From positions 940,579 to 1,004,578 of the forward strand of contig BPHK01000001.1 in NCBI GenBank assembly GCA_026003495.1: a stretch of DNA of 64,000 nt. The letters are read 5' to 3'. The translations under genes were made by a program, and so were the position numbers. The notes below the pieces were generated by a model. That model made no database searches, was not told the DNA's origin, and saw nothing but the letters and a program-made list of their open reading frames with translations. Origin of the DNA: Candidatus Kapaibacterium sp. (GTDB lineage Bacteria; Bacteroidota; Ignavibacteria; Kapaibacteriales; NICIL-2). The stretch's first letter is position 1, and every line of letters begins with the position of its first letter. Positions 1 to 64,000 of this stretch are shown here, in pieces.

Positions 1-1131
1 GCTGATGTTCGCGGGGATGCCGTGGACGCTGAGCAGCTCGCGGAAGAGATCTGCGTAGCGCTCGGGGTCACGCATTGCGATACAGATTTGGTGCGGCTTA
101 TAGCCGAGGATGACCAGGCAGTGCTTGGTGTACTTGGCAATGAGCGTGACTTCCTCCAGCCGGTTCATGCAGCCGATCGTCGTAATGCATGCATTGAACT
201 CTGGGTTGCGGATTTCCTTCTCGGTGTTGAATAGCCACCGCCGCAGGTATGCAGCACGCGGTCGGAGCCAGCGTGGCTGCTCTTCTGGTTCGGGGTCGAA
301 TCGTCGTGCGGTATATCCGAGCGCCGTCAGTGTAGCGAGCGTTTGCTGGAGATTCCCAAAGAGCGGGCCGTTGACCTCCGAGTATGCAAGTACGATGCAA
401 ACGGTAATGTTACTCGTTGCTAGTGCTCCGAGCATTCGAAGTTCCGGCACGCGGAACTCCGAAAACCCTTCGATGAGAATTGGGGGGAAATCAACGTGGC
501 ACTGCCCTGTCAGTAATGCATCGCCAACACGTTCGTACACGGTGGTGTCGTCGCGATAGCGACCCTGGAGCAAGGCGAGGTACTGCTCGTAGATGGCGAG
601 CACATCGGCAAGACGGGCGCGGTCAATGGCGAATGGCTCGGATTCGGTTTCCAGATCGCGACGTAGATCGGCGGGGAGGATGCCATCCTCCCGCAGTCCG
701 CTGATGACCTCAGCAAGACGCTCGATGATGCTCCAACTCGGCGTTCCGGTTGGTGCGTAGAAGGGAAGCTTGCCATCACGGGCAAGCGTGCTGATAGCCT
801 GCTCGAAGAGGGCAAGCCGCATTCCGTCGCTCAGCGGCAGTGTCGTATCATCGGGGAAGAGCAGTCCGTAGAGTGCCGCACCGAGCCGGGCAAGGTTGTA
901 TACGTGAAAGCCGATGAGCGGACGTCCCGTCCGCCGAGCAACGCGCCGAGTAATTTCGCGAAGTAGCCACCGCACCCTACGTCCTGTCGGGACCACGTAG
1001 CAAATCCGACTGTGGGGTCCAGCCGAGAGCGCCGATTCGAGAAAGCTGAGACTATCGAAGCCATCGGCGCTCATCGCAGAAGCGACGCGATCGGCGAACG
1101 TGTCGGCAGCTCTATTGGCAAGCAGATACAT
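1..1131 (-). CDS. PD-(D/E)XK nuclease family protein (AddB/RecB-like inactivated-helicase N-terminus), C-terminal part cut by window edge
   Basis: Manual translation of the minus strand (codon low-coordinate = 1 mod 3) is stop-free from position 1 up to the in-frame TGA at 1183-1185; the first ATG is at 1129-1131. The protein begins MYLLANRAADTF...ICYVVPTGRRVRWLLREI...RPLIGFHVYNLARL and continues ...DALLTGQCHVDFPPILIEGFSEFRVPELRMLGALATSNITVCIVLAYSEVNGPLFGNLQQ...FNTEKEIRNPEFNACITTIGCMNRLEEVTLIAKYTKHCLVILGYKPHQ. It is missing from the ORF track because there is no stop inside the window. The N-terminal pattern resembles Bacteroidota PD-(D/E)XK nuclease family proteins. Confidence 0.4.
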   Translation of the reverse strand, partial: MYLLANRAADTFADRVASAMSADGFDSLSFLESALSAGPHSRICYVVPTGRRVRWLLREITRRVARRTGRPLIGFHVYNLARLGAALYGLLFPDDTTLPLSDGMRLALFEQAISTLARDGKLPFYAPTGTPSWSIIERLAEVISGLREDGILPADLRRDLETESEPFAIDRARLADVLAIYEQYLALLQGRYRDDTTVYERVGDALLTGQCHVDFPPILIEGFSEFRVPELRMLGALATSNITVCIVLAYSEVNGPLFGNLQQTLATLTALGYTARRFDPEPEEQPRWLRPRAAYLRRWLFNTEKEIRNPEFNACITTIGCMNRLEEVTLIAKYTKHCLVILGYKPHQICIAMRDPERYADLFRELLSVHGIPANIS

Positions 1132-1178
1132 CGCCCGGGTGCAGTGGTGTTGGTTGTGCCAAATTACACGCGGAGACG

Positions 1179-1769
1179 ATGTTCACAGGTCTTATCGAGG
1201 AGGTCGGTGTCCTTCGGAGTGTACGCTACTCCGACGGCGGACGCGAGCTGACGATTGGAGCAAGCCGAGTGCTGGATGACTTAGCCGTCGGTGATTCAAT
1301 CGCGGTGCAGGGTGTGTGCCTGACCGTCACAGAACGTGGAGAGGACTGGTTTTGCGTCCGCGCAGTCGAAGAGACGCTCCGGAAGACAACGCTCGGCTCT
1401 TTCGAGGAGAAGGCACACGTCAATTTGGAACGCGCGCTGCTGCCGACACGGCGTCTTGGTGGGCATATTGTCCAAGGGCACGTCGAAACAGTAGGGTGCA
1501 TCGCAGCATTAGAGCCGCTGCAGTCGAGTTGGGAACTCTGGGTCGAGTGTCCGAAGGAATACATGCGCTACGTTGTCCCGCTCGGTTCGATTGCACTCGA
1601 TGGAATCAGTTTGACCGTTGCCCGAATCCAGGCGGAGCAATTTATGGTTGCTATCATTCCCCACACGTGGGAGCAAACAACGCTTCGCTTTCGGCGCGTT
1701 GGCGATGGCGTCAATCTCGAATTCGACATCCTGGCAAAGTACGTCGAGCGACTTCTCCAGTGGCGGTGA
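1179..1769 (+). CDS. ribE: riboflavin synthase alpha subunit
   Basis: 196 aa starting MFTGLIEEVG, the canonical riboflavin synthase N-terminus; two repeated half-domains. Confidence 0.9.
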   Translation: MFTGLIEEVGVLRSVRYSDGGRELTIGASRVLDDLAVGDSIAVQGVCLTVTERGEDWFCVRAVEETLRKTTLGSFEEKAHVNLERALLPTRRLGGHIVQGHVETVGCIAALEPLQSSWELWVECPKEYMRYVVPLGSIALDGISLTVARIQAEQFMVAIIPHTWEQTTLRFRRVGDGVNLEFDILAKYVERLLQWR

Positions 1770-1839
1770 GCAGAATGTGATAGGCGCTGCTGGTGGCTGC
1801 CGCAAGCAAGTGTAGCGATTGCTGCATTGCGCCTGCGGT

Positions 1840-3492
1840 CTATTTGCCAATGATGATGACAGTGCGTTCGTGGAGTGTTTCGCTCGAGAGGGCGCTTGTA
1901 GCCTCCAGCAACAACACGTAAGCGCCAGCACCGACAGCAAATCCCGCATCGTTCCGTCCATCCCAGAGCAGCGCGCCCTCCGCACCTGAGTACATACCAT
2001 TGGCAAGCTGGCGAACAGGGAGCCCAGCAGCATCGAACACCCGTAGTGTGACGCGCGCGCTCTGCCATGGAAGCCGAAACGTGATTGTAGTCTGCTGCAG
2101 CCGAGGATCGGTACTGTGCGGCGAAAATGGATTTGGCGCTGCGCTCAGTTGGAGCAGTGATTGCTCTTGCGGGAGGATGCTATTGGGTGCCGCCGGCGTT
2201 CCGCCACGCTCCGAGGTTGAACTCGACCACGAGAGCCGATCAGCGCTCGGAAGCGAGGGCATCAGTTTTTCGAGCGACCGACCTTTTGTGTCTTTGAGTC
2301 CCCAGAAATGCCACGATGGTGTATAGCGCACAGAATCAATCACGCTGCCATCGGGATTAGCAAGCACAACAAGATCGCCACTGTTGCCAAGCGACCAAGA
2401 CACTCGCAGAACAACACACTGTGAGCGTTCACGAAGCTCTGGGAACGTCGTCCAAATCCCAGTGTCCAGCGCAACCACAGCATAGCCACCTGGCGGTATC
2501 GGAATGGATGGAAGCACCGACTGCGGAGGAACTTGGTCGCCGAGCAGAAGCCCGCCGAGCAAGAGAGTATCTGAGCTGGGGTTGGCAAGCTCAACGAACT
2601 CACTTTTCCCATCGAGCGGATCGTACATCAACTCGTTGATGACAAGCTGCTGCAGGCTCAGCGGCTGGAAGAACGTTGCGATTGCAGTGTCGTTCCACTT
2701 GCGTTGGTCATCTGCCAATGCGATTGCTTGGAGGAGGAATTCTCCAACGCCAAGCCCTGGAGTTAGTCCAACCTCGGTAAGCCCAAACGTGCGAGCAGAA
2801 GTCGCTGCTGGGGGTAGATACTCGATCGTCACTTGTCCGAGTTCATGCCAGCTTTCGCCTGTCGGCCGCCGAATGCGGAAGGCAATAGGAAGCTGCTCGA
2901 AAGTTGTTTTTCCGCGATTGGCTAGCTCGATTGTCAACGCCCGCCCTGCGTCCACGCGAAGGGAGCGCAGCTGGACGTCTCGTTCCACCAGGCTGAGCGA
3001 ATTATCGTACCCACACGTTGCCGAGTCCGGAGCAATGCAGGCGCCGATGTTGTCACGCAGGTATCCTGGGCGGAGTGGGTCGATGCGTTCCAGCGTGCGA
3101 CCGCGGATCCCCCACCGCATGTCATAATAGACCGAGTCGAGCACGACCGTATCTCGCGTCGCCAGAAAGATGCTCTCGGTGGTGTTGTTGAGCGTAGGGA
3201 GGGCAACCTGGTAGAGTCGAGCAATGGCTGGAATGCGGCGGAGGAGCTTGAGATCGTCTGTGTCACGGGTAAGTATAGCAAAACCATGCGCTGGCACAAC
3301 AACAGCGCTAAGACTTGCGCGAGAAGTACGGTCGTAGATGTAGAGGTTCGTTAGTGCAACGTCAGTATCCGATGGATTGTAGAGCTCGACCCATTCCGGC
3401 TCGCCAGTTGGCGGCACTGGCTGCAGTTCATTGATGACTACCTGTGCCGACAGCGTCGTCGCAAGACCTGCGATGAGCAACAGCCGCAGCAT
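1840..3492 (-). CDS. secreted lamin-tail-domain (LTD) protein with C-terminal T9SS sorting domain
   Basis: 550 aa with an N-terminal signal peptide (MLRLLLIAGLATTLSAQ). Two LTD-type motifs (VINELQPVPPTGEPEWVELYNPSDTDVAL; LVINELMYDPLDGKSEFVELANPSSDTLLL). The C-terminal about 80 aa (FRLPWQSARVTLRVFDAAGLPVRQLANGMYSG...VLLLEATSALSSETLHERTVIIIGK) resemble a Por/T9SS C-terminal domain. Confidence 0.7.
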   Translation of the reverse strand: MLRLLLIAGLATTLSAQVVINELQPVPPTGEPEWVELYNPSDTDVALTNLYIYDRTSRASLSAVVVPAHGFAILTRDTDDLKLLRRIPAIARLYQVALPTLNNTTESIFLATRDTVVLDSVYYDMRWGIRGRTLERIDPLRPGYLRDNIGACIAPDSATCGYDNSLSLVERDVQLRSLRVDAGRALTIELANRGKTTFEQLPIAFRIRRPTGESWHELGQVTIEYLPPAATSARTFGLTEVGLTPGLGVGEFLLQAIALADDQRKWNDTAIATFFQPLSLQQLVINELMYDPLDGKSEFVELANPSSDTLLLGGLLLGDQVPPQSVLPSIPIPPGGYAVVALDTGIWTTFPELRERSQCVVLRVSWSLGNSGDLVVLANPDGSVIDSVRYTPSWHFWGLKDTKGRSLEKLMPSLPSADRLSWSSSTSERGGTPAAPNSILPQEQSLLQLSAAPNPFSPHSTDPRLQQTTITFRLPWQSARVTLRVFDAAGLPVRQLANGMYSGAEGALLWDGRNDAGFAVGAGAYVLLLEATSALSSETLHERTVIIIGK

Positions 3493-3501
3493 TGCTTACC
3501 G

Positions 3502-3999
3502 CTATGACTGAGAATTCTCCAACATTTTGCCAGCGATTTCTCCAAGCCAGTACGCATCGTCCTCCGAAAATCGCCCGACCGAGGGCGAGTCAAGATCGAG
3601 CACGCCAACGAGTGAATCGCCCTCGAGGAGCGGTATGACGATTTCCGAGCGTGATGCAGGATCGCATGCGATGTGATCGGGTTCGCTGGTGACGTCTCTG
3701 ACGATGACCGTCTGCCGCAGTGCAGCCGCGCGCCCGCAGATGCCGCGACCGATTGGAATTTCAACACATGCTGGCTTGCCCTGGAACGGCCCGACGATGA
3801 GCCGCTCGCCAACGAGGCGGTAGAAGCCACACCAATTGAGCGCTGGAAGGCTATGGTAGAGCAAACTCGCAAGATTTGCCATTGCGGCGATGCGCTCTGT
3901 ACCGGGCGGTATGAGCGCATCAGCTGCTGCGAGGAGAGCTCGATAGCGCTCGTGGGGCGAGAGCTCTGCGCTCTCAACGATTAGCGCTGCTTCGTGCAT
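3502..3999 (-). CDS. GAF domain protein (free methionine-(R)-sulfoxide reductase-like)
   Basis: ORF 3502..4146 trimmed to the internal ATG (MHEAALIVESAEL...) so it does not run into ligA at 4085; about 166 aa, the size of a single GAF protein of the YebR/MsrC type. Confidence 0.65.
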   Translation of the reverse strand: MHEAALIVESAELSPHERYRALLAAADALIPPGTERIAAMANLASLLYHSLPALNWCGFYRLVGERLIVGPFQGKPACVEIPIGRGICGRAAALRQTVIVRDVTSEPDHIACDPASRSEIVIPLLEGDSLVGVLDLDSPSVGRFSEDDAYWLGEIAGKMLENSQS

Positions 4000-4054
4000 T
4001 CGGAGGTCTCCGCGGTGTGGAACTACCACAAAAGTAGTGCTGAGCCAAGTGTAA

Positions 4055-9171
<5,117 letters not shown>

Positions 9172-9233
9172 GGGGAACTTTGGCACTTGCCCTGTGAGTT
9201 TGGGTTCCATCACGTCAGAATGGATCCTAGACG

Positions 9234-10235
9234 ATGCCAACTCACAGCTGGACGTTCGAGCAGTGGAAAGGCTTCGAAGCCAATACCCGCAATGCATTGA
9301 GCTGCTGTTCTACCGATGAACATGCCAGGCGCATTCTCTCTGATGCTGCCTGGCGGGTGCTTCGGAACTACAGCACGAGTTTTTTCATCGTGACCCGCTT
9401 TTTACCCTACGCCAAGCGGCGCGATGTCGAGCTGATCTATGCTGCTGTGCGCTATCCTGATGAAATTGTTGACACCTTTCCACTGGCGGCTGATCAGAAA
9501 CGCGCACTCTTGCAGCAGTGGCGCAACGACTACCATCGTGCACTTCAAGCTGACTCCCTTGTCGAGAGTATTCGCCGGGGTTCAAGTCCCTTCGCGGCGG
9601 GATTCGCCGATGTCGCACGGCGCTACAGCATTCCTCCGGAGCACTATGATGCATTCCTCGATGCAATGAATTTCGACATTGCCCCAGAACCATTTGCAAC
9701 ATTTGATGAGCTGATCGAGTGCTACGTCTATGGCAGTGCGATTGTGGTCGGCTACTTTTTGGCGTATGTGTACGGTACAGCGCCAGGTCACTCGCTCGAG
9801 GAAGCTCTCGCGAGTGCACGGTCGTTGGGTATTGCGCTCCAGCTGACAAATTTTCTCCGCGACATCTACGAAGATGACCTGCGCAGTCGGTGTTACGTCC
9901 CAGAGGAGCTTTTCCGCAACGTCGGAATCAGCTACCGCGAGTTTCTCAGAGGCATCAATCAACCAGCGACACAGCAAATCGTCCGTGAATATGCTCGTGT
10001 CGCGTGGGACTACTATCGCCAAGCCGAGGGAACACTTGATGCGTTCGATCCACGGTGTGTTTCCGCCATCAAGGCGTGTATCGCTGTCTATGGGGAGCTG
10101 ACGGCAATGCTCGAGCGACAATGCGATGTGCAGCGTCGTGCGAGTGTCCCCTGGTGGCGCAAGTTCGCTTGCCTGCCGCCAACGAAGTATTGGATTGTGC
10201 CGGTGAGTTTGGTCACTCCAGAGTATCGCCCATGA
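9234..10235 (+). CDS. crtB: phytoene synthase (squalene/phytoene synthase family)
   Basis: 333 aa; SkSF-like and Asp-rich regions typical of CrtB (RNYSTSFFIVTRFLPYAKRRDVELIYAAVRYPDEIVD; LQLTNFLRDIYEDD). Confidence 0.85.
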   Translation: MPTHSWTFEQWKGFEANTRNALSCCSTDEHARRILSDAAWRVLRNYSTSFFIVTRFLPYAKRRDVELIYAAVRYPDEIVDTFPLAADQKRALLQQWRNDYHRALQADSLVESIRRGSSPFAAGFADVARRYSIPPEHYDAFLDAMNFDIAPEPFATFDELIECYVYGSAIVVGYFLAYVYGTAPGHSLEEALASARSLGIALQLTNFLRDIYEDDLRSRCYVPEELFRNVGISYREFLRGINQPATQQIVREYARVAWDYYRQAEGTLDAFDPRCVSAIKACIAVYGELTAMLERQCDVQRRASVPWWRKFACLPPTKYWIVPVSLVTPEYRP

Positions 10236-11698
10236 GTCATCCAGTCGTGGTCATTGGAGCTGGGCTTGGCGGGCTGAGTGCTGCAATCCATCTGCGCATG
10301 CGAGGATTCGATGTGATGGTGCTCGAGAAAAATTCACAGCCAGGCGGACGTGCAAACCGCATTGACGATCGCGGGTACTTGTTCGATACAGGGCCGTCGC
10401 TGATCAATTATCCGTGGGTGTTCGAACAGCTCTTTGCTGCCAGTGGTGCAACGATGGGTGAGTATGTTAGGCTGATGCCTGTTGAGCCATCGGTGAAATT
10501 TTACTGGCGTGAGGGGAAGACTCTCTGTCTTAGTTCGCGATTCGATGGACTGGCTGAAGAATTTTCCAACTTCGAGAAGGCGGCCGATGTCAAGATTGCT
10601 CGGTTCATTCACGACACAGCACATCGCTTTCGAGTAGTCTTCGATCATCTTGTCACTCGGAATGCATCGTCGGTTGCTTCATGGATTGCGCCAGTGCCGA
10701 AGCGTGAACTTTTTCGACTAGGATTGTTCACTACGCTCGACCGCCAACTCAAGCGGTACTTCCGCTCCGAAAGAATCCGAGCCGCACTCGGATCGTATGC
10801 GATGTACCTCGGTGGATCGCCATACGAATTGCCAGGGACGTTTTCGATCCTTCCGTTCGGTGAGCTTTATTACGGACTGTGGTACCCTCGTGGTGGGATC
10901 TATTCGCTCGTGCGTGCAATTGAACAGCGTGCCAGAGAAATCGGCGTGGAACTGCGGTATAATGCACCAGTTTCGGCAATCACCACGCGAGGCACTCGCG
11001 TTCACGGTGTGCAGGTCGCCACTGGGGAATTCGTGCGGGCTGACGTTGTTGTCTCGAACGTTGATGTACCGACGACGTACCAGCTCCTTGGCAGAAATCC
11101 ATCGAGCCGTTCCTGGCCGATGACCCCAGGCGTCATTACGTTCTACTGGGGTATTTCTGCCGATGTGCCTCAGTTGCACCATCACTGCATTTTCTTGCCA
11201 TCGAACGTGCGGCAAGCCTATAAGCAGCTCAAGGAGCGCATCCCGGATGATCTGCCATTCTACACATGTCTTCCATCGCGGAGTGACCCGGCAGTTGCTC
11301 CCGAAGGAAAGCACACGCTCTTTGTCCTTGTTCCAACCCCTACCCTCTCACAGGCTGGTGAGAGCTTCGATTGGGATCGTGCAGTGTCTTTGGCAAGGGA
11401 GCAAGTGCTGGCACGGCTCCATCACCATGGTGTTGCGCTATCTGCCTCCTCGATCGAAGTCGAGCATGTCTGGACGCCGCGGGACTGGTCGCAGCGATTT
11501 GGACTGTACGATGGCTCAGCATTCGGCCTTTCGCATACGCTGATGCATATGGGACCACTTCGCCCGAGCAACCGAGACCCCCAAATTGCTGGGCTTTACT
11601 ACGTGGGCGCAAGCACTACACCTGGCACTGGACTGCCGATGGTTGTCCTCAGTGGTCGCATGACTGCCGAGCGTATCTGGAATGATACACGCCGTTGA
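10232..11698 (+). CDS. crtI: phytoene desaturase
   Basis: ORF 10055..11698 trimmed to MSHPVVVIGAGLGGLSAAIHL (FAD-binding GxGxxG); the ATG overlaps the crtB stop (ATGA); about 488 aa, CrtI-family length. Confidence 0.85.
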   Translation: MSHPVVVIGAGLGGLSAAIHLRMRGFDVMVLEKNSQPGGRANRIDDRGYLFDTGPSLINYPWVFEQLFAASGATMGEYVRLMPVEPSVKFYWREGKTLCLSSRFDGLAEEFSNFEKAADVKIARFIHDTAHRFRVVFDHLVTRNASSVASWIAPVPKRELFRLGLFTTLDRQLKRYFRSERIRAALGSYAMYLGGSPYELPGTFSILPFGELYYGLWYPRGGIYSLVRAIEQRAREIGVELRYNAPVSAITTRGTRVHGVQVATGEFVRADVVVSNVDVPTTYQLLGRNPSSRSWPMTPGVITFYWGISADVPQLHHHCIFLPSNVRQAYKQLKERIPDDLPFYTCLPSRSDPAVAPEGKHTLFVLVPTPTLSQAGESFDWDRAVSLAREQVLARLHHHGVALSASSIEVEHVWTPRDWSQRFGLYDGSAFGLSHTLMHMGPLRPSNRDPQIAGLYYVGASTTPGTGLPMVVLSGRMTAERIWNDTRR

Positions 11699-12419
11699 GT
11701 TCGGTAGTGGTGATCGCGTTCTCGTCGCACTGCATGGCTGGGGTGGCGATCACCGGACGTTCAAACCATTGGAAGGGCATCTTCCCGAAGGGTGGAGGAT
11801 TGTTGCGCTGGACTTGCCAGGCTACGGCCAGTCGAAGCCGATCGAACCATTTTCGCTCGACGGTGTTGTGGCAGCAATTGTCTCGGTCATCATGCAATAT
11901 CCAGTACCAGTCGAACTCATTGGGTCCTGCAGTGGAGCGGCCCTTGGAATGGAAGTTGCACTCCGCATTCCCGAACGCATCAGGAGAATTATTGCGCTCG
12001 ATTTGTTCGCGTACATGCCGCTGTACTTCCGCTTCTTCACAATACCGATGGTAGGTTCGATCGGATACCGGCGTACGTTCCACTCTGCTCTTGGGCGTAC
12101 TGCACTCAATGCACTGCTCTGGTTCCGGCGGACTCGGCAATCGAATCTGATGGAATCGTTCGCAGATAAAAACCCCGAGGTAACGCTCAGCTACCTTGGT
12201 GCACTTGCAACGCTCGAAGGTCCGCAACGTTACGCGTCCTTGCCGATGCCTGTAGAGTTCGTGTACGGTGCACGGACTTTTCGAGCTGTTCGCCGGTCAG
12301 TGGAGCGATGGAAGGCAACTCTTCCTCGCTTGAGGGTACATCGGATTGAAGGTGCTGGCCACCTTGTGCTTGACGAAGCCCCGCAGGCGGTTGCAGCAAT
12401 CATTCGGGATGTGCGATGA
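11682..12419 (+). CDS. alpha/beta hydrolase fold protein embedded in the carotenoid operon
   Basis: 245 aa; HGWGGD oxyanion region and a nucleophile elbow IGSCSGAALG; the start overlaps crtI by 17 nt and the stop overlaps the GT2 start (ATGA). Confidence 0.7.
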   Translation: MIHAVEFGSGDRVLVALHGWGGDHRTFKPLEGHLPEGWRIVALDLPGYGQSKPIEPFSLDGVVAAIVSVIMQYPVPVELIGSCSGAALGMEVALRIPERIRRIIALDLFAYMPLYFRFFTIPMVGSIGYRRTFHSALGRTALNALLWFRRTRQSNLMESFADKNPEVTLSYLGALATLEGPQRYASLPMPVEFVYGARTFRAVRRSVERWKATLPRLRVHRIEGAGHLVLDEAPQAVAAIIRDVR

Positions 12420-13537
12420 TTGTGCCGATCATCGCTATAGGAGCAGTTGCGCTCGCGGTGGTTGCAGTGATCAACGCGCTTGTATTTCTGCGGCCGTCGC
12501 GCTCGGGCGACGGAAACAACGACGCAACTGTCAGCATCTTGATTCCGGCGCGAAATGAAGAGCAGAGAATCAATCTCTGCTTGGCGTATGCCAGTGCACA
12601 GAGTGCGCTCGTCAAGGAGATTTTGGTTTACGACGACCAATCGTGCGATGCAACGTGTGCAATCGTCGAGGAGTGGGAGAAAATTGATCGTCGCATACGG
12701 CTCATTCGTGGTGATACACTTCCGGCAGGCTGGCACGGCAAGCCCCATGCTTGCTACCGATTGGCGGAGAATGCAACAGGTACATGGCTTCTATTCATTG
12801 ACGCCGATGTTCGTTTGTGTTCCGGAGCAGTCGAGCGTCTTCTCGCAACAGTAGCGCAACATTCCTGCACACTGCTTTCAGCATGGCCTGCGATCGCGAT
12901 GAAATCGTTGGCAGAAACACTGCTCATGCCAGTGCTGAACTTTTACGTGTTTACGCTCTTTCCCTCGCCGCTTCAGCTTGTTTCGAATGCTCCACGCTAT
13001 GCACTCGCACATGGGGCATGTTTGCTTTGCCACCGTGATACGTACTGGGCGATCGGCGGGCACGCGGTGGTGCGCAACGAACTTTTCGAGGATACAGCGC
13101 TTGCCCGCCACTGGCGAGCAAGTGGTGAGCGCGCGCTTTGCTGCGATGGACAACAGATCTGCACCGTTCGGATGTACTCAGGAGTAAGGGAGATTTGGCG
13201 TGGCTTCGAGAAAAATTTCTATCCCGGTTTCCGGCGCAAATGGTTGTTTGTCTTTGTGATGGCAATCCACGTAGCAGTGTTCACGGTGCCATTTATCGGC
13301 TTGCTTGTGTCTCCGACTCTGCCGTTTGCTGTTGCCGCATCGAGCGTCTTGGTGGCGCGCGGAGCGTTAGCCTTGCGCTTTCGCCAGCCTTTCTGGCCGA
13401 GCGTCTTTCATCCGATTGCTGAGCTCTTTCTCATCGCACTTGGCATTAGCTCGTTTCTCCGTTGGCACAGTCGGCGCGGCGTCGAATGGAAAGGGCGCCG
13501 CTATCGCAGTTTCACAGTCGAGCAAGGTGCGCGATGA
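12416..13537 (+). CDS. family-2 glycosyltransferase, membrane-anchored (carotenoid glycosyltransferase CruC/CrtQ-like)
   Basis: 373 aa; N-terminal TM then GT2 core (ILIPARNEE...VYDDQSCD...FIDADV), followed by C-terminal TM helices; position inside the crt operon. Confidence 0.65.
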   Translation: MIVPIIAIGAVALAVVAVINALVFLRPSRSGDGNNDATVSILIPARNEEQRINLCLAYASAQSALVKEILVYDDQSCDATCAIVEEWEKIDRRIRLIRGDTLPAGWHGKPHACYRLAENATGTWLLFIDADVRLCSGAVERLLATVAQHSCTLLSAWPAIAMKSLAETLLMPVLNFYVFTLFPSPLQLVSNAPRYALAHGACLLCHRDTYWAIGGHAVVRNELFEDTALARHWRASGERALCCDGQQICTVRMYSGVREIWRGFEKNFYPGFRRKWLFVFVMAIHVAVFTVPFIGLLVSPTLPFAVAASSVLVARGALALRFRQPFWPSVFHPIAELFLIALGISSFLRWHSRRGVEWKGRRYRSFTVEQGAR

Positions 13538-15009
13538 AAAAGCTCATCGTTGTTGGAGCAGGGCTTGGAGGATTAGCGCTTGCGCTCCGTGCCGCAAGTG
13601 CGGGATGGAGCGTCCACGTCGTCGAGCGCTATCGCACTCCAGGTGGAAAGATGAATCGCCTGGTGCAGGATGGGTACACATTCGATACAGGACCTTCGCT
13701 CATCACGTTGCCGGAGATTTTCACTGGGCTTTTCGATGAATGCCACGTAGATCGCTCTGAGCTTAAGTTCCACCGGCTTCTGCCGTTGACACTCTATCGC
13801 TTCAGCGATGGTAGCTCGATTGCATATCCATCGTCGTTGGCAGACCTTGCACAAACGCTCGAGAAGTTCGAATCGGACAAAGGCCGAGGGTTTTGGCGAT
13901 TGATCTCCACTGGCGCCAAGTTGATGGAGCTTTCACGCCGAACGTTTTTTCGGACAACGCCGCGAGAGCTGCCGTCTGTATCTGAAGCTCTCCAAATGCT
14001 CTCGGCACTCCGCTGGATGCCGATTCGGAATGCGTGGGGGAACTACGCAAACGCTGTCGAGCGGAATCTAGCCAGCCACTACCTTCAGCGGATTTTTCTG
14101 CGCTATCCGACCTACGTCGGATCGTCGCCGTACCGCTGCCCCGCGACCTTGCTTGTGGTCCCATACTTGGAGTTCGCACTTGGTGGCTGGTATCCCGAGG
14201 GCGGACTCTATCGAATCGTTGAGCTGATCGTTGATGCACTTTGTGCTCGGGGCGCAATCATCAGTACAAGCACACACGTCCGGCGAATCCTTCACCGCAA
14301 TGGAAGAGTCTACGGCGTTGAGCTTGAGTGTGGCGATGTTCTCGAAGCTGACGTTGTTGCATTCAACGGTGACGCAACAGTTGCTCATCAACTGTTGGGT
14401 TCGGGTCAACCAGCGCTGAAACGTATCGAGCGATCAATGTCCGGAGTGGTGTTTCTGGTTGGGTTGAAGTCCAGGCTTCCAGAGGATGTTTTCCACCATA
14501 CGATTGCATTCTCGCACGACTATCGGAAGGAGTTTGCCGAGCTGTTCGACGAGCGCAAGTTTCCGACAGATCCGACGGTGTACCTGAATGTCACAAGTAA
14601 GACCGACCCTGCGACAGCACCACCGGGCGGGGAGACGCTGTTCATCATGGCAAATGCTCCGGCCATTGATGGTGCCAAGTGGCGTCATCTTGAGCCGATG
14701 CTGTGGGAGCGAATTTGTAGAACGCTCTCCCGTTGCGGGATCGAAATTCCCGAAAGTCAAATAGCTGTCCGTCTGGCGCTGACACCGGAGGATTTCGAAC
14801 AGCGCTACGCAATGCCCGGAGGCTCGATCTATGGCTGGGCATCCCACTCATATCGCACAGCATTTGTTCGGCCGCCACTTCGGGATCGGCGCATTCAAGG
14901 GCTTTACTACGTTGGTGGAAGCACACATCCCGGAGGCGGAACCCCGATGGTGCTGATTTCTGCAAAACTTGTCTTCAATCTGATGCAGCGTCATGAAGTA
15001 CATACGTAG
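13534..15009 (+). CDS. phytoene desaturase-family FAD oxidoreductase (CrtD-like 3,4-desaturase candidate)
   Basis: ORF 13462..15009 trimmed to MKKLIVVGAGLGGLALALRAA (ATGA overlap with GT2 stop); 491 aa of the CrtI/CrtD/CrtN family. Confidence 0.7.
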   Translation: MKKLIVVGAGLGGLALALRAASAGWSVHVVERYRTPGGKMNRLVQDGYTFDTGPSLITLPEIFTGLFDECHVDRSELKFHRLLPLTLYRFSDGSSIAYPSSLADLAQTLEKFESDKGRGFWRLISTGAKLMELSRRTFFRTTPRELPSVSEALQMLSALRWMPIRNAWGNYANAVERNLASHYLQRIFLRYPTYVGSSPYRCPATLLVVPYLEFALGGWYPEGGLYRIVELIVDALCARGAIISTSTHVRRILHRNGRVYGVELECGDVLEADVVAFNGDATVAHQLLGSGQPALKRIERSMSGVVFLVGLKSRLPEDVFHHTIAFSHDYRKEFAELFDERKFPTDPTVYLNVTSKTDPATAPPGGETLFIMANAPAIDGAKWRHLEPMLWERICRTLSRCGIEIPESQIAVRLALTPEDFEQRYAMPGGSIYGWASHSYRTAFVRPPLRDRRIQGLYYVGGSTHPGGGTPMVLISAKLVFNLMQRHEVHT

Positions 15010-15751
15010 AGGCATTGCAGGACTATTCATCCTTCTGCTTGTCGGCGGTGCATTGACCTCGCCCCAAACAAGCGACATCATGTTTTTGCGCCGCTATGGA
15101 GAAATGCTCTTTCTCTGGGTGGCAGCTGCGGTCATTGCGCTTTTCCCGCATCGAGTGCTGGCGCAACTACTGGGTGCTGCATTGATCGGCTTTGCAAGTG
15201 AGATCATCGGGGTACGCTACGGCGTTCCCTATGGCGCCTATCACTACACACCGACGTTGGGCGCCAGTATAGCTGGAGTTCCACTGGCGATGGTAGCGGC
15301 GTGGATTGTGCTCCTTTCATACGCCTGGCAGCGTGCATCGGGACTGACACGCTCTCTTTGGACTGCACGGCTACTTGCGGCGTTGTTGATGGTAGCATTC
15401 GATTTGCTCATTGATCCCGTCGCGATCGGTCCGATGAAGTTGTGGGTTTGGCAAGAAAGCGGTCCATACTATGGAGTTCCGCTAGTCAACTTCCTCGGAT
15501 GGTTCGCGGTAAGCTACGTGTCACTTCTGTTTGTTCGCGCACCATTGCTGAGCGACTACCGTGTTGCTCATCTTGTCGGGGTGGCGGTGTTGACGTTCTT
15601 TGTTGTGCTCGCGCTTCGAAATGGATTGCTTGCAGCGGCGTCTGTTGGGGCAGTGCTCATCGGTATTGATGTGCTCTGCTGCAGGCGATGTTGGCAGCAG
15701 TATTTTGCGAGTGCACTCAAACGTGTAGAATTGCTTCTGCGATTGCGATGA
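14993..15751 (+). CDS. polytopic membrane protein, CruF-like carotenoid 1,2-hydratase candidate (carotenoid biosynthesis protein family)
   Basis: 252 aa with about 6 TM helices; start overlaps the desaturase stop by 17 nt; co-operonic with the crt genes. Confidence 0.45.
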   Translation: MKYIRRGIAGLFILLLVGGALTSPQTSDIMFLRRYGEMLFLWVAAAVIALFPHRVLAQLLGAALIGFASEIIGVRYGVPYGAYHYTPTLGASIAGVPLAMVAAWIVLLSYAWQRASGLTRSLWTARLLAALLMVAFDLLIDPVAIGPMKLWVWQESGPYYGVPLVNFLGWFAVSYVSLLFVRAPLLSDYRVAHLVGVAVLTFFVVLALRNGLLAAASVGAVLIGIDVLCCRRCWQQYFASALKRVELLLRLR

Positions 15752-17718
15752 TGTGTCTGGTGTGGGGGCTTCTCCTGCTCGGTTGGTGCAGCAACTGGGC
15801 GCAGGAAATTTCCTCGCCGACTCGCTTTATCGAGCAGCCCTTCGATGTTCTCGAGTATCGCGCATTCCTTGCGCTGGACTCGCTGCCAGCACCGGTGCTG
15901 GGCGAAAGTGCGTGTACGATGGTTGCTCGCTGGCGCGCCGTTCCCGACACGCTCCGCTTTCATCTCCGCGGGCTTGAAGTGCTCCGCTGCGAATACCTCC
16001 AAGACGACCGCGCTCTTCCGGTGTCGTGGCAGACGCGCGGCGCGCCAACGGATGCAACGTTCCACTATGCAGTCCCTGCACTTCCTTCACACCACCAAGG
16101 CGATACTGTTGCGCTGCGCATCACCTTCCGTGGCACAATGACGGGAGAACCGACCGTTGGCGGTGTATCCTGGGGCGGGGTCCAGCGCGAGGGTGCCATC
16201 GTTTATGCGCTGGGGGTGGGGTTCTACAACAATTACGTTTCTGCAACGCAGCACTGGCTGCCGTGCTACGACCATCCATCCGACAAAGCGCGATTTGACC
16301 TGACATTCCGCGTTCCGCGCTCGTACGTCGTAGCCAGTGGCGGACAGGAATTCCCCGTGCGTGATTCTGCGCAGTGGCGTCTTTTCCGGTTTCGTTCGGA
16401 CTATCCAGCGGCAACGTATCTGCTGACGTTCGCAGCGATACCGGAGAGCACCGTCGCTATCCTGCGCGATGACGCGTCGCTTCCGTATCCGATTGTGCTT
16501 TACGCTCGGCGTGCGGATTCGGCAGCGACTCGGCGAAGCTTTCGGTTGCTCCCACAGATGGTGACGGCGTTCGAGCGTCGTTTCGGAGCTTATCCGTTCG
16601 AAAAAGTTGGCTACGTGATGACGCAGAAAGGTGCCATGGAGCACCAGACGATGATTTCATACCCAACCTCGCTGGCTCGCAGTGGTGATACGGTCAATCT
16701 CGTGGCAGCGCATGAACTGGCGCACCAATGGTTCGGCGATTGTGTCACACCGTTTGACTTCCGCGATGCATGGTTCAACGAGAGCTTTGCAACGTTCGCT
16801 GAATCGCTCTGGCGCGAAGAGCTTGGTGGGACAAGCGCGTATCTCCACGAGCAGCAGCGAAAGATCACTGCCTACCTGAGCCAGTATGCAAAGCCGGGCA
16901 ATCCGCTCTTCGAAGGCATTCTGACGATGTACGATTTCGACCGCCGTCCTCCATCGTCGAACTATCCCCACGTCATCTACGAAAAGGGCGCTGCAGTGCT
17001 CGGTATGCTCCGTGCAGCGATCGGCGATAGCCTCTTTTTCCGGTGGTGTCGCACGCTGCTCGAGCGCTACCGCTATGGCAACGTTGCGCTCGACACAGTG
17101 GAACAGTTACTTGGTGAGTTGACGGGACAGCAGAACTTCGCCACGCAGTTTTTCAGCGAGTGGATACGTGGTAGGGGATGGCCAGTCCTCGCAATCGACG
17201 CGCTGAGCGAGCCATCGGCGTTTGGAAGGATTGCCACGCTCCACATTCGCCAAACGCAGCCCGATTCGCTGGGTATCTACACGACATTGCCGCTCGAGCT
17301 GAGCTTCATTGGTGCCGATACCGTCCATCGCATCGTCACGATCACTGCACGCGAGCAGACGGTAGTTCTCGATTCACTCAACACGTTTGGTGCCATCGCG
17401 GTCAACATCGGACCAAGAGTGCGGTCGCTTGTGCAGCTAGCTCAGACCCCGACTGTAACCGAGGTGCGTTCTGAGGGTGCACTGCCACCGCTGCGTGTCT
17501 TTCCAAACCCAGCAACGGAAACAGTGATGCTCTCCATTTCCAGCAACATTGCTGGTCCGGTGATGCTCTACGATGCGCGTGGCACTTGTATTCGGCATGT
17601 AGGAGGCGCAGGGATGCTTGCACTCTCGACGCAGGACCTTGCCGCAGGAACGTACTACGCTGTTGCGCGCGATCGAGCGCACCGGCTCCATGTTGCAGCA
17701 TTCGTCGTCCTGCGCTAG
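15748..17718 (+). CDS. secreted M1-family zinc aminopeptidase with C-terminal T9SS sorting domain
   Basis: ORF 15688..17718 trimmed to ATGATG at 15748 (overlaps the CruF-like stop); HELAHQWFGD zinc motif plus downstream NESFATFAE; KGAMEHQTM (GAMEN-type exopeptidase motif); the C-terminal about 80 aa are a T9SS-type beta-sandwich tail (VFPNPATETVMLSI...YYAVARD...). Confidence 0.75.
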   Translation: MMCLVWGLLLLGWCSNWAQEISSPTRFIEQPFDVLEYRAFLALDSLPAPVLGESACTMVARWRAVPDTLRFHLRGLEVLRCEYLQDDRALPVSWQTRGAPTDATFHYAVPALPSHHQGDTVALRITFRGTMTGEPTVGGVSWGGVQREGAIVYALGVGFYNNYVSATQHWLPCYDHPSDKARFDLTFRVPRSYVVASGGQEFPVRDSAQWRLFRFRSDYPAATYLLTFAAIPESTVAILRDDASLPYPIVLYARRADSAATRRSFRLLPQMVTAFERRFGAYPFEKVGYVMTQKGAMEHQTMISYPTSLARSGDTVNLVAAHELAHQWFGDCVTPFDFRDAWFNESFATFAESLWREELGGTSAYLHEQQRKITAYLSQYAKPGNPLFEGILTMYDFDRRPPSSNYPHVIYEKGAAVLGMLRAAIGDSLFFRWCRTLLERYRYGNVALDTVEQLLGELTGQQNFATQFFSEWIRGRGWPVLAIDALSEPSAFGRIATLHIRQTQPDSLGIYTTLPLELSFIGADTVHRIVTITAREQTVVLDSLNTFGAIAVNIGPRVRSLVQLAQTPTVTEVRSEGALPPLRVFPNPATETVMLSISSNIAGPVMLYDARGTCIRHVGGAGMLALSTQDLAAGTYYAVARDRAHRLHVAAFVVLR

Positions 17719-19392
17719 GTGATGCAGCGATTGCGTGTTGCGTTTCTCTGGCACTTCCATCAGCCGGACTACCGGCGCGGGAAGATGGCGCTCCTGCCGT
17801 GGGTTCGACTCCATGCGACGAAAGACTACGTAGAGTTGCCGGCGATCCATCGCGAATTTCCTTCGCTGCGGCTGACGTATAATCTGACGCCAATCCTTGT
17901 AGAACAGCTGGAGGCGCACGCTGCTGGGCAGTGTGCCGATGAGCATTTGGTGGTGGCATCACTGCCGGAACATCGTTGCATAGAGAACGCGGAGAGCATG
18001 CTCCGATGGGGATTTGTCGGTCATGCACCACGCATGATCGAGCCGTTTGTACGCTACCGCGAACTCTGGGAAGAAGCACAGTCGGGCAAATGGAAGACGT
18101 GGTCGGCGCGCGAGTGGCTTGATTTGCAAGTTTGGATGCGCCTTGCTTGGTTAGGAACAACGACGCGCGAGATACGGAGCATTGCAAAGCTTCTCGAAAA
18201 AGGCAGCAGCTTTACAGCCGATGACCGCGCTATCACGATTGCGGTTGAGCACGAGCTCCTAGCGAACGTTCTCATGCGATTGCGTGAGCTTGCAGTCGCA
18301 GGTCTTGCTGACATCAGCTGCTCGCCGTACTATCATCCCATCCTGCCACTGCTGTGCGATACCGACGTTGCTGCCGAGGTAGATTCGGACATTGAGCGGC
18401 TCGAGCCTCGGTTTGCTTGGCCAGAGGATGCACTCGAGCAACTCCGACGCGCGCGTACGTACATCGAGCAGCAGATGGGAATTTCCCCACGCGGGATTTG
18501 GCCGAGTGAAGGCAGCATCAGCGATGCTGCGCTGGCTGCAATTGCTGCAAGTGGTGCTGAGTGGACAGCAACCGACCAAGTTCTCCTTGAGCGGAGCATC
18601 GTGCCACCGTCTGCAAGCTGGCTCTACCAGCCTTTTGTGTGGGAATCACCAAGCGGGCAGCGGCTTGCAGTGTTCTTCCGGGACCACACGCTCAGTGATG
18701 CAATCGGTTTTGTCTATAGCTCGTGGGATGCGCACTCTGCAGTGCGGGATTTTCTCGAGCGTCTTGATGCCATTCGCACCCGGATTCTCGACGAGCAAGG
18801 TGCAGCGTTTCTCGATCGCGCAGTCGTGACGGTTATTCTCGATGGCGAAAACTGCTGGGAATACTACGAGGGCAATGGTGCACCCTTTCTCCGTGCACTC
18901 TACGGGGCACTCACCAGCGATGAACGCTTCGAAACAGTCCTGCTTGGCGAGTGTGCCCGTCGTGCCTTAGACTCAGCCGATACGCCTGTGCTCCGACATA
19001 TCGCCCCTGGCTCGTGGATTGGCGGGAGCTTCCGCATCTGGATCGGCGATGGAGAAGATCGTTCCGCATGGTCACTTCTACGCCAGGTTCGGCATGCATT
19101 CGAAGAGCAGAAGCATAGCTTGACAGATTTCCAGCGGGATGATGCATACCGTCACATCCTCGCTGCGGAAGGAAGCGATTGGTTCTGGTGGTTTGGGCCT
19201 GAGCACCGCGCAGCATTCCGCAGCGTGTTCGATGAGCTTTTCCGCGAGCATCTTCGCATGGCGTGGGCTGCAATGGGCATGGATGCTCCTCCGGAACTAA
19301 CCCAGCCAATCATGACCAGTGAGAGCTCAGTTAGCCCGTGGGGCGCGATGCACCCTGCTACTGCTCCCACTGAATTTCGGCGCGGCGGTTGA
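17719..19392 (+). CDS. glycoside hydrolase family 57 protein (alpha-glucan acting)
   Basis: 557 aa; N-terminal FLWHFHQPDYR signature of GH57; the GTG/ATG start abuts the peptidase stop. Confidence 0.8.
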   Translation: MMQRLRVAFLWHFHQPDYRRGKMALLPWVRLHATKDYVELPAIHREFPSLRLTYNLTPILVEQLEAHAAGQCADEHLVVASLPEHRCIENAESMLRWGFVGHAPRMIEPFVRYRELWEEAQSGKWKTWSAREWLDLQVWMRLAWLGTTTREIRSIAKLLEKGSSFTADDRAITIAVEHELLANVLMRLRELAVAGLADISCSPYYHPILPLLCDTDVAAEVDSDIERLEPRFAWPEDALEQLRRARTYIEQQMGISPRGIWPSEGSISDAALAAIAASGAEWTATDQVLLERSIVPPSASWLYQPFVWESPSGQRLAVFFRDHTLSDAIGFVYSSWDAHSAVRDFLERLDAIRTRILDEQGAAFLDRAVVTVILDGENCWEYYEGNGAPFLRALYGALTSDERFETVLLGECARRALDSADTPVLRHIAPGSWIGGSFRIWIGDGEDRSAWSLLRQVRHAFEEQKHSLTDFQRDDAYRHILAAEGSDWFWWFGPEHRAAFRSVFDELFREHLRMAWAAMGMDAPPELTQPIMTSESSVSPWGAMHPATAPTEFRRGG

Positions 19393-20584
19393 GCGCTCGA
19401 CCTTCCTCGCTCTCGTTCGGAGCCATGGGACGAGTTCTCCCATAGCCTTCCGTTGTCATGCGGCTTGTATCAACGCCACGGCGGCGGAGGTAGTCGCGCA
19501 CCGACTGCGCGCGTGCAAGAGAAAGCTGCTGATTGTACGCATCACTCCCGATGGAGTCGGTATGGCCTGCGATTGTGATGCGCCGCGCACGCTGCAAGAT
19601 CTGCACAATGCTATCGGGTACTGCAAGCGGTGGGAGAGCGCTGCTATTGAACGCAAAGTGGACGGTCCACGAAGACAGTGGCAGCGGCTGGTACTTTTTT
19701 TCGAGGGTGGCAAGGTAAATCCCCATCCGTGCTGCACCATCATCGCTCGAAATGTACACAGCGGTATCGCCAGTAGGAAAAAGCCACCAGCAGAGGTCCA
19801 TCTCCGGCGTGTTGATTGGTTCGGGCAGGACAATTGGCTGTGACCACTGCTCCCAGGAGTCGTCGAGCCGTCGGGTCATGACGATGTCGTACTTGCCGTT
19901 GGAGCCATAGCCAGTCGTTGCGTAGTAGAGCGTTCGTCCGTCGCGAGCAAGGAAGGGAGAACTCTCCATGCCCGGTGTATTGACCGTCGAGCCGAGATTG
20001 CGCGGGGTTGTCCAAGTGAGGGATTCCCCAATACGGTGCGAAACGTAGAGGTCCAGCCCACCGAAGGAATCAGGCCCTTGGAGCGAGAGGATCAGCGTCC
20101 GCATATCCGGGGTCATGAAGGCGTAGTAGTAGCTGGAGCGGTTCGTGTAGCCTTCGATGGTGATGGGTTCGAATGTCCAGGTCTGGCCGACTTGCCGTGC
20201 CAGCACGAAATGCTCGGTTTCGCCGTTTCCGCTGCCGCGCTGGACGAGCGCAGTCTTTCCATCAGCGGCGAAACCGAAGAGGACGTCGCTATACGGCGTG
20301 TTGAGCGCATCGAGCCGTTCCGGCGTCCCCCACGTAGAATCGCTCGTGCGGCGAGCAAACCAAATGTCGTCGGGATCACTCGAACCGCCGACATTGCCGG
20401 GGAAGTACTTCCGGGAAAAGTAGAGGATGCTCCCATCAGGAGAGAGCACTGGCGCAACGACGGGCTGGTGCGCATTGATCTGGCCGGGGATGCGCCACTT
20501 GCGCGTGATCGTCGGAAGGTCGCCATCGCGTGCAATTGCCAGCACGCATGCAGCAGCAAGCATGCAACTTAGTCGAGTCCACAT
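19358..20584 (-). CDS. OmpA-family outer-membrane protein with beta-propeller (TolB-like) repeats
   Basis: ORF trimmed to MWTRLSCMLAAACVLAIA (signal peptide); C-terminal OmpA/MotB peptidoglycan-binding domain (ITIAGHTDSIGSDAYNQQLSLARAQSVRDYL...NRRAEI). Confidence 0.7.
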   Translation of the reverse strand: MWTRLSCMLAAACVLAIARDGDLPTITRKWRIPGQINAHQPVVAPVLSPDGSILYFSRKYFPGNVGGSSDPDDIWFARRTSDSTWGTPERLDALNTPYSDVLFGFAADGKTALVQRGSGNGETEHFVLARQVGQTWTFEPITIEGYTNRSSYYYAFMTPDMRTLILSLQGPDSFGGLDLYVSHRIGESLTWTTPRNLGSTVNTPGMESSPFLARDGRTLYYATTGYGSNGKYDIVMTRRLDDSWEQWSQPIVLPEPINTPEMDLCWWLFPTGDTAVYISSDDGAARMGIYLATLEKKYQPLPLSSWTVHFAFNSSALPPLAVPDSIVQILQRARRITIAGHTDSIGSDAYNQQLSLARAQSVRDYLRRRGVDTSRMTTEGYGRTRPMAPNESEEGRALNRRAEIQWEQ

Positions 20585-21867
20585 CGCTTGTAGAGGTAAG
20601 AAATGTTCGACAACGATCGCTCGCCGCGAAAGATTGCGTCGAGGTCCTCTGGCTGGAGATATTGACGAATGAGCGGCTCTTCCCAGAGTGTCTGGCGGAG
20701 ATGTCGCCCTTCGTCCCATGACTTCATTGCTGCTCGTTGGACGGCAGCGTAGGCATCTTGGCGGGATACGCCACGACGGACCAATTCCAAGAGGACGGTT
20801 TGCGAATAGATCACCCCGTGCGAGCGTTCGATCGTTTCGCGCATTCGATCGGGGTAAACGACTAATTGCTCGACCAGTTCTGTCGCCAGTGCGAGCATGT
20901 AGTCGAGCGCGATGGTGGAATCCGGGCAGATAACGCGCTCGACGCAGCTGTGGGAGATATCGCGCTCGTGCCAGAGCGCGTTGTTCTCGAGGGCTGCCAG
21001 TGCGTTCGAGCGAAGAAGGCGTGCCAGCCCGCAGATACGTTCGCTGATGATGGGATTGCGCTTGTGTGGCATTGCCGAAGAGCCTTTCTGCCCAGCGCTG
21101 AAGTACTCTTCGGCTTCTCGGACTTCCGTCCGCTGGAGATGACGGATTTCGAGCGCGATTTTCTCAACAGAACTGGCGATAATTGCCAGCGTGCAGAGAA
21201 ATTCCGCGTGCCGATCGCGCTGGATGACTTGCGTTGTGATGGGATCTGGCGTGAGCCCGAGCTTGGCGCAGACGTACTCTTCAACGCGTGGATCGAGATG
21301 TTCGAACGTTCCAATTGCACCGCTGAGCTTGCCAACGGCAATCGTCTCGATGGCACGGCGGAGCCGTTCGATATTTCGGAGGCATTCCTGGCGGTAGAGC
21401 AGAAACTTCAGTCCAAAGACCATCGGTTCAGCGTGGACGCCGTGGGTACGTCCGACGCAGAGTGTCGAGCGGTGCTCGCGTGCTCGACGCTCCAGCGCAG
21501 CAGCGAGCTGCTCTAAGTCGCCGAGAAGTAGCTCGCCCGCTTGCTTGAGCTGGACGGCAAGGCAAGTGTCGAGCACATCGCTGCTGGTCATGCCTAAGTG
21601 CAACCAACGTGCGGCGGGGGAGCCGACGTTTTCGGTAACGTTGGTCAAAAACGCGATGACATCGTGCTTTGTTTGGCGCTCGAGTTCCGCAATTCGCTCG
21701 ACGGAAAAGCGTGCTTTTGCACGAAGCTCTTCATAGTCTTGGCGAGGGACAATGCCAAGCTCGACGTGTGCTTCGACCGCTAGAAGCTCGATCTCGAGCC
21801 AGATGCTGAATTTGTTTTCATCGCTCCAAATCGCACCCATCGCCGGGCGCGTGTACCGTTCGATCAT
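20569..21867 (-). CDS. purB: adenylosuccinate lyase
   Basis: 432 aa starting MIERYTRPAMGAIWSDENKF; fumarate-lyase family signature region GSSAMPHKRNP. Confidence 0.9.
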   Translation of the reverse strand: MIERYTRPAMGAIWSDENKFSIWLEIELLAVEAHVELGIVPRQDYEELRAKARFSVERIAELERQTKHDVIAFLTNVTENVGSPAARWLHLGMTSSDVLDTCLAVQLKQAGELLLGDLEQLAAALERRAREHRSTLCVGRTHGVHAEPMVFGLKFLLYRQECLRNIERLRRAIETIAVGKLSGAIGTFEHLDPRVEEYVCAKLGLTPDPITTQVIQRDRHAEFLCTLAIIASSVEKIALEIRHLQRTEVREAEEYFSAGQKGSSAMPHKRNPIISERICGLARLLRSNALAALENNALWHERDISHSCVERVICPDSTIALDYMLALATELVEQLVVYPDRMRETIERSHGVIYSQTVLLELVRRGVSRQDAYAAVQRAAMKSWDEGRHLRQTLWEEPLIRQYLQPEDLDAIFRGERSLSNISYLYKRCGLD

Positions 21868-21889
21868 TGGATGTTTGGCAGGAAGATGG

Positions 21890-22630
21890 TCACTGGGCTT
21901 GGTCGTCGGTTTTCAAGCTGCGAAGATAGACTTTCTCCAGCTGCCGCTCTGAGTGGCGTGGAGCAAATTCCTCGACGTAGAGCGGGGTTACCGTGGCAGG
22001 ATCGTGCCGGACTCCGGCAGCGTACAGCTCTGCAGCACGGCGTGCGACAAATCGTGCTGCCAGACGCTCCAGTCCTGGGATGTGGATGCCCTGGCGAAAT
22101 GCGGCTGCTCCTGACCCGCAAAGGATCGTTGTTTGGGAAATGCGGCGCTCGATGGCTGTTGCCGGTGCTACTTCGACAGCGGTGAGCGATTGGCCATTGG
22201 CAGAGTAATGCTTGACAAAGAAAAGTTCATCGTGCGCAGCTGCGATCGCTGCGATGTCGCAATCGTGAATTTGTCGTGCAATCGGGACCGCTGCTGCTGC
22301 ACACGCCTCGAGTGTCGGTACCGCGAGCAATGGCACCCTACGGGCGAAACAGAGACCTTTTGCAAAAGCAACGCCAATGCGCAGACCGGTAAATGAGCCA
22401 GGTCCAGTAGAGACAGCAACAGCGTCGAGTGGAGGGCTGCCGACGTCACTGAGCAATCGCTCGGCCAGGACTGCGAGCATTCGGTCGTGGATGCCAGGCT
22501 CGTCGAGCGTGTACTCACCGAGGAGATGTGTGCCACTTACCAGCGCAACTGCACAGACAGATCCGCTCGTCTCGAGTGCAAGGATGCGCGGTGGATGTTC
22601 AGATGCAGCGGTCGAGGGCACGGCGAACAT
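21890..22630 (-). CDS. tsaB: tRNA threonylcarbamoyladenosine biosynthesis protein TsaB (YeaZ)
   Basis: ILALETSGSVCAVALV...AVSTGPGSFTGLRIGVAFAKGL; the track start at 22663 is a TTG, so the ATG at 22630 is preferred; still overlaps the upstream PLP enzyme by about 32 nt. Confidence 0.75.
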   Translation of the reverse strand: MFAVPSTAASEHPPRILALETSGSVCAVALVSGTHLLGEYTLDEPGIHDRMLAVLAERLLSDVGSPPLDAVAVSTGPGSFTGLRIGVAFAKGLCFARRVPLLAVPTLEACAAAAVPIARQIHDCDIAAIAAAHDELFFVKHYSANGQSLTAVEVAPATAIERRISQTTILCGSGAAAFRQGIHIPGLERLAARFVARRAAELYAAGVRHDPATVTPLYVEEFAPRHSERQLEKVYLRSLKTDDQAQ

Positions 22631-23747
22631 CTTCGATGAGGTCGCTGGTATCTTCGATGCCAATGCTCAGTCGCACAAGACCCTCGGTGATGCCGCGGGC
22701 CTCGCGCACAGAGGGCGGGATGCTTGCATGCGTCATCGTTGCAGGGTGGCAGACGAGCGATTCGACGCCACCGAGCGACTCAGCGAGGGTGATGATTTCG
22801 AGCGCTGCCATGAACTGTTCAGCCTTCTGGCGGGAGCCAAGTTCGATAGAGACCATTCCGGAAAAGCCGCTCATCTGGCGTCGGGCAAGCTCGTGCTGCG
22901 GATGGGAAGGCAGTCCTGGGTAATAGACCTTCGCGACTGCTGGATGCTCCTGGCAGAGTTCGGCAATCGCAAGAGCATTCTTTTGGTGCTGTTCCATTCT
23001 CACTGCGAGCGTTTTGACCGATCGCAACAGGAGCCAGCAGTCGAAGGGACCAGGAACCGCACCGGCGGCATTCTGGAGGAAGTGCAGACGCTCTGCAAGC
23101 TCGGCGGAACGGACGACGACGACGCCATGGACCAAGTCGGAATGTCCGCCTAGGTACTTCGTTGCCGAATGGATGACGATGTCTGCGCCAAGCGACAGTG
23201 GACGCTGGAAGTAGGGCGAGGCGAACGTATTATCTACTGCCAGCAGTGCCCCGACGGAATGAGCAATCTCAGCCAGTGCTGCGATGTCGCTGATGGTCAT
23301 CAGTGGATTGGTCGGCGTTTCGGTAAACAGCAACCGAGTTGTTGGACGAAGAGACGCCCGGACAGCATCGAGTGAGCGCATATCCGCTGTGTCGAAGTGG
23401 ATGCCATGCCGCCGAAGCACAGTATCGAAGAGGCGGAAGGTTCCGCCGTACATATCCTCGGCCAGGAGGATATGATCGCCGCTGTTGAACAGCCGTGCAA
23501 CAGCATCAATGGCTGCCATGCCACTGGCAAAGGCGATGGCATCGGTGCCATCTTCCAGCGCAGCAATGTTCTGCTCCCAGGCAGCGCGGGTCGGGTTGTT
23601 CGTCCGCGCGTACTCGAAACCATGGTGCTGGCCGATGCCTTCTTGAGCAAACGTCGAAGTCTGGTAGAGCGGGACAGTGACGCTTCCGGTTGCAGTGTCC
23701 GGTTGCTGGCCGATGTGGATCGCCTTCGTCGCAAAGCCGAGAGCCAT
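22599..23747 (-). CDS. Cys/Met-metabolism PLP-dependent enzyme (cystathionine gamma-synthase / beta-lyase family)
   Basis: 382 aa; N-terminal KAIHIGQQPD...PLYQTSTF; PLP lysine region SATKYLGGHSD. Confidence 0.85.
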   Translation of the reverse strand: MALGFATKAIHIGQQPDTATGSVTVPLYQTSTFAQEGIGQHHGFEYARTNNPTRAAWEQNIAALEDGTDAIAFASGMAAIDAVARLFNSGDHILLAEDMYGGTFRLFDTVLRRHGIHFDTADMRSLDAVRASLRPTTRLLFTETPTNPLMTISDIAALAEIAHSVGALLAVDNTFASPYFQRPLSLGADIVIHSATKYLGGHSDLVHGVVVVRSAELAERLHFLQNAAGAVPGPFDCWLLLRSVKTLAVRMEQHQKNALAIAELCQEHPAVAKVYYPGLPSHPQHELARRQMSGFSGMVSIELGSRQKAEQFMAALEIITLAESLGGVESLVCHPATMTHASIPPSVREARGITEGLVRLSIGIEDTSDLIEDVRRALDRCI

Positions 23748-23801
23748 ACCAATTGCACGTGGTGGAGTCGTGCCACGAAGATAGGAAAGCGTCGCAGGTG
23801 G

Positions 23802-24671
23802 TCAGTGGAGCGGTCGGCGCTTTTTGATCCATCCCCCGCGCAGGTCTTTGGCAGTGGTCATCACGATGAATGCGCCCGGATCAATGCTGCGGACAGTATC
23901 GAGAAATCGGCTTACCTCGAGCCGAGTGATGACGCTGTAGAGCACCTCTGTTTTCTGCAGCTGCCCATGCTCGAGCGAAAAGCCGCGTTTGCCTTCCAGA
24001 ACGGTGCAGCCGCTGCCGAGCTGTTCGATGATCGCGCGGCGGATTGCATCGCTTCTGTCGGAGACAATGGTGACGGCGATGTACTCCTCGATGCCGTCAA
24101 CGACGAAATCCACTGCCTTCGATGCTACAGCATAGGTGATGATTGCGTAGAGGGCAACTTCAATCGAGAGAACGAACGCAGCAATCGAGAAGAGCACGAC
24201 GTTGAAAATCAAAATGACATCGCCGATGCTCAAGATGGTCTTTCTGCTCACCGCGATTGCGAAAATTTCAGTGCCGTCGAGGACGGCACCCCCTCGAATC
24301 GCTAAGCCGATGCCCAGCCCGAGAAAGATTCCGCCGAAGATTGCATCGAGAAACTTATCTCCGGTGATTCCATCGAGTGGAGTTACTGCCACTGCAACCG
24401 CAAGGAGTACAATCGCAGCGGCAGCGCGGAACGCGAACTGCTTACTGATGCTGCGGTATGCAAGTGCGATGAAGGGAGCGTTCAGCACAACGAGCCACAC
24501 TGAGAGGCCAATACTGGTTTGTGTGGCAAGCAGCAGAGATACTCCAGTAATACCACCATCAATGAACCCAACAGGCAGCAAAAACCCCCGCAACCCAACA
24601 GTTGCAGACGCAATGCCGGCAAGGAGCAACATCATCTCGTAGGCTACTGTCGCCCAGCGACGCGATGACAT
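23802..24671 (-). CDS. YitT-family (DUF161/DUF2179) membrane protein
   Basis: 289 aa; multi-TM N-terminal half plus C-terminal DUF2179-like soluble domain. Confidence 0.7.
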   Translation of the reverse strand: MSSRRWATVAYEMMLLLAGIASATVGLRGFLLPVGFIDGGITGVSLLLATQTSIGLSVWLVVLNAPFIALAYRSISKQFAFRAAAAIVLLAVAVAVTPLDGITGDKFLDAIFGGIFLGLGIGLAIRGGAVLDGTEIFAIAVSRKTILSIGDVILIFNVVLFSIAAFVLSIEVALYAIITYAVASKAVDFVVDGIEEYIAVTIVSDRSDAIRRAIIEQLGSGCTVLEGKRGFSLEHGQLQKTEVLYSVITRLEVSRFLDTVRSIDPGAFIVMTTAKDLRGGWIKKRRPLH

Positions 24672-24727
24672 TCGGGCTTCAGTGGAGGAAATCTACTTCC
24701 TGCAAAGATGTGCTGCTGCACTACGAA

Positions 24728-24919
24728 TTACTTGTTCGAACGCCAAGCTGCATAAATCGCCAGCGCGGCAGCCATCAACATCACCGTTGCAACAAGCTGC
24801 ACAGCAATACGCACAGGATGGTGCATCGGCAGCAATGCAACACTGAGCTGACCTGTGAGTGAAAGCCCAACGAGCACCAGTGCAACACCGAGCGAATGAC
24901 GAAGCTTCCTCATCGGCAA
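24728..24919 (-). CDS. small two-helix membrane protein (hypothetical)
   Basis: 63 aa, two hydrophobic helices (GVALVLVGLSLTGQLSVALL; IAVQLVATVMLMAAALAIYAAW); sits alone in the yitT/gyrA divergent intergenic region. Confidence 0.3.
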   Translation of the reverse strand: MPMRKLRHSLGVALVLVGLSLTGQLSVALLPMHHPVRIAVQLVATVMLMAAALAIYAAWRSNK

Positions 24920-25045
24920 AACGAGACTGATTCAATCGTCGCTGTACGAATACGTGCGTTCTGCCTGGCAAGTTACGGGGCCAGCTGGAAGAATTCGGTA
25001 TTTTTGCACTGCCACCGTTGCTTGTGAGTACCTCCAGAAGCTTCT

Positions 25046-27553
25046 ATGGACATTACCCGCTCGGGGCACATTGTGCCCGTGCTCTTTGAAGATGAGATGC
25101 GCTCGGCGTATCTCGACTACGCAATGTCAGTCATCGTTTCGCGTGCGCTTCCAGATGTGCGGGATGGGCTCAAGCCCGTCCAGCGCCGCATCCTCTACGC
25201 GATGAACGAATTGGGGTTGCTGCCGAATCGTCCGTACCGGAAGTCTGCGCGCTTGGTCGGGGAAGTGCTCGGGAAGTATCACCCGCACGGGGATGCCTCA
25301 GTCTATGACGCAATGGTCCGCATGGCACAAGAGTGGACCATGCGCTATCCCCTGGTTGATGGGCAGGGCAACTTCGGCTCGATTGACAACGATGCACCCG
25401 CAGCGATGCGGTACACCGAAGCCCGCCTTGCACCAATCGCGATGGAAGTTCTCCGCGATATTGACAAGAACACGGTTGATTTCCGCCCAAACTTCGACGA
25501 ATCCCTCCAAGAACCGAAAGTTCTTCCGACAGCTGTCCCCTTGCTGCTTGTCAATGGTGCGGAAGGCATCGCTGTTGGGATGAGCACGAAAATCCCGCCG
25601 CACAACTTGCGGGAGATTATCGCTGCCCTTCATGCGCTCATTGCGAATCCTTCCATCAGCGATGAGGAATTGCTCGAGTACGTCAAGGCACCAGACTTTC
25701 CTACTGGCGGGATCATCTACGGCTACGAAGGTGTGCGCGAGGCATACTTGACCGGGCGCGGTTCGATCCATGTCCGCGCTCGTGCTGCGATCGAAGTCGC
25801 AAAGTCGGGCAAAGAAGCGATCGTCATTACCGAAATTCCCTACGGCGTTACCAAATCAAGCTTGATTGAGAAAATCGCCGATCTAGTGCGGAACAAAAGC
25901 ATTGACGGCATCACCGATATTCGGGATGAATCCGACCGCGATGGAATCCGTGTGGTGCTTGAATTGCGTCGTGATGCAATTCCCCGCGTGATCTTGAACA
26001 ACCTCTACAAAAAGACACAGCTACAGACAACATTCGCGGCGAACATGATTGCACTTGTCGGGGGGCGGCCACGCTTGCTGACGCTGCGCCAGCTACTGGA
26101 ACTGTTCCTGGAGTTCCGCATCGAGGTCGTCGTCCGCCGCACGCAGTACGAGCTCGAGCAGGCAGAGCGCCGTGCACACATCCTCGAAGGATTCATCATC
26201 GCACTCGATAACATTGACGCCGTCATCGAGACGATCAAACAGTCAGAGACACCGGACATTGCCTCGGTCCGTTTGCAAGAACGGTTCGGGTTGAGTGAGA
26301 TCCAGGCTAAGGCAATTCTCGACATGCGTCTGCAGCGGCTGACTGGGCTCGAACGCGAAAAAATTCAGCAGGAGTACCGCGAATTGCTCAAGACCATCGA
26401 ACGCCTCCGCGCAATTTTAGCAAGCAAAGAGTTGCAACTCCAAGTCATCAGCGAAGAGCTCGAACACATCGCTAACAAGTTCGGCGATGAGCGCCGCACC
26501 GACATCGTTTACGATGCGCGCGAGTTCTCGATCGAGGACATGATCGCCAACGAGGACGTCATCGTGACCATCTCCCGCAAGGGAATGATCAAACGAACGC
26601 CGCTAACAAGCTTCCGCCGTCAAGGGCGTGGCGGGAAAGGTTTGAGCGGCGCCAGTACGTATGACGATGACTTTGTCCAGCACCTGCTCCGCGCTTCGAC
26701 ACACGATTACTTGCTCTTTTTTACCGATCGCGGACGTGTCTTCCGAGTCAAGGTCTATGACATCCCCGAAGGAGGACGCACTGCAAAAGGACGGTCAATT
26801 GCGAATATCATCAACGTTGAGTCCGGCGAGCGCGTCACTGCGTACCTACTTGTGCAAGGTGCATTTTCGTCGGATCGGTACATCTTCATGTGCACGCGGC
26901 AGGGAATCGTCAAGAAGACGGTGCTTTCGGAGTTCGAAAGCGTCCGCTCGAATGGAAAGATCGCCATCACGCTCAACGAAGGCGACATTCTGCTCGACGC
27001 TCGGCTGACTGATGGTACGTGTGACATCATCATCGGGACCCATCGTGGCATGGCATGTCGCTTCCGCGAAAGTGACGTTCGCCCAATGGGGCGGACTGCC
27101 GCTGGTGTCCGTGGTATCAAACTCGAAGAGAATGATTATGTCGTTTCGATGGTTGCCATCAAGCATCCGGATACGCAAGTTGTCGTCGTCGGGGAAAAAG
27201 GGTACGGCAAGCGAACGCGCTACCAAGATTTCCGCTTGACGCGGCGTGGTGCCAAAGGGGTCATTTCGATGAACATCACCGAGAAGACCGGTAATGTCGT
27301 TGCGCTGCTAGAGATCACCGACGAGGATGATTTGGTCGTCATCACCAAAAACGGCAGGCTGATTCGGCAGCCGGCGCGTGAGATTCGTCTTATCGGTCGG
27401 AATACGCAAGGTGTGCGCCTAATCCGATTGGAGGAAGGCGAAGAGATCGCCGACATCGCTGTTGCGCCTCAGGATTCTGACGACAACGCTGACGAAACCA
27501 CTCCGCTCCCCCCGGAGGCGAGCGATGGACTTCCTCCGCATAGTCTCAACTGA
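25046..27553 (+). CDS. gyrA: DNA gyrase subunit A
   Basis: 835 aa; N-terminus ...[28 protein letters not shown] with the active-site Tyr region; C-terminal beta-pinwheel repeats. Confidence 0.95.
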
Positions 27554-27574
27554 AGTTGAACGCACGGATACCAC

Positions 27575-28564
27575 TTGGACAGGCAGACGATGAGCCAAAC
27601 ACACCACACAGACATCGCAATCATCGGTTCTGGACCTGCTGGACTGACAGCGGCGCTTTACGCTGCCCGGGCACAACAACGAGTGCTTGTCTTCGAAGGC
27701 AATCAGCCTGGTGGCCAACTAACGATTACAACGGAGGTCGAAAACTATCCCGGCTTCGAGAAGGGAATTCTCGGCCCAGAGCTTATGGACATCATGCGCA
27801 AACAAGCGCAGCGCTTTGGAGCGGAGTCAATCTACGAACACGTCATTGATGTTCAGCTCGACCGCCGTCCCTTCGAGCTGCTGACCGATCGCGAACGCCG
27901 CTACACTGCTGATGCACTCATCATCGCAACCGGCGCGAGTGCGAAGATGCTCGGCGTGCCCGGAGAAGCCGACTACATGGGCTACGGCGTCTCAGCATGC
28001 GCGACGTGCGATGGGTTTTTCTTCCGCAATCAACGCGTGGCAGTTATCGGTGGTGGGGATACTGCGATGGAAGAAGCGCTCTACCTGACGCGCTTTGCCT
28101 CGGAGGTGACCATTATCCACCGGCGAGACGAGTTCCGCGCTTCGAAGATCATGCTCACCCGAGCACAGCAGAACGAAAAAATCCGCTGGATTACTCCGGC
28201 AGTGGTGGAGGAATTTCTCGGAGAGACTCTCCCGACCGGAGTCAAGCGACTGACTGCATTGCGGCTGCGCAACGTTCAGAGTGGTAATGTCTGGGAGGAG
28301 CCCTTCGATGGTGCATTTGTGGCAATTGGACATCAGCCGAACACTGAAATTTTCCGCGGTAAACTCGCGATGGATGATGCTGGGTACCTTGTGACCGAAT
28401 GCAAATCCACCCGAACATCAGTGGAAGGTGTCTTCGCCTGCGGGGACGTTCAAGATCACGTGTACCGCCAGGCGGTGACAGCAGCCGGGAGCGGATGTAT
28501 GGCAGCACTCGATGCTACGCGCTGGCTGGAATCGGTGCGTCATCGCGCGGAGGTCGCTGCATAG
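27575..28564 (+). CDS. trxB: thioredoxin-disulfide reductase
   Basis: FAD motif IIGSGPAG; redox-active CATCDGFFF; NAD(P) motif [12 protein letters not shown]. Confidence 0.9.
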
Positions 28565-29768
28565 CTTGGACCGTTGGCGTCGAAACTTATGGGCGCTGTG
28601 GTCAGCCCAGATGCTTGCAATGATCGCGATGAGTGCGGTCATTCCGTTCCTCCCACTGTTTATTCGTCAGCTTGGCGTCGCCAGCGAGGTAGAAGAGCGC
28701 CAATGGAGCGGGTTGGTGTTCGCTGCACCATTCTTTACATCGCTGATCGCCTCGCCGATTTGGGGAGCACTTGCGGATCGCTACAGCCGCAAGGCGATGG
28801 TGCTGCGGGCCGTTGTTGGAATTTCGATTGCGCTGATTTTGATGGGGCTTTCGCGGAGTGTGCAGGAGCTGTTCTTCTGGCGGTTAGTGCAGGGTGGCAT
28901 CAGCGGATTTATCGCCGCTGCATTGGGGTTCGTAGCTGCCGAAACGCCACCGACACATCGTGGCTACGCCATCGGGGTTCTGCAGACATCCCAATCAGTA
29001 GGTGCGGTCGTTGGACCGTTTCTCGGTGGTCTCATTTCGCACTATGCAGGAATGCGCTCAGTCTTCTGGGTCATGAGTGCGCTCTGCGCTCTCAGTGCTG
29101 TCGTTGTACTCCTAGCAGTCGAGGAAACGAGTACACCCGACCGCTCCAGGAAGCAAACTCTCCAGCTAAGGGACAATCTCCGTGCAGCGTGGACGATTCC
29201 GGGCTTTGCTCTTGCGTTGGGGTGCATCGTGCTTGCGCAGATGGGGACGGTCATGCCAAGTCCGCAGATGCCGTTTTTCCTGGAGGAGCTTGGTGTCGGC
29301 GAGCAGCAGCTCCAACTCGTCACCGGAATTGTCGTCGGTGTGACAGGCTTGAGCACGCTCGTTGCAGCACCGTTCATCGGCAAGGAAGTTGATCGGCGCG
29401 GTGCGCGGACGATTGTGCGGTGGAGCGCTGCGGTTGCAACGGTGAGTTTGCTTGTGCAGGCAATCGCCGGATCGGTTTGGGTGGTCCTTGCCGCGCGAGT
29501 CATTTTAGGAATTGCTCTGAGCGGGTTAGTGCCAGCACTCAATACGTTTGTGAGTATGCGTATTCCCGAAGGGCGCCAGAGCGGGATGATGTCGCTTGCG
29601 TCCAGCGCGATGCTACTGGGGAACTTGGTCGCTCCGCCGATTGGCGGTTTGCTCTCGGCTCATGCAGGAATTCGCGTTGTTTTCGGTGTCGCATCGCTCT
29701 GCACTGCCAGTATTCTGGCGGTGCTCTGGTGGGTTCCTCGACGAAACGCCAATCGCCGAGCAGTCTGA
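28512..29768 (+). CDS. MFS transporter
   Basis: 418 aa with about 12 TM helices; the exact start is uncertain (the track start overlaps trxB by 53 nt). Confidence 0.7.
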
Positions 29769-29794
29769 GAAGCGATGTGTATTTTTGCGGCAAT

Positions 29795-29868
29795 CGGAGT
29801 GTAGCGCAGCCCGGTAGCGCACACCTTTGGGGTGGGTGTGGTCGCGGGTTCAAATCCCGCCACTCCGA
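29795..29868 (+). tRNA. tRNA-Pro (anticodon GGG)
   Basis: Hand-folded cloverleaf: acceptor CGGAGTG/CACTCCG, D-stem GCGC/GCGC, anticodon stem CACCT/GGGTG with loop TTGGGGT, T-arm GCGGG-TTCAAAT-CCCGC, discriminator A; 74 nt, no encoded CCA. Confidence 0.85.
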
Positions 29869-29957
29869 CTGGTGGCGCCTGCAGCAATGCACGCGCCATT
29901 TTTGTTCGGAGGCTAACTTTGCTGCCGGAACATGGTTTCAGTTGGAGCATCCACGCA

Positions 29958-31907
29958 GTGAACCTTTCGCGTTTTGGTTACCTCCGCGTTGCAGCATGCA
30001 GTCCTGCAGTGCGCGTTGCTGATGTCGAGTTCAACTGTCGAGCAATCGCAGAGGCATATCGTGCGCTTCGCAGTGTTGGGGTGCAGATTGCAGTGTTTCC
30101 AGAAATGGCGACCGTTGGGTATACGTGCGCTGATTTAGTGTTGCATTCGCCCCTGCTGGATGCGTCCGATCGGGGACTGTACGCGCTTGCAACGCTGGTA
30201 CGTTCGCTCGGTGGTGTGCTCGCCATCGGTGCACCAATCCGTGCATGGGGCCGACTCTACAACTGTGCGGTTGTCATTAGTAGCAGCGGAATTGTGGGGG
30301 TTGTCCCCAAGCAATTCATCCCGAACTACGGAGAGTACTACGAGCAGCGTTGGTTTGCGCGACCGAGCGGGCAGCTGCCATCGCAGGTAGCAATCGCCGG
30401 CCAACAGGTGCCGTTTGGTCCAGGGCTTGTCTTCGAGGCACGCGTCGGTGAGATGCACGCAGCAACGATTGGTGTCGAGCTGTGCGAAGACCTATGGGCC
30501 CCAGCACCGCCGAGCGAAGCGTTAGCGTGCGCGGGAGCAGACGTGTTGCTCAATCTTTCCGCTAGCAATGAAGTGCTCGGGAAAGCGGACTATCGGCGCG
30601 ACTTAGTGCGAATGCAGTCGGCGCGGTGTATTGCTGGCTATGTCTATGCCTCTGCCGGTGCGGGTGAATCAACAACGGACACTGTCTATAGCGGCCACTG
30701 CATTATTGCAGAAAACGGCGTGATCCTCGGAGAGAATCGTTCGTTTTCGTTCGACACTGAGTGGGTTATGGCTGATCTCGATTGTGAGCGGTTGCAGTAC
30801 GACCGTCGCCGGATTGCGACGTTCGGACAGCAAGCGATGCCCCCGCTGCAGCGGATGCAAGTAGCAATTCCTGCGCTTGAAGGAGAGCGGCCTCATCGCG
30901 TCATTGATGCGTCTCCTTTTGTGCCGGCCAATCCATCCAAGCGCGCCGAACGATGCCAGGAGATAGCAGCAATTCAAGAAACAGCGCTCGCAAAGCGTCT
31001 GCTCCATACTGGGCTGCGTGCTGTTGTTCTCGGACTTTCGGGAGGACTCGACTCAGCATTAGCACTCTTGGTGAGTGTGGGGGCATTCGACCGACTCGGC
31101 TACGATCGCAAGGGAATTCATGCCGTGATATTGCCTGGACCTGGTACGTCCGAACGAACACGCCAGCAGGCTGAAGCACTCGCTCGTGCGTTGGGTGCCA
31201 CCGTGCAAATCATTTCCATCACTGATGCTGTTGAACACCATCTCGATGCTCTTGGTCACACCGGTGAGCACGATGTTCTCTTCGAGAATGCACAAGCACG
31301 AGAGCGCACGCAGATTCTCATGGACCTTTGCCACAAACACCACGCTCTCATGGTCGGTACCAGCGATTTATCCGAGCTTGCCCTCGGCTGGACAACGTAC
31401 GGCGGTGACCACATGAGCATGTATGGTGTCAACGCAGGCGTGCCAAAGACACTCGTTCGGTATATCATCGAGTGGTGGGCCCAGGCACTCGGCGATGCAA
31501 AAGCAAAAGACGCGCTGGCAGCAATTTTACAAACGCCGATTAGTCCAGAATTGCTGCCGCCCAATCCCGATGGCTCAATTGTGCAGCGCACTGAAGAAGT
31601 GCTCGGACCGTACCAAGTTCACGACTTTTTCCTGTACAACCTCATCCGCTGGGGATATGCTCCTGAGAAATTACTTGAGCTTGCGGTCTGGGCGTTCGAG
31701 GGGAAATACGCCCGCAAGGAACTGGACCAGTGGCTGTCAACGTTCCTTGATCGCTTCTTTGCCAACCAATTCAAACGGTCATGCTTACCAGATGGTCCCA
31801 AAGTTGGGTCGGTTGCTCTTTCCCCACGGGCGGATTGGCGTATGCCAAGCGACGCTCTTCCGGTGGTGTGGCTCGCCAGTGGCGGGGAAATGATGCCGCC
31901 GTCGTAG
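29958..31907 (+). CDS. nadE: glutamine-dependent NAD+ synthetase (nitrilase domain + NAD synthetase domain)
   Basis: Track ORF 29832..31907 overlaps tRNA-Pro, so the in-frame GTG at 29958 (VNLSRFGYLRVAACSPAV) is taken as start; N-terminal CN-hydrolase domain (VFPEMATVGY...) and C-terminal PP-loop ATPase (VVLGLSGGLDSAL). Confidence 0.85.
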   Translation: MNLSRFGYLRVAACSPAVRVADVEFNCRAIAEAYRALRSVGVQIAVFPEMATVGYTCADLVLHSPLLDASDRGLYALATLVRSLGGVLAIGAPIRAWGRLYNCAVVISSSGIVGVVPKQFIPNYGEYYEQRWFARPSGQLPSQVAIAGQQVPFGPGLVFEARVGEMHAATIGVELCEDLWAPAPPSEALACAGADVLLNLSASNEVLGKADYRRDLVRMQSARCIAGYVYASAGAGESTTDTVYSGHCIIAENGVILGENRSFSFDTEWVMADLDCERLQYDRRRIATFGQQAMPPLQRMQVAIPALEGERPHRVIDASPFVPANPSKRAERCQEIAAIQETALAKRLLHTGLRAVVLGLSGGLDSALALLVSVGAFDRLGYDRKGIHAVILPGPGTSERTRQQAEALARALGATVQIISITDAVEHHLDALGHTGEHDVLFENAQARERTQILMDLCHKHHALMVGTSDLSELALGWTTYGGDHMSMYGVNAGVPKTLVRYIIEWWAQALGDAKAKDALAAILQTPISPELLPPNPDGSIVQRTEEVLGPYQVHDFFLYNLIRWGYAPEKLLELAVWAFEGKYARKELDQWLSTFLDRFFANQFKRSCLPDGPKVGSVALSPRADWRMPSDALPVVWLASGGEMMPPS

Positions 31908-31991
31908 ATTTGCGGCGTGGGTACGAGGAGAGTCAACTAATCATCGGCAATGCCGATAGTTCTTATTACCGAATAACGGTGAAGGTGCTCA

Positions 31992-32714
31992 ATGAAACGA
32001 GCTATCTCTTCTCTGCCAACGGATGCTATTCGCGTGGCGATTGCCGATGACCACGAGCTCGCGCGTGTAGGACTCTACCGCATGCTCTCGAGCGATAGTA
32101 GCGTCGAAATTGTCGGCGAAGCTTCTGATGGGGACCAGCTTCTTGCACTTGTCGAAAAACAGAAACCTGATGTGGTTTTTCTCGACATCTTCATGCCACG
32201 CCGCAATGGATTGGAAACTGCGCGAGAACTGCGCTCACGTATTCCGACGGGCAAACCCTACATCATCATGCTTACAACGTTCGAGGACTATTCCTACCTT
32301 CAGCAAGCCTTGGCAATCGGAGCGGATGGGTACCTTTCCAAAGATGTCAGCCGCCAGGAATTGCTCTCGTCACTACGATCAGTGGTCAAAGGGGAGCGAG
32401 TTTTCTCGCGTTCGATTCTGGCGCTCATGCAGGGCATGCGCTCCAAACACTCGGCGGAATCGCTCTCAACGGTCACGCTGACAAAGCGCGAAGAGGAAAT
32501 CCTTGAGCTTGTCGCCCAAGGATTGACAAGTAATGAAATCGCTGATCGCCTCTTCATCAGTCCTCGGACCGTTGAGACGCACCGTGCGCATTTGATGGAG
32601 AAGCTCGGTGCAAAAAATGCAGCCGCACTGGTGCGTTATGCAATCCTGCATTCAATCTACTTTCCCGGTCACGGTCGCCCCTCGAATGCCTCCTCTGCGG
32701 AGAGCGCTTGCTAA
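31992..32714 (+). CDS. two-component response regulator, NarL/LuxR family (REC + HTH_LuxR)
   Basis: 240 aa; REC domain (VAIADDHELARVG...DVVFLDIFMPRRNGLE) and C-terminal LuxR HTH (LTKREEEILELVAQGLTSNEIADRLFISPRTVETH). Confidence 0.85.
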   Translation: MKRAISSLPTDAIRVAIADDHELARVGLYRMLSSDSSVEIVGEASDGDQLLALVEKQKPDVVFLDIFMPRRNGLETARELRSRIPTGKPYIIMLTTFEDYSYLQQALAIGADGYLSKDVSRQELLSSLRSVVKGERVFSRSILALMQGMRSKHSAESLSTVTLTKREEEILELVAQGLTSNEIADRLFISPRTVETHRAHLMEKLGAKNAAALVRYAILHSIYFPGHGRPSNASSAESAC

Positions 32715-32767
32715 AGTAGCTACGTACGGTGTAGGGCAGCGCGAAAGAAATTACGTAGTAGTACGTA

Positions 32768-33889
32768 TTGCTGGCCAGGAGGGAAACCGCCAAATTTGCA
32801 ACCGTTCTGCAGAGCACATTGCGTAGGCACTCGATGAGTCTGCAAGAGGCTAACTCTGACGACGAGAGTTTCACTCCTGAGATAGGTTTAGCGATGCGCG
32901 TTCGAGATCGGCGGTATCACGTGCTCATAGTCATTCTCTTGTTGATCTGGGGTCCCCCTCAAGGGTGGGCTGATGGCAATGTCGGCATTGGTACGACGTC
33001 TCCCGATACATCGGCATTGTTGGAGCTTCGCTCGGTTCGGAGCGGGCTGCTTATCCCACGAATGACGACTGCACAGCGGGATGCGATTATTCTTCCGGCA
33101 AAGAGTCTCCTGATTTTCAACACTACAACCAATCGCTTCGAGTACAACGACGGCACCCCCGCTGCACCGAATTGGGTGCCATTCCTCACCGGAAGTGGCA
33201 GTTTTTGGTCGTTGCAAGGTATCCCAAGGTGTTGATTCTGACGGCTCGGAATCGAGCAATTACAATCAAATGCATATTCACAAGCAAAGGTTCCGTCATA
33301 TGCAGTGGGGCTTTCTATGTCTGGCGCGATTTTCTCAATCGCGGCTCCCTTACCAACAGTGGGCTTATCGAGGTGGGGCAGCCATGAACCAACGGTTGTG
33401 CCAATGCCAACCCGAGTCTAATCCTGCCCGCTGGTGCACAAGGGCAACCCAAGCTGCTGCGTGGTTATAGAGCACCGGTCCGTGGTTTCTTCCTCAACCA
33501 TGCATCGAACATCGGCGGGGCAAGTGTCAATAGCAGCGGCGTCCTCGATCTCCGCGCGGATGGTCGCTCGGAATCTCCATTTGCTATCGTTGGCTCTGGG
33601 AGTGCAATTTTAGTCACTGTACCTACAGCGCGGCTTCGCATCGCGAACGCTTCGCAGCTCAATGTTGATGGTTCCAGCCATCTGGTCGTTTCGAGCACGT
33701 GGCAACCCGCGGCGTTGACCATTGACTCTGGTTCGACACTCCGTATCAGTGCAACGGGAACACCGGGACGCTTTTCGTTGCTCGACTTATCCATAATGGA
33801 TTTTGTGGGTATGAACTTAACACTGCACTGTTCCTGCTCAATGCGATGTATGAATGCGGCACTACGGTCCGCTATCGTGGATCGTAGCT
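32768..33889 (+). pseudogene. probable remnant of a secreted surface / fibre-like protein gene, disrupted by a frame change near 33200 and an in-frame TGA at 33385
   Basis: Frame-2 ORF 32768..33235 carries a signal peptide and the motif GNVGIGTTSPDTSALLEL...GLLIPRMTTAQRDAIILPAKSLLIFNTTTNRFEYNDGTPAAPNWVPF, which resembles the N-terminal modules of Bacteroidota tail-fibre-like surface proteins. Frame 1 then holds a 168-codon stop-free stretch (33388..33889) with beta-helix-like sequence (ILVTVPTARLRIANASQLNVDGSSHLVVSSTWQPAALTIDSGSTLRISATG), but with no start codon and no C-terminal part. Confidence 0.3.
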
Positions 33890-34316
33890 AACCCAGTCCT
33901 CCAGGCTACTGCTGCAGAGCCGAACCATCGCTACGGTATTCTCGAAACATAGGGAGGTAATAAGCGAGCCAATGGCGACGTGCACGTTGGCTGCGGACTG
34001 TTAGTCAATACCTGCTCAACTCCGCATACCATCTCGATGGTGATTATACGCTCACAGTGCACCATGCCGACACTGCTTTCACCACGATTTGGCAAGATTC
34101 TGCATTTGCTGATTGCCAGTCTCTGTCAGAGGTTCCTGGGCGCTTCCGCCATGTTTAGCAGCACGCGTCATCGTTGACCAAAGCACCAACGGTGCTGCTT
34201 AGAAATTCGCTGCAGATGCGATAGGTCCTTCCGCTGACAGGCTTTCATTTGCATTTGGGCGTGATGTTACGCTCGAGTATTAGGCTCGGCAGGAACTGGA
34301 GCTTCGGTCGCGGCAG

Positions 34317-35021
34317 GTGCAACATGCTGAGCAACTAGCGCTGGAAGCGAATGCATCGAAATCAGCATTCATACAGCGGCTAACGCGCTATCTACGTTCG
34401 TCGCTGGTGACTACGCTCGAAGGAGTGCACCACATGGTACTACAGATGGATTCCAGCAACGAGCGACAGACGCGTTTTGTCAAACTTGCCAATGAAAGCT
34501 CAGACCGCTTATTTGCCATCGTCAGTGATTTGCTCGATGTCGCTGGTGAACATTCTGTCAACGGTCCTGATACGGTCGAACTGGGACGTATCCTCCATCA
34601 GGCTCAGCAGACCTACCGCACATGGGGCGGAAGCTGCATCTTCATCGAACGGAGTGTCGAACACGGAACACGCCTTGCTGCCGAAGAACGCGTTGTCGCC
34701 GATGCATTTGCAAATCTTTTCGCTGCGCTAACCGCTGGGACGCGAAGCGGTGCGATTGAGCTAACGACAATTATCAATGCCCAAGAACAGGTGCTCGAAG
34801 TGCAAGTGCTCGCTCCGTATAGCCTCGAGGTTGCAGAGCTGATCAGAGTATTCAACCGCTCGCAGCAGCACTTGGTGGAAGCACTCGCACACGACCGCGA
34901 TGACATCCTCTTCCGGTTCGGGATTGCTGCATCGCAGATACGCCGCGTTGGCGGTACGTTCAGCGTCGAGACGCTCGGTCAGGAAGGGAATGTCGCCCTG
35001 ATCACTCTCCCGCTTGCATGA
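34317..35021 (+). CDS. truncated histidine-kinase-like protein (DHp + degenerate HATPase_c, no sensor or TM, canonical phospho-acceptor His absent)
   Basis: 234 aa, GTG start with an in-frame TAG at 34281; a HisKA-like helix reads EANASKSAFIQRLTRYLRSSL where SHELRTPL is expected (only later His are in EGVHHM); the C-terminal region GIAASQIRRVGGTFSVETLGQEGNVALITLPL matches the HK ATP-lid/G2 region but with degenerate D/G boxes. Confidence 0.5.
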   Translation: MQHAEQLALEANASKSAFIQRLTRYLRSSLVTTLEGVHHMVLQMDSSNERQTRFVKLANESSDRLFAIVSDLLDVAGEHSVNGPDTVELGRILHQAQQTYRTWGGSCIFIERSVEHGTRLAAEERVVADAFANLFAALTAGTRSGAIELTTIINAQEQVLEVQVLAPYSLEVAELIRVFNRSQQHLVEALAHDRDDILFRFGIAASQIRRVGGTFSVETLGQEGNVALITLPLA

Positions 35022-35126
35022 AAAAGTGGCGCTCGGGTCCAGCACCACGAGCGCCACGTACTCCATGACCCTCACACAGACGCTTGGCAAGCGAAGGGAC
35101 CGATCCTCCGCATGCCAATTTCTGCA

Positions 35127-38100
35127 CTATCGAACGATGAGCAACTGTCGTGTTATGCGAACAGGACCGCTTTCGTAGCGGACGAAATAGAGTCCGCTGC
35201 TCATGTCTGCAATCGGCACGTCGAGTTGATAGGTGCCTGCGGAAAGCTCACCATCGAGTACTGTCCGCACCGGATTACCGAGTGCATCGTAGAAGCGAAT
35301 GCTTGTGGGTGCATCGAAGCCAACACCGAATCGAATTGTGACCGCATCACTTGTCGCTGGGTGGGGGCTAACGTCCACGATTGAGAACGTTGTCGTGGAG
35401 ACTTTGACAAAGCGTCCGTCAATGAAGCAAGTCGTCGGCAGCAAACTATCGCCGAGCACAGTAGGAATTACGCACCGCCGCTCACTGTTGCCGGCACCAT
35501 ATGGGATGCATTCGGCGATCGCAGTTGTAGCGAAGCGCTGCTCAGCAAGATCGCTAATGAGCACAGTAAAGCGGAGCGTTGCAACGGCGCCGTTGGCAGC
35601 AATTGGCGTCTGCCCGCGACCTTGAATGAGAAGCTCCGCAGTACTCGTTGTGCCATCGAGTGATTCTTGCGCTGTTAGTTGCCAAGTTGCATCAAGCACT
35701 TCTCCGCGCGTGATGCTGTTGGGCACGTAGAGGAGCTGCTTTGCGTTGTAACGAACGCGAATGTCGAATCCGTACACTTGCGCTCCTCCCCAGTTGAGAG
35801 AACGGACTTGCACTTGAGCGCCTGCATCGTTTCCGCTTCGGAAGTTGAACAGTGGGGAATCGAATGTCGTCCGTACTTCGATTGGGATAACGTACCCTAC
35901 CCCGCGGAGCTCAGCGGTATCGGCATCGCCGCCACGATATTCGACGCGAATAAATGCGCTATAGCCACGTGGTTGGTCAGGGAGGAATCGTACCGCAATT
36001 GGGCGTGTTTGCCCAGCCGATACCACCAGCGGATTGGCAGGCGTTGGCGGAGATTCGAGTGCGAAGTACGCAGCATCGGGTCCGAGGATTGTTGCACCGA
36101 TGACTTCGACGTCAGACGCGGGAGTGCCGGCAGGTGCGGTATTGGTCACTGTGGCGGCACCGAGGGGTTGATCACACGTGGTAACCGAGCCAAAGTCGTA
36201 TCCTTCCAGCGTCGGTTGGTTGACGGTATAGCCATAGCCAATTAGCTCGACGATCGTCTCTGCTTGCCCGGTCGGCTCTGGGACGGGAGGCTCGGCGTTG
36301 TGGAGGATACGCACAAGCGCTTTCCGCTCTCCTGTCCCTGATGGGCGAAATTGAACTGCCAAGAGCGCAGGCGCAGCACCAATCGGAAGTGTGGCATCTT
36401 GGAGGGCATCGAGCAACTGGAAATCCTCCGGGTAGAGGTTCCGATTTGGATCGCGCGTCGGGAGCAGCTCAACGGCATAAACGCGGAGGTCTGCTGATTG
36501 GCTCGTATTCGTGATGGTAACAAATTGTTCGGTGTTGCCGGCTTGGCTTTGGGTCGTTGTCCCCACCAGGATTGGTGTGCGGAAGATCGCACCCGTTGCC
36601 TCGATTTTTTCGAGGTAACCAAATGCAGTCAGTGCATCCGACCGGGTACCGACGCCAGTGAAGTCACCCAGGAGGCGACTTGTCAGATCAAATTCCGCTT
36701 GGGGTGTGCAGGCGATCTGAACGCGAACGACGTCTTGACCGTTGGGGAAGAGTGTAAACGGTGGCTGACGATCGGCACCGACAATGCGGAAATTCTGCTC
36801 GTTGGCAGGAAGGTACACAGCGGTGCATTGCACTTGATCTTGACCGTCGTTGCGAACGAGGCCATTGAGCACTTTTGTGGTACCGAGCCGAACGCGTCCC
36901 CAGCTGTTTCCAATGACAATTGGCCCTGGAGAGATTGATTGGCCTTTCCACTCCGACCATGGCTTGTCGCCTCCAGAGCCGGGCGCATCGCTCATGAAAC
37001 GGACGGTAATGGAGAAGGTGCTATCGTTTGTCGGGGCAAAACACATTTCCTTGAGAAAGACTTCGCCGCCCGGCGGAATCGTTATCGGCAGTGGCGGATC
37101 GGTCGGGTCGGTGAGACTAAATGGTGGCTGAATCGTCGAGCGATCGATGTCGGTGATTGTCAGTGTATCGGTGCCAGGGTTGCGGATGCGTAGTCCACGA
37201 GCTAACTGCTGAGAATGGCAGCGGGATTGACCCGATGGGACAGTTCCTGCGTCCCAATCATCGACGATGATGTGTGGCTGGATGCCACGCCCGAGAACCT
37301 GTACAGCGAACGGCGCACATTGCTCGACGACCAAGAGGGAATCCTCATCGCGCTCATTGTCGCGAACATGCTCAGTTTGGGGCGTGTAGCGGAGGCGGAC
37401 TTGAATGCTTTGTCGCGGATACAGTGCTAAGCCACCCGGTGGAATTGTCGGCTCCACAATTGCGAATGCTGACCCCTTTTTCAGACGGAGGTCCGTGATG
37501 AGAAATGTTGAATCTGCATTGTTCGTAATGGTTGCAGTTATCTCCGTAGATCGTCCGACACGAACGTTCCCGGCATCAATAGGATTGGGGCGGATCGAAA
37601 CCTTCGGTGCAACCCAGAAGACGCTGTCATAGCTGAAGTTGAGTGCACGATCGCCGACGTAGAAGTACGCTTGTGCATCTTTGGTTTTATCTATGACCCG
37701 CAGGCGGAATTTGACGATGCTGTTTTTCTGATCTTGCGGAAGGATGTTATCCGTGATGAGATTGCCATCAGCCTCGAGTAATTCAATTGCGTAGTTGAAC
37801 GATGGCTTGCCCTCGACAAAGTCGATGGCATTGATTCCGGTTCCAATATGGTTGAGGGTGTCGTTGATTGGAAAATCTTGTCCTGTCTCACGTGCAGTGT
37901 AGATGTAGTCACCGCATTCTTGTTCGCGGCTTAGTGGCGGTGGAATGGTATCGAATTCATCGAGTCTGCGGTAGGCGGTGGCAGCAGGCCACCCGTAGGA
38001 ATCGAAGCTGCCCCAACCGTAGATGTAGCCACCAAACGGTGCGTTTCCTTCGATCAGGTGCGCACCGTTGTTGACGAAGAGACGGGCGTAGTGAAAGTTC

Positions 38101-39476
38101 GTGCCAGGGATGCGGTTGCCGAGAATGTCCGGAGCAAGGGTAGTTACAGGGACGCCGTCAACCTTGATCGAGCGAAGGTCTTTCTGCTCTGGATCGTTGA
38201 TATCAGCAGATACGATCAAGTTGAAACGGTGGCGACTATAAGCGGGATTCGATGGGGCTTGGAAAATAGTAGCCTTCGTGTACTGCTCGATGGGGACAAC
38301 GTAGATCATGAATGGGTCGAACATGTTATTGTTGTCCCATTCCGCGGAGGCGGAGTACTGCATCAGGAAAAATGGTTTGTTTGATTTCCAGACCGACATG
38401 CCGCGTACACCGGTCGCTTGGCCAGGGCCAGTGACGACGAGCCCTGCATCCGGGAGCGAGCGTACCTCGCCACGCTTGAGACCTGGCATGATGAATTCTT
38501 CGAGCTTCTGTTTGGTCCTGAAATCGTACGTCGTACACACGATGTTCGTCCCATCCTGGAGAGCGACGACACGGAAAAAGTCCCCATAACCGCCACGTTC
38601 ATACTCGATGCTGACGTACGATCGCCCCCACATCGACGTCGGCGGGATCATTTCGATCATATGGTCACGGCCATTGAAAATATCGAAGCTTGGTACCATC
38701 GTCCGTTGGTGATAGCTAATGAACCCAATTGGTTTGTTTGCTCGGACGATGCTACCGGAAAGATCGAATTCCCCTCGAGTTGTGCCGTCTCCTTGGACAA
38801 GGTAGCACTGGCCAGGCTGTAATGTCACTGTCCAGGTTGCGCCGTACCGGCGTCCCTTTTCCGTCCGTGCTGATGTTATTCCGTGATCCCCGATATTCGG
38901 TTTGCGAAGCTCAATACTGACACGTGTATCCCTGTAGGCTGCAACAATAGCAAAACCACCTTTCCAGTTTCGGAATTCGCGAAAGTCTGGCCAGCCGAGG
39001 TGGATGTACTCATTGCCCCACGATTGGACCGGAATTGCTAAGTAACCATCAGAACTCACCTGCTTTCCATTGTAAACGTAAACAGAAACTGGGTCATCTG
39101 CGACAATCCGTACTGCAAGATCGAGCGGAACTTCACTTTCCTCTGCCTCTGGCATCGGCACGTCACGCAACGTCAGCACTGTAACGCGCATAGCTTGCAC
39201 GTTGAAGACTTTCTGGAAGCCCAGGCCTGGGATTTCGTACCGAAATCGGGTATTCCGTGATGACGTTACGTAGATCTCCCGGGCTGTTACCGGTTGCTGA
39301 GGACTATCGTTGAGCGGAAAGCAGAAATAAAATTCTTTCCCTTGCGAGCCGTTCGTCAAGAGCTCAGCGGCGGTGGGAATGCGTCCCGTACCCCGGGGTG
39401 CACGAAGCTCCTGAGCACTCGCAGCACTGTAGAGCAGGAGTGTCGCAATGGCCCAATGAGCAGCATTTCGAATCAT
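35127..39476 (-). CDS. very large secreted cell-surface protein with C-terminal T9SS sorting domain (function unknown)
   Basis: 1449 aa; signal peptide MIRNAAHWAIATLLLYSAASAQE; no catalytic motif recognised; the C-terminal about 85 aa (FSIVDVSPHPATSDAVTIRFGVGFDAPTSIRFYDALGNPVRTVLDGELSAGTYQLDVPIADMSSGLYFVRYESGPVRITRQLLIVR) resemble a Por/T9SS CTD. Confidence 0.75.
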   Translation of the reverse strand: MIRNAAHWAIATLLLYSAASAQELRAPRGTGRIPTAAELLTNGSQGKEFYFCFPLNDSPQQPVTAREIYVTSSRNTRFRYEIPGLGFQKVFNVQAMRVTVLTLRDVPMPEAEESEVPLDLAVRIVADDPVSVYVYNGKQVSSDGYLAIPVQSWGNEYIHLGWPDFREFRNWKGGFAIVAAYRDTRVSIELRKPNIGDHGITSARTEKGRRYGATWTVTLQPGQCYLVQGDGTTRGEFDLSGSIVRANKPIGFISYHQRTMVPSFDIFNGRDHMIEMIPPTSMWGRSYVSIEYERGGYGDFFRVVALQDGTNIVCTTYDFRTKQKLEEFIMPGLKRGEVRSLPDAGLVVTGPGQATGVRGMSVWKSNKPFFLMQYSASAEWDNNNMFDPFMIYVVPIEQYTKATIFQAPSNPAYSRHRFNLIVSADINDPEQKDLRSIKVDGVPVTTLAPDILGNRIPGTNFHYARLFVNNGAHLIEGNAPFGGYIYGWGSFDSYGWPAATAYRRLDEFDTIPPPLSREQECGDYIYTARETGQDFPINDTLNHIGTGINAIDFVEGKPSFNYAIELLEADGNLITDNILPQDQKNSIVKFRLRVIDKTKDAQAYFYVGDRALNFSYDSVFWVAPKVSIRPNPIDAGNVRVGRSTEITATITNNADSTFLITDLRLKKGSAFAIVEPTIPPGGLALYPRQSIQVRLRYTPQTEHVRDNERDEDSLLVVEQCAPFAVQVLGRGIQPHIIVDDWDAGTVPSGQSRCHSQQLARGLRIRNPGTDTLTITDIDRSTIQPPFSLTDPTDPPLPITIPPGGEVFLKEMCFAPTNDSTFSITVRFMSDAPGSGGDKPWSEWKGQSISPGPIVIGNSWGRVRLGTTKVLNGLVRNDGQDQVQCTAVYLPANEQNFRIVGADRQPPFTLFPNGQDVVRVQIACTPQAEFDLTSRLLGDFTGVGTRSDALTAFGYLEKIEATGAIFRTPILVGTTTQSQAGNTEQFVTITNTSQSADLRVYAVELLPTRDPNRNLYPEDFQLLDALQDATLPIGAAPALLAVQFRPSGTGERKALVRILHNAEPPVPEPTGQAETIVELIGYGYTVNQPTLEGYDFGSVTTCDQPLGAATVTNTAPAGTPASDVEVIGATILGPDAAYFALESPPTPANPLVVSAGQTRPIAVRFLPDQPRGYSAFIRVEYRGGDADTAELRGVGYVIPIEVRTTFDSPLFNFRSGNDAGAQVQVRSLNWGGAQVYGFDIRVRYNAKQLLYVPNSITRGEVLDATWQLTAQESLDGTTSTAELLIQGRGQTPIAANGAVATLRFTVLISDLAEQRFATTAIAECIPYGAGNSERRCVIPTVLGDSLLPTTCFIDGRFVKVSTTTFSIVDVSPHPATSDAVTIRFGVGFDAPTSIRFYDALGNPVRTVLDGELSAGTYQLDVPIADMSSGLYFVRYESGPVRITRQLLIVR

Positions 39477-39651
39477 CGGTCCTCCTCGAAACTGTTGAAT
39501 GCTTCATGGTTCCAAGCCAAAAATACTCAGCTCACACGTAAGAACCAAATGCTTACTCTAGAGCCGTTCGGTACACCGCACAATGCAGCAATTGCAGAGC
39601 AGATCAGTAGCGTTCTACTCTGCCCCGGTGTAGCAGCACTCTATTTTTGCA

Positions 39652-40593
39652 GTGTTGGATGTTGCTTCCACAACCGCAGCTGCAATGAGTGCAGAATTTC
39701 CCATTGTGTTTGAACCTGTGACGTTCGACAACCGCCGCCGTCCAGCGGAGGAATTCGCCAAAATTGCGCAGATGATTCGCCGTGACATTATCAAGTCGCT
39801 CGTTCTGGCAGGGTCGGGGCATAGTGGTGGTCCACTCGGGAGCACTGACATCTTCGCAGTGCTCTACTTCGGTGGATACATGCGCTATAACCCGCAGAAT
39901 TGGTGGACACCGCGGGACCGCTTCGTCTTGAGCGCTGGGCACATGTGTCCTGTCCTCTACGCAACACTTGCGAACACTGGCGCATTCCCCAAAGAAGAGC
40001 TTCGCACACTCCGAAAGTACAACTCCCGACTCCAAGGGCATCCTGGACGCGATATGGGCTTACCCGGCATCGAGACGTCGACTGGTTCACTCGGACAAGG
40101 CATCTCGATCGCTGTCGGTATGGCGATGGCTGATAAGCTCCTCGATCAAAACGGCTATCGCGTCTTTACGCTCACTGGCGATGGGGAACTCCAGGAAGGA
40201 AGTGTCTGGGAAGCAGCAATGGCTGCAGCGAACTACAAGCTCGACAACTTCTGCTGGATCATTGACAACAACGATTGCCAGATCGACGGCCGTGTCCATG
40301 AGGTGATGAGTATCTATCCGCTTGAGGAGAAGTGCCGTGCATTTGGGTTCGATGTCCTCACCGTCAACGGTCACGACTACGGAGAACTCTGCGCAGCCTT
40401 TGACCACTTCATCGCCAACAGTGAGAAAGGATCGGGCAAACCCACAGCAATCATCGCGAAAACCCTCATGGGCAAAGGCGTCTCCTTCATGGAGGACCGC
40501 TACGAATGGCACGGCAAGCCTCCCACGTGGGAACAGGCGCGCATTGCTCTCCGCGAATTAGGTGAAGATGTCCCAGAACCTGTTGCAGCATGA
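39652..40593 (+). CDS. transketolase, N-terminal (TPP-binding) subunit of a split transketolase
   Basis: GSGHSGGPLGSTDIFAVLYF...GHPG...GSLGQGISIAVGMA...LTGDGELQEG; the start may be the internal MSAEF (39685). Confidence 0.85.
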   Translation: MLDVASTTAAAMSAEFPIVFEPVTFDNRRRPAEEFAKIAQMIRRDIIKSLVLAGSGHSGGPLGSTDIFAVLYFGGYMRYNPQNWWTPRDRFVLSAGHMCPVLYATLANTGAFPKEELRTLRKYNSRLQGHPGRDMGLPGIETSTGSLGQGISIAVGMAMADKLLDQNGYRVFTLTGDGELQEGSVWEAAMAAANYKLDNFCWIIDNNDCQIDGRVHEVMSIYPLEEKCRAFGFDVLTVNGHDYGELCAAFDHFIANSEKGSGKPTAIIAKTLMGKGVSFMEDRYEWHGKPPTWEQARIALRELGEDVPEPVAA

Positions 40594-40615
40594 TTCACCA
40601 CCACCAATTGTGACA

Positions 40616-41659
40616 ATGAGCAAACCCTCTCAACTCCGCGGTATGAAACCTACCCGTCAAGGCTTCGGCGAAGGACTCGTCGTACTTGGTGAACGCTACG
40701 ACAACGTCGTCGTCCTCGGGGGTGATATCACTGGCTCGGTGATGACGTCACTGTTCAAGGAGCGATTCCCCGACCGCTTCTTCTCGATCGGTGTCGCCGA
40801 ACAGAATGCAACGACGATCGCTGCTGGTCTTGCCCTCAGCGGGAAGATTCCGTTCTTTGCGTCGTATGGTGCCTTCTGTGCGCTGCGCAACGCCGATCAA
40901 CTTCGCATCAGTGTTTGCTATAACGAGGTCAACGTAAAAATCGGAGGCGGGCACGCGGGCATCAGCGTCGGCCCAGATGGTGCTACTCACCAAGTGCTCG
41001 AAGAGATTGCCTACCTGCGCACGCTTCCGCACATGACGCTGCTTGTACCGTGCGACTACCTCGAGACAAAAAAAGCAACGATCGCGATGGGAGAGATGGT
41101 CGGGCCTGCATACATCCGCTTCGGACGGGCAGCAGTGCCGTTTTTCACAGCCGATGATACGCCCTTCGAAATCGGAAAAGCGCAAGTCTTTCGTGAAGGG
41201 AGCGACGTTGCACTCATCGCGTGTGGGGCAATGGTATGGGAGGCGCTATTGGCAGCCGAGCAACTTGCCAAACGTGGTATCCAGGCGAAAGTGATCAACG
41301 TTTCGACGATCAAGCCATTCGACGTCCAAACCGTTGTAGATGCAGCGCGCCAGTGCGGTGCAATTGTGACGGCGGAAGAACATCAGGTCCACGCAGGCTT
41401 GGGTGGAGCTGTGGCAGAGGTCGTTGCGAAGAATTTCCCCGTGCCGATCGAGTTCGTTGGAGTAAAAGATAGCTTTGGTGGCAGCGGCGAACCTGAAGAG
41501 CTCATGGAAAAGTTCGGTTTGACGTGGAAGGAAATCTACGCCGCAGCGCTCGTTGCAATGGAGCGTCGCGATCGCGGCCTCATTGGGTACCGCGCTGTCA
41601 AAGATGTCCCACACTATCACCCAGAGTTGCTCGAAGCCGATGGACAGCCCGCTCGGTAA
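40616..41659 (+). CDS. transketolase, C-terminal (pyrimidine-binding) subunit
   Basis: ORF 40562 trimmed to MSKPSQ after the upstream stop; FFSIGVAEQNATTIAAGLALSGKIPF...; C-terminal transketolase_C domain. Confidence 0.85.
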   Translation: MSKPSQLRGMKPTRQGFGEGLVVLGERYDNVVVLGGDITGSVMTSLFKERFPDRFFSIGVAEQNATTIAAGLALSGKIPFFASYGAFCALRNADQLRISVCYNEVNVKIGGGHAGISVGPDGATHQVLEEIAYLRTLPHMTLLVPCDYLETKKATIAMGEMVGPAYIRFGRAAVPFFTADDTPFEIGKAQVFREGSDVALIACGAMVWEALLAAEQLAKRGIQAKVINVSTIKPFDVQTVVDAARQCGAIVTAEEHQVHAGLGGAVAEVVAKNFPVPIEFVGVKDSFGGSGEPEELMEKFGLTWKEIYAAALVAMERRDRGLIGYRAVKDVPHYHPELLEADGQPAR

Positions 41660-43067
41660 GCTCTGCATCGCCTTTCTGGCTGTTGCGAATATTCTTCTCC
41701 GGGCGCAGACGCTCGTACTCTCGCTCGATTCCGCCGAACGGACATCTGCCACGCTCTATAGCAACGCAGCGATCCTGCGGCACCACTGGACGGTGCAAAT
41801 TCCCCCGGGTAGCTCGATGGTCCGTATTGAACAACTGCCCGAGATGGTTGCGCCGCTATCGCTTGGGCTACACTGGCAAGAGCCAGCAGTGAGAACGCTC
41901 ACGATGCGCTTGGTGCCGCCAGTGGAGAATGCTCCTGAACTGCTCCGCACATACGTTGGACGAGCAGTTTCGCTCCGCCGCCGTGATGGCATCGTTGAGG
42001 GTGAGCTTGTTCTCCCGCCGACGTCGCTCGTTGGAGGCGTCGAGCCTTGCTACGTCGGAGCTGTCCTCCGAACGCGAAGTGGCGAACTCTTAGTATCTCC
42101 GTGCGGCGAGCTTGTGCTCCCACCATCCGATGTGGCTATAGCGCGAACACCAGTGCTATCTGCTGAGGTATCGGTGCAGAACGCAGTGAAATCAGCGCTG
42201 GAGCTTCGCTATCAATGCGATGGCATCCAATGGCAAGCCAGCTACGACGCGACATTGCTCGACGATGACAAACTCCGACTGGAAGGTGTTGTCCACATCC
42301 TCAACAACACGCACACGTCGTTCCGGTGCAGCGAACTACGGCTTATTGCTGGCTCGGTCAACTTCCGTACTCCGAAAAGTACAGTCTTCGCTGATGTTGC
42401 TACCTCTGCGATGCGCACAGTAGAGGCTCAAGCGAGCCTTGCTCCGCTGGAGGAGAGCTTCGACGAGTACCACCTGTACACCTTGCCGTTTGGTGCCACA
42501 CTGGCAGCAAATTCGACGACGGTGCTGCTCCTGCGCCCCCGCGTCACACTGCCGGTCAAGCGACGGTTGATTGCGCGTGGTCGTTTCTACGGGCACACGA
42601 GTGCGGCTGATGATGGGAGTGTAGAGGTTCCTGTGTCCTCAATCGTTGAGTTCGTCAATGCGCCGCCTGATTCTCAACCGCTTCCAGCTGGACTACTCCG
42701 CGTGTGGAGGCAGTCGGCAGGTGGCTCGCTCGAGCTTGTTGGCCAGGATGAGATTTCGCATACGGCGCTTGGTGAACGTGTTGCTGTCGAAGTTGGTCGC
42801 GCCTTCGACGTTCGCGTTCGGCGACGTGATGTCGAAAGCCGTCGTCTCTCGGAGCGAGTAACCGAATACACTGTCGAGTATTCGCTCCAGAGTAGTCGCT
42901 CTCAGCGGACCGAACTGAGCGTTCTCGAGACGTTTGCGGGGAACTGGGAGATCATCTCCAGCACGATTCCTTACTCGAAGCGCTCGGCCCAGCAGGCGGA
43001 GTTTACGGCGACTCTCCCTCCGAAAGGCACTGCAACGTTCCGCTACACTGTGCGCCAATCGTGGTAG
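41640..43067 (+). CDS. DUF4139-family secreted protein (MuiA-like), hypothetical
   Basis: ORF 41553 trimmed to MDSPLGKLCIAFLAVANILLRAQ (signal-peptide-like); about 475 aa rich in beta-strand sequence with no catalytic motif. Confidence 0.5.
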   Translation: MDSPLGKLCIAFLAVANILLRAQTLVLSLDSAERTSATLYSNAAILRHHWTVQIPPGSSMVRIEQLPEMVAPLSLGLHWQEPAVRTLTMRLVPPVENAPELLRTYVGRAVSLRRRDGIVEGELVLPPTSLVGGVEPCYVGAVLRTRSGELLVSPCGELVLPPSDVAIARTPVLSAEVSVQNAVKSALELRYQCDGIQWQASYDATLLDDDKLRLEGVVHILNNTHTSFRCSELRLIAGSVNFRTPKSTVFADVATSAMRTVEAQASLAPLEESFDEYHLYTLPFGATLAANSTTVLLLRPRVTLPVKRRLIARGRFYGHTSAADDGSVEVPVSSIVEFVNAPPDSQPLPAGLLRVWRQSAGGSLELVGQDEISHTALGERVAVEVGRAFDVRVRRRDVESRRLSERVTEYTVEYSLQSSRSQRTELSVLETFAGNWEIISSTIPYSKRSAQQAEFTATLPPKGTATFRYTVRQSW

Positions 43068-43070
43068 GCG

Positions 43071-44132
43071 ATGGAGTACTGCATCCTGGCAATCGAAACC
43101 TCGTGCGATGAAACTGCTGCAGCAGTGATTGCAGAGCGGAAAGTGCTCAGCAATGTGATTGCCTCGCAGCAGGAGCACCATTGCTGGGGAGGAATCGTTC
43201 CCGAGATCGCCTCGCGCGCGCATCTGGAGCGTATTTGGTTCATCGCCGAACAGGCACTTGAGGATGCTGGAATAGAGCTTGACCAACTCGATGCGGTTGC
43301 GTGTACGGTGCAGCCTGGATTGGCTGGCTCACTCTTCGTTGGAGCGAACTTCGCCAAAGGACTTGCTCTCGGGCTGCGGCGAGCTTGCGTTCCAGTGCAT
43401 CACCTCGAAGGGCATATTCTCTCGGGATTTCTCGCTGATCCGGCATTAGAGCTTCCGGCAGTCGTTCTCGTTGCCAGCGGAGGCCACACACTGCTGGTGC
43501 TATTGGAGAGTGTGGCGCAGTACCGGCTGCTCGGCTCAACGCGGGATGATGCTGCCGGAGAAGCATTCGATAAAATCGCGACACTCCTGGGTCTGGGCTA
43601 TCCTGGCGGCCCGGCGCTCGAACAGTTGGCTCAGAGTGGGACACCGGATATACCGTTGCCGCGGCCGCTGCTTTCGGACCCACGGTTTGAATTTAGTTTC
43701 AGCGGACTCAAAACAGCGGTGCGGCGTTACCTTGCTGAGCATCCGCCCCAGAGCGATGCTGATCGTGCGCGTATTGCCGCTTCTGCCCAAGCAGCAATCG
43801 TCGAGGTACTCGTTGCGAAAACACTGCGCGCTGCTGATGCGTTCGGTGCGCGGAGCATCGTTCTTGCTGGTGGAGTTGCTGCCAATCAAATGCTCCAACA
43901 CTCGATGCGCACCAGGGCATTGCGACGATCAGTGCGAGTGATTGTCCCAGAGCGCCAGTACGTTCTCGACAACGCTGCGATGATCGGACTGGTTGCGCAC
44001 ATCAAGCTTGAGCTGCGTGGGACCGATGCATATCGGACACTTACCTTCTCGATCGATCCAACGCCGTGGCGCATGCATCGCCACGGTAGCAACAAGCATG
44101 CACGCTACGAGGATGCGACGTTCTCTTTGTAG
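43071..44132 (+). CDS. tsaD: tRNA N6-adenosine threonylcarbamoyltransferase
   Basis: MEYCILAIETSCDETAAAVI...; Kae1/TsaD family, 353 aa. Confidence 0.9.
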   Translation: MEYCILAIETSCDETAAAVIAERKVLSNVIASQQEHHCWGGIVPEIASRAHLERIWFIAEQALEDAGIELDQLDAVACTVQPGLAGSLFVGANFAKGLALGLRRACVPVHHLEGHILSGFLADPALELPAVVLVASGGHTLLVLLESVAQYRLLGSTRDDAAGEAFDKIATLLGLGYPGGPALEQLAQSGTPDIPLPRPLLSDPRFEFSFSGLKTAVRRYLAEHPPQSDADRARIAASAQAAIVEVLVAKTLRAADAFGARSIVLAGGVAANQMLQHSMRTRALRRSVRVIVPERQYVLDNAAMIGLVAHIKLELRGTDAYRTLTFSIDPTPWRMHRHGSNKHARYEDATFSL

Positions 44133-45443
44133 AACTCCGGCAGCCCCCGCTCGTCAAGGCGAACGACGATGCGGTCGCCGCTGGTGAAGTCACCGGCCAG
44201 GATTCGGAGCGAGAGTGGATCGGTGATGTGCCGCTGGATCGCTCGCTTGAGCGGCCGCGCACCGAATTGTGGATCGAAGCCAATGGTGCCAAGCCAATCG
44301 GCAACCTCGTCGGTAAGCTCAAGGTGAATGCCGTTTGCTTCTAATCGCTGCTGAAGTGAGCGGATTTGCAGGAGCACGATCTGGCGAATTTCACTCCGCA
44401 CGAGCGGCTTGAAGACGATGATCTCGTCAATGCGGTTGAGAAACTCTGGTCGGAAACGTTGGCGCAAAATCTCCGCAATGCGCACCCGCGCCTCGCGCAT
44501 GATCTCCTCGCGGTTTTCTTCGGTGACTTCGTGGAGCCGATCGAGCAGCACTTCCGTCCCAAGGTTCGAGGTCATGATGATGATCGTGTTGCGGAAGTTG
44601 ACAGTCCGCCCCTTGTTGTCGGTCAAGCCGTCCGTCATCGAGAACTTGGAGAAGGACGTTGAAGACATCGTTGTGCGCTTTTTCGATTTCGTCGAAGAGC
44701 ACAACAGAGTACGGACGGCGGCGAACAGCTTCGGTGAGCTGGCCGCCTTCTTCATAACCGACGTAGCCCGGCGGAGCACCGATAAGACGCGAGACCGAGT
44801 GCTTTTCCATGTACTCGCTCATGTCTATCCGCACGATCGCGTTTTCGTCGTCGAAGAGAAATTCCGCCAGTGCCTTGGCCATTTCTGTTTTTCCGACGCC
44901 GGTGGTGCCGAGGAAGATGAATGAGCCGATCGGGCGGTTGGGGTCTGCTAAGCCAGCGCGTGCGCGACGAATCGCATTAGCGATCGTCGTGATTGCTTCT
45001 TCCTGATCCACGATGCGTTGGTGGAGGCGTTCCTCCATCTTGAGCAGTTTGGTGCGCTCGGACTCCAGCATGCGTTGAACGGGAATGCCTGTCCATTTTG
45101 CGACGATTTCTGCGATGTCTTCGGCGGTCACTTCCTCTTTGAGGAGGGCACCACTGGCTTGCAGCTCTGCTAAGCGCTCGTTGAGTTGGTCGAGTTCTTT
45201 TTGAAGCTCGAGCAAGACGCCATAGCGCAGCTCAGCGACGCGACCGTAATCGCCGATCCGCTCAGCATCGGCAGCTTCGAGCTTGGTTTGCTCGATTTGC
45301 TCCTTGATGTCGCGAATGCGGCTGATGAGCTGCTTTTCCTGTTCCCAGCGAGCTTTGAGCGCCGCATGCTTTTCCCGAAGACTTGCCAATTCCCGCTCGA
45401 TTTCCTCCAGTCGGCGGCGCGTAGCCTGGAGCGTGTCGTTCAT
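44105..45443 (-). pseudogene. clpB: clpB remnant: C-terminal half only (M-domain fragment + AAA+ D2), interrupted by a +1 frameshift near 44625
   Basis: ORF 44427..45443 reads ...[21 protein letters not shown]...[99 protein letters not shown], then runs out of frame. ORF 44105..44779 continues in another frame with [22 protein letters not shown]...ARPLKRAIQ. An in-frame stop lies 8 codons upstream of the first Met, and the D1 / N-domain sequence is absent (plsY occupies the upstream space). Confidence 0.7.
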
Positions 45444-45579
45444 GTGCAGGAAGGGAGTTGTTTGAAACTACTGTGGCGATTAGATGACGAGCGATTGCAC
45501 TCGTTTATGCCATTGTGCGTCGTCGTGCTGGTAATTTTGCACTGTGAATGTTGAACATCGCTCCATGAATGCCGCCACG

Positions 45580-46294
45580 ATGGTATTCGATCCGCCTCTG
45601 CGGCTGATAGTTGTCGCGGTTGTGAGTTACTTGCTTGGCTCCTTTCCCAACAGCAGTGGTTGTCAGTCGGGTCTTTTTCGGCTTTGACATCCGAACCCGC
45701 GGCAGTGGGAATATGGGGAGCACCAATGCGTTCCGTGTACTCGGGTGGAAGTGGGGGCTGATCGTTCAAGTGGTGGACGTTCTCAAAGGATTGCTCGCGG
45801 TGACAGTGGTCGCGCATTTGATGGTTGGACAAGCGCTGCCATTTACCAACCGCACCCCGTTCGAGGACATTACCGTTGTGCGTTTGATTGCAGGGACATC
45901 GGCAGTGGTTGGGCACATTTTCAGCATCTTCGTCGGTTTTCGTGGAGGGAAAGGGGTCAATACAGCAGCGGGAATGCTCGTAGGAATCGCTCCGGTTGAA
46001 ATTGGAATTGCGTTTGGTGTGTTCTTGCTCGCTGTTGTGCTTAGCGGATACATTTCGCTTGGTTCTATCTCGGCAGCGATCGCCTTCCCAGGAGCAATGC
46101 TCGTTCGTCACAACGTCTGCGGTTCAGAAATCAACGGCTATCACATCCTCATTTGGTTTGCTTGCATTGTTTCCGCGTTGATCATCTACGCACATCGTAC
46201 GAACATCAAGCGTCTTCTCGAAGGGCAAGAGAATCGGTTCGAGAAGTTGTGGCTCGTTCGCCTGCGATGTTCGCTCCGCCGTACGCAGCACTAA
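45580..46294 (+). CDS. plsY: glycerol-3-phosphate acyltransferase PlsY (N-terminal 23 codons in a different frame: +1 frameshift near 45649)
   Basis: ATG at 45580 gives MVFDPPLRLIVVAVVSYLLGSFP, then the frame breaks; the track ORF 45635..46294 (TTG) continues as TAVVVSRVFFGFDIRTRGSGNMGSTNAFRVLG...; together they give a canonical PlsY. Confidence 0.75.
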
Positions 46295-46315
46295 TTCCAG
46301 CGAGGCATTCGTTCG

Positions 46316-47305
46316 ATGACCATCGGAATTCTGGGAGCAGGCGGCTGGGGCACAGCACTTGCCTGCATCGCTGCCGATAACAGCCATCGGGTGATTCTTT
46401 GGGCGCGAGAATCTGCCGTTGCGGAGACGATCAATAGCAACCGAGAAAATCGCACCTACCTTCCTGGTGTTTCGATCCCATCCTGCGTCGAGGCAACGAG
46501 CGAGGCAAACGCAGTCGCGCACGCAGATCTCGTCGTGCTGGCAATTCCGACTCAACATCTCCGGGGTGCACTGCAAACGTATCGTTTCCCCATTAGTGGG
46601 AAACTCATCGTCAATGCTGCAAAGGGAATCGAGCGCGGCACGCATTTGCGTATTTCGCAAGTGCTCCGCCAGGTCATCGGCGTCGCAAGCGACGACTACG
46701 TCGTCTTGAGCGGCCCCAGCCATGCCGAAGAAGTTGCGCGTGGAGTGCCGACGACGGTCGTCGCAGCTTCCAGTAGCGAGAGCGCAGCCGAAATCGTCCA
46801 GCGTGCGCTTGGTACGCCAAGTTTCCGCATCTACCGTTCGCTCGATGTTGTCGGTGTCGAGCTCGGCGGTGCGCTCAAGAACGTCATCGCAATCGCTGCC
46901 GGGATCATTGATGGGCTCCAAATGGGTGACAACACGAAAGCAGCGCTTGTGACGCGAGGCCTTGCTGAAATTGCTCGACTGGGAACGGAGCTAGGCGCAA
47001 ACCCACTGACGTTCAGCGGGCTGAGCGGCTTGGGCGATCTTTTCGTAACGTGCACGTCACGCCATTCGCGCAATCGTCTCGTCGGTGAACGTATCGGGCG
47101 CGGTGAATCTCTACCAGAGATTCTCGCGAGCATGAAAATGGTTGCCGAGGGAATCGAGACGACGGTCTCTGCACTCGAATTGGCCAGCGATTACGGAATC
47201 GAAATGCCCATCGCCGAGCAAGTGTACTGCATCCTCTTCGAGGGAAAGGATCCTCGCACAGCGATCTCAGAGTTGATGACACGCCAAATCAAGCGTGAGC
47301 ATTAG
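46316..47305 (+). CDS. gpsA: NAD(P)H-dependent glycerol-3-phosphate dehydrogenase
   Basis: MTIGILGAGGWGTALA...; 329 aa; classic plsY-gpsA pairing. Confidence 0.9.
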   Translation: MTIGILGAGGWGTALACIAADNSHRVILWARESAVAETINSNRENRTYLPGVSIPSCVEATSEANAVAHADLVVLAIPTQHLRGALQTYRFPISGKLIVNAAKGIERGTHLRISQVLRQVIGVASDDYVVLSGPSHAEEVARGVPTTVVAASSSESAAEIVQRALGTPSFRIYRSLDVVGVELGGALKNVIAIAAGIIDGLQMGDNTKAALVTRGLAEIARLGTELGANPLTFSGLSGLGDLFVTCTSRHSRNRLVGERIGRGESLPEILASMKMVAEGIETTVSALELASDYGIEMPIAEQVYCILFEGKDPRTAISELMTRQIKREH

Positions 47306-47529
47306 TCTGCGCTCGGTGGGACTGAATCGTCTTGCTCGACCTGCCCGCCAATGGTGATAATGCGCTGGCGGATGGAAGCAAGTTGCTCGCGCAGCCGCTT
47401 TGCTATCGCCATGCCTTCTTCGTAGAGCGCTACAAGCTCCTCGATCGGGCGATCGGCTGCTTCTAACTGTTGCCGTATTTCCTCGAGTCGCCGAAGCTGC
47501 TCGTCAATGGTGGGAGTCTTTTTAGCCAT
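47302..47529 (-). CDS. xseB: exodeoxyribonuclease VII small subunit
   Basis: 75 aa, IDEQLRRLEEIRQQLEAADRPIEELVALYEEGMAIAKRLREQL; 4-nt stop overlap with convergent gpsA. Confidence 0.85.
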   Translation of the reverse strand: MAKKTPTIDEQLRRLEEIRQQLEAADRPIEELVALYEEGMAIAKRLREQLASIRQRIITIGGQVEQDDSVPPSAD

Positions 47530-48739
47530 CGTGCGTTGCTAATTGATAGACAGGATCGAAAACGGATGTGACGCTCGCAGTGGCGCTGTCGCGCAGGCGG
47601 TGAATTCGCAGTTGGTCGCCTGGTGCTAGCTGTTCGATTGCAGGGAGGATACGCCCATCTCGTTCGATGAGCGCAAAGCCACGGTCGAGTGGGCCGAGGG
47701 GGTGGAGTAACGCTATTGCAGAGCGGAGCTGTTCCTGCTGCTGAAGGCAAGTGTCAAGACTGCGTAAGGCAGCTGCACGCAATCGTTCAACGGCGTTTAT
47801 GAGCTGGAAGCGAAGATGCTCGTGGTGCAAGCTCAGCATGCGAGAGGTAGTGGGGGAGAGGAAATCTGCGATGAGCAACTCTGCTTGATCGAGTCGGCTC
47901 GCCAGCGCGGTGCGGGTGCGTTCGACCCAATCATCGAGCCACAAGAGAACGTCTTCGCGGCGAATCGGGGTGCAGAGCTCTGCGGCTGCTGTTGGTGTCG
48001 CAGCGCGGACGTCGGCGACAAAGTCCGCAATGGTGACGTCCGTCTCATGTCCGACTGCGGAAACGATCGGGACACGAGCGCGGAAGATTGCATCAGCGAC
48101 CGTGCGAGTATTGAACGCCCACAGATCCTCGATCGAACCGCCGCCGCGCCCGACGATGATGACGTCACATCCGAATGATTCGAGCTCTGCGAGAGCACGG
48201 GCAATGTCTTCGGCAGCGTCCGCTCCTTGGACGAGCGTCGGGCGGAACACGACCGTTGCCGCTGGGTTGCGTCGTTCCAGCGTCGTGAGAATATCGCGTA
48301 TCGCTGCGCCACTGGGCGAAGTTGCCACTCCGATAATCTGCGGCAAGCGTGGGAGCCGTCGCTTGCGCTCTGGATCGAAATAGCCCGCTGCTGCAAGCTC
48401 TTTTTTGAGCTGTTCGAAGGCAAGGTAGAGATCGCCAACCCCTGCAGGCTGGACCGACCAACAGTCAATTTGGTAGTTTCCCTGCAGCGGATAGACGCTC
48501 AACCGTCCGCGCACCTTGACCTGCATGCCATCCTGGAGCTCGAAAGGAACTGTCCGTCCACGCCAGAGGACGCATCGAATTTGTGCGCCTTCGTCCTTGA
48601 GCGTAAAGTAGCGATGGCCTGACTGGTGACGCTTGTAGTTGGAGACTTCGCCGAGGACGTGCACAAGCGGGAATTCTTCCTCCAGGACCTGGCTGATCGC
48701 TTGTGTCAGGAGCGATACTGTTAGCACGTGTTCATTCAT
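47522..48739 (-). CDS. xseA: exodeoxyribonuclease VII large subunit
   Basis: ORF 47522..48811 trimmed to MNEHVLTVSLLTQAISQVLEEEFPLVHVLGEVSNYKRHQSGHRYFTLKDE; OB-fold plus catalytic domain; overlaps xseB by 8 nt. Confidence 0.85.
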   Translation of the reverse strand: MNEHVLTVSLLTQAISQVLEEEFPLVHVLGEVSNYKRHQSGHRYFTLKDEGAQIRCVLWRGRTVPFELQDGMQVKVRGRLSVYPLQGNYQIDCWSVQPAGVGDLYLAFEQLKKELAAAGYFDPERKRRLPRLPQIIGVATSPSGAAIRDILTTLERRNPAATVVFRPTLVQGADAAEDIARALAELESFGCDVIIVGRGGGSIEDLWAFNTRTVADAIFRARVPIVSAVGHETDVTIADFVADVRAATPTAAAELCTPIRREDVLLWLDDWVERTRTALASRLDQAELLIADFLSPTTSRMLSLHHEHLRFQLINAVERLRAAALRSLDTCLQQQEQLRSAIALLHPLGPLDRGFALIERDGRILPAIEQLAPGDQLRIHRLRDSATASVTSVFDPVYQLATHDG

Positions 48740-48781
48740 GATGTGCAAATTAGTAGTTGCTGCACAACGTCGAGTGTATCC

Positions 48782-49258
48782 ATGCGGATTGGCTTTGGTG
48801 TGGATGTTCACCGATTCGCACGCGGCGATCGGTTGATGTTAGGCGGTGTCGAGGTTCCTGCGCCCTACGGCGTCAAGGCGCACAGCGATGGAGACGTAGT
48901 CCTCCATGCGCTCTGCGATGCGTTGCTCGGTGCAGCAGCGCTCGGCGATATTGGCGAGCATTTCCCCGATTCAGATCCACAGTGGCGGAACATGCCGAGC
49001 GGACGCTTTGTCGAGCGCGTTGTCGAGCTTCTCGCCAAGCGCTCGTTCCGCGTGGTCAACGTAGATGTCAGTCTCCTGCTCGAGACGCCAAAGATCACAC
49101 CCTATAAACGCGCGATGCGGGAGAACATTGCTGCGCTTTGTCGTATTGCGCCCGAAGCAGTTTCGATCAAAGCAACGACGAGCGAGCAAATTGGCTTTGT
49201 TGGTCGTAAGGAAGGGCTTGCCGCATATTGTGTCTGCCTCATCGAGGAAGTGTCGTGA
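48782..49258 (+). CDS. ispF: 2-C-methyl-D-erythritol 2,4-cyclodiphosphate synthase
   Basis: MRIGFGVDVHRF...HSDGDVVLHALCDALLGA...; 158 aa. Confidence 0.9.
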   Translation: MRIGFGVDVHRFARGDRLMLGGVEVPAPYGVKAHSDGDVVLHALCDALLGAAALGDIGEHFPDSDPQWRNMPSGRFVERVVELLAKRSFRVVNVDVSLLLETPKITPYKRAMRENIAALCRIAPEAVSIKATTSEQIGFVGRKEGLAAYCVCLIEEVS

Positions 49259-51339
49259 GATGGGTTGCGCTGGTAATTGGTGCTGCTCTGCTCGGGAGCT
49301 GCTCCTCTCCAGAGGAAAGGTGGTACCGCTTGCAGGTTGAATGTGCAGAGGTTCCTGATGCCACTGGACTCCGAGTACCTGCATATTCTCAGAGCGGCGC
49401 CCTGCTCGGCTACAATGAGGATCGCCATGCCATCGTCCAGCGTTCGAAGCAGGGAGAGCAAGTGTTGCTTGAGCTCCGCGATAGTGTCCTCGATGTTACC
49501 TGGGACGGTGAGCACTACATCCTCGCACTGCAAGTTGGCGATAGCATCAGAATCCTTCACTTCGAGAGAAATCGCACCCTCCGATTGCGCTGCCAGTGTG
49601 TCGGGCATGGAGGACGTTTTCTCCCTGCCGATCGTTCTGCACGATGGGCATGGCTATCGAGCGACGGGCAAATCGTTGTGCACTATGGTGACGAGAAGAT
49701 TGCTGCTGAGCCCGGCCGCATTATCGTTCGCGACGGCGCGAAGCTGTTCTATGCCACAAGCGATACGACGCTTGTCGTGCTCGATGGTGGCGGCGATCGC
49801 TTGCCGGACATTGTCGTCTGGGAAGGAATCGCAGTGAACTCTGGGCAGAAGCGATTCTCGGGAGTTGTCCCAGCCAAGCTCGACCACGTCGCTGCCACTG
49901 CACACGTGGCAGCGGCGATTGTACGTGCAGGCGAAAGCTACGCTATCGAATGGTACCGTCCGACAGCGCAAGGGGACGTTGTCTTCGAAGCGCAAACCTT
50001 GTTGCCACAGAGGCTCCTGGAGCCGAAGGGAATGCTGCTTTCCGGTGATACTGCCGTCGCTGTCTTTGGCAGTGGCGTTGCTGTTGCAACGGAGAGAAGT
50101 GTTCTTGCAGTCTCCACCAGTACTGGTGCATTGAGGTTGCGCGGTGTACAGTCTGCTGTGCAGCAGGACGGTCGCATCCTGATCAGCGATGGTAGCCGTG
50201 CCATTGTGCTTGCATTTGGCACAAATCCATGGTGGTGGGTGGAACGAAGTGTGCCGATACTCTACCGCATTGCACTTGCGCTCATTGGTATCGTCGTCTT
50301 CGTTGGAATTGTCAGTCGCATCGGTCGCTATCGGCGACTGGTGGGCGCACTACTTGAGAAAGGCTCGCGCGGTGCGCTGATTGTCGTTGATCGCCACGGT
50401 CGTGTGCGGCGGCTCAATTCCGTTGCGCGTCTGTGGCTTGGGATCGAACGAGGAACGCCGCTGGGGCGGCCGCTTGCGCAGTACTTGCGCCAGCACTGGG
50501 TGCCGCTTGGGGAGATCATTGAGCAGTCACTTTCGCTTCGTTCTGGCATTGTGCGCGAGGTTGCCATCACATCCGATGGTACTGAACAGCGATTCATCGT
50601 TACGGCTGAACCGCTCTATGGCTTGTTTACTCGGTTTGAAGGTCTGCTTCTTTCCCTGTGGGATGTTACGCCGCAGTATCAGCAATGGCAGCTTCTCAAT
50701 TGGGCGCAGTTGGCGCATGATTTGCAGACGTCCGTGACCACGATTCGCCTCGATGCTGAGCAGCTTGCTAGCGTAGTAATGCCAAATGGACGTCAGCTGC
50801 AACAGCGGATCCTCCGTCAGGCAACTACGCTTCTGCAACGCTTCCGCGATTTGTTAGCGCTGGGTCGTGGTGAAGAGGCGGCGCTCGAAGAATACGCCGT
50901 TGCAGAACTCTTCGCTGAAGTTGTTAGCGATCTCGAAGCGGTCGTTCCTGCACAGATTTCGCTTGTGATTCGTCCTACACCGCTGGTTGTCAGACTCGAT
51001 CGCCGCCGTATCCTGCGCGCACTGCACAATGCAGTTACCAACGCGATCCGTGCGATTGGTTCGCGTGAAGGAATAGTGGAGCTCTCCGCAACACTTGCAG
51101 CCGAGAGCATCATCCTGGCTGTGCGCGATACGGGCGTTGGCATGGATGAAGAGACGTGTCGGAAGATGCAGCAGCCACTGTTTACAACACACCGCGCAGG
51201 TCACGGGTTAGGTTCGGTAATCATGCAGCAGATGGTGCGAGCACACGGCGGATGGATCGAGGTTCGCTCGCGCCTTGGCGAAGGGACGACCGTTATGTTT
51301 CACTTGCCACGTTCGCTCTATGTACGACACCAGCGTTGA
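49255..51339 (+). CDS. sensor histidine kinase with large periplasmic beta-propeller-like domain (signal peptide, TM, PAS, HisKA, HATPase_c)
   Basis: GTG start overlapping the ispF stop (GTGA); TM ILYRIALALIGIVVFVGIV; H-box LAHDLQTSVTTI; N/G boxes LHNAVTNAIRA, DTGVGMD, GHGLGSVI; no response regulator adjacent. Confidence 0.8.
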   Translation: MRWVALVIGAALLGSCSSPEERWYRLQVECAEVPDATGLRVPAYSQSGALLGYNEDRHAIVQRSKQGEQVLLELRDSVLDVTWDGEHYILALQVGDSIRILHFERNRTLRLRCQCVGHGGRFLPADRSARWAWLSSDGQIVVHYGDEKIAAEPGRIIVRDGAKLFYATSDTTLVVLDGGGDRLPDIVVWEGIAVNSGQKRFSGVVPAKLDHVAATAHVAAAIVRAGESYAIEWYRPTAQGDVVFEAQTLLPQRLLEPKGMLLSGDTAVAVFGSGVAVATERSVLAVSTSTGALRLRGVQSAVQQDGRILISDGSRAIVLAFGTNPWWWVERSVPILYRIALALIGIVVFVGIVSRIGRYRRLVGALLEKGSRGALIVVDRHGRVRRLNSVARLWLGIERGTPLGRPLAQYLRQHWVPLGEIIEQSLSLRSGIVREVAITSDGTEQRFIVTAEPLYGLFTRFEGLLLSLWDVTPQYQQWQLLNWAQLAHDLQTSVTTIRLDAEQLASVVMPNGRQLQQRILRQATTLLQRFRDLLALGRGEEAALEEYAVAELFAEVVSDLEAVVPAQISLVIRPTPLVVRLDRRRILRALHNAVTNAIRAIGSREGIVELSATLAAESIILAVRDTGVGMDEETCRKMQQPLFTTHRAGHGLGSVIMQQMVRAHGGWIEVRSRLGEGTTVMFHLPRSLYVRHQR

Positions 51340-51784
51340 CCCACGTTCGCTCCGAAGCATTGTCCATCGCCGCCGAGGTGCTGCGTTCGACTATGGGACC
51401 AAACGCATAGGGTGGGCTGTGTGCGATGAGTATCACGTCACCATTACGCCAAAGGGGATGTTCGATCGTCAGTCGCCCTCGTTGTGGGATGATATTCTCG
51501 AAGCTCTCGAGCGTGAACGCATCGGGTTTTGTTTGGTTGGCGTCCCACTTCGCGATGACGGAACGATTCCACCGGTGACGTTCGAGATTGATCGCTTTTC
51601 TCGTGAGCTCGAAGAACGCAGCAGCCTGCCCGTGATCCTGGTGGATGAGTCGTTTAGCTCACGCCGTGCGGTAGCGACTATGCTCGAAATTGGCGATCGG
51701 CGGAGCACACGCCGACGGCGCGGCAGAACTGATGAAATTGCCGCAGCACTGATACTACGCGATTTTCTCGAAGATGCAGGATGA
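51320..51784 (+). CDS. ruvX: Holliday-junction-resolvase-like pre-16S rRNA nuclease
   Basis: ORF 51275 trimmed to the internal MYDTSVD...; AFDYGTKRIGWAVCDE motif of YqgF/RuvX. Confidence 0.85.
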   Translation: MYDTSVDPRSLRSIVHRRRGAAFDYGTKRIGWAVCDEYHVTITPKGMFDRQSPSLWDDILEALERERIGFCLVGVPLRDDGTIPPVTFEIDRFSRELEERSSLPVILVDESFSSRRAVATMLEIGDRRSTRRRRGRTDEIAAALILRDFLEDAG

Positions 51785-53121
51785 AACAGCTCCTGGTTCT
51801 ACTAGTGCTGGTGAGCGTTGTTGGTATGTGGTCACAGCCGCGGCAGCGGTACGAGCAACCGGTGGTCACGCCTGTTTCGAACGTTGTTGGGATTCTCCAC
51901 GCGTTTCCCAGCCAGTCCCCGGATTCGAGCCAGTGTATCATCGGTTATCGTGTAGCTCTCGGGGACTTGCTCTTTCACCAGCGAAACAGCACTGTGGGCG
52001 AATTCGTTGCCTCATACACTGCTACCATCGAGCTGCGTGATACACTCGGGGTAGTTCGATATGCGCGAGTGTTCCGCGATAGCGTCGTCCGTCGCACGCT
52101 ACCGGATCGGTTCAGTCCCGATGCAACAGCGAACCTGGACACAGTCACTCTCGCCAATGGGACCTACGCAGTTAGTGTGGACATCATGCAGGAGCAGCGC
52201 CAGCGTATGCTTTGGCAATCGAGTGTTACGCTTGGTTCGACACCCGCGCTTTTGGCGTCAGCATCGCTCGCATTTGCATCTACGCTCGAGCATGACGCTC
52301 GGATCTGCTTGGAGCCATGGGGAGGTGTGATTCCGTTCGGCACGCGGTGGGTTTGGGCACTCTGCGTAGTTCCCCGTTCTTGGAGCGGACGCGATGAGTT
52401 GACTGTTCAGGCGCGGCTTGTTCATCAATACTACCCGTTCTACCGCGGAGAGGACACTGTCGTGGTCACACCACCTGCTACCGATGACCGGAGCACCTTT
52501 GTGCGTCCGGTCGGAGTCATCGAACCGGATGTGCAGCAACGACGAGCATGCCTTGCGCTCCTGCCATCGAGCCAGCTACGGCTGGTCGAAGCGCTGCTTG
52601 ATCTACGACGTGCGATACCTGGCGATTACGTGCTCGACGTCATCCGCCCTTCGACGCGGGATACACTCCATTTGTCCTTTCGCATTCAATGGTTTGCTCC
52701 TCCAGTCCAGTTGTTCCAGAGTCGCTACGCACTGGCGGTTATGCAGTATGTCCTGCCTGACGACGAGTACCGCACGCTTGCTGATACACCGGATTCTGAT
52801 CGGGTCGCTGCCATTATCCGATGGTGGCAGTCGCAGGACCCAACGCCAGCGACGCGCTACAACGAAGCGATGGTTGAGTACTTCCGCCGTGCCCTCCAAG
52901 CCCGAAGCAGCTATGCTACTGCAACAGAATCCGATGGCGCGCTCACCGAGCGTGGAAAGATTTTCATCCTCTTCGGAGCACCCTCCCGTGTCGAGACAGA
53001 CTTAGAGCCAGGCAGACCCGGGGTGGAGATTTGGTACTACACCAATGCTGTGCGCAAGCGGTTTACGTTCGAGGTCGGCCAGCAAGGTCGCTATCGCCTC
53101 CGGAAGATCGAGTCGCTATGA
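51781..53121 (+). CDS. GWxTD-domain-like secreted protein (hypothetical)
   Basis: 446 aa; signal peptide MKQLLVLLVLVSVVGMWS; C-terminal GALTERGKIFILFGAPSRVE...EIWYY resembles the GWxTDRGxIYxLYGxP signature (W to A, D to E variant). Confidence 0.45.
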   Translation: MKQLLVLLVLVSVVGMWSQPRQRYEQPVVTPVSNVVGILHAFPSQSPDSSQCIIGYRVALGDLLFHQRNSTVGEFVASYTATIELRDTLGVVRYARVFRDSVVRRTLPDRFSPDATANLDTVTLANGTYAVSVDIMQEQRQRMLWQSSVTLGSTPALLASASLAFASTLEHDARICLEPWGGVIPFGTRWVWALCVVPRSWSGRDELTVQARLVHQYYPFYRGEDTVVVTPPATDDRSTFVRPVGVIEPDVQQRRACLALLPSSQLRLVEALLDLRRAIPGDYVLDVIRPSTRDTLHLSFRIQWFAPPVQLFQSRYALAVMQYVLPDDEYRTLADTPDSDRVAAIIRWWQSQDPTPATRYNEAMVEYFRRALQARSSYATATESDGALTERGKIFILFGAPSRVETDLEPGRPGVEIWYYTNAVRKRFTFEVGQQGRYRLRKIESL

Positions 53122-53499
53122 TGGCTCCCAGTCGTCGCCACCGCAAGGGATGTAGTCCGGGCGAACGTGCTCATCGTAGAGCTGGCAGAACTGCCCGCTA
53201 TCGTTGTAGTGACGGCACGAGCTGCAGAGCAGCTCTTCCTCGAGAGCCTGGGTGTGGTTGCTGAACACGACAAACTGCCGATAGGCTGGATAGACGGCGT
53301 ATCCCCACAAAAGTGCCAGCGAGAGCGGGATGGAAAGCTCGATTCCGCCGTAGTACCAGATCGCAAATCCCGCAAGGATGACCACAAACGAACGTATCAG
53401 CCCTCCGAGCACAATCGTACCCATCGACAGGCGTGGTGAGCCTTCTGCATCGTAGTACCCACGACGGACGAGAAGTTGGTCAACGAGAACGTCGAGCAT
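53116..53499 (-). CDS. small membrane protein with C-terminal Cys-rich (zinc-ribbon-like) tail, hypothetical
   Basis: ORF 53116..53610 trimmed to MLDVLVD...; two TM helices, then CSSCRHYNDSGQFCQLYDEHVRPDYIPCGGDDW. Confidence 0.3.
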   Translation of the reverse strand: MLDVLVDQLLVRRGYYDAEGSPRLSMGTIVLGGLIRSFVVILAGFAIWYYGGIELSIPLSLALLWGYAVYPAYRQFVVFSNHTQALEEELLCSSCRHYNDSGQFCQLYDEHVRPDYIPCGGDDWEPS

Positions 53500-53566
53500 A
53501 GCAAGTGGTGTATTTTCGCTGCGGTCATCTGCACGCGCCAAATTACTGCAGGCATACGTCCGCGCA

Positions 53567-55414
53567 ATGGAACAACCGCAGATTTCAGTCCTCCCCGACC
53601 ACATCGCCAATCAAATTGCTGCCGGCGAAGTTGTCCAGCGCCCCGAATCGGTGGTCAAAGAGCTGGTCGAAAACGCACTCGACGCTGGGGCTTCTTCGGT
53701 GGCTGTCTTCGTGCGGGAGGGAGGGAAGGCGCTCGTTCATGTGCTCGATGATGGTAGCGGCATGAGCCGCGCAGATCTGGAGCTGGCGCTCCGGCGGCAT
53801 GCCACTTCGAAGATTCGTTCGCTCGATGATCTCCGGCGACTGCAAACGCTTGGCTTCCGTGGCGAAGCACTCGCTTCAATCGCATCGGTTGCCGACGTCG
53901 AGATCCTCACACGTCGCCACAGCGATGCACACGGCTGGCGATTGCTCAGCTCGCCGCTCAAATCGCAACGAATCGAACCGGCAGAAGCTCCGCCTGGCAC
54001 GCAGGTCATCGTCCGCAATCTTTTCTTCACTGTTCCTGCGCGCCGAAAATTTCTGCGTACTGACGCCACAGAGCTGCGCTATATCAGCGAGACGATGATC
54101 CGCTATGGGCTAAGCTATCCAGACCGCACGTGGAAGTTCCACGACGGGGGCGGGGTAGTCTTCGATTTGGTGCCACAGCCACTGCTCGAACGCATCAGCG
54201 CACTCTTCGGCAGCGAGGTAGCCGCAAGTCTCATACCGGTGGACTACCAAACTGATGTTGTCCGCATTGAAGGATACATCGGGCTGCCGGCGATTGCGCG
54301 GACGACGAAAGCATCGCAGTACCTGTTTCTCAACCATCGCCCGATCGTCAGTCGTGCGCTTGTGCATGCGATCTACCAGGGCTATGAGCACCTGCTCGAT
54401 AAAACCGAGCATCCGTTCTTTGTGCTCTTTTTGTGGCTCGATCCAGAACGTGTGGACGTCAACGTCCATCCACAAAAGCACGAGGTAAAGTTCGACGACG
54501 AGCGCGCGATGTACCACGCTGTACATGAGGCAGTGCTGCAAAGTATGCGAGAACATGGGCTGGTCCCAACACTCCGTGTGGAGAGCATCGAAGCAGCTGC
54601 GCCACTTGTGGCTGTGCCATCAGGAGCTGTTACTCCGCCGCTTGTGGTCAATCGGCTCACGGGGGAAATCGTACCGCTCCAGGAGCAACCCTTGCGGCGC
54701 TCTCCAACGCAGCGGTCAAATCAGCCGACGCTTCGAACGGAACGACCTGCATGGCAACCTGCAAGAGTAGAACAGCTGGAGCAGCTGCTTCAGCCTGTGT
54801 CTCCGCCTCAGCAGTCGCTGAGCATCGAGCAGCCCCAATCACGACGGTTCTGGCAGATGCACAACAAGTACATCTTCGTTCAAACCGACGATGGCATCAT
54901 GATCATTGACCAGCACATTGCCCATGAACGCATCCTTTACGAACGCGCGCTCGATGCGATGGAGCGTGCTGCTGGGGATCGCTCGCAACGTTTGATGTTC
55001 CCCGTAACTGTTCAGCTCACTGCTGCTGAGCGCGCGATTTATTGCGAACTGGAAGATGATCTCCATCGCTTAGGGTACGAGTCACGACTTACAGCTGACG
55101 GAGCATCAGTCGAGCTACTTGCTGTGCCTGTCGAGATTCGAGCAGGGAGCGAGGCAGCCTCGCTCCGTGAAATTTTGGAGCAGTACGCAGAATATCAAAC
55201 GATCCGTCCAGCAGCAGCACGCGATAACCTGGCGGCATCGTTCGGATGCCGTGCCGCAATCAAAGCTGGCGACCCCTTGACGCAGGAGGAAATGCAACAG
55301 CTCATCGAGGACCTTTTCCGCTGTCGAACCCCAGAGGTCTGCCCACACGGCCGGCCTGTCATGATTCATTTCCCGCTGCGGGAGCTCGATCGTCGGTTCG
55401 GACGTACCTCGTAG
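53567..55414 (+). CDS. mutL: DNA mismatch repair protein MutL
   Basis: IANQIAAGEVVQRPESVVKELVENALDAGAS GHKL-ATPase N-terminus; C-terminal dimerisation domain. Confidence 0.9.
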   Translation: MEQPQISVLPDHIANQIAAGEVVQRPESVVKELVENALDAGASSVAVFVREGGKALVHVLDDGSGMSRADLELALRRHATSKIRSLDDLRRLQTLGFRGEALASIASVADVEILTRRHSDAHGWRLLSSPLKSQRIEPAEAPPGTQVIVRNLFFTVPARRKFLRTDATELRYISETMIRYGLSYPDRTWKFHDGGGVVFDLVPQPLLERISALFGSEVAASLIPVDYQTDVVRIEGYIGLPAIARTTKASQYLFLNHRPIVSRALVHAIYQGYEHLLDKTEHPFFVLFLWLDPERVDVNVHPQKHEVKFDDERAMYHAVHEAVLQSMREHGLVPTLRVESIEAAAPLVAVPSGAVTPPLVVNRLTGEIVPLQEQPLRRSPTQRSNQPTLRTERPAWQPARVEQLEQLLQPVSPPQQSLSIEQPQSRRFWQMHNKYIFVQTDDGIMIIDQHIAHERILYERALDAMERAAGDRSQRLMFPVTVQLTAAERAIYCELEDDLHRLGYESRLTADGASVELLAVPVEIRAGSEAASLREILEQYAEYQTIRPAAARDNLAASFGCRAAIKAGDPLTQEEMQQLIEDLFRCRTPEVCPHGRPVMIHFPLRELDRRFGRTS

Positions 55415-55428
55415 CCCCTGGCTCGATG

Positions 55429-56892
55429 AAGCACATCCATTTTGTCGGGATTGGTGGCATTGGCATGAGCGGCTTGGCAGAAGTCGTCCACGCGCGGGGC
55501 TTCTCTGTCAGTGGCTCTGACCTTGTCGCCTCGGAGAACACCGCGGCACTTTCTGCTCGCGGCATACGAATTGACCTTGGGCATGCAGCTGAACACGTCC
55601 GTGGTGCAGATCTTGTCGTGTATTCGAGTGCGGTCAATCCAGACACGAATCCTGAAACGCTCCAGGCACGGCAGCTTGGAATTCCGATCATTCGCCGAGC
55701 AGAACTTCTTGCACACGTCACACGGCTGGGCAAGTCGCTGGCAATTGCTGGTACCCATGGGAAAACAACGACGACATCGCTCTGCGGGTTAGTCCTCATC
55801 GCGGGGGGGTACGATCCTACCGTCATCGTCGGCGGCCGCTTGCATGATTTCGGCGGTTCGAATGCACGGATCGGCAGCGGCGAGTGGTTCGTGGTCGAAG
55901 CTGATGAGTACGACCGCTCGTTTCTGCAGCTGACCCCAACGGTTGCCGTCATCACGAACATCGAGCCAGAACACCTCGACGTTTACGATTCCTTCACCGC
56001 GATCGAAGAAGCATTCGAGGCATTTGCACGCAATGTCTCGCTGCTGGGAGCTTTGGTTGTATGCGGGGACGATCCTGGTTGCCAGCGTCTTGCGGCGCGG
56101 CTGCCGCACCGTGTAGTAACGTATGGTTTCGGTCAGCACTGCGCAATCTGCGCTGCAGATGTTCACACGACGGGGAGTGGGTCCATCGTGCGGGTGGTTC
56201 GCAATGGACAACCGCTCGGCGATCTACGGCTCAAGATTCCCGGCGAGCATAACATCGCCAATGCGCTTGCGGCTGTTGCGGTCGGTTTTGAGCTGGATAT
56301 TCCCTTTTCCGTCATTGCTGATGCGCTTGCAGAATTCGGGGGTGTGATCCGCCGTTTCCACATGCTCGGCGAATATGGCGGCGTTGTTGTGGTTGATGAC
56401 TACGCTCACCATCCAACGGAAATCCGTGCAACTCTCCGCGCAGCTCGGCAGCGCTTCCCAGAGCGGCGTATCGTTGCAGTCTTCCAGCCGCACACATACA
56501 CGCGTACGCGAGACTTTGCGTCGGCTTTTGCCGATGCACTCTCTCAAGCCGACATTGCGATGATCACTGATGTCTATGCAGCGCGAGAGGCACCGATCGA
56601 GGGTATCAGCGGAAGAACGATCCTCGAGCAACAGATTGCACCAGCAGAACGGCTCCGCTCGTCGGAAACGATTGCTACCGTTCCAGTGCATCCTAGCCTG
56701 CGCGGTGATGGTAGAGCGAGCACTGGGAGGGCGGAGTTTCTCTATGCACCCACACTCGACGATGTCAAGCACCATCTGGGCAGAATTCTCCAGCCTGGCG
56801 ATGTCCTCCTTACGATGGGAGCTGGCAACATCGTCCAGATTGCCCAGTGGTTTTGCCAAGCAGGAACCGACTCCAGGAGGGCCGCCGACTAA
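55429..56892 (+). CDS. murC: UDP-N-acetylmuramate--L-alanine ligase
   Basis: Track ORF 55246 trimmed to MKHIHFVGIGGIGMSGLAEV; Mur ligase central P-loop region IAGTHGKTTTTS. Confidence 0.9.
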   Translation, partial: KHIHFVGIGGIGMSGLAEVVHARGFSVSGSDLVASENTAALSARGIRIDLGHAAEHVRGADLVVYSSAVNPDTNPETLQARQLGIPIIRRAELLAHVTRLGKSLAIAGTHGKTTTTSLCGLVLIAGGYDPTVIVGGRLHDFGGSNARIGSGEWFVVEADEYDRSFLQLTPTVAVITNIEPEHLDVYDSFTAIEEAFEAFARNVSLLGALVVCGDDPGCQRLAARLPHRVVTYGFGQHCAICAADVHTTGSGSIVRVVRNGQPLGDLRLKIPGEHNIANALAAVAVGFELDIPFSVIADALAEFGGVIRRFHMLGEYGGVVVVDDYAHHPTEIRATLRAARQRFPERRIVAVFQPHTYTRTRDFASAFADALSQADIAMITDVYAAREAPIEGISGRTILEQQIAPAERLRSSETIATVPVHPSLRGDGRASTGRAEFLYAPTLDDVKHHLGRILQPGDVLLTMGAGNIVQIAQWFCQAGTDSRRAAD

Positions 56893-56936
56893 TTTTGCGT
56901 CTTGTTTGCAGTTTGTTGCATTACTCTGACGAGAAA

Positions 56937-59003
56937 CGAATGCGGATCTTCCAGTGGCTGCTGATCCTTGTGTGTGTTGCTCATACCCTTGTTGCGCAGC
57001 CTTCTCGTGGCGCCAAAGCCAAACGCTCTTCGTCCGTTGCTCCTGCGTCCACGACTATCCTCGCTCGCATCGGGCCGGAGGTCGTTACCTACGAAGACAT
57101 CGAGACGACCTATCTGCGCAATGCGAATCGTCCGCACAAATCCCTGATGGATATGCCACGCGATACCGTGCTCGAGTTTTTGCGGCTCTACACGAATTAC
57201 CGCCTCAAGGTGCTCGATGCAATTGCACGTGGCTACGACAAGGACTCAGCAGTCCTCTCCGAGGTGGCTGCCAATCGCCGCTTAGTAGCGGAGACGTTCC
57301 TCTACGAAAAGCGCATTGTCGAGCCAAACGTTGAACAAGCACTGCAACGCAGAGCTTACGAGCTCAAGCCAGCAGTCATCGTCGTTACGATCCCACAAGG
57401 AGACAATGCGGATACGACTGCAGCCTATACCAAAGCGATGGCATGCTTACGTCTGGTGCAAAGCGGCGCTTCGTTTGAACAGGTTGCACGCGATTCCTCC
57501 GATGATAAAGAGACCGGACGCAACGGTGGGGTATTACCGTACATCACTGCACTCTCCGGTGTGATCCGCCCGTTGGAGGATGCAGCCTATGCGCTCGAGC
57601 CAGGGCAGGTCTATCCGCATCCAGTGCGGGCGCGGTTTGTGTACGTGCTTGTCAAACTACTCGATAAGCGCCTGCGCGAGATGGTTCGGGTTCGGCATAT
57701 CCTCCTTGTGCCCCAGCAAGGAGAAGACTCGCTTGCTGTGGAGCGTCGTGCTGACAGCTTGCTTCACGCGTTACAGGGGGCACCAGTTGAGCGCTTTGCC
57801 GAGGCAGCGCGACAGCTTTCGAGCGATAAATCGAGTGCTGCGGGTGGCGGGCTACTTGGCAATGGTGCATTCTACTGCCGCTCGCTTGGATTTGAAAGCG
57901 ACAACCGCCGCCTTCTGCCGCAATTCGAGGATGTGCTCTTTTCGCTCCGTGATGGGCAGGTTGGCATTGCGCGCACAGTCTATGGGGTGCACATCATCCG
58001 TCGCGATTCGACAAAACCATATCACCCCGATGACGAGCGCGATGCAGTACGCCGTCTCTACCGACGCTACAACTTCGAGGACGACAAGCGCGCGTTCCTC
58101 GACGGAGAGAAAAAACGCGCGGGATGGTCGTTGCGTGAAAATGTCTTCGCTGCCCTGCTCGCCGCTGTCAATCCAGCCAAGAGCACACGCGATAGTGCGT
58201 GGGATGCTGGGATTGGCAACAATCTGCGCACGGAGGTGCTCTACTCGTTCGGCTCGCGAGGTGGAATGACTGTTGGCGCGTTTATTGACTCACTCAAGAA
58301 ACATCGGCAGCCCTACACGCTCAATCGGCAGGGTTTGGAGGCAGCGATCAACAAAATCACAGACCCTATGATCATAGCCGAACTCACTGCAACGCTCGAA
58401 CAGCAATACCCACAATTTGCTCGGCTTGTGCGTGAATTTCGCGACGGCATTCTGCTCTTCAAGGTCGAGGACCAAGAGGTTTGGTCGAAGCTGAAATTCG
58501 ACACCGCACTCGCACGCGCGTACTACGACTCGACTGCCTCGCGGTACAAGACTGAGCTTGCCTACGACGTGAGTGAAATCTACGTGTTCAGCGATAGCGT
58601 GGCAAAGGAACTTGCTGAGAAAGCCAAGCAAACACGTTCGCAGAGTGAGTTCGAAGCGCTTGCCGAGCAGTACACCCAGCGCGCTGGCTATCGCGAAAAG
58701 AAAGGTCACTGGGGCAAGCAATCGGTGAAAAGCTCAGCGCTCGCCAAGCTCGTTGCAGCCAACCAGCCAGAGGAGGGGAAAGTGATCGGCCCTCTTTCGT
58801 TCGAAAACGGCTACAGTATCCTCCGTGTCAACGCGATCTATCCGCCCCGGCAGAAAACATTCGAGGAAGCAATTCCGGACATTGCTTCTGCGGTGCAAGA
58901 AATCAAACAGCGGCAGCTGACCGAGCAGTGGCTCGAGCAGCTCAAGAAAAAGTTTCCCGTGCGCTACGAGATGGCGACCATCAACAAGCTTTTCCGCCGG
59001 TGA
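56937..59003 (+). CDS. periplasmic peptidyl-prolyl cis-trans isomerase (SurA/PpiD-like chaperone, parvulin domains)
   Basis: ORF 56847 trimmed to MRIFQWLLILVCVAHTLVAQ (signal peptide); SurA-like N-domain plus rotamase region; about 688 aa. Confidence 0.7.
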   Translation, partial: RMRIFQWLLILVCVAHTLVAQPSRGAKAKRSSSVAPASTTILARIGPEVVTYEDIETTYLRNANRPHKSLMDMPRDTVLEFLRLYTNYRLKVLDAIARGYDKDSAVLSEVAANRRLVAETFLYEKRIVEPNVEQALQRRAYELKPAVIVVTIPQGDNADTTAAYTKAMACLRLVQSGASFEQVARDSSDDKETGRNGGVLPYITALSGVIRPLEDAAYALEPGQVYPHPVRARFVYVLVKLLDKRLREMVRVRHILLVPQQGEDSLAVERRADSLLHALQGAPVERFAEAARQLSSDKSSAAGGGLLGNGAFYCRSLGFESDNRRLLPQFEDVLFSLRDGQVGIARTVYGVHIIRRDSTKPYHPDDERDAVRRLYRRYNFEDDKRAFLDGEKKRAGWSLRENVFAALLAAVNPAKSTRDSAWDAGIGNNLRTEVLYSFGSRGGMTVGAFIDSLKKHRQPYTLNRQGLEAAINKITDPMIIAELTATLEQQYPQFARLVREFRDGILLFKVEDQEVWSKLKFDTALARAYYDSTASRYKTELAYDVSEIYVFSDSVAKELAEKAKQTRSQSEFEALAEQYTQRAGYREKKGHWGKQSVKSSALAKLVAANQPEEGKVIGPLSFENGYSILRVNAIYPPRQKTFEEAIPDIASAVQEIKQRQLTEQWLEQLKKKFPVRYEMATINKLFRR

Positions 59004-60275
59004 TGCGTCTGGTATTGCTGGTGTGGATCTGCACGGCTATTGCGGGAGCGCAGCAGCTTGCGCTCCGCGAGGGCGATGTGCTTGACCGCATCGAGGCAAT
59101 TGCTGGCGATCAACCCATCCTCAAAAGCGAAGTGGATGCGCAGCTTCTCCTGCTGGCTCAGCAGAATCCATCGCTCAAAGTTGACGATCCTGAGCTGCGC
59201 AAACGTGTGATTGATGCACTCATCAACGAGCGCCTGCTCTACGTACAGGCGCAGCTCGATAGCATCACCGTCAGCGATGAAGAAGTCAATGCGCAGCTCG
59301 ATGCAACAATCGCACAGCTCATCCGCCAAGCAGGCTCACAAGAGCGCCTGGAGAACCTTTACCAAATGCCGATGTGGAAAATCCGCCGTGATGGGCGAGA
59401 AGAAATTCGCAAGCGGCTCATCGTCCAACGCTACCAGCAATCAAGTCAGTCCACGCGAGGTCGAACAGTTCTACGAGCGCTACAAGGATTCGCTCCCCGT
59501 CATCGGCAAGCAGTACGAGCTCTACCACATTGTCCGCTACGTCCAGCCGACGCACGATGCCCGGCAAGCAGCCTACGAGCGTGCACGAGCAATTCGCGAT
59601 TCCATTCTGGCAGGAGCAGACTTTTGCCAGCTTGTAGCGCGCAATTCTGAAGATCCCAACACCCGTGCATCCTGCGGCGATCTCGGCATGCGCAACTGCA
59701 ACGACTTTGTTCCTGAGTTCTGTTCGGCGTGCAAAAAGCTTCAAACCAACGAAGTGTCCATGCCAATCGAGACACCCTTTGGATTCCACGTTGTGCGCAT
59801 GCTCGATCGCACGCTCGAACAGATTCACGTCCAGCACATTCTCATCGGCATTCCACGGGGAGAGAGCGACCGCGAACGAGTGCGCGCTGAACTTGTGCGT
59901 CTTCGGGAGCAGATCCTCGGAGGGAAGCTCTCGTTCGAAGATGCAGCGCGTCAGTACTCCGAGGAGCAAGATACGCGAGGATTTGGTGGCGCGCTCGGTA
60001 AGCTTGCTGCTGCGTCGCTAGAGCCTTCGATGGCGCAGCTCCTTGATTCCCTCGCCGATGGAGCGATCACCGAACCGCTGCCCTACTCGACCAATCCAAC
60101 AAAGCAGGGGTACCACATCCTCTGGAAGAAACGGACGATACCGCCCCACAAACCATCGCTCGAGACAGATTACAAAGAGCTTGAAAATTTTGCGCTCACG
60201 ATGAAGCAGCAGCAGCTCTATGACCGTTTGGTCGCGACACTCCGTGAGCAATTGCACTGGGAAATCCTTCGCTGA
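59003..60275 (+). pseudogene. SurA-like chaperone/PPIase with two parvulin domains, interrupted by a +1 frameshift near 59441
   Basis: The ATG overlaps the upstream stop (TGATG). Frame A gives a SurA N-domain (VLDRIEAIAGDQPILKSEVDAQL...EEIRKRLIVQRYQQ) and then nonsense. Frame B (track ORF 59211..60275) continues QVSPREVEQFYERYKD... with two parvulin cores (GDLGMRN...FVPEF...FGFHVVRM; GGALGKL...GYHILWK). Confidence 0.7.
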
Positions 60276-60309
60276 TGGGGAAGCGATGCTCGTATTTTTG
60301 CGCTGCGCT

Positions 60310-60398
<89 letters not shown>

Positions 60399-60408
60399 CC
60401 GAGCACTT

Positions 60409-60492
60409 GCCCGGATGGCGGAATTGGCAGACGCGCTACATTCAGGGTGTAGTGTCCGTAAGGACGTGCAGGTTCGACTCCTGTTCCGGGCA
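60409..60492 (+). tRNA. tRNA-Leu (anticodon CAG), class II
   Basis: Acceptor GCCCGGA/TCCGGGC, anticodon stem-loop CTACA-TTCAGGG-TGTAG, long variable arm, T-arm GCAGG-TTCGACT-CCTGT, discriminator A; 10 nt after tRNA-Ser. Confidence 0.85.
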
Positions 60493-61581
60493 CTTGTGCT
60501 GGTGGCAGCGATGCTGCTGCCACTGCAAGCGCAGCAAGTGCAGCGATTGCCCCAAGCGACACTCTCCACAAGCACAGCACGGGAGCGAGCGGACTATTTC
60601 GCCAAGCAGAGTGTGTGGGATTCTGCTGAAGCATACTACCAACTCTGGACACAGGCGAACCCCCGTGATACGACGGCATGGGTCGCACTGGCCCGTCTCC
60701 TGGCGCGTCGAGGAGAGCGTGACGCAGCACTTGCGGCGCTAGCTAGTGCAGCGCGTGCAGGGATAGCATACCGCACTTTGATCGAAAGTGACTCAATCCT
60801 GGCACCGCTTCTCCGAACTGCACGCGGACGGGAGATTGTCCAGCGCATGACAAGCAATGCTGCTGAACAGGCGGAATACCCAGCGCGATTTGCGCGCCAG
60901 CAGCGCATCGGACGGTACCGCGTCCTCTATCCACCTGGCTACGATTCACTCCAGCGCTACCCACTGGTGCTTCTGCTCCACGGGAACGGCAATGAACCGG
61001 TGATGATGCTGCGCTGGGCGAAAGCTCTTGGCCTTCGGCGGGCAATTATCGTTTGCCCCGAAGCGCCGTACGTCAAAGTAGCCGAAACGATTGCCCAAGG
61101 ACGACTCCGCTTGTCGGCAGCAGGCGAAGACTTAGCAGCTCCCGATACGCTCAATCCCATGATTACGGACTTGTCAGCGCAGTGGTATGTGGACGTCCTC
61201 GATGATGCCCTGCAATCACTGCCGATTGAGCGCTCGATATTGCCAGTGGTCGTCGGATTTTCGCAAGGAGGTTTCTACGCCCAAGTGCTTGCCACACGGT
61301 TTCCAGAACGCTTTCGGGCTGCTGTCTTGCTTGCACCGAGCTACTACCACTGGGGTGGCATCGCGCAGCGGCTTGTCAATCTTGTTCGCTATGGTGTGGA
61401 AGTACTCCATGTTCACGGTCGGAACGATCCCATCGTTCCGATTCAAACTGCGCAGCTCATCAGCGATCTCTACCGTCGGGCACAGGTCAGTTACACACTG
61501 ATCGAATTCGATGGCGACCATTGGATCCCCGACGACCTTGCGCGGAGCATAGGCGAATGGATTGCGCAGCGGTTGCACTAA
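60493..61581 (+). CDS. secreted alpha/beta hydrolase (phospholipase/carboxylesterase-type esterase) with N-terminal TPR-like segment
   Basis: Track ORF 60220..61581 spans both tRNAs, so the start is reassigned to GTG 60493 (or ATG 60508) for a signal-peptide-like N-terminus (VLVAAMLLPLQAQQ); esterase core LVLLLHGNGNE...VVVGFSQGGFYA...HGRNDPIVP...DGDHW (Ser-Asp-His). Confidence 0.7.
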   Translation, partial: LVLVAAMLLPLQAQQVQRLPQATLSTSTARERADYFAKQSVWDSAEAYYQLWTQANPRDTTAWVALARLLARRGERDAALAALASAARAGIAYRTLIESDSILAPLLRTARGREIVQRMTSNAAEQAEYPARFARQQRIGRYRVLYPPGYDSLQRYPLVLLLHGNGNEPVMMLRWAKALGLRRAIIVCPEAPYVKVAETIAQGRLRLSAAGEDLAAPDTLNPMITDLSAQWYVDVLDDALQSLPIERSILPVVVGFSQGGFYAQVLATRFPERFRAAVLLAPSYYHWGGIAQRLVNLVRYGVEVLHVHGRNDPIVPIQTAQLISDLYRRAQVSYTLIEFDGDHWIPDDLARSIGEWIAQRLH

Positions 61582-61645
61582 GCCATGGCAAAAATTTTCC
61601 ACCGCTGCGTTCGTTTGCGCATTTGAACTATCTGGTGACTTGGCG

Positions 61646-62857
61646 ATGCAGCGATACCTTTTGCTTTTCGTGGCAGTGGCATCCCTCGTGCTTGGCATTG
61701 CCGCCAGCTGCAATGCCCGCCGCTCTTCGGAGGCACCGCTTTACGTCGAAGCTCCATCGGGTCAATCGCAAGCGGCTGCAGCCAACGCGGCGATCAGTGC
61801 AACGCGGAAAACCGTCATCACGGAAGTTGCAGCGCGCTGCTCTCCGGCAATCGTTGGCATCAACGTCATCGAAGAACGGGAAGTGGTCGCCAATCCCTTC
61901 GGCGATATGTTTATGGACGATCCGTTTTTCCGCTACTTCTTTCGTGGTTTCCCGGAGTTTCGGCAGCGGCAGCAGATCCGATCGCTTGGCTCTGGATTTC
62001 TCATCTCTCCCGATGGCTACATCGTCACCAACGACCACGTTGCCGGTAGGGCTACGAAAATCATTGTCACTACTGTCGGCGGGAAAAAGTACGACGCCGA
62101 AATCATTGGCAGCGATCCGGTCACTGACGTTGCACTGCTGAAGATCAAGGGGGAGAATTTCCCGTACCTGCGGCTGGGGAACTCCGATGATGTCGCCGTC
62201 GGGGAATGGGCGATTGCGTTCGGCAATCCCTTTGGGTTGTTCGATCGAAATGCCAAGCCGACGGTAACGCTCGGCGTTGTCAGTAACGTTGGAGTGAATT
62301 TAGTCGAGCCTGCGCAGTATGTCCCCAATGGCAAGCGCATCTATCGCGGGATGATCCAAACCGATGCTGCGATCAGCTCTGGAAATTCCGGAGGGCCACT
62401 GGTTAATGCCGAAGGAAATGTCATCGGCGTCAACACGATCATTTTCTCAACGGCAACTTCGTACCAAGGGGCCGGCTCGATTGGGATTGGCTTTGCCATC
62501 CCGATCAACCGAGTCAAGCGCATTGTGTCGCTCCTTCGGGAGGGCAAGCAGCTCGACCGCAATTTCTACACGGGGCTGACGGTGGACTTTCTCAACGACA
62601 ACTACCGACGCATTTCGAAGACAACGCAAGACGAAGGCATCATCGTTACCCAGGTGCTCCGAGGCTCACCAGCAGAAAAAGCGGGGATCGAACCTTACGA
62701 CGTAATCGTCGAAATTGACGGCATGCCGATCCACTCGCGCGATGATCTCGACGTTGCGATCAACGACGGCGTCGTTGGGCAGCGTCTGCAAATCACCGTC
62801 GAGCGTGACGGCAAGCGGCTTACCAAGTCGCTGGTCTTAGAGCGTCGTTCACGCTGA
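61646..62857 (+). CDS. htrA: periplasmic serine endoprotease DegP/HtrA family (trypsin-like + PDZ)
   Basis: ORF 61562 trimmed to [22 protein letters not shown]; catalytic region [34 protein letters not shown]; C-terminal PDZ. Confidence 0.85.
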
Positions 62858-62865
62858 GCGTTGCC

Positions 62866-63615
62866 ATGGATACCCCGAGCATCCTCCAAGCGCACAACTT
62901 GGTCAAAGTGTACAAGAAACGTACCGTCGTCCGGCAGGCAAGCTACAGTCTTCGCCAGGGGGAATGCGTAGGACTTCTCGGACCGAATGGCGCAGGAAAG
63001 ACGACCTCGTTCTACATGATCGTCGGGATGGTGCGCCCCGATGGCGGTCGTGTGCTGCTCGATGGGAAGGACATAACCTACGCACCGATGTACAAACGTG
63101 CGCGTATGGGGATTGCGTACTTGCCGCAGGAAGCTTCGATCTTCCGTAGACTGACGGTCGAGCAGAACATCATGGCAGTGCTCGAGCTACAACCGATCTC
63201 GCGGGCGGAGCGCCGGCAGCGGCTCGACCGCTTGCTCGATGAATTTGGCATCGCGCACATTCGCAAAAGCAAAGGCTACATGCTCTCCGGCGGTGAGCGG
63301 CGCCGAACAGAGATTGCACGGGCGCTGGCTGCCAATCCGCGATTTGTCTTGCTCGATGAACCGTTCGCCGGGATTGATCCAATTGCTGTCGAGGATTTGA
63401 TGACGATGGTTCGCCGATTGAAAGAGCGGAACATCGGTGTGCTCATTACCGACCACAACGTGCACGAAACGCTCTCGATTACCGACCGGGCGTATATCCT
63501 AATCGAAGGGCGCGTCTTCTGTGCAGGTACACCAGAGGAGATCGCCGACAATCCCGACGTTCGGCGGCTCTACTTGGGGCAGCACTTTACGCTCGAGCGC
63601 TACGCCGAAGGATGA
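62866..63615 (+). CDS. lptB: LPS export ABC transporter ATP-binding protein
   Basis: 249 aa; Walker [10 protein letters not shown]; signature [15 protein letters not shown]; Walker [11 protein letters not shown]. Confidence 0.9.
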
Positions 63616-64000
63616 AAGGGCAGCATCCGCCGAAGTAGTGTGCCATCGCTACGGCGAATGATGCCAAGCACTACTGCCGAACCTGTAGCACCAAGGATCA
63701 CAACGGCTCCTTGTACGGTCCAGGCTGACTGCTGCAGAGCAAATGCAATTGCGCCACCTGCAATCAACGACCAGAGTGTCAGCCGAACAAGCATCCGTGC
63801 CAACGCAACAATTCCACTGCGCGCAAAGAGCCAGGATGCGCATCCAATAGCCAATATGTGCGAAGCCGCCTTCGCCAAGACGATCCCCTCGGCGCCACAT
63901 ACTCTAACCAACCACCAATCAAAGAGCAACGAACCGAGTGCAAGCATTGCGACCGCAGCAGTAGCGATGCGGTATTGCTCGAGCAACGTTCCAAGATGCT
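63600..64000 (-). CDS. polytopic membrane protein, C-terminal part (flippase / MATE-like?); N-terminus beyond the window
   Basis: ORF 63600..63986 is all TM helices; the track start at 63986 is a TTG and the frame stays open to position 64000, so the gene probably continues off-window. Confidence 0.35.

Follow-up and report, generated by a model that had tools for sequence, protein, structure and literature searches.

A predicted carotenoid glycoside module of largely uncultured bacteria with a cysteine-type alpha/beta hydrolase as a fixed member

Carotenoid glycoside esters stabilize and protect the membranes of thermophiles, halophiles and phototrophs, and every acyltransferase so far linked to their synthesis is an LPLAT-type membrane protein, several of these still being putative. 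For example, Rhodothermus marinus uses CrtB, CrtI, CruF, CruC and CruD, with CruC and CruD responsible for the glycosylation and acylation steps (PMC7414004). In the carB operon of Myxococcus xanthus, a putative LPLAT acyltransferase gene, orf9, is found just 5' of carA-carH (PMC8156234; PMC9304148 Table S2). How, then, does a carotenoid operon compare in which a soluble alpha/beta hydrolase is encoded among the pigment genes? Here we analyze a 64-kb stretch of DNA (the window) from Candidatus Kapaibacterium sp. that shares 94% identity with Bacterium HR20, of the NICIL-2 lineage of Kapabacteria; the host is an uncultured hot-spring/compost bacterium. A sequence-only reading had described six translationally coupled carotenoid genes, and six open reading frames, all on the + strand and each with an ATG start, are indeed found within 9234-15751; profile searches against Pfam and NCBIfam bear out the family calls for all six. 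The features are as follows.

9174..9202, + strand: GGAAC-N19-GTTTG, a promoter-like motif resembling ECF-sigma -35/-10 elements, within the 62 nt that precede crtB
9234..10235, + strand: phytoene synthase (CrtB-like, SQS_PSY family), 333 aa; PF00494
10232..11698, + strand: phytoene desaturase (CrtI family), 488 aa; TIGR02734
11682..12419, + strand: soluble alpha/beta hydrolase with a Cys83-His227-Asp107 triad, 245 aa; Abhydrolase_6/1
12416..13537, + strand: membrane family-2 glycosyltransferase (GT2; CruC/CruG/HpnB-like), 373 aa; PF00535
13534..15009, + strand: second CrtI-family desaturase, closest to the 1-hydroxycarotenoid 3,4-desaturase CrtD, 491 aa; TIGR02734
14993..15751, + strand: CruF-type carotenoid 1,2-hydratase (Caroten_synth), 252 aa; PF04240

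All five junctions overlap as claimed, by 4 nt (ATGA) at crtB/crtI, hydrolase/GT2 and GT2/crtD and by 17 nt at crtI/hydrolase and crtD/cruF. Overlaps as such are ordinary in this genome; 4-nt overlaps are also possible at ~4 of ~22 other same-strand junctions in the window, and the ligA/amidohydrolase junction (6154-6157) has one too. The unbroken run of five out of five is denser than this background but falls short of proving that the genes act as a unit. The proposal that the six genes form a single conserved carotenoid module holds because they keep their order, crtB-crtI-hydrolase-(crtE)-GT2-crtD-cruF, in ~55 of 80 loci, spread over at least nine phyla; the overlaps alone would be insufficient. 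Upstream of crtB, the motif GGAAC-N19-GTTTG is probably the promoter of the module: it has a single match in the window against 0.17 expected by chance, and it stands at the same position in the Kapabacteria loci L001/L010, L005, L007 and L009, where the remaining spacer has diverged. A scan for sigma-70 promoters and terminators inside the cluster gave nothing above shuffled background, and Rfam returned three tRNAs only. From the sequence, we infer that the six genes would be co-transcribed.

The phytoene synthase scores 188.1 bits against PF00494 (cutoff 26) and carries two Asp-rich motifs, YPDEIVD and RDIYEDD, while staying under all NCBIfam equivalog cutoffs (HpnD, 147 bits, cutoff 278.6; CrtB, 88.8-101.7 bits, cutoffs 480-550). 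Both desaturases have an N-terminal GxGxxG FAD motif and exceed the 238.1-bit cutoff of TIGR02734 (crtI_fam), the first with 416.6 bits and the second with 332.5 bits, and they are 30% identical to one another. The top equivalog for the first is CrtID (347 bits, under cutoff). For the second, the top specific model is CrtD, with CrtID next at 259 bits, and its designation as CrtD is best taken as one of functional analogy, its scores lying under the CrtD equivalog cutoffs (NF045637, 295 against 580; NF042421, 281.5 against 500). The last gene product, read earlier as CruF-like, is indeed similar to the CruF/Caroten_synth family (PF04240, 104.5 bits, cutoff 25), and its hydrophobicity profile predicts about eight hydrophobic/transmembrane segments; its CruF equivalog scores are all under cutoff (TIGR03460, 85 against 154.7; NF045693, 56.7 against 400; another, 63). 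The glycosyltransferase (PF00535, 64.3 bits) contains a DAD motif, with predicted hydrophobic segments at the N-terminus (one) and the C-terminus (three). Rather than matching non-carotenoid glycosyltransferases alone, it has as its top curated matches two carotenoid/hopanoid lipid glycosyltransferases, CruG (154.5 bits, cutoff 600) and HpnB (144.5 bits, cutoff 379), both under cutoff, and homologues with 48-56% identity to it are named 'chlorobactene glucosyltransferase' (CruC) in the JGI annotation. With the CrtB, CrtD, CruF and CruG assignments all below NCBIfam equivalog cutoffs, the exact specificities are therefore uncertain.

Carriers of the module include Kapabacteria, Acidobacteriota, Hydrogenedentota, Dehalococcoidia/SAR202, Planctomycetota, NC10, Verrucomicrobiota, Kiritimatiellae, Sumerlaeia and others, and the full module is present in a cultured SAR202 strain, Ca. 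Lucifugimonas marina JH545 (L043). The hydrolase gene occupies one fixed internal slot in ~87% of loci across at least nine phyla: crtB-crtI lies immediately 5' of it in 58 of 67 loci, with the crtI stop usually overlapping the hydrolase start, and GT2, crtD and cruF lie 3' of it in 42 of 53. When contexts were chosen by GT2 alone, the hydrolase was present in three out of three. The crtB-crtI-hydrolase block is kept together in rotated clusters (L037, L063, L065) and in a stand-alone unit (L058), and in Myxococcota the hydrolase is found beside a different CrtI/CrtB lineage (27-30% identity), as in a Myxococcota MAG (L077) with the order crtE-crtI-crtB-hydrolase-carH. The hydrolase has no crt gene nearby in nine of the 80 loci; among the stand-alone cases, L012, L026, L029 and L068 have uninformative neighbors (hisS, purA, BREX and a phosphoesterase). 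In other phyla, a CarH-like regulator and photolyase flank the module, and further light-regulon genes (TIGR01777 oxidoreductase, SRPBCC, AhpC/TSA-like and TspO) are variably present in or beside it. The sequence-only reading had noted the absence of a CruD/LPLAT-type acyltransferase, and this absence extends from the window to 84 related loci: a search for the LPLAT motifs HX4D and EGTR found no real occurrence, just three loose pattern matches without Pfam support. A constant component of the module is the soluble hydrolase, which falls outside the LPLAT family of CruD and Orf9 (1-acyl-sn-glycerol-3-phosphate acyltransferase superfamily).

The operon is mostly ordinary, and its new element is this Cys-type hydrolase. 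The protein has the features of the alpha/beta hydrolase fold (an eight-strand core, a G-x-Nu-x-G elbow, and His and acid residues in canonical loops), and its profile matches in Pfam and NCBIfam are to alpha/beta-hydrolase families only. Across the family, the Cys-His-Asp triad is invariant, with Cys in the usual position of Ser, and the family signature comprises HGW-x-G, G-x-C-S-G, D-x-F, G-R and G-H-L; the cap has conserved Arg/His residues (R117, R139, R183 and H24). The family is rare, with ~104 representatives among 1.84 billion, mostly restricted to the module context. Among proteins of solved structure, BioH and small esterases come closest to it (16-22% identity), structure searches return generic esterases only, and there was no specific match to PhaC or dienelactone hydrolase (DLH). 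A relationship to BchO was considered and rejected, the TIGR03056 score (53.8 bits, cutoff 172.6) being no better than those for BioH/MenH. Our full-text literature search found no account of crt genes clustered with an alpha/beta hydrolase gene.

What might such a module make? CrtB would join two GGPP to form phytoene, CrtI would convert phytoene to lycopene, CruF would hydrate the C-1,2 double bond to a tertiary 1-hydroxyl, the CrtD-like desaturase would introduce a 3,4 double bond, and the CruC-like membrane GT2 would glycosylate the hydroxyl. The hydrolase would take up an acyl group from acyl-CoA, acyl-ACP or a lipid as a thioester on Cys83 and would pass it on to a sugar hydroxyl to give a carotenoid glycoside ester, a step that belongs to LPLAT-type CruD/Orf9 elsewhere; the product could then serve in membrane photo- and oxidative protection. 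No cyclase was found in the window or any related cluster, which makes an acyclic product most likely. Among the in-cluster prenyl synthases of relatives, 20 of 21 have a small residue at position -5 of the FARM motif, which is GGPP-synthase-like and thus favors a C40 backbone. Judging from gene content, the product is likely an acyclic C40 1-hydroxy-3,4-didehydro carotenoid glycoside, and it may be modified at both ends. Because the hydrolase keeps the same operon slot in at least nine phyla, it is probably an integral, unrecognized pathway enzyme, and most plausibly it acylates the carotenoid glycoside, doing the job of CruD. The reading as a whole, that the six-gene module, probably from its own promoter, makes a glycosylated C40 xanthophyll that the hydrolase most likely acylates, seems to us evenly poised. 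We lean, if only slightly, toward the proposal that the hydrolase is a new class of carotenoid enzyme, either a soluble thioester-type acyltransferase replacing CruD/Orf9 or an accessory to phytoene synthase/desaturase, and that its presence flags a module which has spread horizontally and serves as the chief route to pigments in numerous, for the most part uncultured, lineages (Kapabacteria, Blastocatellia, Hydrogenedentota, SAR202, Planctomycetota and others).

Against acyl transfer stand the nine loci in which no crt gene is near the hydrolase and the structure matches to generic esterases only, which would suit hydrolysis as well as transfer; a CruD-type gene may also lie in the genome beyond the 64 kb of the window. 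Additionally, the hydrolase has a closer tie to crtB-crtI than to GT2, so an early-step role is possible; such linkage, seen in the rotated, stand-alone and Myxococcota loci, is not expected of a sugar-acylating enzyme. Working with the early enzymes, the protein might handle a diphosphate or thioester intermediate, isomerize cis-polyenes by reversible thiol addition, or deliver and release the hydrophobic product. The direct adjacency to crtI with its stop/start overlap, the survival of the three-gene block through rotation or splitting of the cluster, its retention beside a different CrtI/CrtB lineage, and cap residues that could bind a phosphate-bearing ligand all speak for such a role, which we nonetheless consider unlikely: the gene order of the module is not pathway order (cruF is last yet acts before crtD and GT2), no known early step is missing because CrtB and CrtI suffice for all-trans lycopene in many heterologous hosts, and to our knowledge there is no precedent for an accessory enzyme of this kind. 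Decidedly unlikely is genuine hydrolytic tailoring of the glycoside by this protein, whether through deacetylation of an N-acetyl-hexosamine placed by the GT2, as with HpnK after HpnI in the hopanoids, or through remodeling or removal of acyl groups. Simple esterases do not usually have an invariant Cys where Ser would stand, HpnK has a fold different from that of alpha/beta hydrolases, and we know of no amino-sugar carotenoids, even though the nearest sequence and fold neighbors are esterases such as BioH and the GT2 is about equally similar to hopanoid HpnB and to CruG. Could the enzyme have no carotenoid substrate at all and hitch-hike in the operon as a co-regulated light/oxidative-stress gene that, for example, clears photo-oxidized lipids? 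The light-regulon genes in and around the module elsewhere, photolyase among them, and the loci in which the hydrolase is away from crt genes are consistent with this idea, but those accessory genes vary whereas the hydrolase slot is fixed, and the very small size of the family and its near-confinement to the module context make the idea improbable. Acylation of the glycoside is the reading that we prefer.

The backbone and the boundaries of the pathway also have alternatives. The synthase scores higher against HpnD than against CrtB (147 versus 102 bits) and the GT2 resembles HpnB, which would suit a C30, squalene-derived pathway with a CrtM/HpnD-like synthase, CrtN/CrtP-like oxidases and a CrtQ-like GT2 leading to staphyloxanthin-type glycoside esters; yet the HpnD, CrtB and HpnB scores are all far below their cutoffs, the two desaturases score best against CrtI/CrtD models, and in every characterized case known to us the psi-ends on which CruF and CrtD act are those of C40 compounds. 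We regard this route as very improbable and rejected it on the GGPP-synthase signature of the in-cluster prenyl synthases. The sequence-only reading also had the operon continue into a peptidase and a glycoside hydrolase, and here we part from it. The junctions are tight: a possible M1 peptidase start at 15748 gives an ATGA overlap with cruF, a Kapabacteria homologue is annotated in this way with a 4-nt overlap, the GH57 gene begins 0-3 nt past the M1 peptidase stop, and a ten-gene order that includes four flanking genes is kept in all Kapabacteria loci. The M1 peptidase and GH57 genes, and likewise ligA and the amidohydrolase gene upstream, accompany the module in Kapabacteria only, the flanks being different elsewhere; we therefore take them to be neighbors only, the former two lineage-specific and not members of the pathway. 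That the M1 peptidase and GH57, perhaps with ligA and the amidohydrolase, should be functionally tied to pigment synthesis is so improbable that we hardly entertain it, for outside Kapabacteria none of the four ever adjoins the module, the ATGA overlap of ligA and the amidohydrolase gene shows that unrelated genes are joined in this way here, and the conserved promoter-like motif lies between the upstream genes and crtB. The T9SS-secreted label that the sequence-only reading gave the M1 peptidase is putative: its matches to the T9SS type-A sorting domain (Por_Secre_tail) are positioned as expected, at the C-terminus, and are weak, both under cutoff (PF18962, 20.6, cutoff 27; TIGR04183, 18.9, cutoff 23). 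There is a lesson for annotation: in this compact genome, ATGA-coupled neighbors are not to be taken as pathway members.

With its rarity, strict Cys and fixed slot in at least nine phyla, the hydrolase family is a candidate for a missing or alternative step of the pathway. Additionally, the module could be used as a marker for pigment prediction among uncultured bacteria, for instance in SAR202, an abundant marine clade of which one cultured member is positive.

Among known systems, those of Chlorobi, Rhodothermus and Salinibacter resemble the module in that the psi-end is hydrated at C-1, there by CruF or CrtC, and glycosylated by a membrane GT2, there CruC. In those organisms the glycoside is acylated by CruD, whereas here LPLAT-type CruD is absent and the Cys-His-Asp hydrolase is a fixed extra member; furthermore, the module has no cyclase or ketolase, and an acyclic product is expected from it. 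In R. marinus, cruF is fused to crtB, whereas here the two genes are separate. Myxococcus likewise has an operon for a carotenoid glycoside ester that protects against light, encoding CrtD, a hydratase and a glycosyltransferase (orf6), and a CarH-type B12 photoreceptor gene adjoins the module in many relatives, although the window itself lacks one. Unlike the module, with its CruF, its hydrolase and no cyclase, Myxococcus has a CrtC-type hydratase, a heterodimeric cyclase and LPLAT-type orf9 (PMC9304148 Table S2). We considered orf9 as a member of the hydrolase family and rejected it, since it is of the LPLAT type (PMC9304148 Table S2), a case of displacement and not of homology; in the Myxococcota MAG, it is the hydrolase gene and not orf9 that precedes carH.

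The cyanobacterial myxol/oscillol glycoside pathway shares the CruF family with the module, and its CruG is the top curated match of the GT2, although at 154.5 bits this match is far under the equivalog cutoff of 600. Oscillol diglycosides carry modifications at both ends of an acyclic chain, much as the product predicted here may; in contrast, cyanobacteria use CrtP/CrtQ-type desaturases where the module has CrtI, and no 2-hydroxylase candidate was recognized in the module. For the hydrolase itself, the closest parallels are alpha/beta-fold enzymes with a Cys nucleophile (PhaC, DLH) and BioH-like esterases, with which it has the fold and a helical cap in common. The Cys of PhaC and DLH sits at the G-x-Nu-x-G elbow, as it does here, and enzymes of this kind include PHA synthase, an acyl-CoA-dependent, ester-forming transferase. 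The hydrolase differs from PhaC, DLH and BioH in its acid residue, D107, which follows strand beta6 and not beta7, and in having a family signature of its own.

The six open reading frames proposed by the sequence-only reading lie on the plus strand, with positions and junctions as it described them. In order, preceded by a motif in the spacer upstream, they are:

9174-9202, + strand: GGAAC-N19-GTTTG motif, inside the 62-nt spacer before crtB
9234-10235, + strand: crtB (g1), phytoene synthase; SQS_PSY, 188 bits, both Asp-rich motifs present
10232-11698, + strand: crtI (g2); crtI_fam, 417 bits against a cutoff of 238, top models of CrtI/CrtID type
11682-12419, + strand: alpha/beta hydrolase (g3), 245 aa, without a membrane segment
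12416-13537, + strand: membrane GT2 (g4); top curated matches CruG and HpnB
13534-15009, + strand: crtD-like desaturase (g5); crtI_fam, 333 bits against a cutoff of 238, top model CrtD
14993-15751, + strand: cruF (g6), polytopic Caroten_synth/CruF protein, 104.5 bits

The family assignments of all six are secure; their exact specificities we infer, since every equivalog-level NCBIfam cutoff was missed (CrtB, CrtD, CruF, CruG). The pigment reading had been staked on a CruF-like final protein and a carotenoid-type glycosyltransferase, and neither call is contradicted: the former has its Caroten_synth/CruF match, and the latter, besides matching CruG and HpnB, has homologues at 48-56% identity that bear the JGI name 'chlorobactene glucosyltransferase' (CruC). 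The two desaturases are 30% identical to each other. As for close relatives, the window shares 93.9% identity with a contig of 'Bacterium HR20' across 13 kb, and its GT2 shares 94% with a protein from Chlorobi bacterium NICIL-2; the window accordingly falls within the Kapabacteria/OPB56 lineage of Bacteroidota.

From established knowledge of these families, CrtB would make phytoene, CrtI would convert it to lycopene, CruF would hydrate C-1,2, the CrtD-like enzyme would desaturate C-3,4, and the CruC-like GT2 would glycosylate the hydroxyl, with the hydrolase passing, we propose, an acyl group to the sugar of the glycoside. Lycopene cyclase is not among the recurrent module neighbours in related loci (the window covers 64 kb of the genome), and because the module is without a cyclase, the predicted product, a 1-glycosyloxy-3,4-didehydro-1,2-dihydro carotenoid with or without a fatty acyl group, would be acyclic, perhaps with modifications on both of its ends. 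The 64-kb window holds no crtE/GGPP synthase. Elsewhere in it, ispF (YgbB, MEP pathway; 48728-49258, +) and a transketolase-N/DXP-synthase-like gene (39652-40593, +) are consistent with a supply of isoprenoid precursors via the MEP route.

The pigment operon itself is ordinary; its hydrolase belongs to a distinct, rare and uncharacterised family. The family alignment is invariant at HGW-x-G (18-22), G81-x-C83-S84-G85, D107, G138-R139 and G226-H227, and a profile alignment places Cys83 at the catalytic serine of BioH. The AlphaFold model (pLDDT 94.3) has the canonical alpha/beta fold, residues 114-184 forming a helical cap, and places His227 after beta8; because no acidic residue follows beta7 in this model, Asp107, after beta6, is likely the third member of the triad. 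Over 84 loci, these positions are conserved as Cys in 83 of 84, His in 82 of 82 and Asp/Glu in all 84. When 1.84 billion representatives were searched exhaustively with the family profile, only 104 sequences reached E <= 1e-30; the Cys is retained over the first ~135 matches, beyond which lie ordinary Ser enzymes. Fold searches returned generic matches only (esterases, BioH, KAI2, dehalogenases), and our literature search found no paper describing the family.

How widely does this hydrolase travel with the pigment genes? A protein search with the hydrolase returned 18 close proteins only, the E-values then jumping from 1e-44 to 1e-10, and an alignment of the close hydrolases, scanned against one genome per species, gave 80 loci. 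ORF calling was crude in high-GC loci, with antisense ORFs masking some real genes; by tblastn mapping of the six window proteins, on which the synteny counts rest, crtB-crtI directly precedes the hydrolase in 58 of the 67 loci with sufficient upstream DNA, and GT2, crtD and cruF lie downstream in 42/53. As labelled by the record titles of the deposited MAGs, the loci come from Kapabacteria/Chlorobiota, Blastocatellia/Pyrinomonadaceae, Hydrogenedentota, Dehalococcoidia/SAR202 (among them the cultured Ca. Lucifugimonas marina JH545, L043, which has the complete module), Planctomycetota, NC10, Verrucomicrobiota, Kiritimatiellae, Sumerlaeia, Armatimonadota and Myxococcota. Three additional contexts, selected via the GT2 alone, all have the hydrolase in the same slot. 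A polyprenyl synthase gene stands between hydrolase and GT2 in ~22 loci, and 20 of 21 such inserted synthases have a small residue at position -5 relative to the first Asp-rich (FARM) motif, a GGPP-synthase (CrtE) signature that argues for a C40 pathway. The same slot has other, optional occupants: small ORFs without a Pfam match in two Acidobacteria-type clusters (L085 6914-7501, 195 aa; L086 4358-5068, 236 aa) and AhpC/TSA-like proteins (L059 10746-11276; L087 7375-8004). In a Blastocatellia cluster, a 23S-rRNA-intervening-sequence-protein/bAvd-like gene sits between crtD and cruF (L031 13540-13887).

We favour acyl transfer to the sugar as the role of the hydrolase, on four grounds. A Cys nucleophile lends itself to thioester chemistry of the kind carried out by PHA synthase, and this fit is one reason for our preference. 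Another is that every such pathway so far characterised or proposed acylates with a lysophospholipid-acyltransferase-like (LPLAT) enzyme, CruD adding the fatty acyl group in Rhodothermus (PMC7414004) and orf9 encoding the corresponding enzyme in Myxococcus (PMC8156234; PMC9304148 Table S2), and the module has none. The sequence-only reading had remarked on the missing membrane enzyme of CruD type, rightly so: a motif search with a Pfam check finds no LPLAT in the 84 loci or the 64-kb window, and the hydrolase, tested for CruD-family membership, falls outside that family. Position points the same way, since in a Myxococcota MAG (L077), with the gene order crtE-crtI-crtB-hydrolase-carH, the hydrolase directly precedes carH and so holds the place of orf9 in M. 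xanthus. Finally, a preprint likewise assigns plant xanthophyll esterification to hydrolase-related enzymes (bioRxiv 10.64898/2026.07.28.741266), which lends the preferred role a further parallel.

Linkage tells against this role. The hydrolase is tied more tightly to crtB-crtI than to the GT2: it keeps with that pair in rotated clusters (L037, L063, L065), it accompanies a different CrtI/CrtB lineage in Myxococcota, and at L058 (6517-9735) the three genes stand alone among unrelated neighbours (a heparinase-like protein and a xylose-isomerase-like TIM barrel), with no GT2, crtD or cruF within 9 kb downstream. These points favour an early step alongside the CrtB and CrtI enzymes, which we judge less likely than acyl transfer. 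Because of this tighter linkage, and because the hydrolase lies away from any crt gene in 9 of the 80 loci, we also leave a small probability to a tailoring hydrolase and one slightly smaller to mere co-regulation with the pigment genes.

Where does the unit end? The junctions among the six genes comprise three ATGA overlaps and two of 17 nt, and the packing continues: the M1-peptidase gene has a possible start at 15748 in an ATGA overlap with cruF (the annotated start of a Kapabacteria homologue gives a 4-nt overlap), and the GH57 gene starts 0-3 nt past the peptidase stop. An ATGA overlap also joins ligA to the large upstream amidohydrolase (6154-6157), and such an overlap is possible at ~4 of the window's ~22 remaining same-strand junctions. 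The tight packing of the six genes is thus real yet weak evidence for a functional unit, as ATGA overlaps are not distinctive in this genome. Comparison across phyla does not uphold the proposed extension of the operon into the M1 peptidase and GH57: these, with ligA and the amidohydrolase, adjoin the module in Kapabacteria loci only (L001, L005-L010, L014), the flanks differ in every other phylum, and the four genes are a matter of synteny within the lineage rather than members of the pathway. The whole co-directional block of ten genes (4085-19392, +; ligA, the 1005-aa amidohydrolase, six crt genes, M1 peptidase, GH57) is collinear in all the Kapabacteria loci, its proteins sharing 51-97% identity, and stops at a convergent OmpA/PD40 gene (19358-20719, -); it is lineage-specific synteny of mixed functions.

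The GGAAC-N19-GTTTG motif occurs once in the window, against a chance expectation of 0.17, and other Kapabacteria retain it at that position in a spacer that has otherwise diverged. It resembles an ECF-sigma-type promoter and suggests that crtB starts its own, predicted transcript. In Myxococcus and Streptomyces, light-induced carotenogenesis is driven by ECF sigma factors; the 64-kb window shows no gene for one. Outside Kapabacteria, the module's recurrent neighbours, a MerR/B12-binding CarH-like regulator, a class-2 photolyase, a TIGR01777 (YfcH/ThyD-like) oxidoreductase and an SRPBCC protein, look like a light-response neighbourhood (Acidobacteriota, Hydrogenedentota, Myxococcota and others; L011 1835-5749, L085 2286-3149, L077 9747-10778, L087 1-2928). 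The window has none of the four, and Kapabacteria must therefore regulate the module differently.

Other features of the window deserve a brief record. A large protein of 1449 aa (35127-39476, -) is probably secreted or displayed on the cell surface: it has an IgGFc-binding-like domain, Ig-like/ASH repeats and a weak cohesin match, and at its C-terminus a T9SS sorting-domain match slightly under cutoff. The longest ORF of a second, unrelated alpha/beta hydrolase/esterase (60220-61581, +) spans tRNA-Ser(cga) and tRNA-Leu(cag) (60310-60493), and its true start is therefore downstream of 60493. Within the ~1.08 kb at 33236-34316, both strands lack ORFs of at least 110 aa, and neither an Rfam nor a tRNA match reaches gathering threshold.

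The conserved hydrolase offers a specific, testable lead with a broad phylogenetic footprint, mainly in uncultured lineages. The module would operate along the same lines as the CruF/CruC/CruD pathways known from Chlorobi, Rhodothermus and Salinibacter and as the carB operon of Myxococcus; unlike them, it is without a cyclase, pairs CruF with a CrtD-like enzyme, and has a Cys-type alpha/beta hydrolase in the place that an LPLAT enzyme takes in those systems.

Follow-up and report, generated by a model that had tools for sequence, protein, structure and literature searches.

The DNA between positions 32834 and 35021 of the window (the whole 64,000-nt stretch that was analysed) is very probably the in situ remnant of a seven-gene surface-protein cluster that is conserved in the genus and has been eroded in the lineage of KatS3mg040, a hot-spring Kapabacteria genome. 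The fragments left in the window derive from four different genes. The pseudogenisation proposed in a preliminary description of this locus is borne out by long intact genes at the exact position in relatives, by disabling lesions, and by a neutral substitution pattern; the short open reading frames (ORFs) of the window do not recur in relatives as conserved, intact small proteins, their place being taken by long genes. That description had spoken of a histidine kinase-response regulator pair plus an adhesin gene in decay. The decay stands, but it has affected a conserved cluster of seven genes and 12.7 kb rather than a single adhesin gene, the regulator is not decaying, and the sensor does not appear to be a canonical histidine kinase. 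The gene loss is clean but ordinary.

All of the elements previously described were recovered: an intact response regulator with REC and GerE domains (31992-32714); a signal-peptide-bearing fragment of 155 codons (32768-33235) with a GNVGIGTT...TTAQRDAI...YNDG motif, ending at the TGA at 33233-33235; a stop-free frame of 167 codons (33388-33888) that has no start codon and lies just downstream of the TGA at 33385-33387; about 430 nt (33889-34316) that are stop-rich in all frames; and a kinase-like ORF of 234 aa (34317-35021) without a sensor domain. As shown in Table 1, the stop-free frame falls inside the main remnant of a 737-aa gene (33422..34153). The stop-rich 430 nt are not an anonymous spacer: they hold more frameshifted DNA of this gene and, after it, the 3′ end of the sensor PAS domain. 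The view that this DNA is AT-richer holds only marginally, its GC content being 53.5% relative to a window mean of 56.9% (sd 2.2%), with 7.8% of equal-sized windows as low. The collapse in coding density was confirmed: with a gap defined as DNA that ORFs of 90 aa or more leave uncovered, the interval 33795-34316 (522 nt, a figure that counts two spurious short ORFs) is the largest in the 64-kb window, the next being 294 nt, and without the two spurious ORFs the gap extends over 33236-34316 (1081 nt). The window as a whole is ~96% covered by ORFs, and the six-frame stop density was 0.031 in this stretch compared to 0.022 in the window. Nothing significant emerged when the region was scanned for Rfam families, tRNAs, and repeats.

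Table 1. Features of the eroded locus and its neighbours in the window, and genes of the intact cluster in the reference relative L086.
Feature	Coordinates (nt)	Strand	Remarks
NarL/FixJ-type response regulator (REC + GerE HTH)	31992..32714	+	intact left neighbour; Pfam Response_reg E 3.5e-27, GerE E 8.8e-23
Truncated PTL_trimer gene	32834..33235	+	retains codons 1-129 (as far as nt 33219) of a gene with 949-1086-aa orthologs
Junction D1	33219..33242	.	~2.8 kb missing (L086 10387 to ~13200)
165-aa gene, last ~48 codons	33242..33387	+	ends at TGA 33385-33387
Native ATG of 737-aa gene and junction D2	33384..33421	+	ATGA overlap with upstream stop; L086 13374-13880 alignment, L002 comparison
Main remnant of 737-aa beta-helix gene	33422..34153	+	codons ~157-407; 89.9% nt identity to L086 13865-14599, 3 gaps
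Junction D3	in 34154..34256	+	~0.62 kb missing; TCCGC microhomology
Second remnant of 737-aa gene, ~90 nt, between D3 and D4	within 34154..34256	+	codons ~606-646
Junction D4	near 34243-34256	+	~6.5 kb missing
Sensor 3′ end, 765 nt	34257..35021	+	codons 457-710 of 710; L084 (HR20), L085, L086, L089 alignments
1449-aa IgGFc-binding / T9SS C-terminal-domain protein	35127..39476	-	intact right neighbour of decayed cluster
Cluster gene 1 (L086)			949-aa tail-fibre-like PTL_trimer protein; 949-1086 aa across relatives
Cluster gene 2 (L086)			165-aa protein
Cluster gene 3 (L086)			737-aa right-handed beta-helix protein
Cluster gene 4 (L086)			721-aa protein
Cluster gene 5 (L086)			442-aa T9SS cargo
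Cluster gene 6 (L086)			450-aa OmpA-like protein (anchor)
Cluster gene 7 (L086)			710-aa CHASE-PAS kinase-like sensor

The reference for the reconstruction was L086, a near-isogenic relative that is 97.7% identical to the window over 10.4 kb of the left flank and 96.8% identical on the right. Between the shared flanks there are 11.46 kb in L086 compared to 1.04 kb in the window, and L086 has seven intact genes between the NarL-type regulator gene and the minus-strand T9SS protein gene. All seven genes were also found intact and in the L086 order in four other loci of the same genus (L090, L091, L092, and L093). The six of six cluster genes within reach of the KatS3mg039 locus (L006) are intact, and the gene order is likewise that of L086 in L006 and L085, as far as these loci extend. 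Long PTL orthologs, located via synteny, are intact in HR20 (1037 aa) and KatS3mg039 (1086 aa). The cluster genes are under purifying selection in the relatives, with an omega of ~0.05-0.2 for the sensor, the amino acid identity of which is 66-100% across the genus (for comparison, NadE of L006 has 72%). The right neighbour of the cluster matched Pfam IgGFc_binding (E 1.6e-50) and, at 24 bits and below the 27-bit gathering score, Por_Secre_tail (E 5e-5); a 1449-aa ortholog is present at the corresponding place in L085.

Three of the cluster proteins (165, 737, and 721 aa) had no match to any Pfam, NCBIfam, or PHROG family. Homologs of the 737-aa protein formed only 15 clusters among 5.8 billion proteins, and no KatS3mg040-named protein was among these clusters. 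The beta-helix-like character previously ascribed to the stop-free frame was supported by structural superposition on solved beta-helix proteins, consistent with a right-handed parallel beta-helix fold. The intact PTL ortholog matched PHROG tail-fibre families (4.8e-16 and 1.4e-13), and PF26696 (PTL_trimer) was assigned by precomputed annotation to orthologs P0001 and P0127, of which the window retains the first 129 residues only. The Pfam copy that was searched, from which the PF26696 model is apparently missing, gave no match for either the 155-aa fragment or the 949-aa ortholog, and a literature search on PF26696/PTL_trimer and on HRbin20 returned nothing useful.

What remains of the PTL gene is 97.7% identical at the amino acid level to residues 1-129 of the 949-aa protein of L086, after which five out-of-frame codons lead to the terminal TGA. 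In relatives, the start of this gene corresponds to the ATG at 32834, which gives a product of 133 aa in the window; the 155 codons mentioned above are counted from a TTG. The piece of the 165-aa gene was identified by blastn to L086 13235-13388 (83.8%) and by tblastn to residues 117-166 of a 166-aa KatS3mg039 protein (54%, E 2.7e-12). The second, short remnant of the 737-aa gene was identified by blastn of window positions 34158-34248 to L093 4751-4842 (75%, E 4.5e-11) and by a tblastn match to residues 611-645 of p735. The residual sensor ORF is 234 aa when read from a GTG, and is annotated as 195 aa from the ATG at 34434 (KatS3mg040_0816); this annotated protein (P0122) is 100% identical to the window ORF.

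It was found that four deletions, of ~2.8, 0.45, 0.62, and 6.5 kb, account for a net loss of ~10.4 kb. The first (D1) took the rest of the PTL gene and ~115 codons from the start of the 165-aa gene, and six relatives (L003, L004 (HR20), L005, L086, L087, and L088) stop aligning at exactly 33219; the junction has GG/GGTAT microhomology. The second (D2) removed ~447 nt, equivalent to codons ~5-154 of the 737-aa gene, including the signal peptide, and because of this deletion the native ATG of the gene is out of frame with the remaining codons. The largest (D4) took out three whole genes (of 721, 442, and 450 aa) together with the 3′ end of the 737-aa gene before them and codons 1-456 of the sensor after them, and at its right breakpoint four relatives (L084 (HR20), L085, L086, and L089) begin aligning at exactly 34257.

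In addition to the deletions, the main remnant of the 737-aa gene contains three 1-nt deletions, near 33813, 33887, and 34039, the last of which is in a GGG run whereas the other two are outside homopolymers. The same remnant has a TCG to TAG change at 33950-33952, the second remnant has a TAG at 34200-34202, and the sensor tail is interrupted by a CAG to TAG change at 34281-34283. A stop-codon intermediate common to the window and L086 at position 33950 was considered and rejected, as the closest relatives have TCG, which is one step from TAG. Two candidates for independent knock-outs in relatives were also dropped: the 199-aa PTL product of L003, where two 1-nt gaps fall in runs of GG/CC and GGGG, and the L089 sensor, which is split and differs from that of L086 by one 1-nt gap in an otherwise 99.9%-identical segment. 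All of these gaps are perhaps read errors. Recurrent inactivation was counted for the L085 lineage only, in which the broken sensor recurs in many assemblies.

The substitutions in the remnant of the 737-aa gene show that it evolves neutrally. There were 39 window-specific and 9 L086-specific substitutions, distributed over the three codon positions as 16/11/12 in the window, in contrast to 1/2/6 in L086. The changed codons of the remnant were 27 synonymous to 30 nonsynonymous, compared to ratios of 29:2 for GyrA and 38:14 for NadE. Changes from GC to AT outnumbered those from AT to GC (35 versus 10), and the GC content of the remnant was 54.5%, relative to 57.3% for the ortholog. The divergence from L086 is uneven along the remnant (5.6% in 33431-33790 and 13.5% in 33791-34153), and part of this may stem not from decay but from the intrinsically fast evolution that a surface gene can show.

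The adjoining regulator presents a different picture. It is 240 aa long in all relatives, with MctR and NarL as the best NCBIfam matches, and because its window-specific changes comprise 25 synonymous and 5 nonsynonymous substitutions, it is still under constraint. As for the sensor, the HisKA match of the window ORF (E 4.2e-4, 20.7 bits) is below the gathering score of 26.9, and the putative dimerization and histidine phosphotransfer (DHp) region of the family matched 7z8n (E 1.6e-4) and, weakly, the NCBIfam PhoR and CreC models. The H-box sequence RLTRYLRSSL aligns to ..msHeirtpl.. of 7z8n, which places an Arg at the position of the phospho-acceptor His, and this Arg is present in nine of nine homologs from the genus. 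No HATPase_c match was obtained for the window ORF (E ≤ 1) or for the 710-aa ortholog (E ≤ 0.01), and the N, G1, and G2 boxes are absent from the sensor alignment; the canonical kinases P0233 and P0254 have NLxxNA, DTGxG, and GxGLGL. CHASE (E 1.1e-20) and PAS domains were found only in the 710-aa ortholog, and the window ORF, in which homology starts at sensor codon 457, has neither the N-terminal sensor nor the transmembrane module. On these motifs, the sensor family is predicted to be kinase-dead even when intact and would be unable to act as a canonical kinase. Because the phospho-acceptor His and the ATP-binding boxes are missing even in intact relatives, the sensor would never have been a canonical kinase partner of the regulator.

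A sequence of events that would produce the present locus begins with the four deletions, at least two of the junctions having formed with short microhomology. The ~1 kb of debris would afterwards have gained the three 1-nt deletions, two TAG codons, and AT-biased changes at all codon positions, and the surviving sensor tail would have gained its nonsense codon. We infer that relaxed or negative selection in this strain lies behind the loss of the cluster.

It is conceivable, albeit unlikely, that the locus has been remodelled, with continued expression and retention, as stand-alone proteins, of one or both of the leftovers: the 133-aa signal-peptide fragment and the C-terminal kinase-like module of 195-234 aa. 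Both ORFs remain open, the C-terminal module carries a gene annotation, and a similar C-terminal ORF (204-232 aa) is open below the broken sensor of the L085 lineage, again in many assemblies. However, the C-terminal module has 7 synonymous and 8 nonsynonymous changes (the stop included) on the window branch, compared to 5 and 1 in HR20, and although these numbers are small they suggest that constraint on the module has been relaxed. Moreover, the C-terminal fragment is devoid of membrane anchor, CHASE, and PAS, and the PTL fragment contains nothing past the first module, with a matching truncation in no relative. The breaks in L085 appear to be young compared with the divergence of this lineage (omega of 0.06-0.12 for every segment), and therefore its open C-terminal ORF needs no selective explanation; with a saturated dS and a low omega throughout, the L085 dN/dS values are uninformative about selective retention of the module.

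It is much less probable that the locus is an artefact, in which collapsed or mis-joined strains and long-read indel errors conceal an intact cluster in the true genome. The window does belong to a metagenome-assembled genome (MAG), one of the three 1-nt deletions is in a homopolymer, and the L003 frameshifts, which sit in homopolymers, resemble errors. Just one independent contig, the Logan contig L001, has the same sequence as the window, and it stops 27 nt before D1, which could mark a branch in the assembly graph from co-existing variants. The deletion junction was found in no independent assembly: an exact search of JGI metagenomes for the D1 junction GTTGCAAGGTATCCCAAGGTG gave 0 matches, and exact-product look-ups of the 133-aa and 234-aa ORFs and of P0122 had nothing on record. 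On the other hand, the MAG was assembled as a single contig from PacBio HiFi reads with metaFlye at 213x coverage (PMC9671151), and the reads, with an N50 of 10.5 kb (PMC9671151), would span all four junctions, which are grouped within 1 kb. An artefact also cannot yield 39 lineage-specific, codon-position-blind, and AT-biased substitutions or three TAG codons that arose by substitution, and two of the three 1-nt deletions are outside homopolymers. The lesions thus appear to be real rather than consensus errors.

The least probable explanation is the other one raised earlier, in which an excised element left a scar. In its favour, a large and discrete piece is missing, one cluster gene is phage-tail-fibre-like, and a tRNA-Pro gene is 3.3 kb upstream (29795-29869), but the intact cluster has the GC content of its flanks (56.2% versus 56.4%), it is syntenic in all relatives examined, with the sequence conservation and purifying selection described above, its seven proteins have no match to integrase or transposase families or to further phage structural families, the window's deletion borders have no direct or inverted repeats and no tRNA, NadE and the regulator stand between tRNA-Pro and the cluster, and four separate deletions with internal debris differ from one clean site-specific excision.

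With erosion of a conserved cluster as the preferred reading, the result matters chiefly for annotation: two "hypothetical proteins" of a high-quality MAG are gene fragments, the adjoining regulator is a true orphan, and the annotation should say so. The locus is also a well-resolved example of cluster erosion, with microhomology-associated deletions followed by indels, stops, and AT drift, and it is cleanly resolved because a 97.7%-identical intact reference exists. As by-products, the comparison yielded a conserved surface-protein cluster with three proteins that lack family annotation, and a CHASE-PAS sensor family with a degenerate kinase domain, neither of them unexpected enough to alter current views.

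We infer that the cluster was one functional surface module. A fuller proposal, which we advance tentatively and with some doubt, is that the lost genes formed a single uncharacterised module, largely restricted to Kapabacteria, in which a tail-fibre-like trimer, beta-helix adhesin-like proteins, T9SS cargo, and an OmpA anchor would be under the control of the NarL-type regulator and a kinase-dead CHASE-PAS sensor that signals without autophosphorylation. If this is true, KatS3mg040 is a natural null mutant beside intact relatives in one hot spring, and would offer a ready comparison for the function of the module, for example in attachment or as a phage receptor.

The closest known systems to the cluster itself are the phage tail-fibre-like surface proteins of the FCB group (PF26696, PTL_trimer) and beta-helix adhesins and tailspikes such as Ag43, Hap, tapirin, and P22 TSP; in contrast to phage tail-fibre-like and tailspike systems, the present cluster is chromosomal and syntenic, without other phage genes. 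CHASE-sensor/NarL-FixJ two-component systems likewise combine a CHASE-TM-PAS-DHp-CA-like sensor with a REC + GerE regulator, which here bracket the cluster in intact relatives, but in this genus the sensor has Arg for His and no N, G1, or G2 box, and the window keeps its last 254 codons only. The degenerate histidine kinase-like sensor RetS of Pseudomonas aeruginosa resembles it in having a DHp-like region linked to a CA-like domain whose nucleotide-binding motifs are degenerate; the full-length alignment to RetS (6dk7) was weak and not statistically significant (E 0.12), and the sensor domains differ, being CHASE and PAS in the present family.

In regard to the mode of loss, Mira, Ochman and Moran are said to have described, in 2001, the decay of bacterial pseudogenes through deletional bias, a pattern described for Mycobacterium leprae and Rickettsia. 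The present locus resembles such decay in the existence of intact homologs in relatives, the several independent deletions, the frameshifts and nonsense codons, the loss of codon-position bias, and the drift from GC to AT. It differs in that the loss is confined to one locus in an otherwise compact genome rather than being part of genome-wide reductive evolution, and in that a relative at the conspecific level, with flanks that are 97.7% identical, retains the whole cluster.

Directly 3′ of the intact response regulator, ORF content drops sharply in the window ORF scan, and the decayed locus is the longest piece lacking any long ORF in the 64-kb window. All of the elements listed for this locus in the preliminary description were found (see table): a signal-peptide fragment, for which relatives use the ATG at 32834; an open frame; stops in all frames across 33889-34316; and a residual C-terminal ORF, which is 100% identical to KatS3mg040_0816 (GIV56048.1), a gene located on a contig of 2,193,228 bp. 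The DNA had also been called AT-richer, and its GC content was indeed lower (53.5% compared to 56.9 ± 2.2% for the window), but only slightly.

Features of the locus, genes of the intact cluster in contig L086, and remnants mapped on L086
Feature	Window	L086	Details
Intact REC+GerE regulator	31992-32714		Pfam matches
ORF, 155 codons	32768-33235		signal peptide and GNVGIGTT/TTAQRDAI/YNDG module
Open frame, 167 codons	33388-33888		no start codon; TGA directly before
ORF, 234 aa	34317-35021		HisKA match sub-threshold, E 4.2e-4 (Pfam)
Gene 1, PTL_trimer protein		10001-12850	949 aa
Gene 2			165 aa
Gene 3			737 aa
Gene 4			721 aa
Gene 5			442 aa; Pfam Por_Secre_tail sub-threshold; NCBIfam T9SS sorting-domain above cut-off, 26.5 vs 23 bits
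Gene 6, OmpA-like protein			450 aa
Gene 7, sensor		20483-22615	710 aa; CHASE E 1.1e-20, PAS, weak HisKA match
Remnant	33242-33394	13235-13388, 83.8%	165-aa gene tail, ATGA overlap, first 737-aa-gene codons
Remnant	33422-34153	13865-14599, 89.9%	737-aa gene codons ~157-407
Remnant	34158-34248	~15215-15300, ~75%	737-aa gene codons ~606-646; vs L093, E 4.5e-11
Remnant	34257-35021	21851-22615, 97.0%	sensor codons 457-710

Relatives were sought by genome search with the neighbouring NadE protein, which yielded bacterium HR20, Chlorobiota J074 and Ca. Kapabacteria KatS3mg039 (98, 87 and 72% NadE identity, respectively). HR20 matches the window at 96.9% until exactly nt 33219 and then differs, running on as an intact 1037-aa ORF. 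The gene order in KatS3mg039 is NadE, regulator, 1086-aa, 166-aa, 735-aa and ~720-aa proteins, and onward, with all six cluster genes within reach intact. The best reference was L086, an 88-kb Logan contig found via cluster members of the PTL_trimer (PTL) protein, which is 97.7% identical to the window over the left flank (10.4 kb) and 96.8% over the right, and in which seven intact genes sit between the regulator and the T9SS gene. The same order, with all seven genes intact, was found in four large metagenome contigs (L090-L093; sensor identity 66-100%).

It was found that 11.46 kb of L086 (10387-21850) corresponds to 1.04 kb of the window (33220-34256), a net loss of ~10.4 kb. The mapping of four separated remnants on L086 points to four deletions, D1 to D4, of a predicted ~2.8, ~0.45, ~0.62 and ~6.5 kb, with short microhomology at D1 (GG/GGTAT) and D3 (TCCGC). 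The main 737-aa-gene remnant contains 1-nt deletions near 33813, 33887 and 34039 and a TCG to TAG change at 33950-33952, the small remnant of this gene has a TAG at 34200-34202, and the sensor tail has a CAG to TAG change at 34281-34283. Window alignments end exactly at 33219 in six relatives and begin exactly at 34257 in four; therefore, the window represents the derived state.

Substitutions in the 737-aa-gene remnant, polarised with three outgroups, comprised 39 window-specific and 9 L086-specific changes, distributed over codon positions 1/2/3 evenly in the window (16/11/12), whereas those of L086 were biased to the third position (1/2/6). The ratio of synonymous to nonsynonymous changed codons was 27:30 in the remnant, compared to 29:2 in GyrA, 38:14 in NadE and 32:12 in the regulator. 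Measured against its two nearest intact copies, the remnant has more GC to AT than AT to GC changes (35 and 10), and its GC content is therefore slightly lower (54.5% compared to 57.3%). The sensor tail had 7 synonymous and 8 nonsynonymous window-specific changes, compared to 5 and 1 in HR20, a pattern suggestive of relaxed constraint, but with small counts. Taken together, the intact genes in relatives, deletions, frameshifts, stops and codon-position-blind substitutions support the pseudogenisation proposed earlier. Divergence of the remnant on the window branch (5.3% at all sites) is comparable in magnitude to synonymous divergence per branch in the flanks; we infer that inactivation of the cluster came early in the history dividing the KatS3mg040 strain from L086 and HR20.

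The regulator had 25 synonymous and 5 nonsynonymous window-specific changes and is still constrained; therefore, it is a maintained orphan. This gene differs by 6.4% from that of L086, nearly all synonymous, compared to 1.3% and 2.7% for GyrA and NadE, respectively, at a distance of a few kb. This uneven divergence may mark a recombination boundary beside the variable locus.

KatS3mg040 is a single-contig MAG, 95.9% complete at 213x coverage (PMC9671151 supplement), classified as Kapabacteria, family and genus NICIL-2, and built by metaFlye from PacBio HiFi reads (N50 10.5 kb; PMC9671151). It is unlikely that an assembly artefact made the locus, given HiFi reads at this coverage and the evidence from substitutions. 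Logan contig L001 (DRR290133) is 100% identical to window 29840-33192. This sole independent contig identical to the window stops 27 nt before junction D1, where its end may reflect an assembly-graph branch from co-existing alleles, or chance. Residual function of the two open fragments is conceivable, but no positive support for it was found. The suggestion that the locus is the scar of an excised element is contradicted by a cluster GC equal to that of the flanks (56.2 and 56.4%), genus-wide synteny, the lack of a recombinase family match for any cluster protein, the absence of tRNAs or repeats at the borders in window scans (the nearest, tRNA-Pro at 29795-29869, lies past NadE and the regulator), and the four separate deletions.

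This tRNA-Pro(GGG) gene is directly upstream of NadE, and a long NadE ORF from GTG 29832 (691 aa) reads through it. HR20 and KatS3mg039 share this spurious N-terminal extension (MGVVAGSNPATPT...), and NadE proper is ~649 aa long.

Regarding the lost surface proteins, the labels "tail-fibre-like" and "beta-helix-like" hold for the intact orthologs. Among PHROG tail-fibre families, the intact PTL ortholog has matches at 4.8e-16 and 1.4e-13, and precomputed annotation assigns PF26696 to it. No Pfam, NCBIfam or PHROG model matches the 165-, 737- and 721-aa proteins (L086 12884-17725), and in a set of 5.8 billion proteins the 737-aa family is limited to 15 clusters, every one from MAGs of Kapabacteria or "Chlorobi". 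PTL length varies, from 949 aa in L086 to 1037 in HR20 (L004 6153-9266) and 1086 in KatS3mg039 (L006 12769-16029), differences that appear to come mainly from the copy number of a tandem "DGRIDTLY.R.GR.DT.Y"-type repeat array. In the Logan contigs L003 (at 689 and 768) and L089 (near 4324), 1-base gaps in homopolymers give apparent PTL or sensor frameshifts; these are probably read errors instead of real knock-outs.

In the nine genus homologs of the sensor, the H-box is RLTRY[LV]RSSL, the Arg of which aligns to the phospho-acceptor His of the solved kinase 7z8n, and none of the nine has N, G1 or G2 boxes in the alignment. Even so, purifying selection acts on the gene (omega about 0.05-0.2). 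An exhaustive search gave 55 representative family proteins at E<=1e-10 (P0160-P0232), most of ~730 aa and with the same C-terminal module. The His is kept in many of this wider family and is Arg in the NICIL-2 genus and Asp, Glu, Phe or Gln in others; the ATP-binding boxes were found in none of the sampled members, whereas the canonical kinases aligned with them do carry these boxes. Judged by sequence, this is a conserved family of predicted pseudokinases, and with Arg at the His position and no ATP-binding boxes, the partner sensor would already have been a pseudokinase before its deletion. The earlier idea of an HK-RR pair needs refining in that the sensor is of this pseudokinase type and the regulator is still constrained.

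In L085 (8160-10420; JGI 3300035356), one frameshift and two in-frame stops break the sensor, and all six structural genes are intact; therefore, the sensor appears to be dispensable for keeping the structural genes. This lineage has ~81% amino acid identity in the sensor C-terminal module, and its short C-terminal ORFs (149-272 aa) recur on many contigs of up to 570 kb. The window locus itself is an ordinary case of decay, but a well-resolved one.

Follow-up and report, generated by a model that had tools for sequence, protein, structure and literature searches.

The open reading frame (ORF) at positions 34317 to 35021 on the forward strand of the window (the whole stretch of 64 000 nucleotides analyzed here, from Candidatus Kapaibacterium sp.) is most likely a recent, non-functional relic of a conserved pseudo-kinase gene. 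We designate this parent gene g7; it is ~710 amino acids (aa) long, with the layout CHASE-TM-PAS-DHp-CA-like. This reading draws on homology, lesions, motif states, fold, gene order and selection regime.

Under the proposed explanation, the g7 family would be pseudo-kinase by descent, with a CA-like domain that carries the ATP-binding motifs in no member and is not expected to bind ATP. The intact protein would signal by binding a partner and not by autophosphorylation, and its likeliest partner would be the NarL-type regulator encoded by the first gene of its conserved locus. In the window genome, deletions have taken most of the locus genes g1, g2 and g3, all of g4 to g6 and g7 codons 1 to ~451, and a CAG-to-TAG change has closed the g7 frame nine codons past the deletion junction. 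The g7 stump left over lacks the membrane anchor, the CHASE domain and the PAS domain, so that it is most likely non-functional, and its frame would still be open because the damage is recent. The original prediction had offered a choice between a dead remnant and a catalytically inactive binding protein; the first fits the window copy and the second fits the intact family.

Sequence and fold of the ORF

We delimited the ORF and its two parts as follows:

34317–35021, forward strand: the ORF, 234 aa from a GTG codon
34317–34556, forward strand: DHp-like helical hairpin (residues ~1–80; model helices 2–43 and 49–76), with Arg24 at the acceptor-His position in the H-box alignments
34569–35018, forward strand: CA-like alpha/beta domain (residues ~85–234), without the N, G1 and G2 ATP-binding motifs

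In the annotation of the genome itself, this ORF is KatS3mg040_0816, a 'hypothetical protein' of 195 aa that starts at ATG 34434. Four close homologues were found among 5.8 billion proteins, one being KatS3mg040_0816 and the others longer. Orthologues matched the ORF at E values of 1e-81 to 1e-137, which indicates that it is not a chance frame; across the whole orthologous group, the E values were 1e-81 to 1e-156, with 62–96% aa identity over the full length of the ORF.

The Pfam HisKA match was sub-threshold (20.7 bits, E = 4e-4, gathering cut-off 26.9) and spanned profile positions 18–61 only, beginning 3΄ of the H-box, and the HisKA_3, HisKA_2 and HATPase_c (PF02518) profiles gave no match to the ORF at E ≤ 10. 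A weak and partial similarity to PhoR, CreC and NblS-type kinases was obtained from NCBIfam. A sequence-profile search of the PDB, whose query combined the ORF with the three homologues closest to it, returned a single kinase match (GacS 7z8n, E = 0.005), which covered the DHp part only; in this search, the CA-like part had no match at all. A comparison of folds was needed. The ORF was found to have the class I kinase fold, namely a DHp helical hairpin followed by an alpha/beta CA domain of the Bergerat type, and its fold matches included DivL (4q20, among the top matches), RetS (6dk7) and GacS (7z8n).

The acceptor residue was located in two ways. In the PDB profile alignment, the GacS segment 'NMSHEIRTPL' lay over 'RLTRYLRSSL', which placed Arg24 (codon CGC, 34386–34388) at the position of the acceptor His, and Arg24 again fell in that column when the ORF was aligned by MAFFT with seven kinases of canonical type. 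In the alignment with the same kinases, the segments at the N-box, G1 and G2 positions read 'NLFAALTAG', 'VLAPYSLEV' and 'DRDDILFRFGIAAS', respectively, and the N-box Asn, the G1 DxGxG and the G2 GxGxG were all missing. The replacement of the acceptor His by Arg and the degeneration of the ATP boxes had been predicted from the ORF, and both were borne out. The ORF accordingly has the fold of a class I sensor histidine kinase but lacks the H-box His, the ATP motifs and a HisKA score at the gathering cut-off. HisKA_3 (NarX/DesK-type) kinases are the usual partners of NarL-type regulators; neither their profile match nor their acceptor His was found in the ORF.

A conserved locus and its remains in the window

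Scans of genome and metagenome collections yielded 14 more g7 loci, and g7 was uninterrupted (710–719 aa) in at least nine of them (L005, L007–L012, L016 and L017). In these genes, an N-terminal TM helix is followed by a CHASE domain (Pfam, 1e-20), a second TM helix, a PAS domain and the DHp-like plus CA-like module; the intact product is an inner-membrane protein with a periplasmic CHASE domain. The gene order of the intact locus is GyrA, TrxB-like, MFS, NadE, NarL-type regulator, g1 to g6, g7 and a convergent gene for a 1449-aa T9SS protein, and the part from the regulator to the T9SS gene is kept across genomes that are 62–95% identical. The genes g1 to g6 encode six envelope or secreted proteins: g1 (~950–1040 aa, PTL_trimer), g2 (164–168 aa), g3 (~737 aa), g4 (~710 aa), g5 (444 aa, with a T9SS sorting tail) and g6 (450 aa, OmpA-like). 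For g1 to g4, Pfam and NCBIfam gave nothing informative beyond PTL_trimer, which is a precomputed assignment. In the window, we identified the following remains of this locus:

31992–32714, forward strand: NarL/FixJ-type response regulator, intact, 240 aa (REC plus GerE HTH; Pfam Response_reg 3.5e-27, GerE 8.8e-23), the first gene of the locus
32834–33235, forward strand: g1 remnant (g1΄), codons 1 to ~128 of the gene for a PTL_trimer-type protein of ~1015 aa, then a short out-of-frame tail to a stop (match to HR20)
33242–33394, forward strand: g2 remnant (g2΄; its last ~42 codons, 33259–33384), overlapping g3 codons 1–32 (blastn/tblastn against L011, L012 and L005)
33422–34153, forward strand: g3 remnant (g3΄), codons ~185–435 (pairwise alignment to L011 1955–2689)
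34158–34248, forward strand: second small g3 fragment, ~90 bp (blastn to L012 3323–3414 and L005 3314–3401)
34257–35021, forward strand: g7 remnant (g7΄), codons ~452–710 (97.4% DNA identity to contig L001 of HR20, starting abruptly at 34257)
35026–35048, reverse strand: terminator-like hairpin between the convergent g7΄ and T9SS gene (consensus scan only)
35127–39476, reverse strand: T9SS-sorted surface protein, 1449 aa, convergent, the conserved downstream neighbor of g7 (72–91% aa identity; position constant in all loci examined)

The nearest relative, HR20, showed where the window departs from the intact arrangement. The window aligned to HR20 contig L022 with 96.4% DNA identity up to 33219, where the homology ended, within a g1 gene that is 1015 aa long in HR20. 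Homology resumed abruptly at 34257, which corresponds to position 444 of contig L001, and the homology to g7 of L011, L012 and L005 likewise began abruptly at 34257. In HR20, the g7 frame reaches upstream as far as the contig end and takes in the PAS domain and a TM helix; it is open from the second TM helix onward, and the visible part of the gene is intact. The fact that HR20 (96–97% DNA identity over the regulator and g7 regions) still has g1 at its length of 1015 aa and the g7 frame open indicates that the collapse is younger than the split from HR20.

The debris of g1 to g7 upstream of the ORF occupies 32834–34316. Within g3΄ (33422–34153), we found 1-nt deletions at 33813, 33886 and 34038, one in-frame stop (Ser-to-stop) and 71 mismatches relative to L011, and the forward strand of this segment contained no ORF longer than 65 aa. 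The sequence 5΄ of the g7 junction matches a piece of g3 whose distance from this point is 6.5 kb in the relatives; a deletion of ~6.5 kb joins this last piece of g3 to codon ~452 of g7, with the junction at about 34243–34256, and g4, g5 and g6 are missing from the window. In total, the lesions in the window amount to four deletions (about 10–11 kb of the ~14-kb locus), three 1-nt frameshifts and two nonsense codons. The deletion junctions lie at ~33219, ~33394–33422, ~34153–34158 and ~34243–34257. An Rfam scan of 32600–35200 (E ≤ 0.1) matched nothing, which indicates that no known RNA gene accounts for the ORF-free 1.1 kb.

The ORF itself corresponds to g7 codons ~472–710. As predicted, an in-frame TAG lies 12 codons 5΄ of its GTG; this codon, 34281–34283, is CAG (Gln) in the relatives, and the change from Gln to stop is unique to the window. 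All of g7 codons 1–451 are missing from the window copy, and with them the N-terminal TM helix, the CHASE domain, the second TM helix and the PAS domain. It had been concluded from the upstream stop that no sensor or TM domain exists; this holds for the window genome, but the cause is the ~6.5-kb deletion to codon ~452 and not just the stop codon. The window copy keeps the position of the g7 group, with the convergent T9SS gene downstream and the regulator upstream. The regulator, which had been called a neighbor of the ORF, is not adjacent to it but lies 1.6 kb upstream beyond the gene debris, and the two are linked by membership of the conserved locus: orthologues of the regulator stand directly 5΄ of g1 in L018, L019, L020 and L022.

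Motif states and selection across the g7 family

We compared the motif positions of the ORF with those of the intact orthologues. The acceptor position was Arg in all Kapabacteria orthologues except one (L006, Gly, on a contig of 2.25× coverage), and non-canonical N, G1 and G2 regions were common to all of them. For the DHp/CA-like module, pairwise dN/dS among orthologues was 0.04–0.12 wherever dS was measurable. This quantity had been proposed as a check on the ORF, and its values represent strong purifying selection, which suggests that the module is functional without kinase chemistry. The missing His and the degenerate boxes are fixed in all of the intact ~710-aa orthologues. The His-to-Arg replacement and the dead ATP motifs are the conserved and selected state of the family and not decay.

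The family extends beyond these loci. An exhaustive profile search yielded ~55 further 50%-identity cluster representatives of ~720–745 aa (whole-module E values of 1e-72 to 1e-18), and a word-indexed search seeded with one cluster representative yielded 201 proteins at E ≤ 1e-30. The named members among these 201 belonged to Kapaibacterium, Ignavibacteria, Bacteroidota and the 'FCB group', and their precomputed Pfam domains were CHASE, PAS and HisKA, never HATPase_c. In the wider-family consensus, all canonical residues at N, G1 and G2 were missing. The acceptor His was kept in 148 of 181 aligned members (consensus LSHQLRNSLTG), a sample biased towards the His-bearing seed, and the other 33 had L, F, R, D, E, M, Q or A at this position. 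Two His-bearing relatives, P0010 and P0008, exceeded the HisKA cut-off (44.7 and 30.2 bits, respectively). The phosphorylatable His has apparently been lost repeatedly in the family, each loss turning a member into a His-less pseudo-kinase.

The surroundings of the His-bearing genes were also compared. At two such loci (L023 and L024), the genes g3-g4-g5-g6-g7 follow the Kapabacteria order, with 26–36% identity, and a WD40 gene and a single-domain REC gene lie directly 5΄ of the g7 homologue; L024 also carries a bona fide TPR-HisKA-HATPase_c kinase (L024 12564–14417) directly 3΄ of it. The Kapabacteria loci contain no single-domain REC gene upstream of g7. By analogy with known systems, the wider family is a candidate sensor-gated phosphotransferase of the PhyT/ChpT-like type.

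Several kinase-derived proteins resemble the g7 family in part. PhyT (PhyP) of Sphingomonas melonis, a kinase-derived phosphotransferase, is predicted to combine a membrane anchor and a periplasmic sensor with DHp and degenerated ATPase domains in one kinase-like protein (PMC5898713). Its partner is a single-domain receiver, and a REC gene also stands directly 5΄ of the His-bearing g7 relatives. However, PhyT carries an HRxxN motif of the HisKA_2 type in which the His is still present, whereas the Kapabacteria clade and the ORF have Arg; moreover, the g7 sensor is a CHASE plus a PAS domain, and the window copy has no sensor, TM helix or PAS domain. A DHp His combined with a degenerate or non-binding CA-like domain is found in PhyT, ChpT and Spo0B (PMC5898713, PMC3433190). 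ChpT (Caulobacter) and Spo0B (Bacillus) are dimeric kinase-derived histidine phosphotransferases, to which the His-bearing g7 relatives are similar in layout. By sequence, the CA-like domain of the ORF lacks every ATP motif, which is consistent with the non-binding domain of this class, but the phosphorylatable His of the class is Arg in the ORF and its clade.

DivL of Caulobacter acts through the binding of a response regulator and not through catalysis, and its N, G1, F and G2 boxes are preserved (PMC4211667). As in the His-less Kapabacteria clade, a residue that cannot be phosphorylated stands in for the acceptor His throughout the DivL orthologues, and PAS domains lie upstream. In DivL, however, this residue is Tyr and the four boxes are retained, whereas in the ORF the residue is Arg and the boxes are all lost; in addition, DivL is intact and essential, whereas the window copy is a truncated remnant. 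RetS of Pseudomonas is a kinase-like protein that acts on another signaling protein, GacS, through a heterodimeric DHp interface (PMC8498467). RetS and GacS were both fold matches of the ORF, and GacS was the sole PDB sequence match; RetS differs in being a hybrid kinase with receiver domains, and the Kapabacteria locus encodes no partner kinase.

Condition of the remnant and alternative readings

We further considered whether the remnant is still made. If it is, a free, sensor-less DHp/CA-like module could dimerize and constitutively bind or titrate the NarL-type regulator or the DHp domain of another kinase, a possibility that we regard as unlikely. A frame of 234 codons without a frameshift or an internal stop, beside debris that is frameshifted, speaks for such a function: the 705-bp ORF carried no lesions, compared with four in the 732-bp g3 remnant, a rate at which ~3.8 would be expected in the ORF (P(0) about 0.02). 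This could reflect either weak retention of the ORF or an earlier breakage of g3. A potential partner is also present, as the regulator is intact and has a dN/dS of 0.06 relative to HR20, and DivL (PMC4211667) and RetS (PMC8498467) work by binding and not by catalysis. A precedent is the pseudokinase ChrS, which was truncated by a frameshift, confers a stronger phenotype than deletion of chrS and forms heterodimers with HrrS (PMC9491836).

The signals for expression were also analyzed. A consensus scan of the forward strand showed no terminator-like site from the regulator gene as far as the remnant. A scan for sigma-70 promoters and terminators over 31900–35200 gave counts at the level of shuffled sequences and nothing 5΄ of the ORF, with a consensus that is uninformative for this phylum. 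A new ribosome-binding site (GAAGGAG, 8 nt 5΄ of ATG 34434, sharpened by a window-specific ATG-to-GTG change, Met-to-Val) was considered as a candidate and dropped, because AGGAG/GGAGG was not enriched at starts: it occurred at 5% of the starts of 37 long window ORFs, compared with 8% of internal control codons. By these motif counts, the window genome shows no Shine–Dalgarno dependence. The combination of no forward-strand terminator and no Shine–Dalgarno dependence makes read-through transcription and translation of the remnant possible.

Against a functional stump, g1 to g6, the genes presumably served by the locus, have been destroyed in the same genome. Its start is not conserved, with GTG 34317 and ATG 34434 as candidates, and use of the ATG would drop most of the first DHp helix. 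Window-specific changes cluster near the 5΄ end of the remnant, counted either as the stop at 34281 and 3 of the 8 nonsynonymous changes or as the Gln-to-stop change plus two more replacements, and the ratio of nonsynonymous to synonymous changes on the terminal branch of the window was above that of the three intact branches (8/7 versus 9/27), although this excess was not significant (Fisher's exact test, P = 0.10 overall and P = 0.18 within the ORF). Too little time has passed since the truncation for dN/dS to be decisive on this branch.

A second lineage, in which g7 was broken independently (L013, L014, L002 and L015), provided a further comparison. A shared TGA at codon 371 is present in L013; L014 and L002 have an additional CHASE frameshift and a Trp-to-stop change, and in L015 the frame is disrupted 5΄ of the DHp/CA-like module. 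The C-terminal module of L015 had a dN/dS of 1.0–1.4 (18 nonsynonymous and 4 synonymous changes, P = 3e-5 relative to the intact branches), which is consistent with neutral drift of this part of g7 once the gene is broken and argues against retention of the stump. The window copy matches an ordinary pseudogene within a decaying operon, with lesions confined to one locus, intact orthologues in close relatives and a raised N/S, and differs from one in no respect; its parent was a pseudo-enzyme even before the decay.

It is very improbable that the locus is in fact intact and that its deletions and stops were produced by mis-assembly or sequencing error, even though the source is a metagenome-assembled genome (Candidatus Kapaibacterium KatS3mg040, a single 2.19-Mb contig) and the locus is intact in close relatives. 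Nine lesions of three kinds lie within 1.5 kb, a pattern that a single mis-join cannot yield; the flanking genes for the 649-aa NadE, the 240-aa regulator and the 1449-aa T9SS protein are intact, and the alignments of the two flanks to HR20 have only two gaps each, at 96.4% and 94.0% DNA identity. Hardly credible is an active non-canonical kinase or phosphotransferase with H38/H39 of EGVHHM as the acceptor: H38 is kept in every intact Kapabacteria orthologue, but it lies 14 residues (~4 helical turns) beyond the canonical site on the same helix and outside the acceptor column, which holds Arg24; Gln takes its place in 138 of the 181 members aligned from the wider family; and, with no HisKA_3 or HATPase_c signal and with N, G1 and G2 missing, ATP-dependent autophosphorylation is not expected. 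A HisKA_3-type acceptor with intact boxes, named in the original prediction as the finding that could overturn it, was not found.

Under the preferred reading of the ORF as a relic of g7, KatS3mg040_0816 should be annotated, together with the 1.5 kb on its 5΄ side, as debris of a seven-gene locus and not as a novel small signaling protein. The same reading calls for caution in that the missing acceptor His and ATP boxes represent here a conserved family state and not decay. Public annotation names for the family are generic ('CHASE domain-containing', 'PAS domain S-box'), and a search of the searchable literature found no description of it. The g7 family belongs to the known kinase-derived, non-kinase signaling proteins (PhyT, ChpT, Spo0B, DivL and RetS), from which three features set it apart: a sensor made up of CHASE plus PAS, a His that has been lost repeatedly and a constant position at a conserved envelope/T9SS-linked gene cluster. 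It is a speculative and rather doubtful proposal that the family may be an undescribed CHASE-sensor-coupled, kinase-derived binding signaler and that the stump might constitutively modulate the still-constrained NarL-type regulator; if this were true, an expressed stump would parallel in nature the ChrS pseudokinase that evolved in the laboratory. The OmpA/T9SS-linked g7 family of Kapabacteria and Ignavibacteria-like bacteria could help in studying how two-component proteins become pseudo-enzymes.

Conserved Kapabacteria locus and its divergence from HR20

A conserved locus was observed in Kapabacteria (positions 31992–39476 of the window and related loci L018–L020, L022 and L011), in which a NarL-type regulator is followed by g1, g2, g3, g4, g5, g6, g7 and a convergent T9SS protein. 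Family searches gave no informative match for g1–g4, apart from the label listed for g1.

g1: approximately 1000 aa, labelled PTL_trimer
g5: protein with a T9SS sorting tail
g6: OmpA-like protein
g7: CHASE-PAS pseudo-kinase
T9SS protein: 1449 aa, after g7 and convergent to it

We compared synonymous divergence between positions 29958–37136 and two contigs of the nearest relative, HR20 (L022 and L001). The dS values varied by gene, reaching 0.235 in the regulator and 0.239 in the T9SS gene, compared with 0.066–0.087 in NadE and the g1 and g7 remnants. This unevenness suggests mosaic ancestry or recombination.

The 105-bp gap separating the convergent g7 remnant and T9SS gene contains the following feature, possibly a shared or bidirectional terminator.

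35026–35048, – strand: GC-rich hairpin, then a T-run

Translation starts and gene boundaries

Among the 37 ORFs of at least 300 codons in the whole window, AGGAG/GGAGG was not enriched at likely starts, occurring upstream of 5% of likely start codons and 8% of internal controls; this absence of enrichment is consistent with translation initiation independent of Shine-Dalgarno sequences in this organism. One gene boundary was also considered.

29832–31907: NAD synthetase (CN_hydrolase + NAD_synthase), mechanical ORF of 691 aa

The orthologues are 642–649 aa long and the alignment with the HR20 gene begins at approximately position 29958; the 5΄ end of this ORF is probably over-extended.

Histidine residues and separate decay of g7

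34428–34433: residues H38 and H39 of the g7 remnant

H38 lies in the same helix as the lost acceptor His, 14 residues downstream, and is kept in all intact Kapabacteria orthologues; the position is Gln in L002, L015 and 138 of the 181 wider-family members, a sample biased to a His-bearing seed.

In another hot-spring lineage, g7 decayed separately, with g1–g6 still intact upstream.

L013, 8582–10705: decayed g7, shared TGA at codon 371
L014, 3877–5999, and L002, 8301–10423: decayed g7, additional CHASE frameshift and Trp-to-stop change
L015, 133–963: decayed g7, further 18 nonsynonymous versus 4 synonymous changes

His-bearing clusters in Ignavibacteria-like relatives

Two Ignavibacteria-like loci (L023, 86–12202; L024, 1–14417) carry a cluster, g3-g4-g5-(WD40)-g6-(single-domain REC)-g7, that is collinear with the Kapabacteria genes (26–36% amino acid identity between counterparts). 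There, g7 has the acceptor His and also misses the ATP motifs, and a complete TPR-HisKA-HATPase_c kinase lies directly 3΄ of the L024 cluster. The arrangement resembles a phosphorelay in which g7 would serve as a sensor-coupled phosphotransferase of the PhyT/ChpT type.

Follow-up and report, generated by a model that had tools for sequence, protein, structure and literature searches.

Bacterial ClpB, represented by the proteins of E. coli and T. thermophilus (PDB 1QVR), is an Hsp70-dependent, two-ring AAA+ disaggregase. NBD1-M and NBD2 of T. thermophilus ClpB, when expressed separately, show joint activity (Beinker et al. 2005 J Biol Chem 280:37965, as cited in PMC4239642), and thus, on that account, the two AAA+ tiers can act as a chaperone without being covalently linked. 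NBD2-only disaggregases are also known (PMC7343390). Human CLPB/Skd3 (PDB 7TTR, 7US2) is single-ring and Hsp70-independent, with ankyrin repeats and with neither an M-domain nor an NBD1 partner. The Clp-protease-coupled Hsp100s ClpC, ClpA and ClpE possess homologous D2 modules, and the M-domain of ClpC is shorter than that of ClpB. No natural split ClpB was found in the literature.

The 64-kb stretch of Candidatus Kapaibacterium DNA analysed here (the window) contains a gene, clpB-C, which is probably one of two genes that jointly encode ClpB in the Kapaibacteria/Ignavibacteria/Chloroherpeton branch of the Bacteroidota-Chlorobiota group, its frameshift in this assembly being most probably an assembly error. 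Starting at M-domain helix 2, the C-half resembles bacterial ClpB through to the C-terminus (E 4.9e-152 against 1QVR; about 55-64% identity to full-length ClpBs) and carries Walker A and B, GYVG, the GARP region, D2-small and the motif-2 Tyr, while Clp_N, NBD1 and helix 1 are found in an N-half. Unlike bacterial ClpB, the two halves are encoded by unlinked genes, the cut falls in the distal loop of the M-domain, and two chains would have to come together to form the NBD1 small subdomain and M-domain motif 1. By analogy, the engineered T. thermophilus split is the closest functional precedent found, and the only one; as it is cited, however, that split is artificial and cut after the M-domain, whereas here it is natural, clade-wide and placed between helices 1 and 2. 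The likeness to Skd3 is confined to the NBD2-type AAA+ module and D2-small, and similarity to the CLPB chains is far below that to ClpB (E about 1e-64 versus 1e-152); unlike Skd3, clpB-C retains helices 2-4 of the ClpB M-domain and is matched by an N-half gene. Matches to ClpC, ClpA and ClpE (E 1e-123 to 1e-82) are likewise much weaker than those to ClpB.

Gene content and domains of the clpB-C locus

As assembled, clpB-C lies in two frames, 44427-45443 and 44105-44779, and removal of one extra base yields a protein of 445 aa (Table 1). The first frame opens with an ATG at 45443 on the minus strand as a 338-aa ORF and is correct up to ...VLDDGRL; the second carries on to a stop at 44105. The initial annotation had placed an in-frame stop 8 codons upstream of the first Met, and this was read in the sequence (*FQTTPFLHM). 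It had also put plsY where the N-domain and D1 would be, and indeed plsY is divergent, with its ATG at 45580, leaving no room for D1. The adjacent tsaD is intact, as it had stated, and converges on the 3' end of clpB-C with an overlap of 28 nt. D1-like sequence was absent from the whole 64-kb window when searched by tblastn with a partial ClpB, four FCB N-halves and one true N-half. A weak tblastn match at 63.3 kb was considered as a D1 half and rejected, since it is the ABC ATPase LptB.

Table 1. Features of the clpB-C locus, in window coordinates
Feature	Position	Strand	Basis
clpB-C (C-terminal gene of the probable split ClpB)	44105-45443	minus	ORFs, Pfam, relatives' protein
Intergenic region clpB-C/plsY, 136 nt	45444-45579	.	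upstream comparison
M-domain helices 2-4 (aa 1-97)	45153-45443	minus	PDB alignment, model
WTGIPV-containing segment and linker to NBD2 (aa 98-165)	44949-45152	minus	family alignment, model
NBD2 large subdomain	44408-44948	minus	motif positions, Pfam AAA_2
Walker A GTTGVGKT	44886-44909	minus	motif position
Pore loop GYVG	44757-44768	minus	motif position
Walker B motif	44676-44705	minus	motif position
Single extra base after codon 273 (G on coding strand, C on plus strand)	44624	minus	alignment with L001-L003
D2-small domain (aa 346-445), second frame only	44105-44407	minus	Pfam ClpB_D2-small
GARP arginine region	44252-44263	minus	motif position

That only the distal M-domain and the D2 AAA+ module are present, as first claimed, was confirmed by Pfam, which placed AAA_2 (4.8e-72, aa 170-341) and ClpB_D2-small (6.8e-27, aa 348-427) in the repaired 445-aa protein and detected in it no Clp_N, AAA(D1), AAA_lid_9 or ankyrin repeats. 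The repaired protein aligned with residues 432-848 of E. coli ClpB and 428-844 of T. thermophilus ClpB, at a level far above chance (E about 1e-150 versus solved structures). It thus comprises M-domain helices 2-4 and NBD2, helix 1 being absent, and its NBD2 module is complete, with Walker A/B, the pore-loop Tyr, the arginine/sensor-2 region and D2-small. Clp_N and NBD1 are not in the same polypeptide as NBD2, and clpB-C on its own does not make up the two-tier protomer of class I.

The M-domain portion holds the Hsp70-contact region ELRYG, in which Tyr74 aligned with E. coli Tyr503, a residue with a role in Hsp70 (DnaK) contact in E. coli ClpB (PMC3887210). Tyr74 and many positions within aa 8-75 are invariant among the 13 C-half family members compared, and with Hsp70-binding motif 2 (the Tyr503 equivalent) present, DnaK binding is predicted. 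In the predicted monomer model of the C-half, long helices occupy residues 2-63 and 66-96, and confidence is lowest at residues about 98-137 (pLDDT 30-37). The segment of aa 98-165 is almost invariant in the C-half family (D109...E127); in full-length ClpB it follows the M-domain and completes the NBD1 small subdomain.

The extra base at position 44624

The two frames had been attributed to one extra nucleotide, and the comparison with three related contigs (L001-L003) bore this out, as the gene has exactly one surplus base, in GGCTT[G]ACCGAC on the minus strand. The relatives' in-frame sequence at this site is GGCTTACCGAC. The junction, ...DDGRL|TDNKG..., falls within the NBD2 large subdomain, and the product as assembled was computed to consist of 273 native residues followed by a 65-aa out-of-frame tail, with loss of sensor-1, the GARP arginine region and the D2-small domain.

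The extra base is peculiar to this assembly, and none of the related contigs (at least 24) has it. The repaired protein is 99.6% identical to P0001, the 445-aa protein of the close relatives, from which it differs at 2 residues. Against L001, the 41 nucleotide differences in clpB-C translate into only 2 amino-acid differences, whereas the neighbouring tsaD, gpsA and mutL each show 10-20 amino-acid changes; judged from these substitutions, clpB-C is under strong purifying selection. A frameshift unique to this assembly, in a gene so constrained, points to an artefact or a very recent lesion. The surplus base lies outside any homopolymer run, and thus the typical homopolymer error offers no explanation. 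Further +1 shifts occur within the window in plsY (about 45642) and in a SurA-like gene (about 59438), while the remaining 14 window genes common to the relatives are intact; these two shifts point to an indel-error problem in the assembly. The frameshift in clpB-C is thus most probably a single-base insertion error of the assembly and, less likely, a very recent strain-specific mutation. In either case, it is outside the biology of the C-half family.

The latter possibility would make clpB-C a real, recent pseudogene, in which a member of the split family was knocked out in this strain by a genuine insertion and ClpB activity is lacking or being lost. The extra base is there in the sequence and outside a homopolymer run, and the assembly is otherwise accurate at this place, since an independent short-read contig from Logan DRR290133 is 100% identical to the window across 6.5 kb. 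That contig, however, ends 27 nt short of 44624, and the DRR290133 contigs, although they match the window, cover none of the three shift sites. Exact-match searches for the 338-aa ORF of the window and for its GpsA gave no entry, and a second copy of the frameshift site was not found. With only 2 of the 41 nucleotide differences from the nearest lineage changing an amino acid, any inactivation would have to be very recent. Moreover, plsY, which is normally essential, carries the same type of +1 lesion 1 kb away and the SurA-like gene a third, and three independent inactivations in 64 kb, plsY included, are less likely than an error process. We thus regard a genuine pseudogene as unlikely. Nor does clpB-C look like a decaying remnant, having one lesion only, few amino-acid changes and intact orthologues on at least 24 contigs. 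Pending a check of the reads, its annotation should be that of an intact gene, neither a pseudogene nor evidence of decay in the genome.

It could also be envisaged that the sequence is correct as written and that ribosomes are programmed to shift by +1 at CUU-G, much as they do in prfB, to deliver the full 445-aa protein. A +1 shift on the CUU Leu codon (CGG CUU G ACC) does formally resemble the prfB slip codon. However, the site is not conserved, every relative being in frame; inspection revealed neither a stop nor a rare codon in the A site, and upstream no stimulator resembling a Shine-Dalgarno sequence; and two other genes of the window show similar shifts. We consider programmed frameshifting barely conceivable here, and an insertion error in the assembly is retained as the most probable cause.

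Half-size homologues and a complementary N-half family

The C-half figures given here refer to the best 120 matches, with identities of 65-100%. Their lengths ranged from 439 to 489 aa, the exceptions being one 321-aa fragment and one 674-aa ClpB fragment with part of D1, and apart from the latter their domains were AAA_2 and ClpB_D2-small only. No full-length member was found in the family among these 120. The motifs expected of a working module, namely Walker A/B, the pore loop and the GARP arginine motif, have all been preserved, together with the Tyr that contacts DnaK. The names attached to the homologues are Kapabacteria, Kapaibacterium, Ignavibacteria, Chlorobi NICIL-2 and HR20/HR21, and a D2-only ORF is also present in a Chloroherpetonaceae MAG. 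A profile scan of genome contigs with the C-half alignment, the patterns of which were too general, produced mostly full-length ClpBs of other phyla, with at least three more D2-only loci among the matches listed. A representative-library search with P0001 returned mainly fragments and full-length ClpBs and was uninformative on other half-size families.

The gene order is also conserved. P0001 is encoded on at least 24 contigs of close relatives, on which clpB-C diverges from plsY and converges with tsaD; the C-half still adjoins plsY in a lineage of only 67% identity, while in Ignavibacteria it is a stand-alone gene in a different context. The initial annotation had proposed to look in relatives for a full-length clpB between tsaD and plsY, and had set against its own reading the case of a stand-alone D2-only gene at that position. 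It is the latter that was found, a half-size, D2-only ClpB-like gene between plsY and tsaD on at least 24 contigs. Its description of a disaggregase remnant could not be upheld, given more than 100 stand-alone half-size homologues, a conserved position and 2 amino-acid changes per 41 nucleotide changes. A full-length clpB that lost its 5' half to deletion or rearrangement, or an assembly from which D1 was wrongly left out, would agree with the lack of D1 in the window and with plsY taking up the upstream space. However, the same half-size gene with the same neighbours occurs in independent ENA, NCBI, JGI and Logan assemblies, the half-size gene extends to lineages down to 65% identity in a family with no full-length member, and purifying selection on it appears strong. 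Systematic truncation of the homologues by gene calling is excluded by upstream stops and differing upstream genes. Decay of a full-length gene is thus highly implausible.

We further identified a complementary N-half family of about 70 protein clusters (435-441 aa), with Clp_N, AAA and AAA_lid_9 only, the content of which is Clp_N, NBD1 and M-domain helix 1. In all clusters the C-terminus reads ...LEIEREAL(R/K/L)RE(L/I) followed by 0-4 residues and a stop. The N-halves lie inside long contigs and bear the same taxon names as the C-halves. The N-half ends where the C-half starts, and on the closest unsplit ClpB found (L134) the two boundaries fit without loss or overlap (...LEIEREAVKRDNDQEKLKAINEQLANLEE...). 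In public databases both halves carry generic names such as 'AAA family ATPase', 'Clp protease N-terminal domain-containing protein' and 'ClpB'.

As placed by GenBank accession blocks, the two halves share MAGs in one Ignavibacteria species group and sit there on separate contigs. The N-half P0352 is OGU92394.1 / OGV22355.1 (Ignavibacteria RIFOXYC2_FULL_35_21 / RIFOXYA2_FULL_35_10) and the C-half P0102 is, among others, OGU93542.1 / OGV22146.1; the accession numbers are 1148 and 209 apart and thus belong to the same submission blocks. JGI metagenome 3300025152 also contains both halves, on contigs with a GC content of 33.1% and 33.7%. The same-MAG evidence consists of these accession blocks and this one shared metagenome. 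In the six C-half contexts examined the N-half was not within 10 kb, and as the halves are never adjacent there, these contexts provide no operon evidence for a partnership. A metagenome DNA-pattern scan for the N-half N-terminus yielded some 60 N-half loci together with the nearest unsplit ClpBs. It did not recover an N-half from the closest relatives of the window (the L001 lineage), nor was one found within the 64 kb examined of the window's own genome.

Taken together, a stand-alone C-half family, a complementary N-half family ending at its start and the presence of both in the same MAGs argue for a ClpB that is naturally split at the M-domain distal loop. As for the initial proposal that the N-terminal half was lost through rearrangement, an old rearrangement was the right kind of idea; the N-half, however, was not lost but is, in this lineage, a separate conserved gene elsewhere in the genome, and thus the rearrangement appears to have yielded a two-gene ClpB, presumably active, and not debris.

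A proposed two-chain ClpB

We propose that an ancient fission of clpB took place in the distal loop between M-domain helices 1 and 2, at about E. coli residue 430. The resulting clpB-N, located elsewhere in the genome, would supply the N domain, NBD1 and helix 1, and clpB-C (439-450 aa) would supply NBD2 and D2-small, preceded by helices 2-4 and by the element that finishes the NBD1 small subdomain. Each N-chain would pair with a single C-chain via the helix 1/helix 2 coiled coil (M-domain motif 1) and through an NBD1 small subdomain completed in trans, giving a rebuilt ClpB-like protomer. Six such protomers may form the usual two-tier hexamer, which would thread proteins out of aggregates while DnaK occupies motif 2. 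From the sequences, we infer that the two halves reassemble and are active. The combination of near-invariance and low model confidence (pLDDT 30-37) in the WTGIPV segment is what would be expected of an element that packs on a partner.

Alternatively, the 445-aa protein might act as an autonomous single-ring disaggregase, an NBD2-only hexamer that works like human CLPB/Skd3 and has M-domain motif 2 to meet Hsp70; the N-half would then be unrelated or independent. In no context seen were the two genes linked, NBD2 is intact, as are its pore loop and the Tyr that contacts DnaK, and NBD2-only disaggregases do exist, the human CLPB chains having been matched at E about 1e-64. However, the first 35 or so residues of the C-half are the partner strand of helix 1, and the WTGIPV segment, which full-length ClpB has within its NBD1 small subdomain, ranks with the best conserved stretches of the protein and is unplaced in the monomer model. 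In addition, the N-half ends precisely where the C-half starts and comes from the same taxa and the same MAGs. A C-half that works entirely without its N-half is thus quite improbable, and pairing of the two chains remains the preferred reading.

More tentatively, and with some doubt, an entire class-level lineage (Kapaibacteria, Ignavibacteria, Chloroherpeton) may run its Hsp70-dependent disaggregase as six N-chains and six C-chains, with the regulatory M-domain assembled between chains. If so, the cell could set the N:C ratio, as clpB-N and clpB-C are unlinked, and the C-half might also act alone, as a Skd3-like single-ring unfoldase with an Hsp70-docking arm. Such an arrangement would be a natural, so far undescribed, uncoupling of the two ClpB rings. 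A conserved natural fission would offer a ready-made experiment on M-domain control of the motor, both repression and activation, when motif 1 lies between chains, and it bears on the need for covalent coupling of the two AAA+ rings in vivo and on whether an NBD2 ring that has a docking arm for Hsp70 is able to function by itself.

The intergenic region between clpB-C and plsY gave no match in a sigma-70 consensus scan; a candidate for a promoter common to the two ClpB genes is the element GAAATTT...TCGTCTA. The region contains a TCGTCA motif at 45486-45490, 47 nt 5' of the clpB-C ATG, and the upstream comparison found this motif repeatedly 5' of both ClpB halves in relatives.

The C-terminal half of ClpB as a gene family

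The clpB-C gene starts at an ATG that lies 8 codons downstream of a stop, and deletion of one base joins its two frames into a protein of 445 aa. Pfam analysis of this repaired protein identified AAA_2 (4.8e-72) and ClpB_D2-small (6.8e-27) and found neither N-terminal nor D1 domains. In alignments with E values of ~1e-150 it covered residues 432-848 of the E. coli ClpB and 428-844 of the T. thermophilus protein (1QVR), a stretch that begins with M-domain helix 2 and extends to the C-terminal end. Of the motifs, Walker A (GTTGVGKT), the pore loop (GYVG), Walker B and GARP are kept, together with the motif-2 tyrosine that is the counterpart of E. coli Tyr503. An intact tsaD converges on the 3' end of the gene and plsY diverges from its 5' end, taking up the space where the N-domain and D1 would be. 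The initial annotation, which had described a half-size clpB with an in-frame stop before its first Met, split into two frames by one extra nucleotide and lying between an intact tsaD and plsY, was thus correct in all particulars. The convergent 3' ends of tsaD and clpB-C overlap by 28 nt (window 44105-44132), as they do in the contigs of three close relatives (L001-L003), and no terminator-like hairpin was found between the two genes.

The initial annotation's reading of clpB-C as a disaggregase remnant did not hold. The repaired protein was searched against 5.8 billion proteins, and the best 120 matches were 65-100% identical to it, had AAA_2 + ClpB_D2-small as their common architecture and were 439-489 aa long, the exceptions in length being a 321-aa fragment and a chimeric partial ClpB; the homologues were named Chlorobi bacterium NICIL-2, bacterium HR20/HR21, Candidatus Kapaibacterium / Kapabacteria and Ignavibacteria. 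The top match, P0001, is the relatives' intact 445-aa protein and occurs on at least 24 contigs (ENA, NCBI, JGI and Logan) in the window's own gene order, which runs from mutL to ruvX-HK-ispF, xseAB, gpsA-plsY, clpB-C, tsaD and transketolase. plsY still adjoins clpB-C in a lineage only 67% identical, and in an Ignavibacteria lineage clpB-C is also stand-alone, in a different neighbourhood. Because relatives carry a stand-alone D2-only gene at the same position, between tsaD and plsY, clpB-C is not a remnant. Among the matches listed, two further GTDB genomes and a Chloroherpetonaceae MAG also had D2-only open frames, and 72 other genomes from many phyla had an ordinary full-length clpB.

The N-terminal half and the position of the cut

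D1 was absent from the window, and in the six contexts compared no D1 lay closer than 10 kb to the C-half. The first 435 residues of the unsplit ClpB from L012 retrieved, amid many contig-end fragments, two 437-aa proteins inside 0.3- and 1.8-Mb contigs, both ending in ...IKQLEIEREALKRE(LQA/IYA)*. One of these, used as query in turn, gave ~70 clusters, 435-441 aa in length, that contain only Clp_N + AAA + AAA_lid_9 and in all of which the stop codon lies 0-4 residues past ...LEIEREAL(R/K/L)RE(L/I). The clusters bear the names Kapabacteria, Kapaibacterium, Ignavibacteria(e) and Chlorobi, and are complete genes in contig interiors, each with its own downstream neighbours. The N-terminal half, for which loss through rearrangement had been one suggestion, is thus represented by a separate gene family, clpB-N.

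The closest unsplit ClpBs (L134, L138 and L166) are 66% identical to both halves and have the N-terminal signature in common with them. On these proteins the halves abut with no loss and no overlap: the junction in the full-length protein reads ...LEIEREAVKRDNDQEKLKAINEQLANLEE..., where the N-half ends in ...LEIEREALRRELNAA* and the C-half start follows. This fit of the alignments places the cut between M-domain helices 1 and 2, in the 'distal loop' of Hsp104/ClpB studied by DeSantis et al. (PMC3887210).

The N-half P0352, found on JGI contig Ga0208373_1000906, is OGU92394.1 of Ignavibacteria bacterium RIFOXYC2_FULL_35_21 and OGV22355.1 of RIFOXYA2_FULL_35_10, and the C-half P0102 is OGU93542.1 and OGV22146.1, with two further MAGs. 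In GenBank WGS submissions protein accessions are issued in blocks, so that N-half and C-half accessions 209 and 1148 apart place both halves in the same MAGs. In JGI metagenome 3300025152 the C-half lies on Ga0208373_1001006 (GC 33.7%) and the N-half contig has a GC content of 33.1%; the N-half is also on a 44-kb contig of NCBI assembly GCA_001802975.1. We infer that the window's own genome carries an N-half too.

The element TCGTC(T/A) lies 25-75 nt before the start of 24 of 51 clpB-N genes and, counting the window, of 4 of 7 clpB-C genes; for full-length clpB the figure is just 2 of 65 (Fisher p = 9e-9). GAAATTT often stands ~13-20 nt upstream of the element, which may be a shared alternative-sigma promoter or operator co-regulating both halves. 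In several high-GC Kapaibacteria-like lineages (L091, L214-L223, L158, L169, L211) clpB-N comes straight after an ispF-histidine kinase pair and overlaps the stop of the PAS/HisKA kinase downstream of ispF. The window has the orthologous pair (IspF 57%, kinase 31% identical), followed by ruvX; clpB-C is found 3.3 kb upstream of ispF, on the side away from the kinase. This arrangement may preserve a trace of where clpB ancestrally lay. In Ignavibacteria RIFOXY MAGs (L225-L227) clpB-N is near tsaE, and in the window clpB-C abuts tsaD; TsaD and TsaE belong to the same t6A tRNA-modification pathway, and the proximity is probably coincidence.

A putative two-chain ClpB

The two genes are conserved, complementary and unlinked, and all catalytic motifs are intact. 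The first ~35 residues of the C-half are the helix-2 strand, helix 1's partner in motif 1, and many of their positions are invariant (T8, R11-I15, E18-A20, L29, W33, E36, K37). A near-invariant segment follows the M-domain. In full-length ClpB this segment runs back from the M-domain and completes the small subdomain of NBD1; an AlphaFold2 model of the clpB-C monomer had its lowest confidence there (residues 98-137, pLDDT 30-37; NBD2 70-90). The helix-2 strand and the NBD1-completing segment make sense only with a partner, and an autonomous, Skd3-like single ring of the C-half alone is the less likely reading. We infer instead that N and C chains reassemble into a ClpB-like double ring: motif 1 and the divided small subdomain of NBD1 would hold the two chains together as a heterodimer, and six heterodimers would form the double ring, with DnaK cooperating at motif 2. 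T. thermophilus ClpB that was split by engineering (NBD1-M + NBD2) keeps chaperone activity (Beinker et al. 2005, as cited in PMC4239642), which makes a two-chain ClpB biochemically plausible.

The locus belongs to ClpB as a system, whereas the clpB-C polypeptide falls outside class I Hsp100, defined by both AAA+ tiers in one chain. Database names of both halves are generic only, and in the full-text literature, where incomplete coverage precludes proof, no description of a natural ClpB split came up. A frameshifted remnant would be ordinary; the split ClpB beneath it is of moderate interest to those who specialise in chaperones.

Frameshifts and other features of the window

The extra base in clpB-C is the G in GGCTT[G]ACCGAC (minus strand; C at + strand 44624) and is lacking in L001-L003, which are 91-93% identical to the window in DNA overall. 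Besides this base, clpB-C differs from the relatives at 41 positions, 36 of them third codon positions, and the repaired protein differs from P0001 in only two residues, both conservative (S362A, V442A), compared with 20 amino-acid changes in tsaD, 15 in mutL and 10 in gpsA. clpB-C has therefore been under strong purifying selection essentially to the present.

In the window, frame shifts affect two of the 16 genes that it has in common with the relatives, clpB-C and plsY. Codons 1-25 of plsY (MVFDPPLRLIVVAVVSYLLGSFP...) lie in one frame and the other 219 in the next; the relatives are one base shorter here (GGGAAA-GAACC vs GGGAAAGGAGCC) and have an intact PlsY of 237 aa. When coding frames were scanned along the entire window, one further clean switch emerged, in a SurA-like PPIase gene that appears frame-shifted, its coding signal changing frame at 59437/59445 without a gap. 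All three shifts are +1, and three lesions in ~57 genes, one of them the normally essential plsY, point to an insertion-error process in assembly. The frameshift at 44624 is therefore quite probably an assembly artefact, and a real recent lesion is unlikely. Programmed frameshifting was excluded, as the shift site is not conserved in relatives.

The independent short-read Logan contig L090 (run DRR290133) is 100% DNA-identical to window 38071-44597 and ends 27 nt before 44624, and another from DRR290133 has an exact LptB match, at the protein level only, for window ~60465-64000. The identical proteins and short contigs indicate that the window's strain is in this sample at modest coverage; the contigs (10.3 and 3.6 kb) reach none of the three shift sites. 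Full-length clpB also lies in two frames in unrelated MAGs of Spirochaetia and Alphaproteobacteria (L043, L083), which shows that MAG assemblies commonly carry frameshift artefacts in clpB, a long gene.

Coordinates of features in the window
Feature	Position	Strand	Remarks
Carotenoid-type cluster	9231-15009	+	comprises the next three rows
Phytoene/squalene synthase	9231-10235	+
Amine-oxidase/phytoene-desaturase-like, two genes	10040-11698, 13450-15009	+
Family-2 glycosyltransferase	12374-13537	+
tRNA-Pro(GGG)	29795-29869	+
Very large protein	35127-39503	-	~1450 aa; 89% identical to L002; small in-frame indels
tsaD	43071-44132	+
clpB-C frame 2	44105..44779	-	ORF running to stop at 44105
clpB-C frame 1	ATG 45443	-	native codons, then 65 codons out of frame
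TCGTC(T/A)	45486-45490	-	also at L004, L010, L001 and many clpB-N loci (L118, L176, L205, L109)
plsY	45580-46294	+	extra base, shift near 45642; first transmembrane helix out of frame
ispF-kinase pair	48728-51339	+
SurA/PpiD-like	58649-60275	+	shift near 59438; SurA_N_3 in ORF 58649-59650, rotamase in ORF 59211-60275
tRNA-Ser(CGA) + tRNA-Leu(CAG), tandem	60310-60493	+

The relatives' orthologue of the very large protein has IgGFc_binding, cohesin-like and Por_Secre_tail (type IX secretion) Pfam matches. A mechanical ORF at 60220-61581 spans both tandem tRNA genes, and its true start therefore lies downstream.
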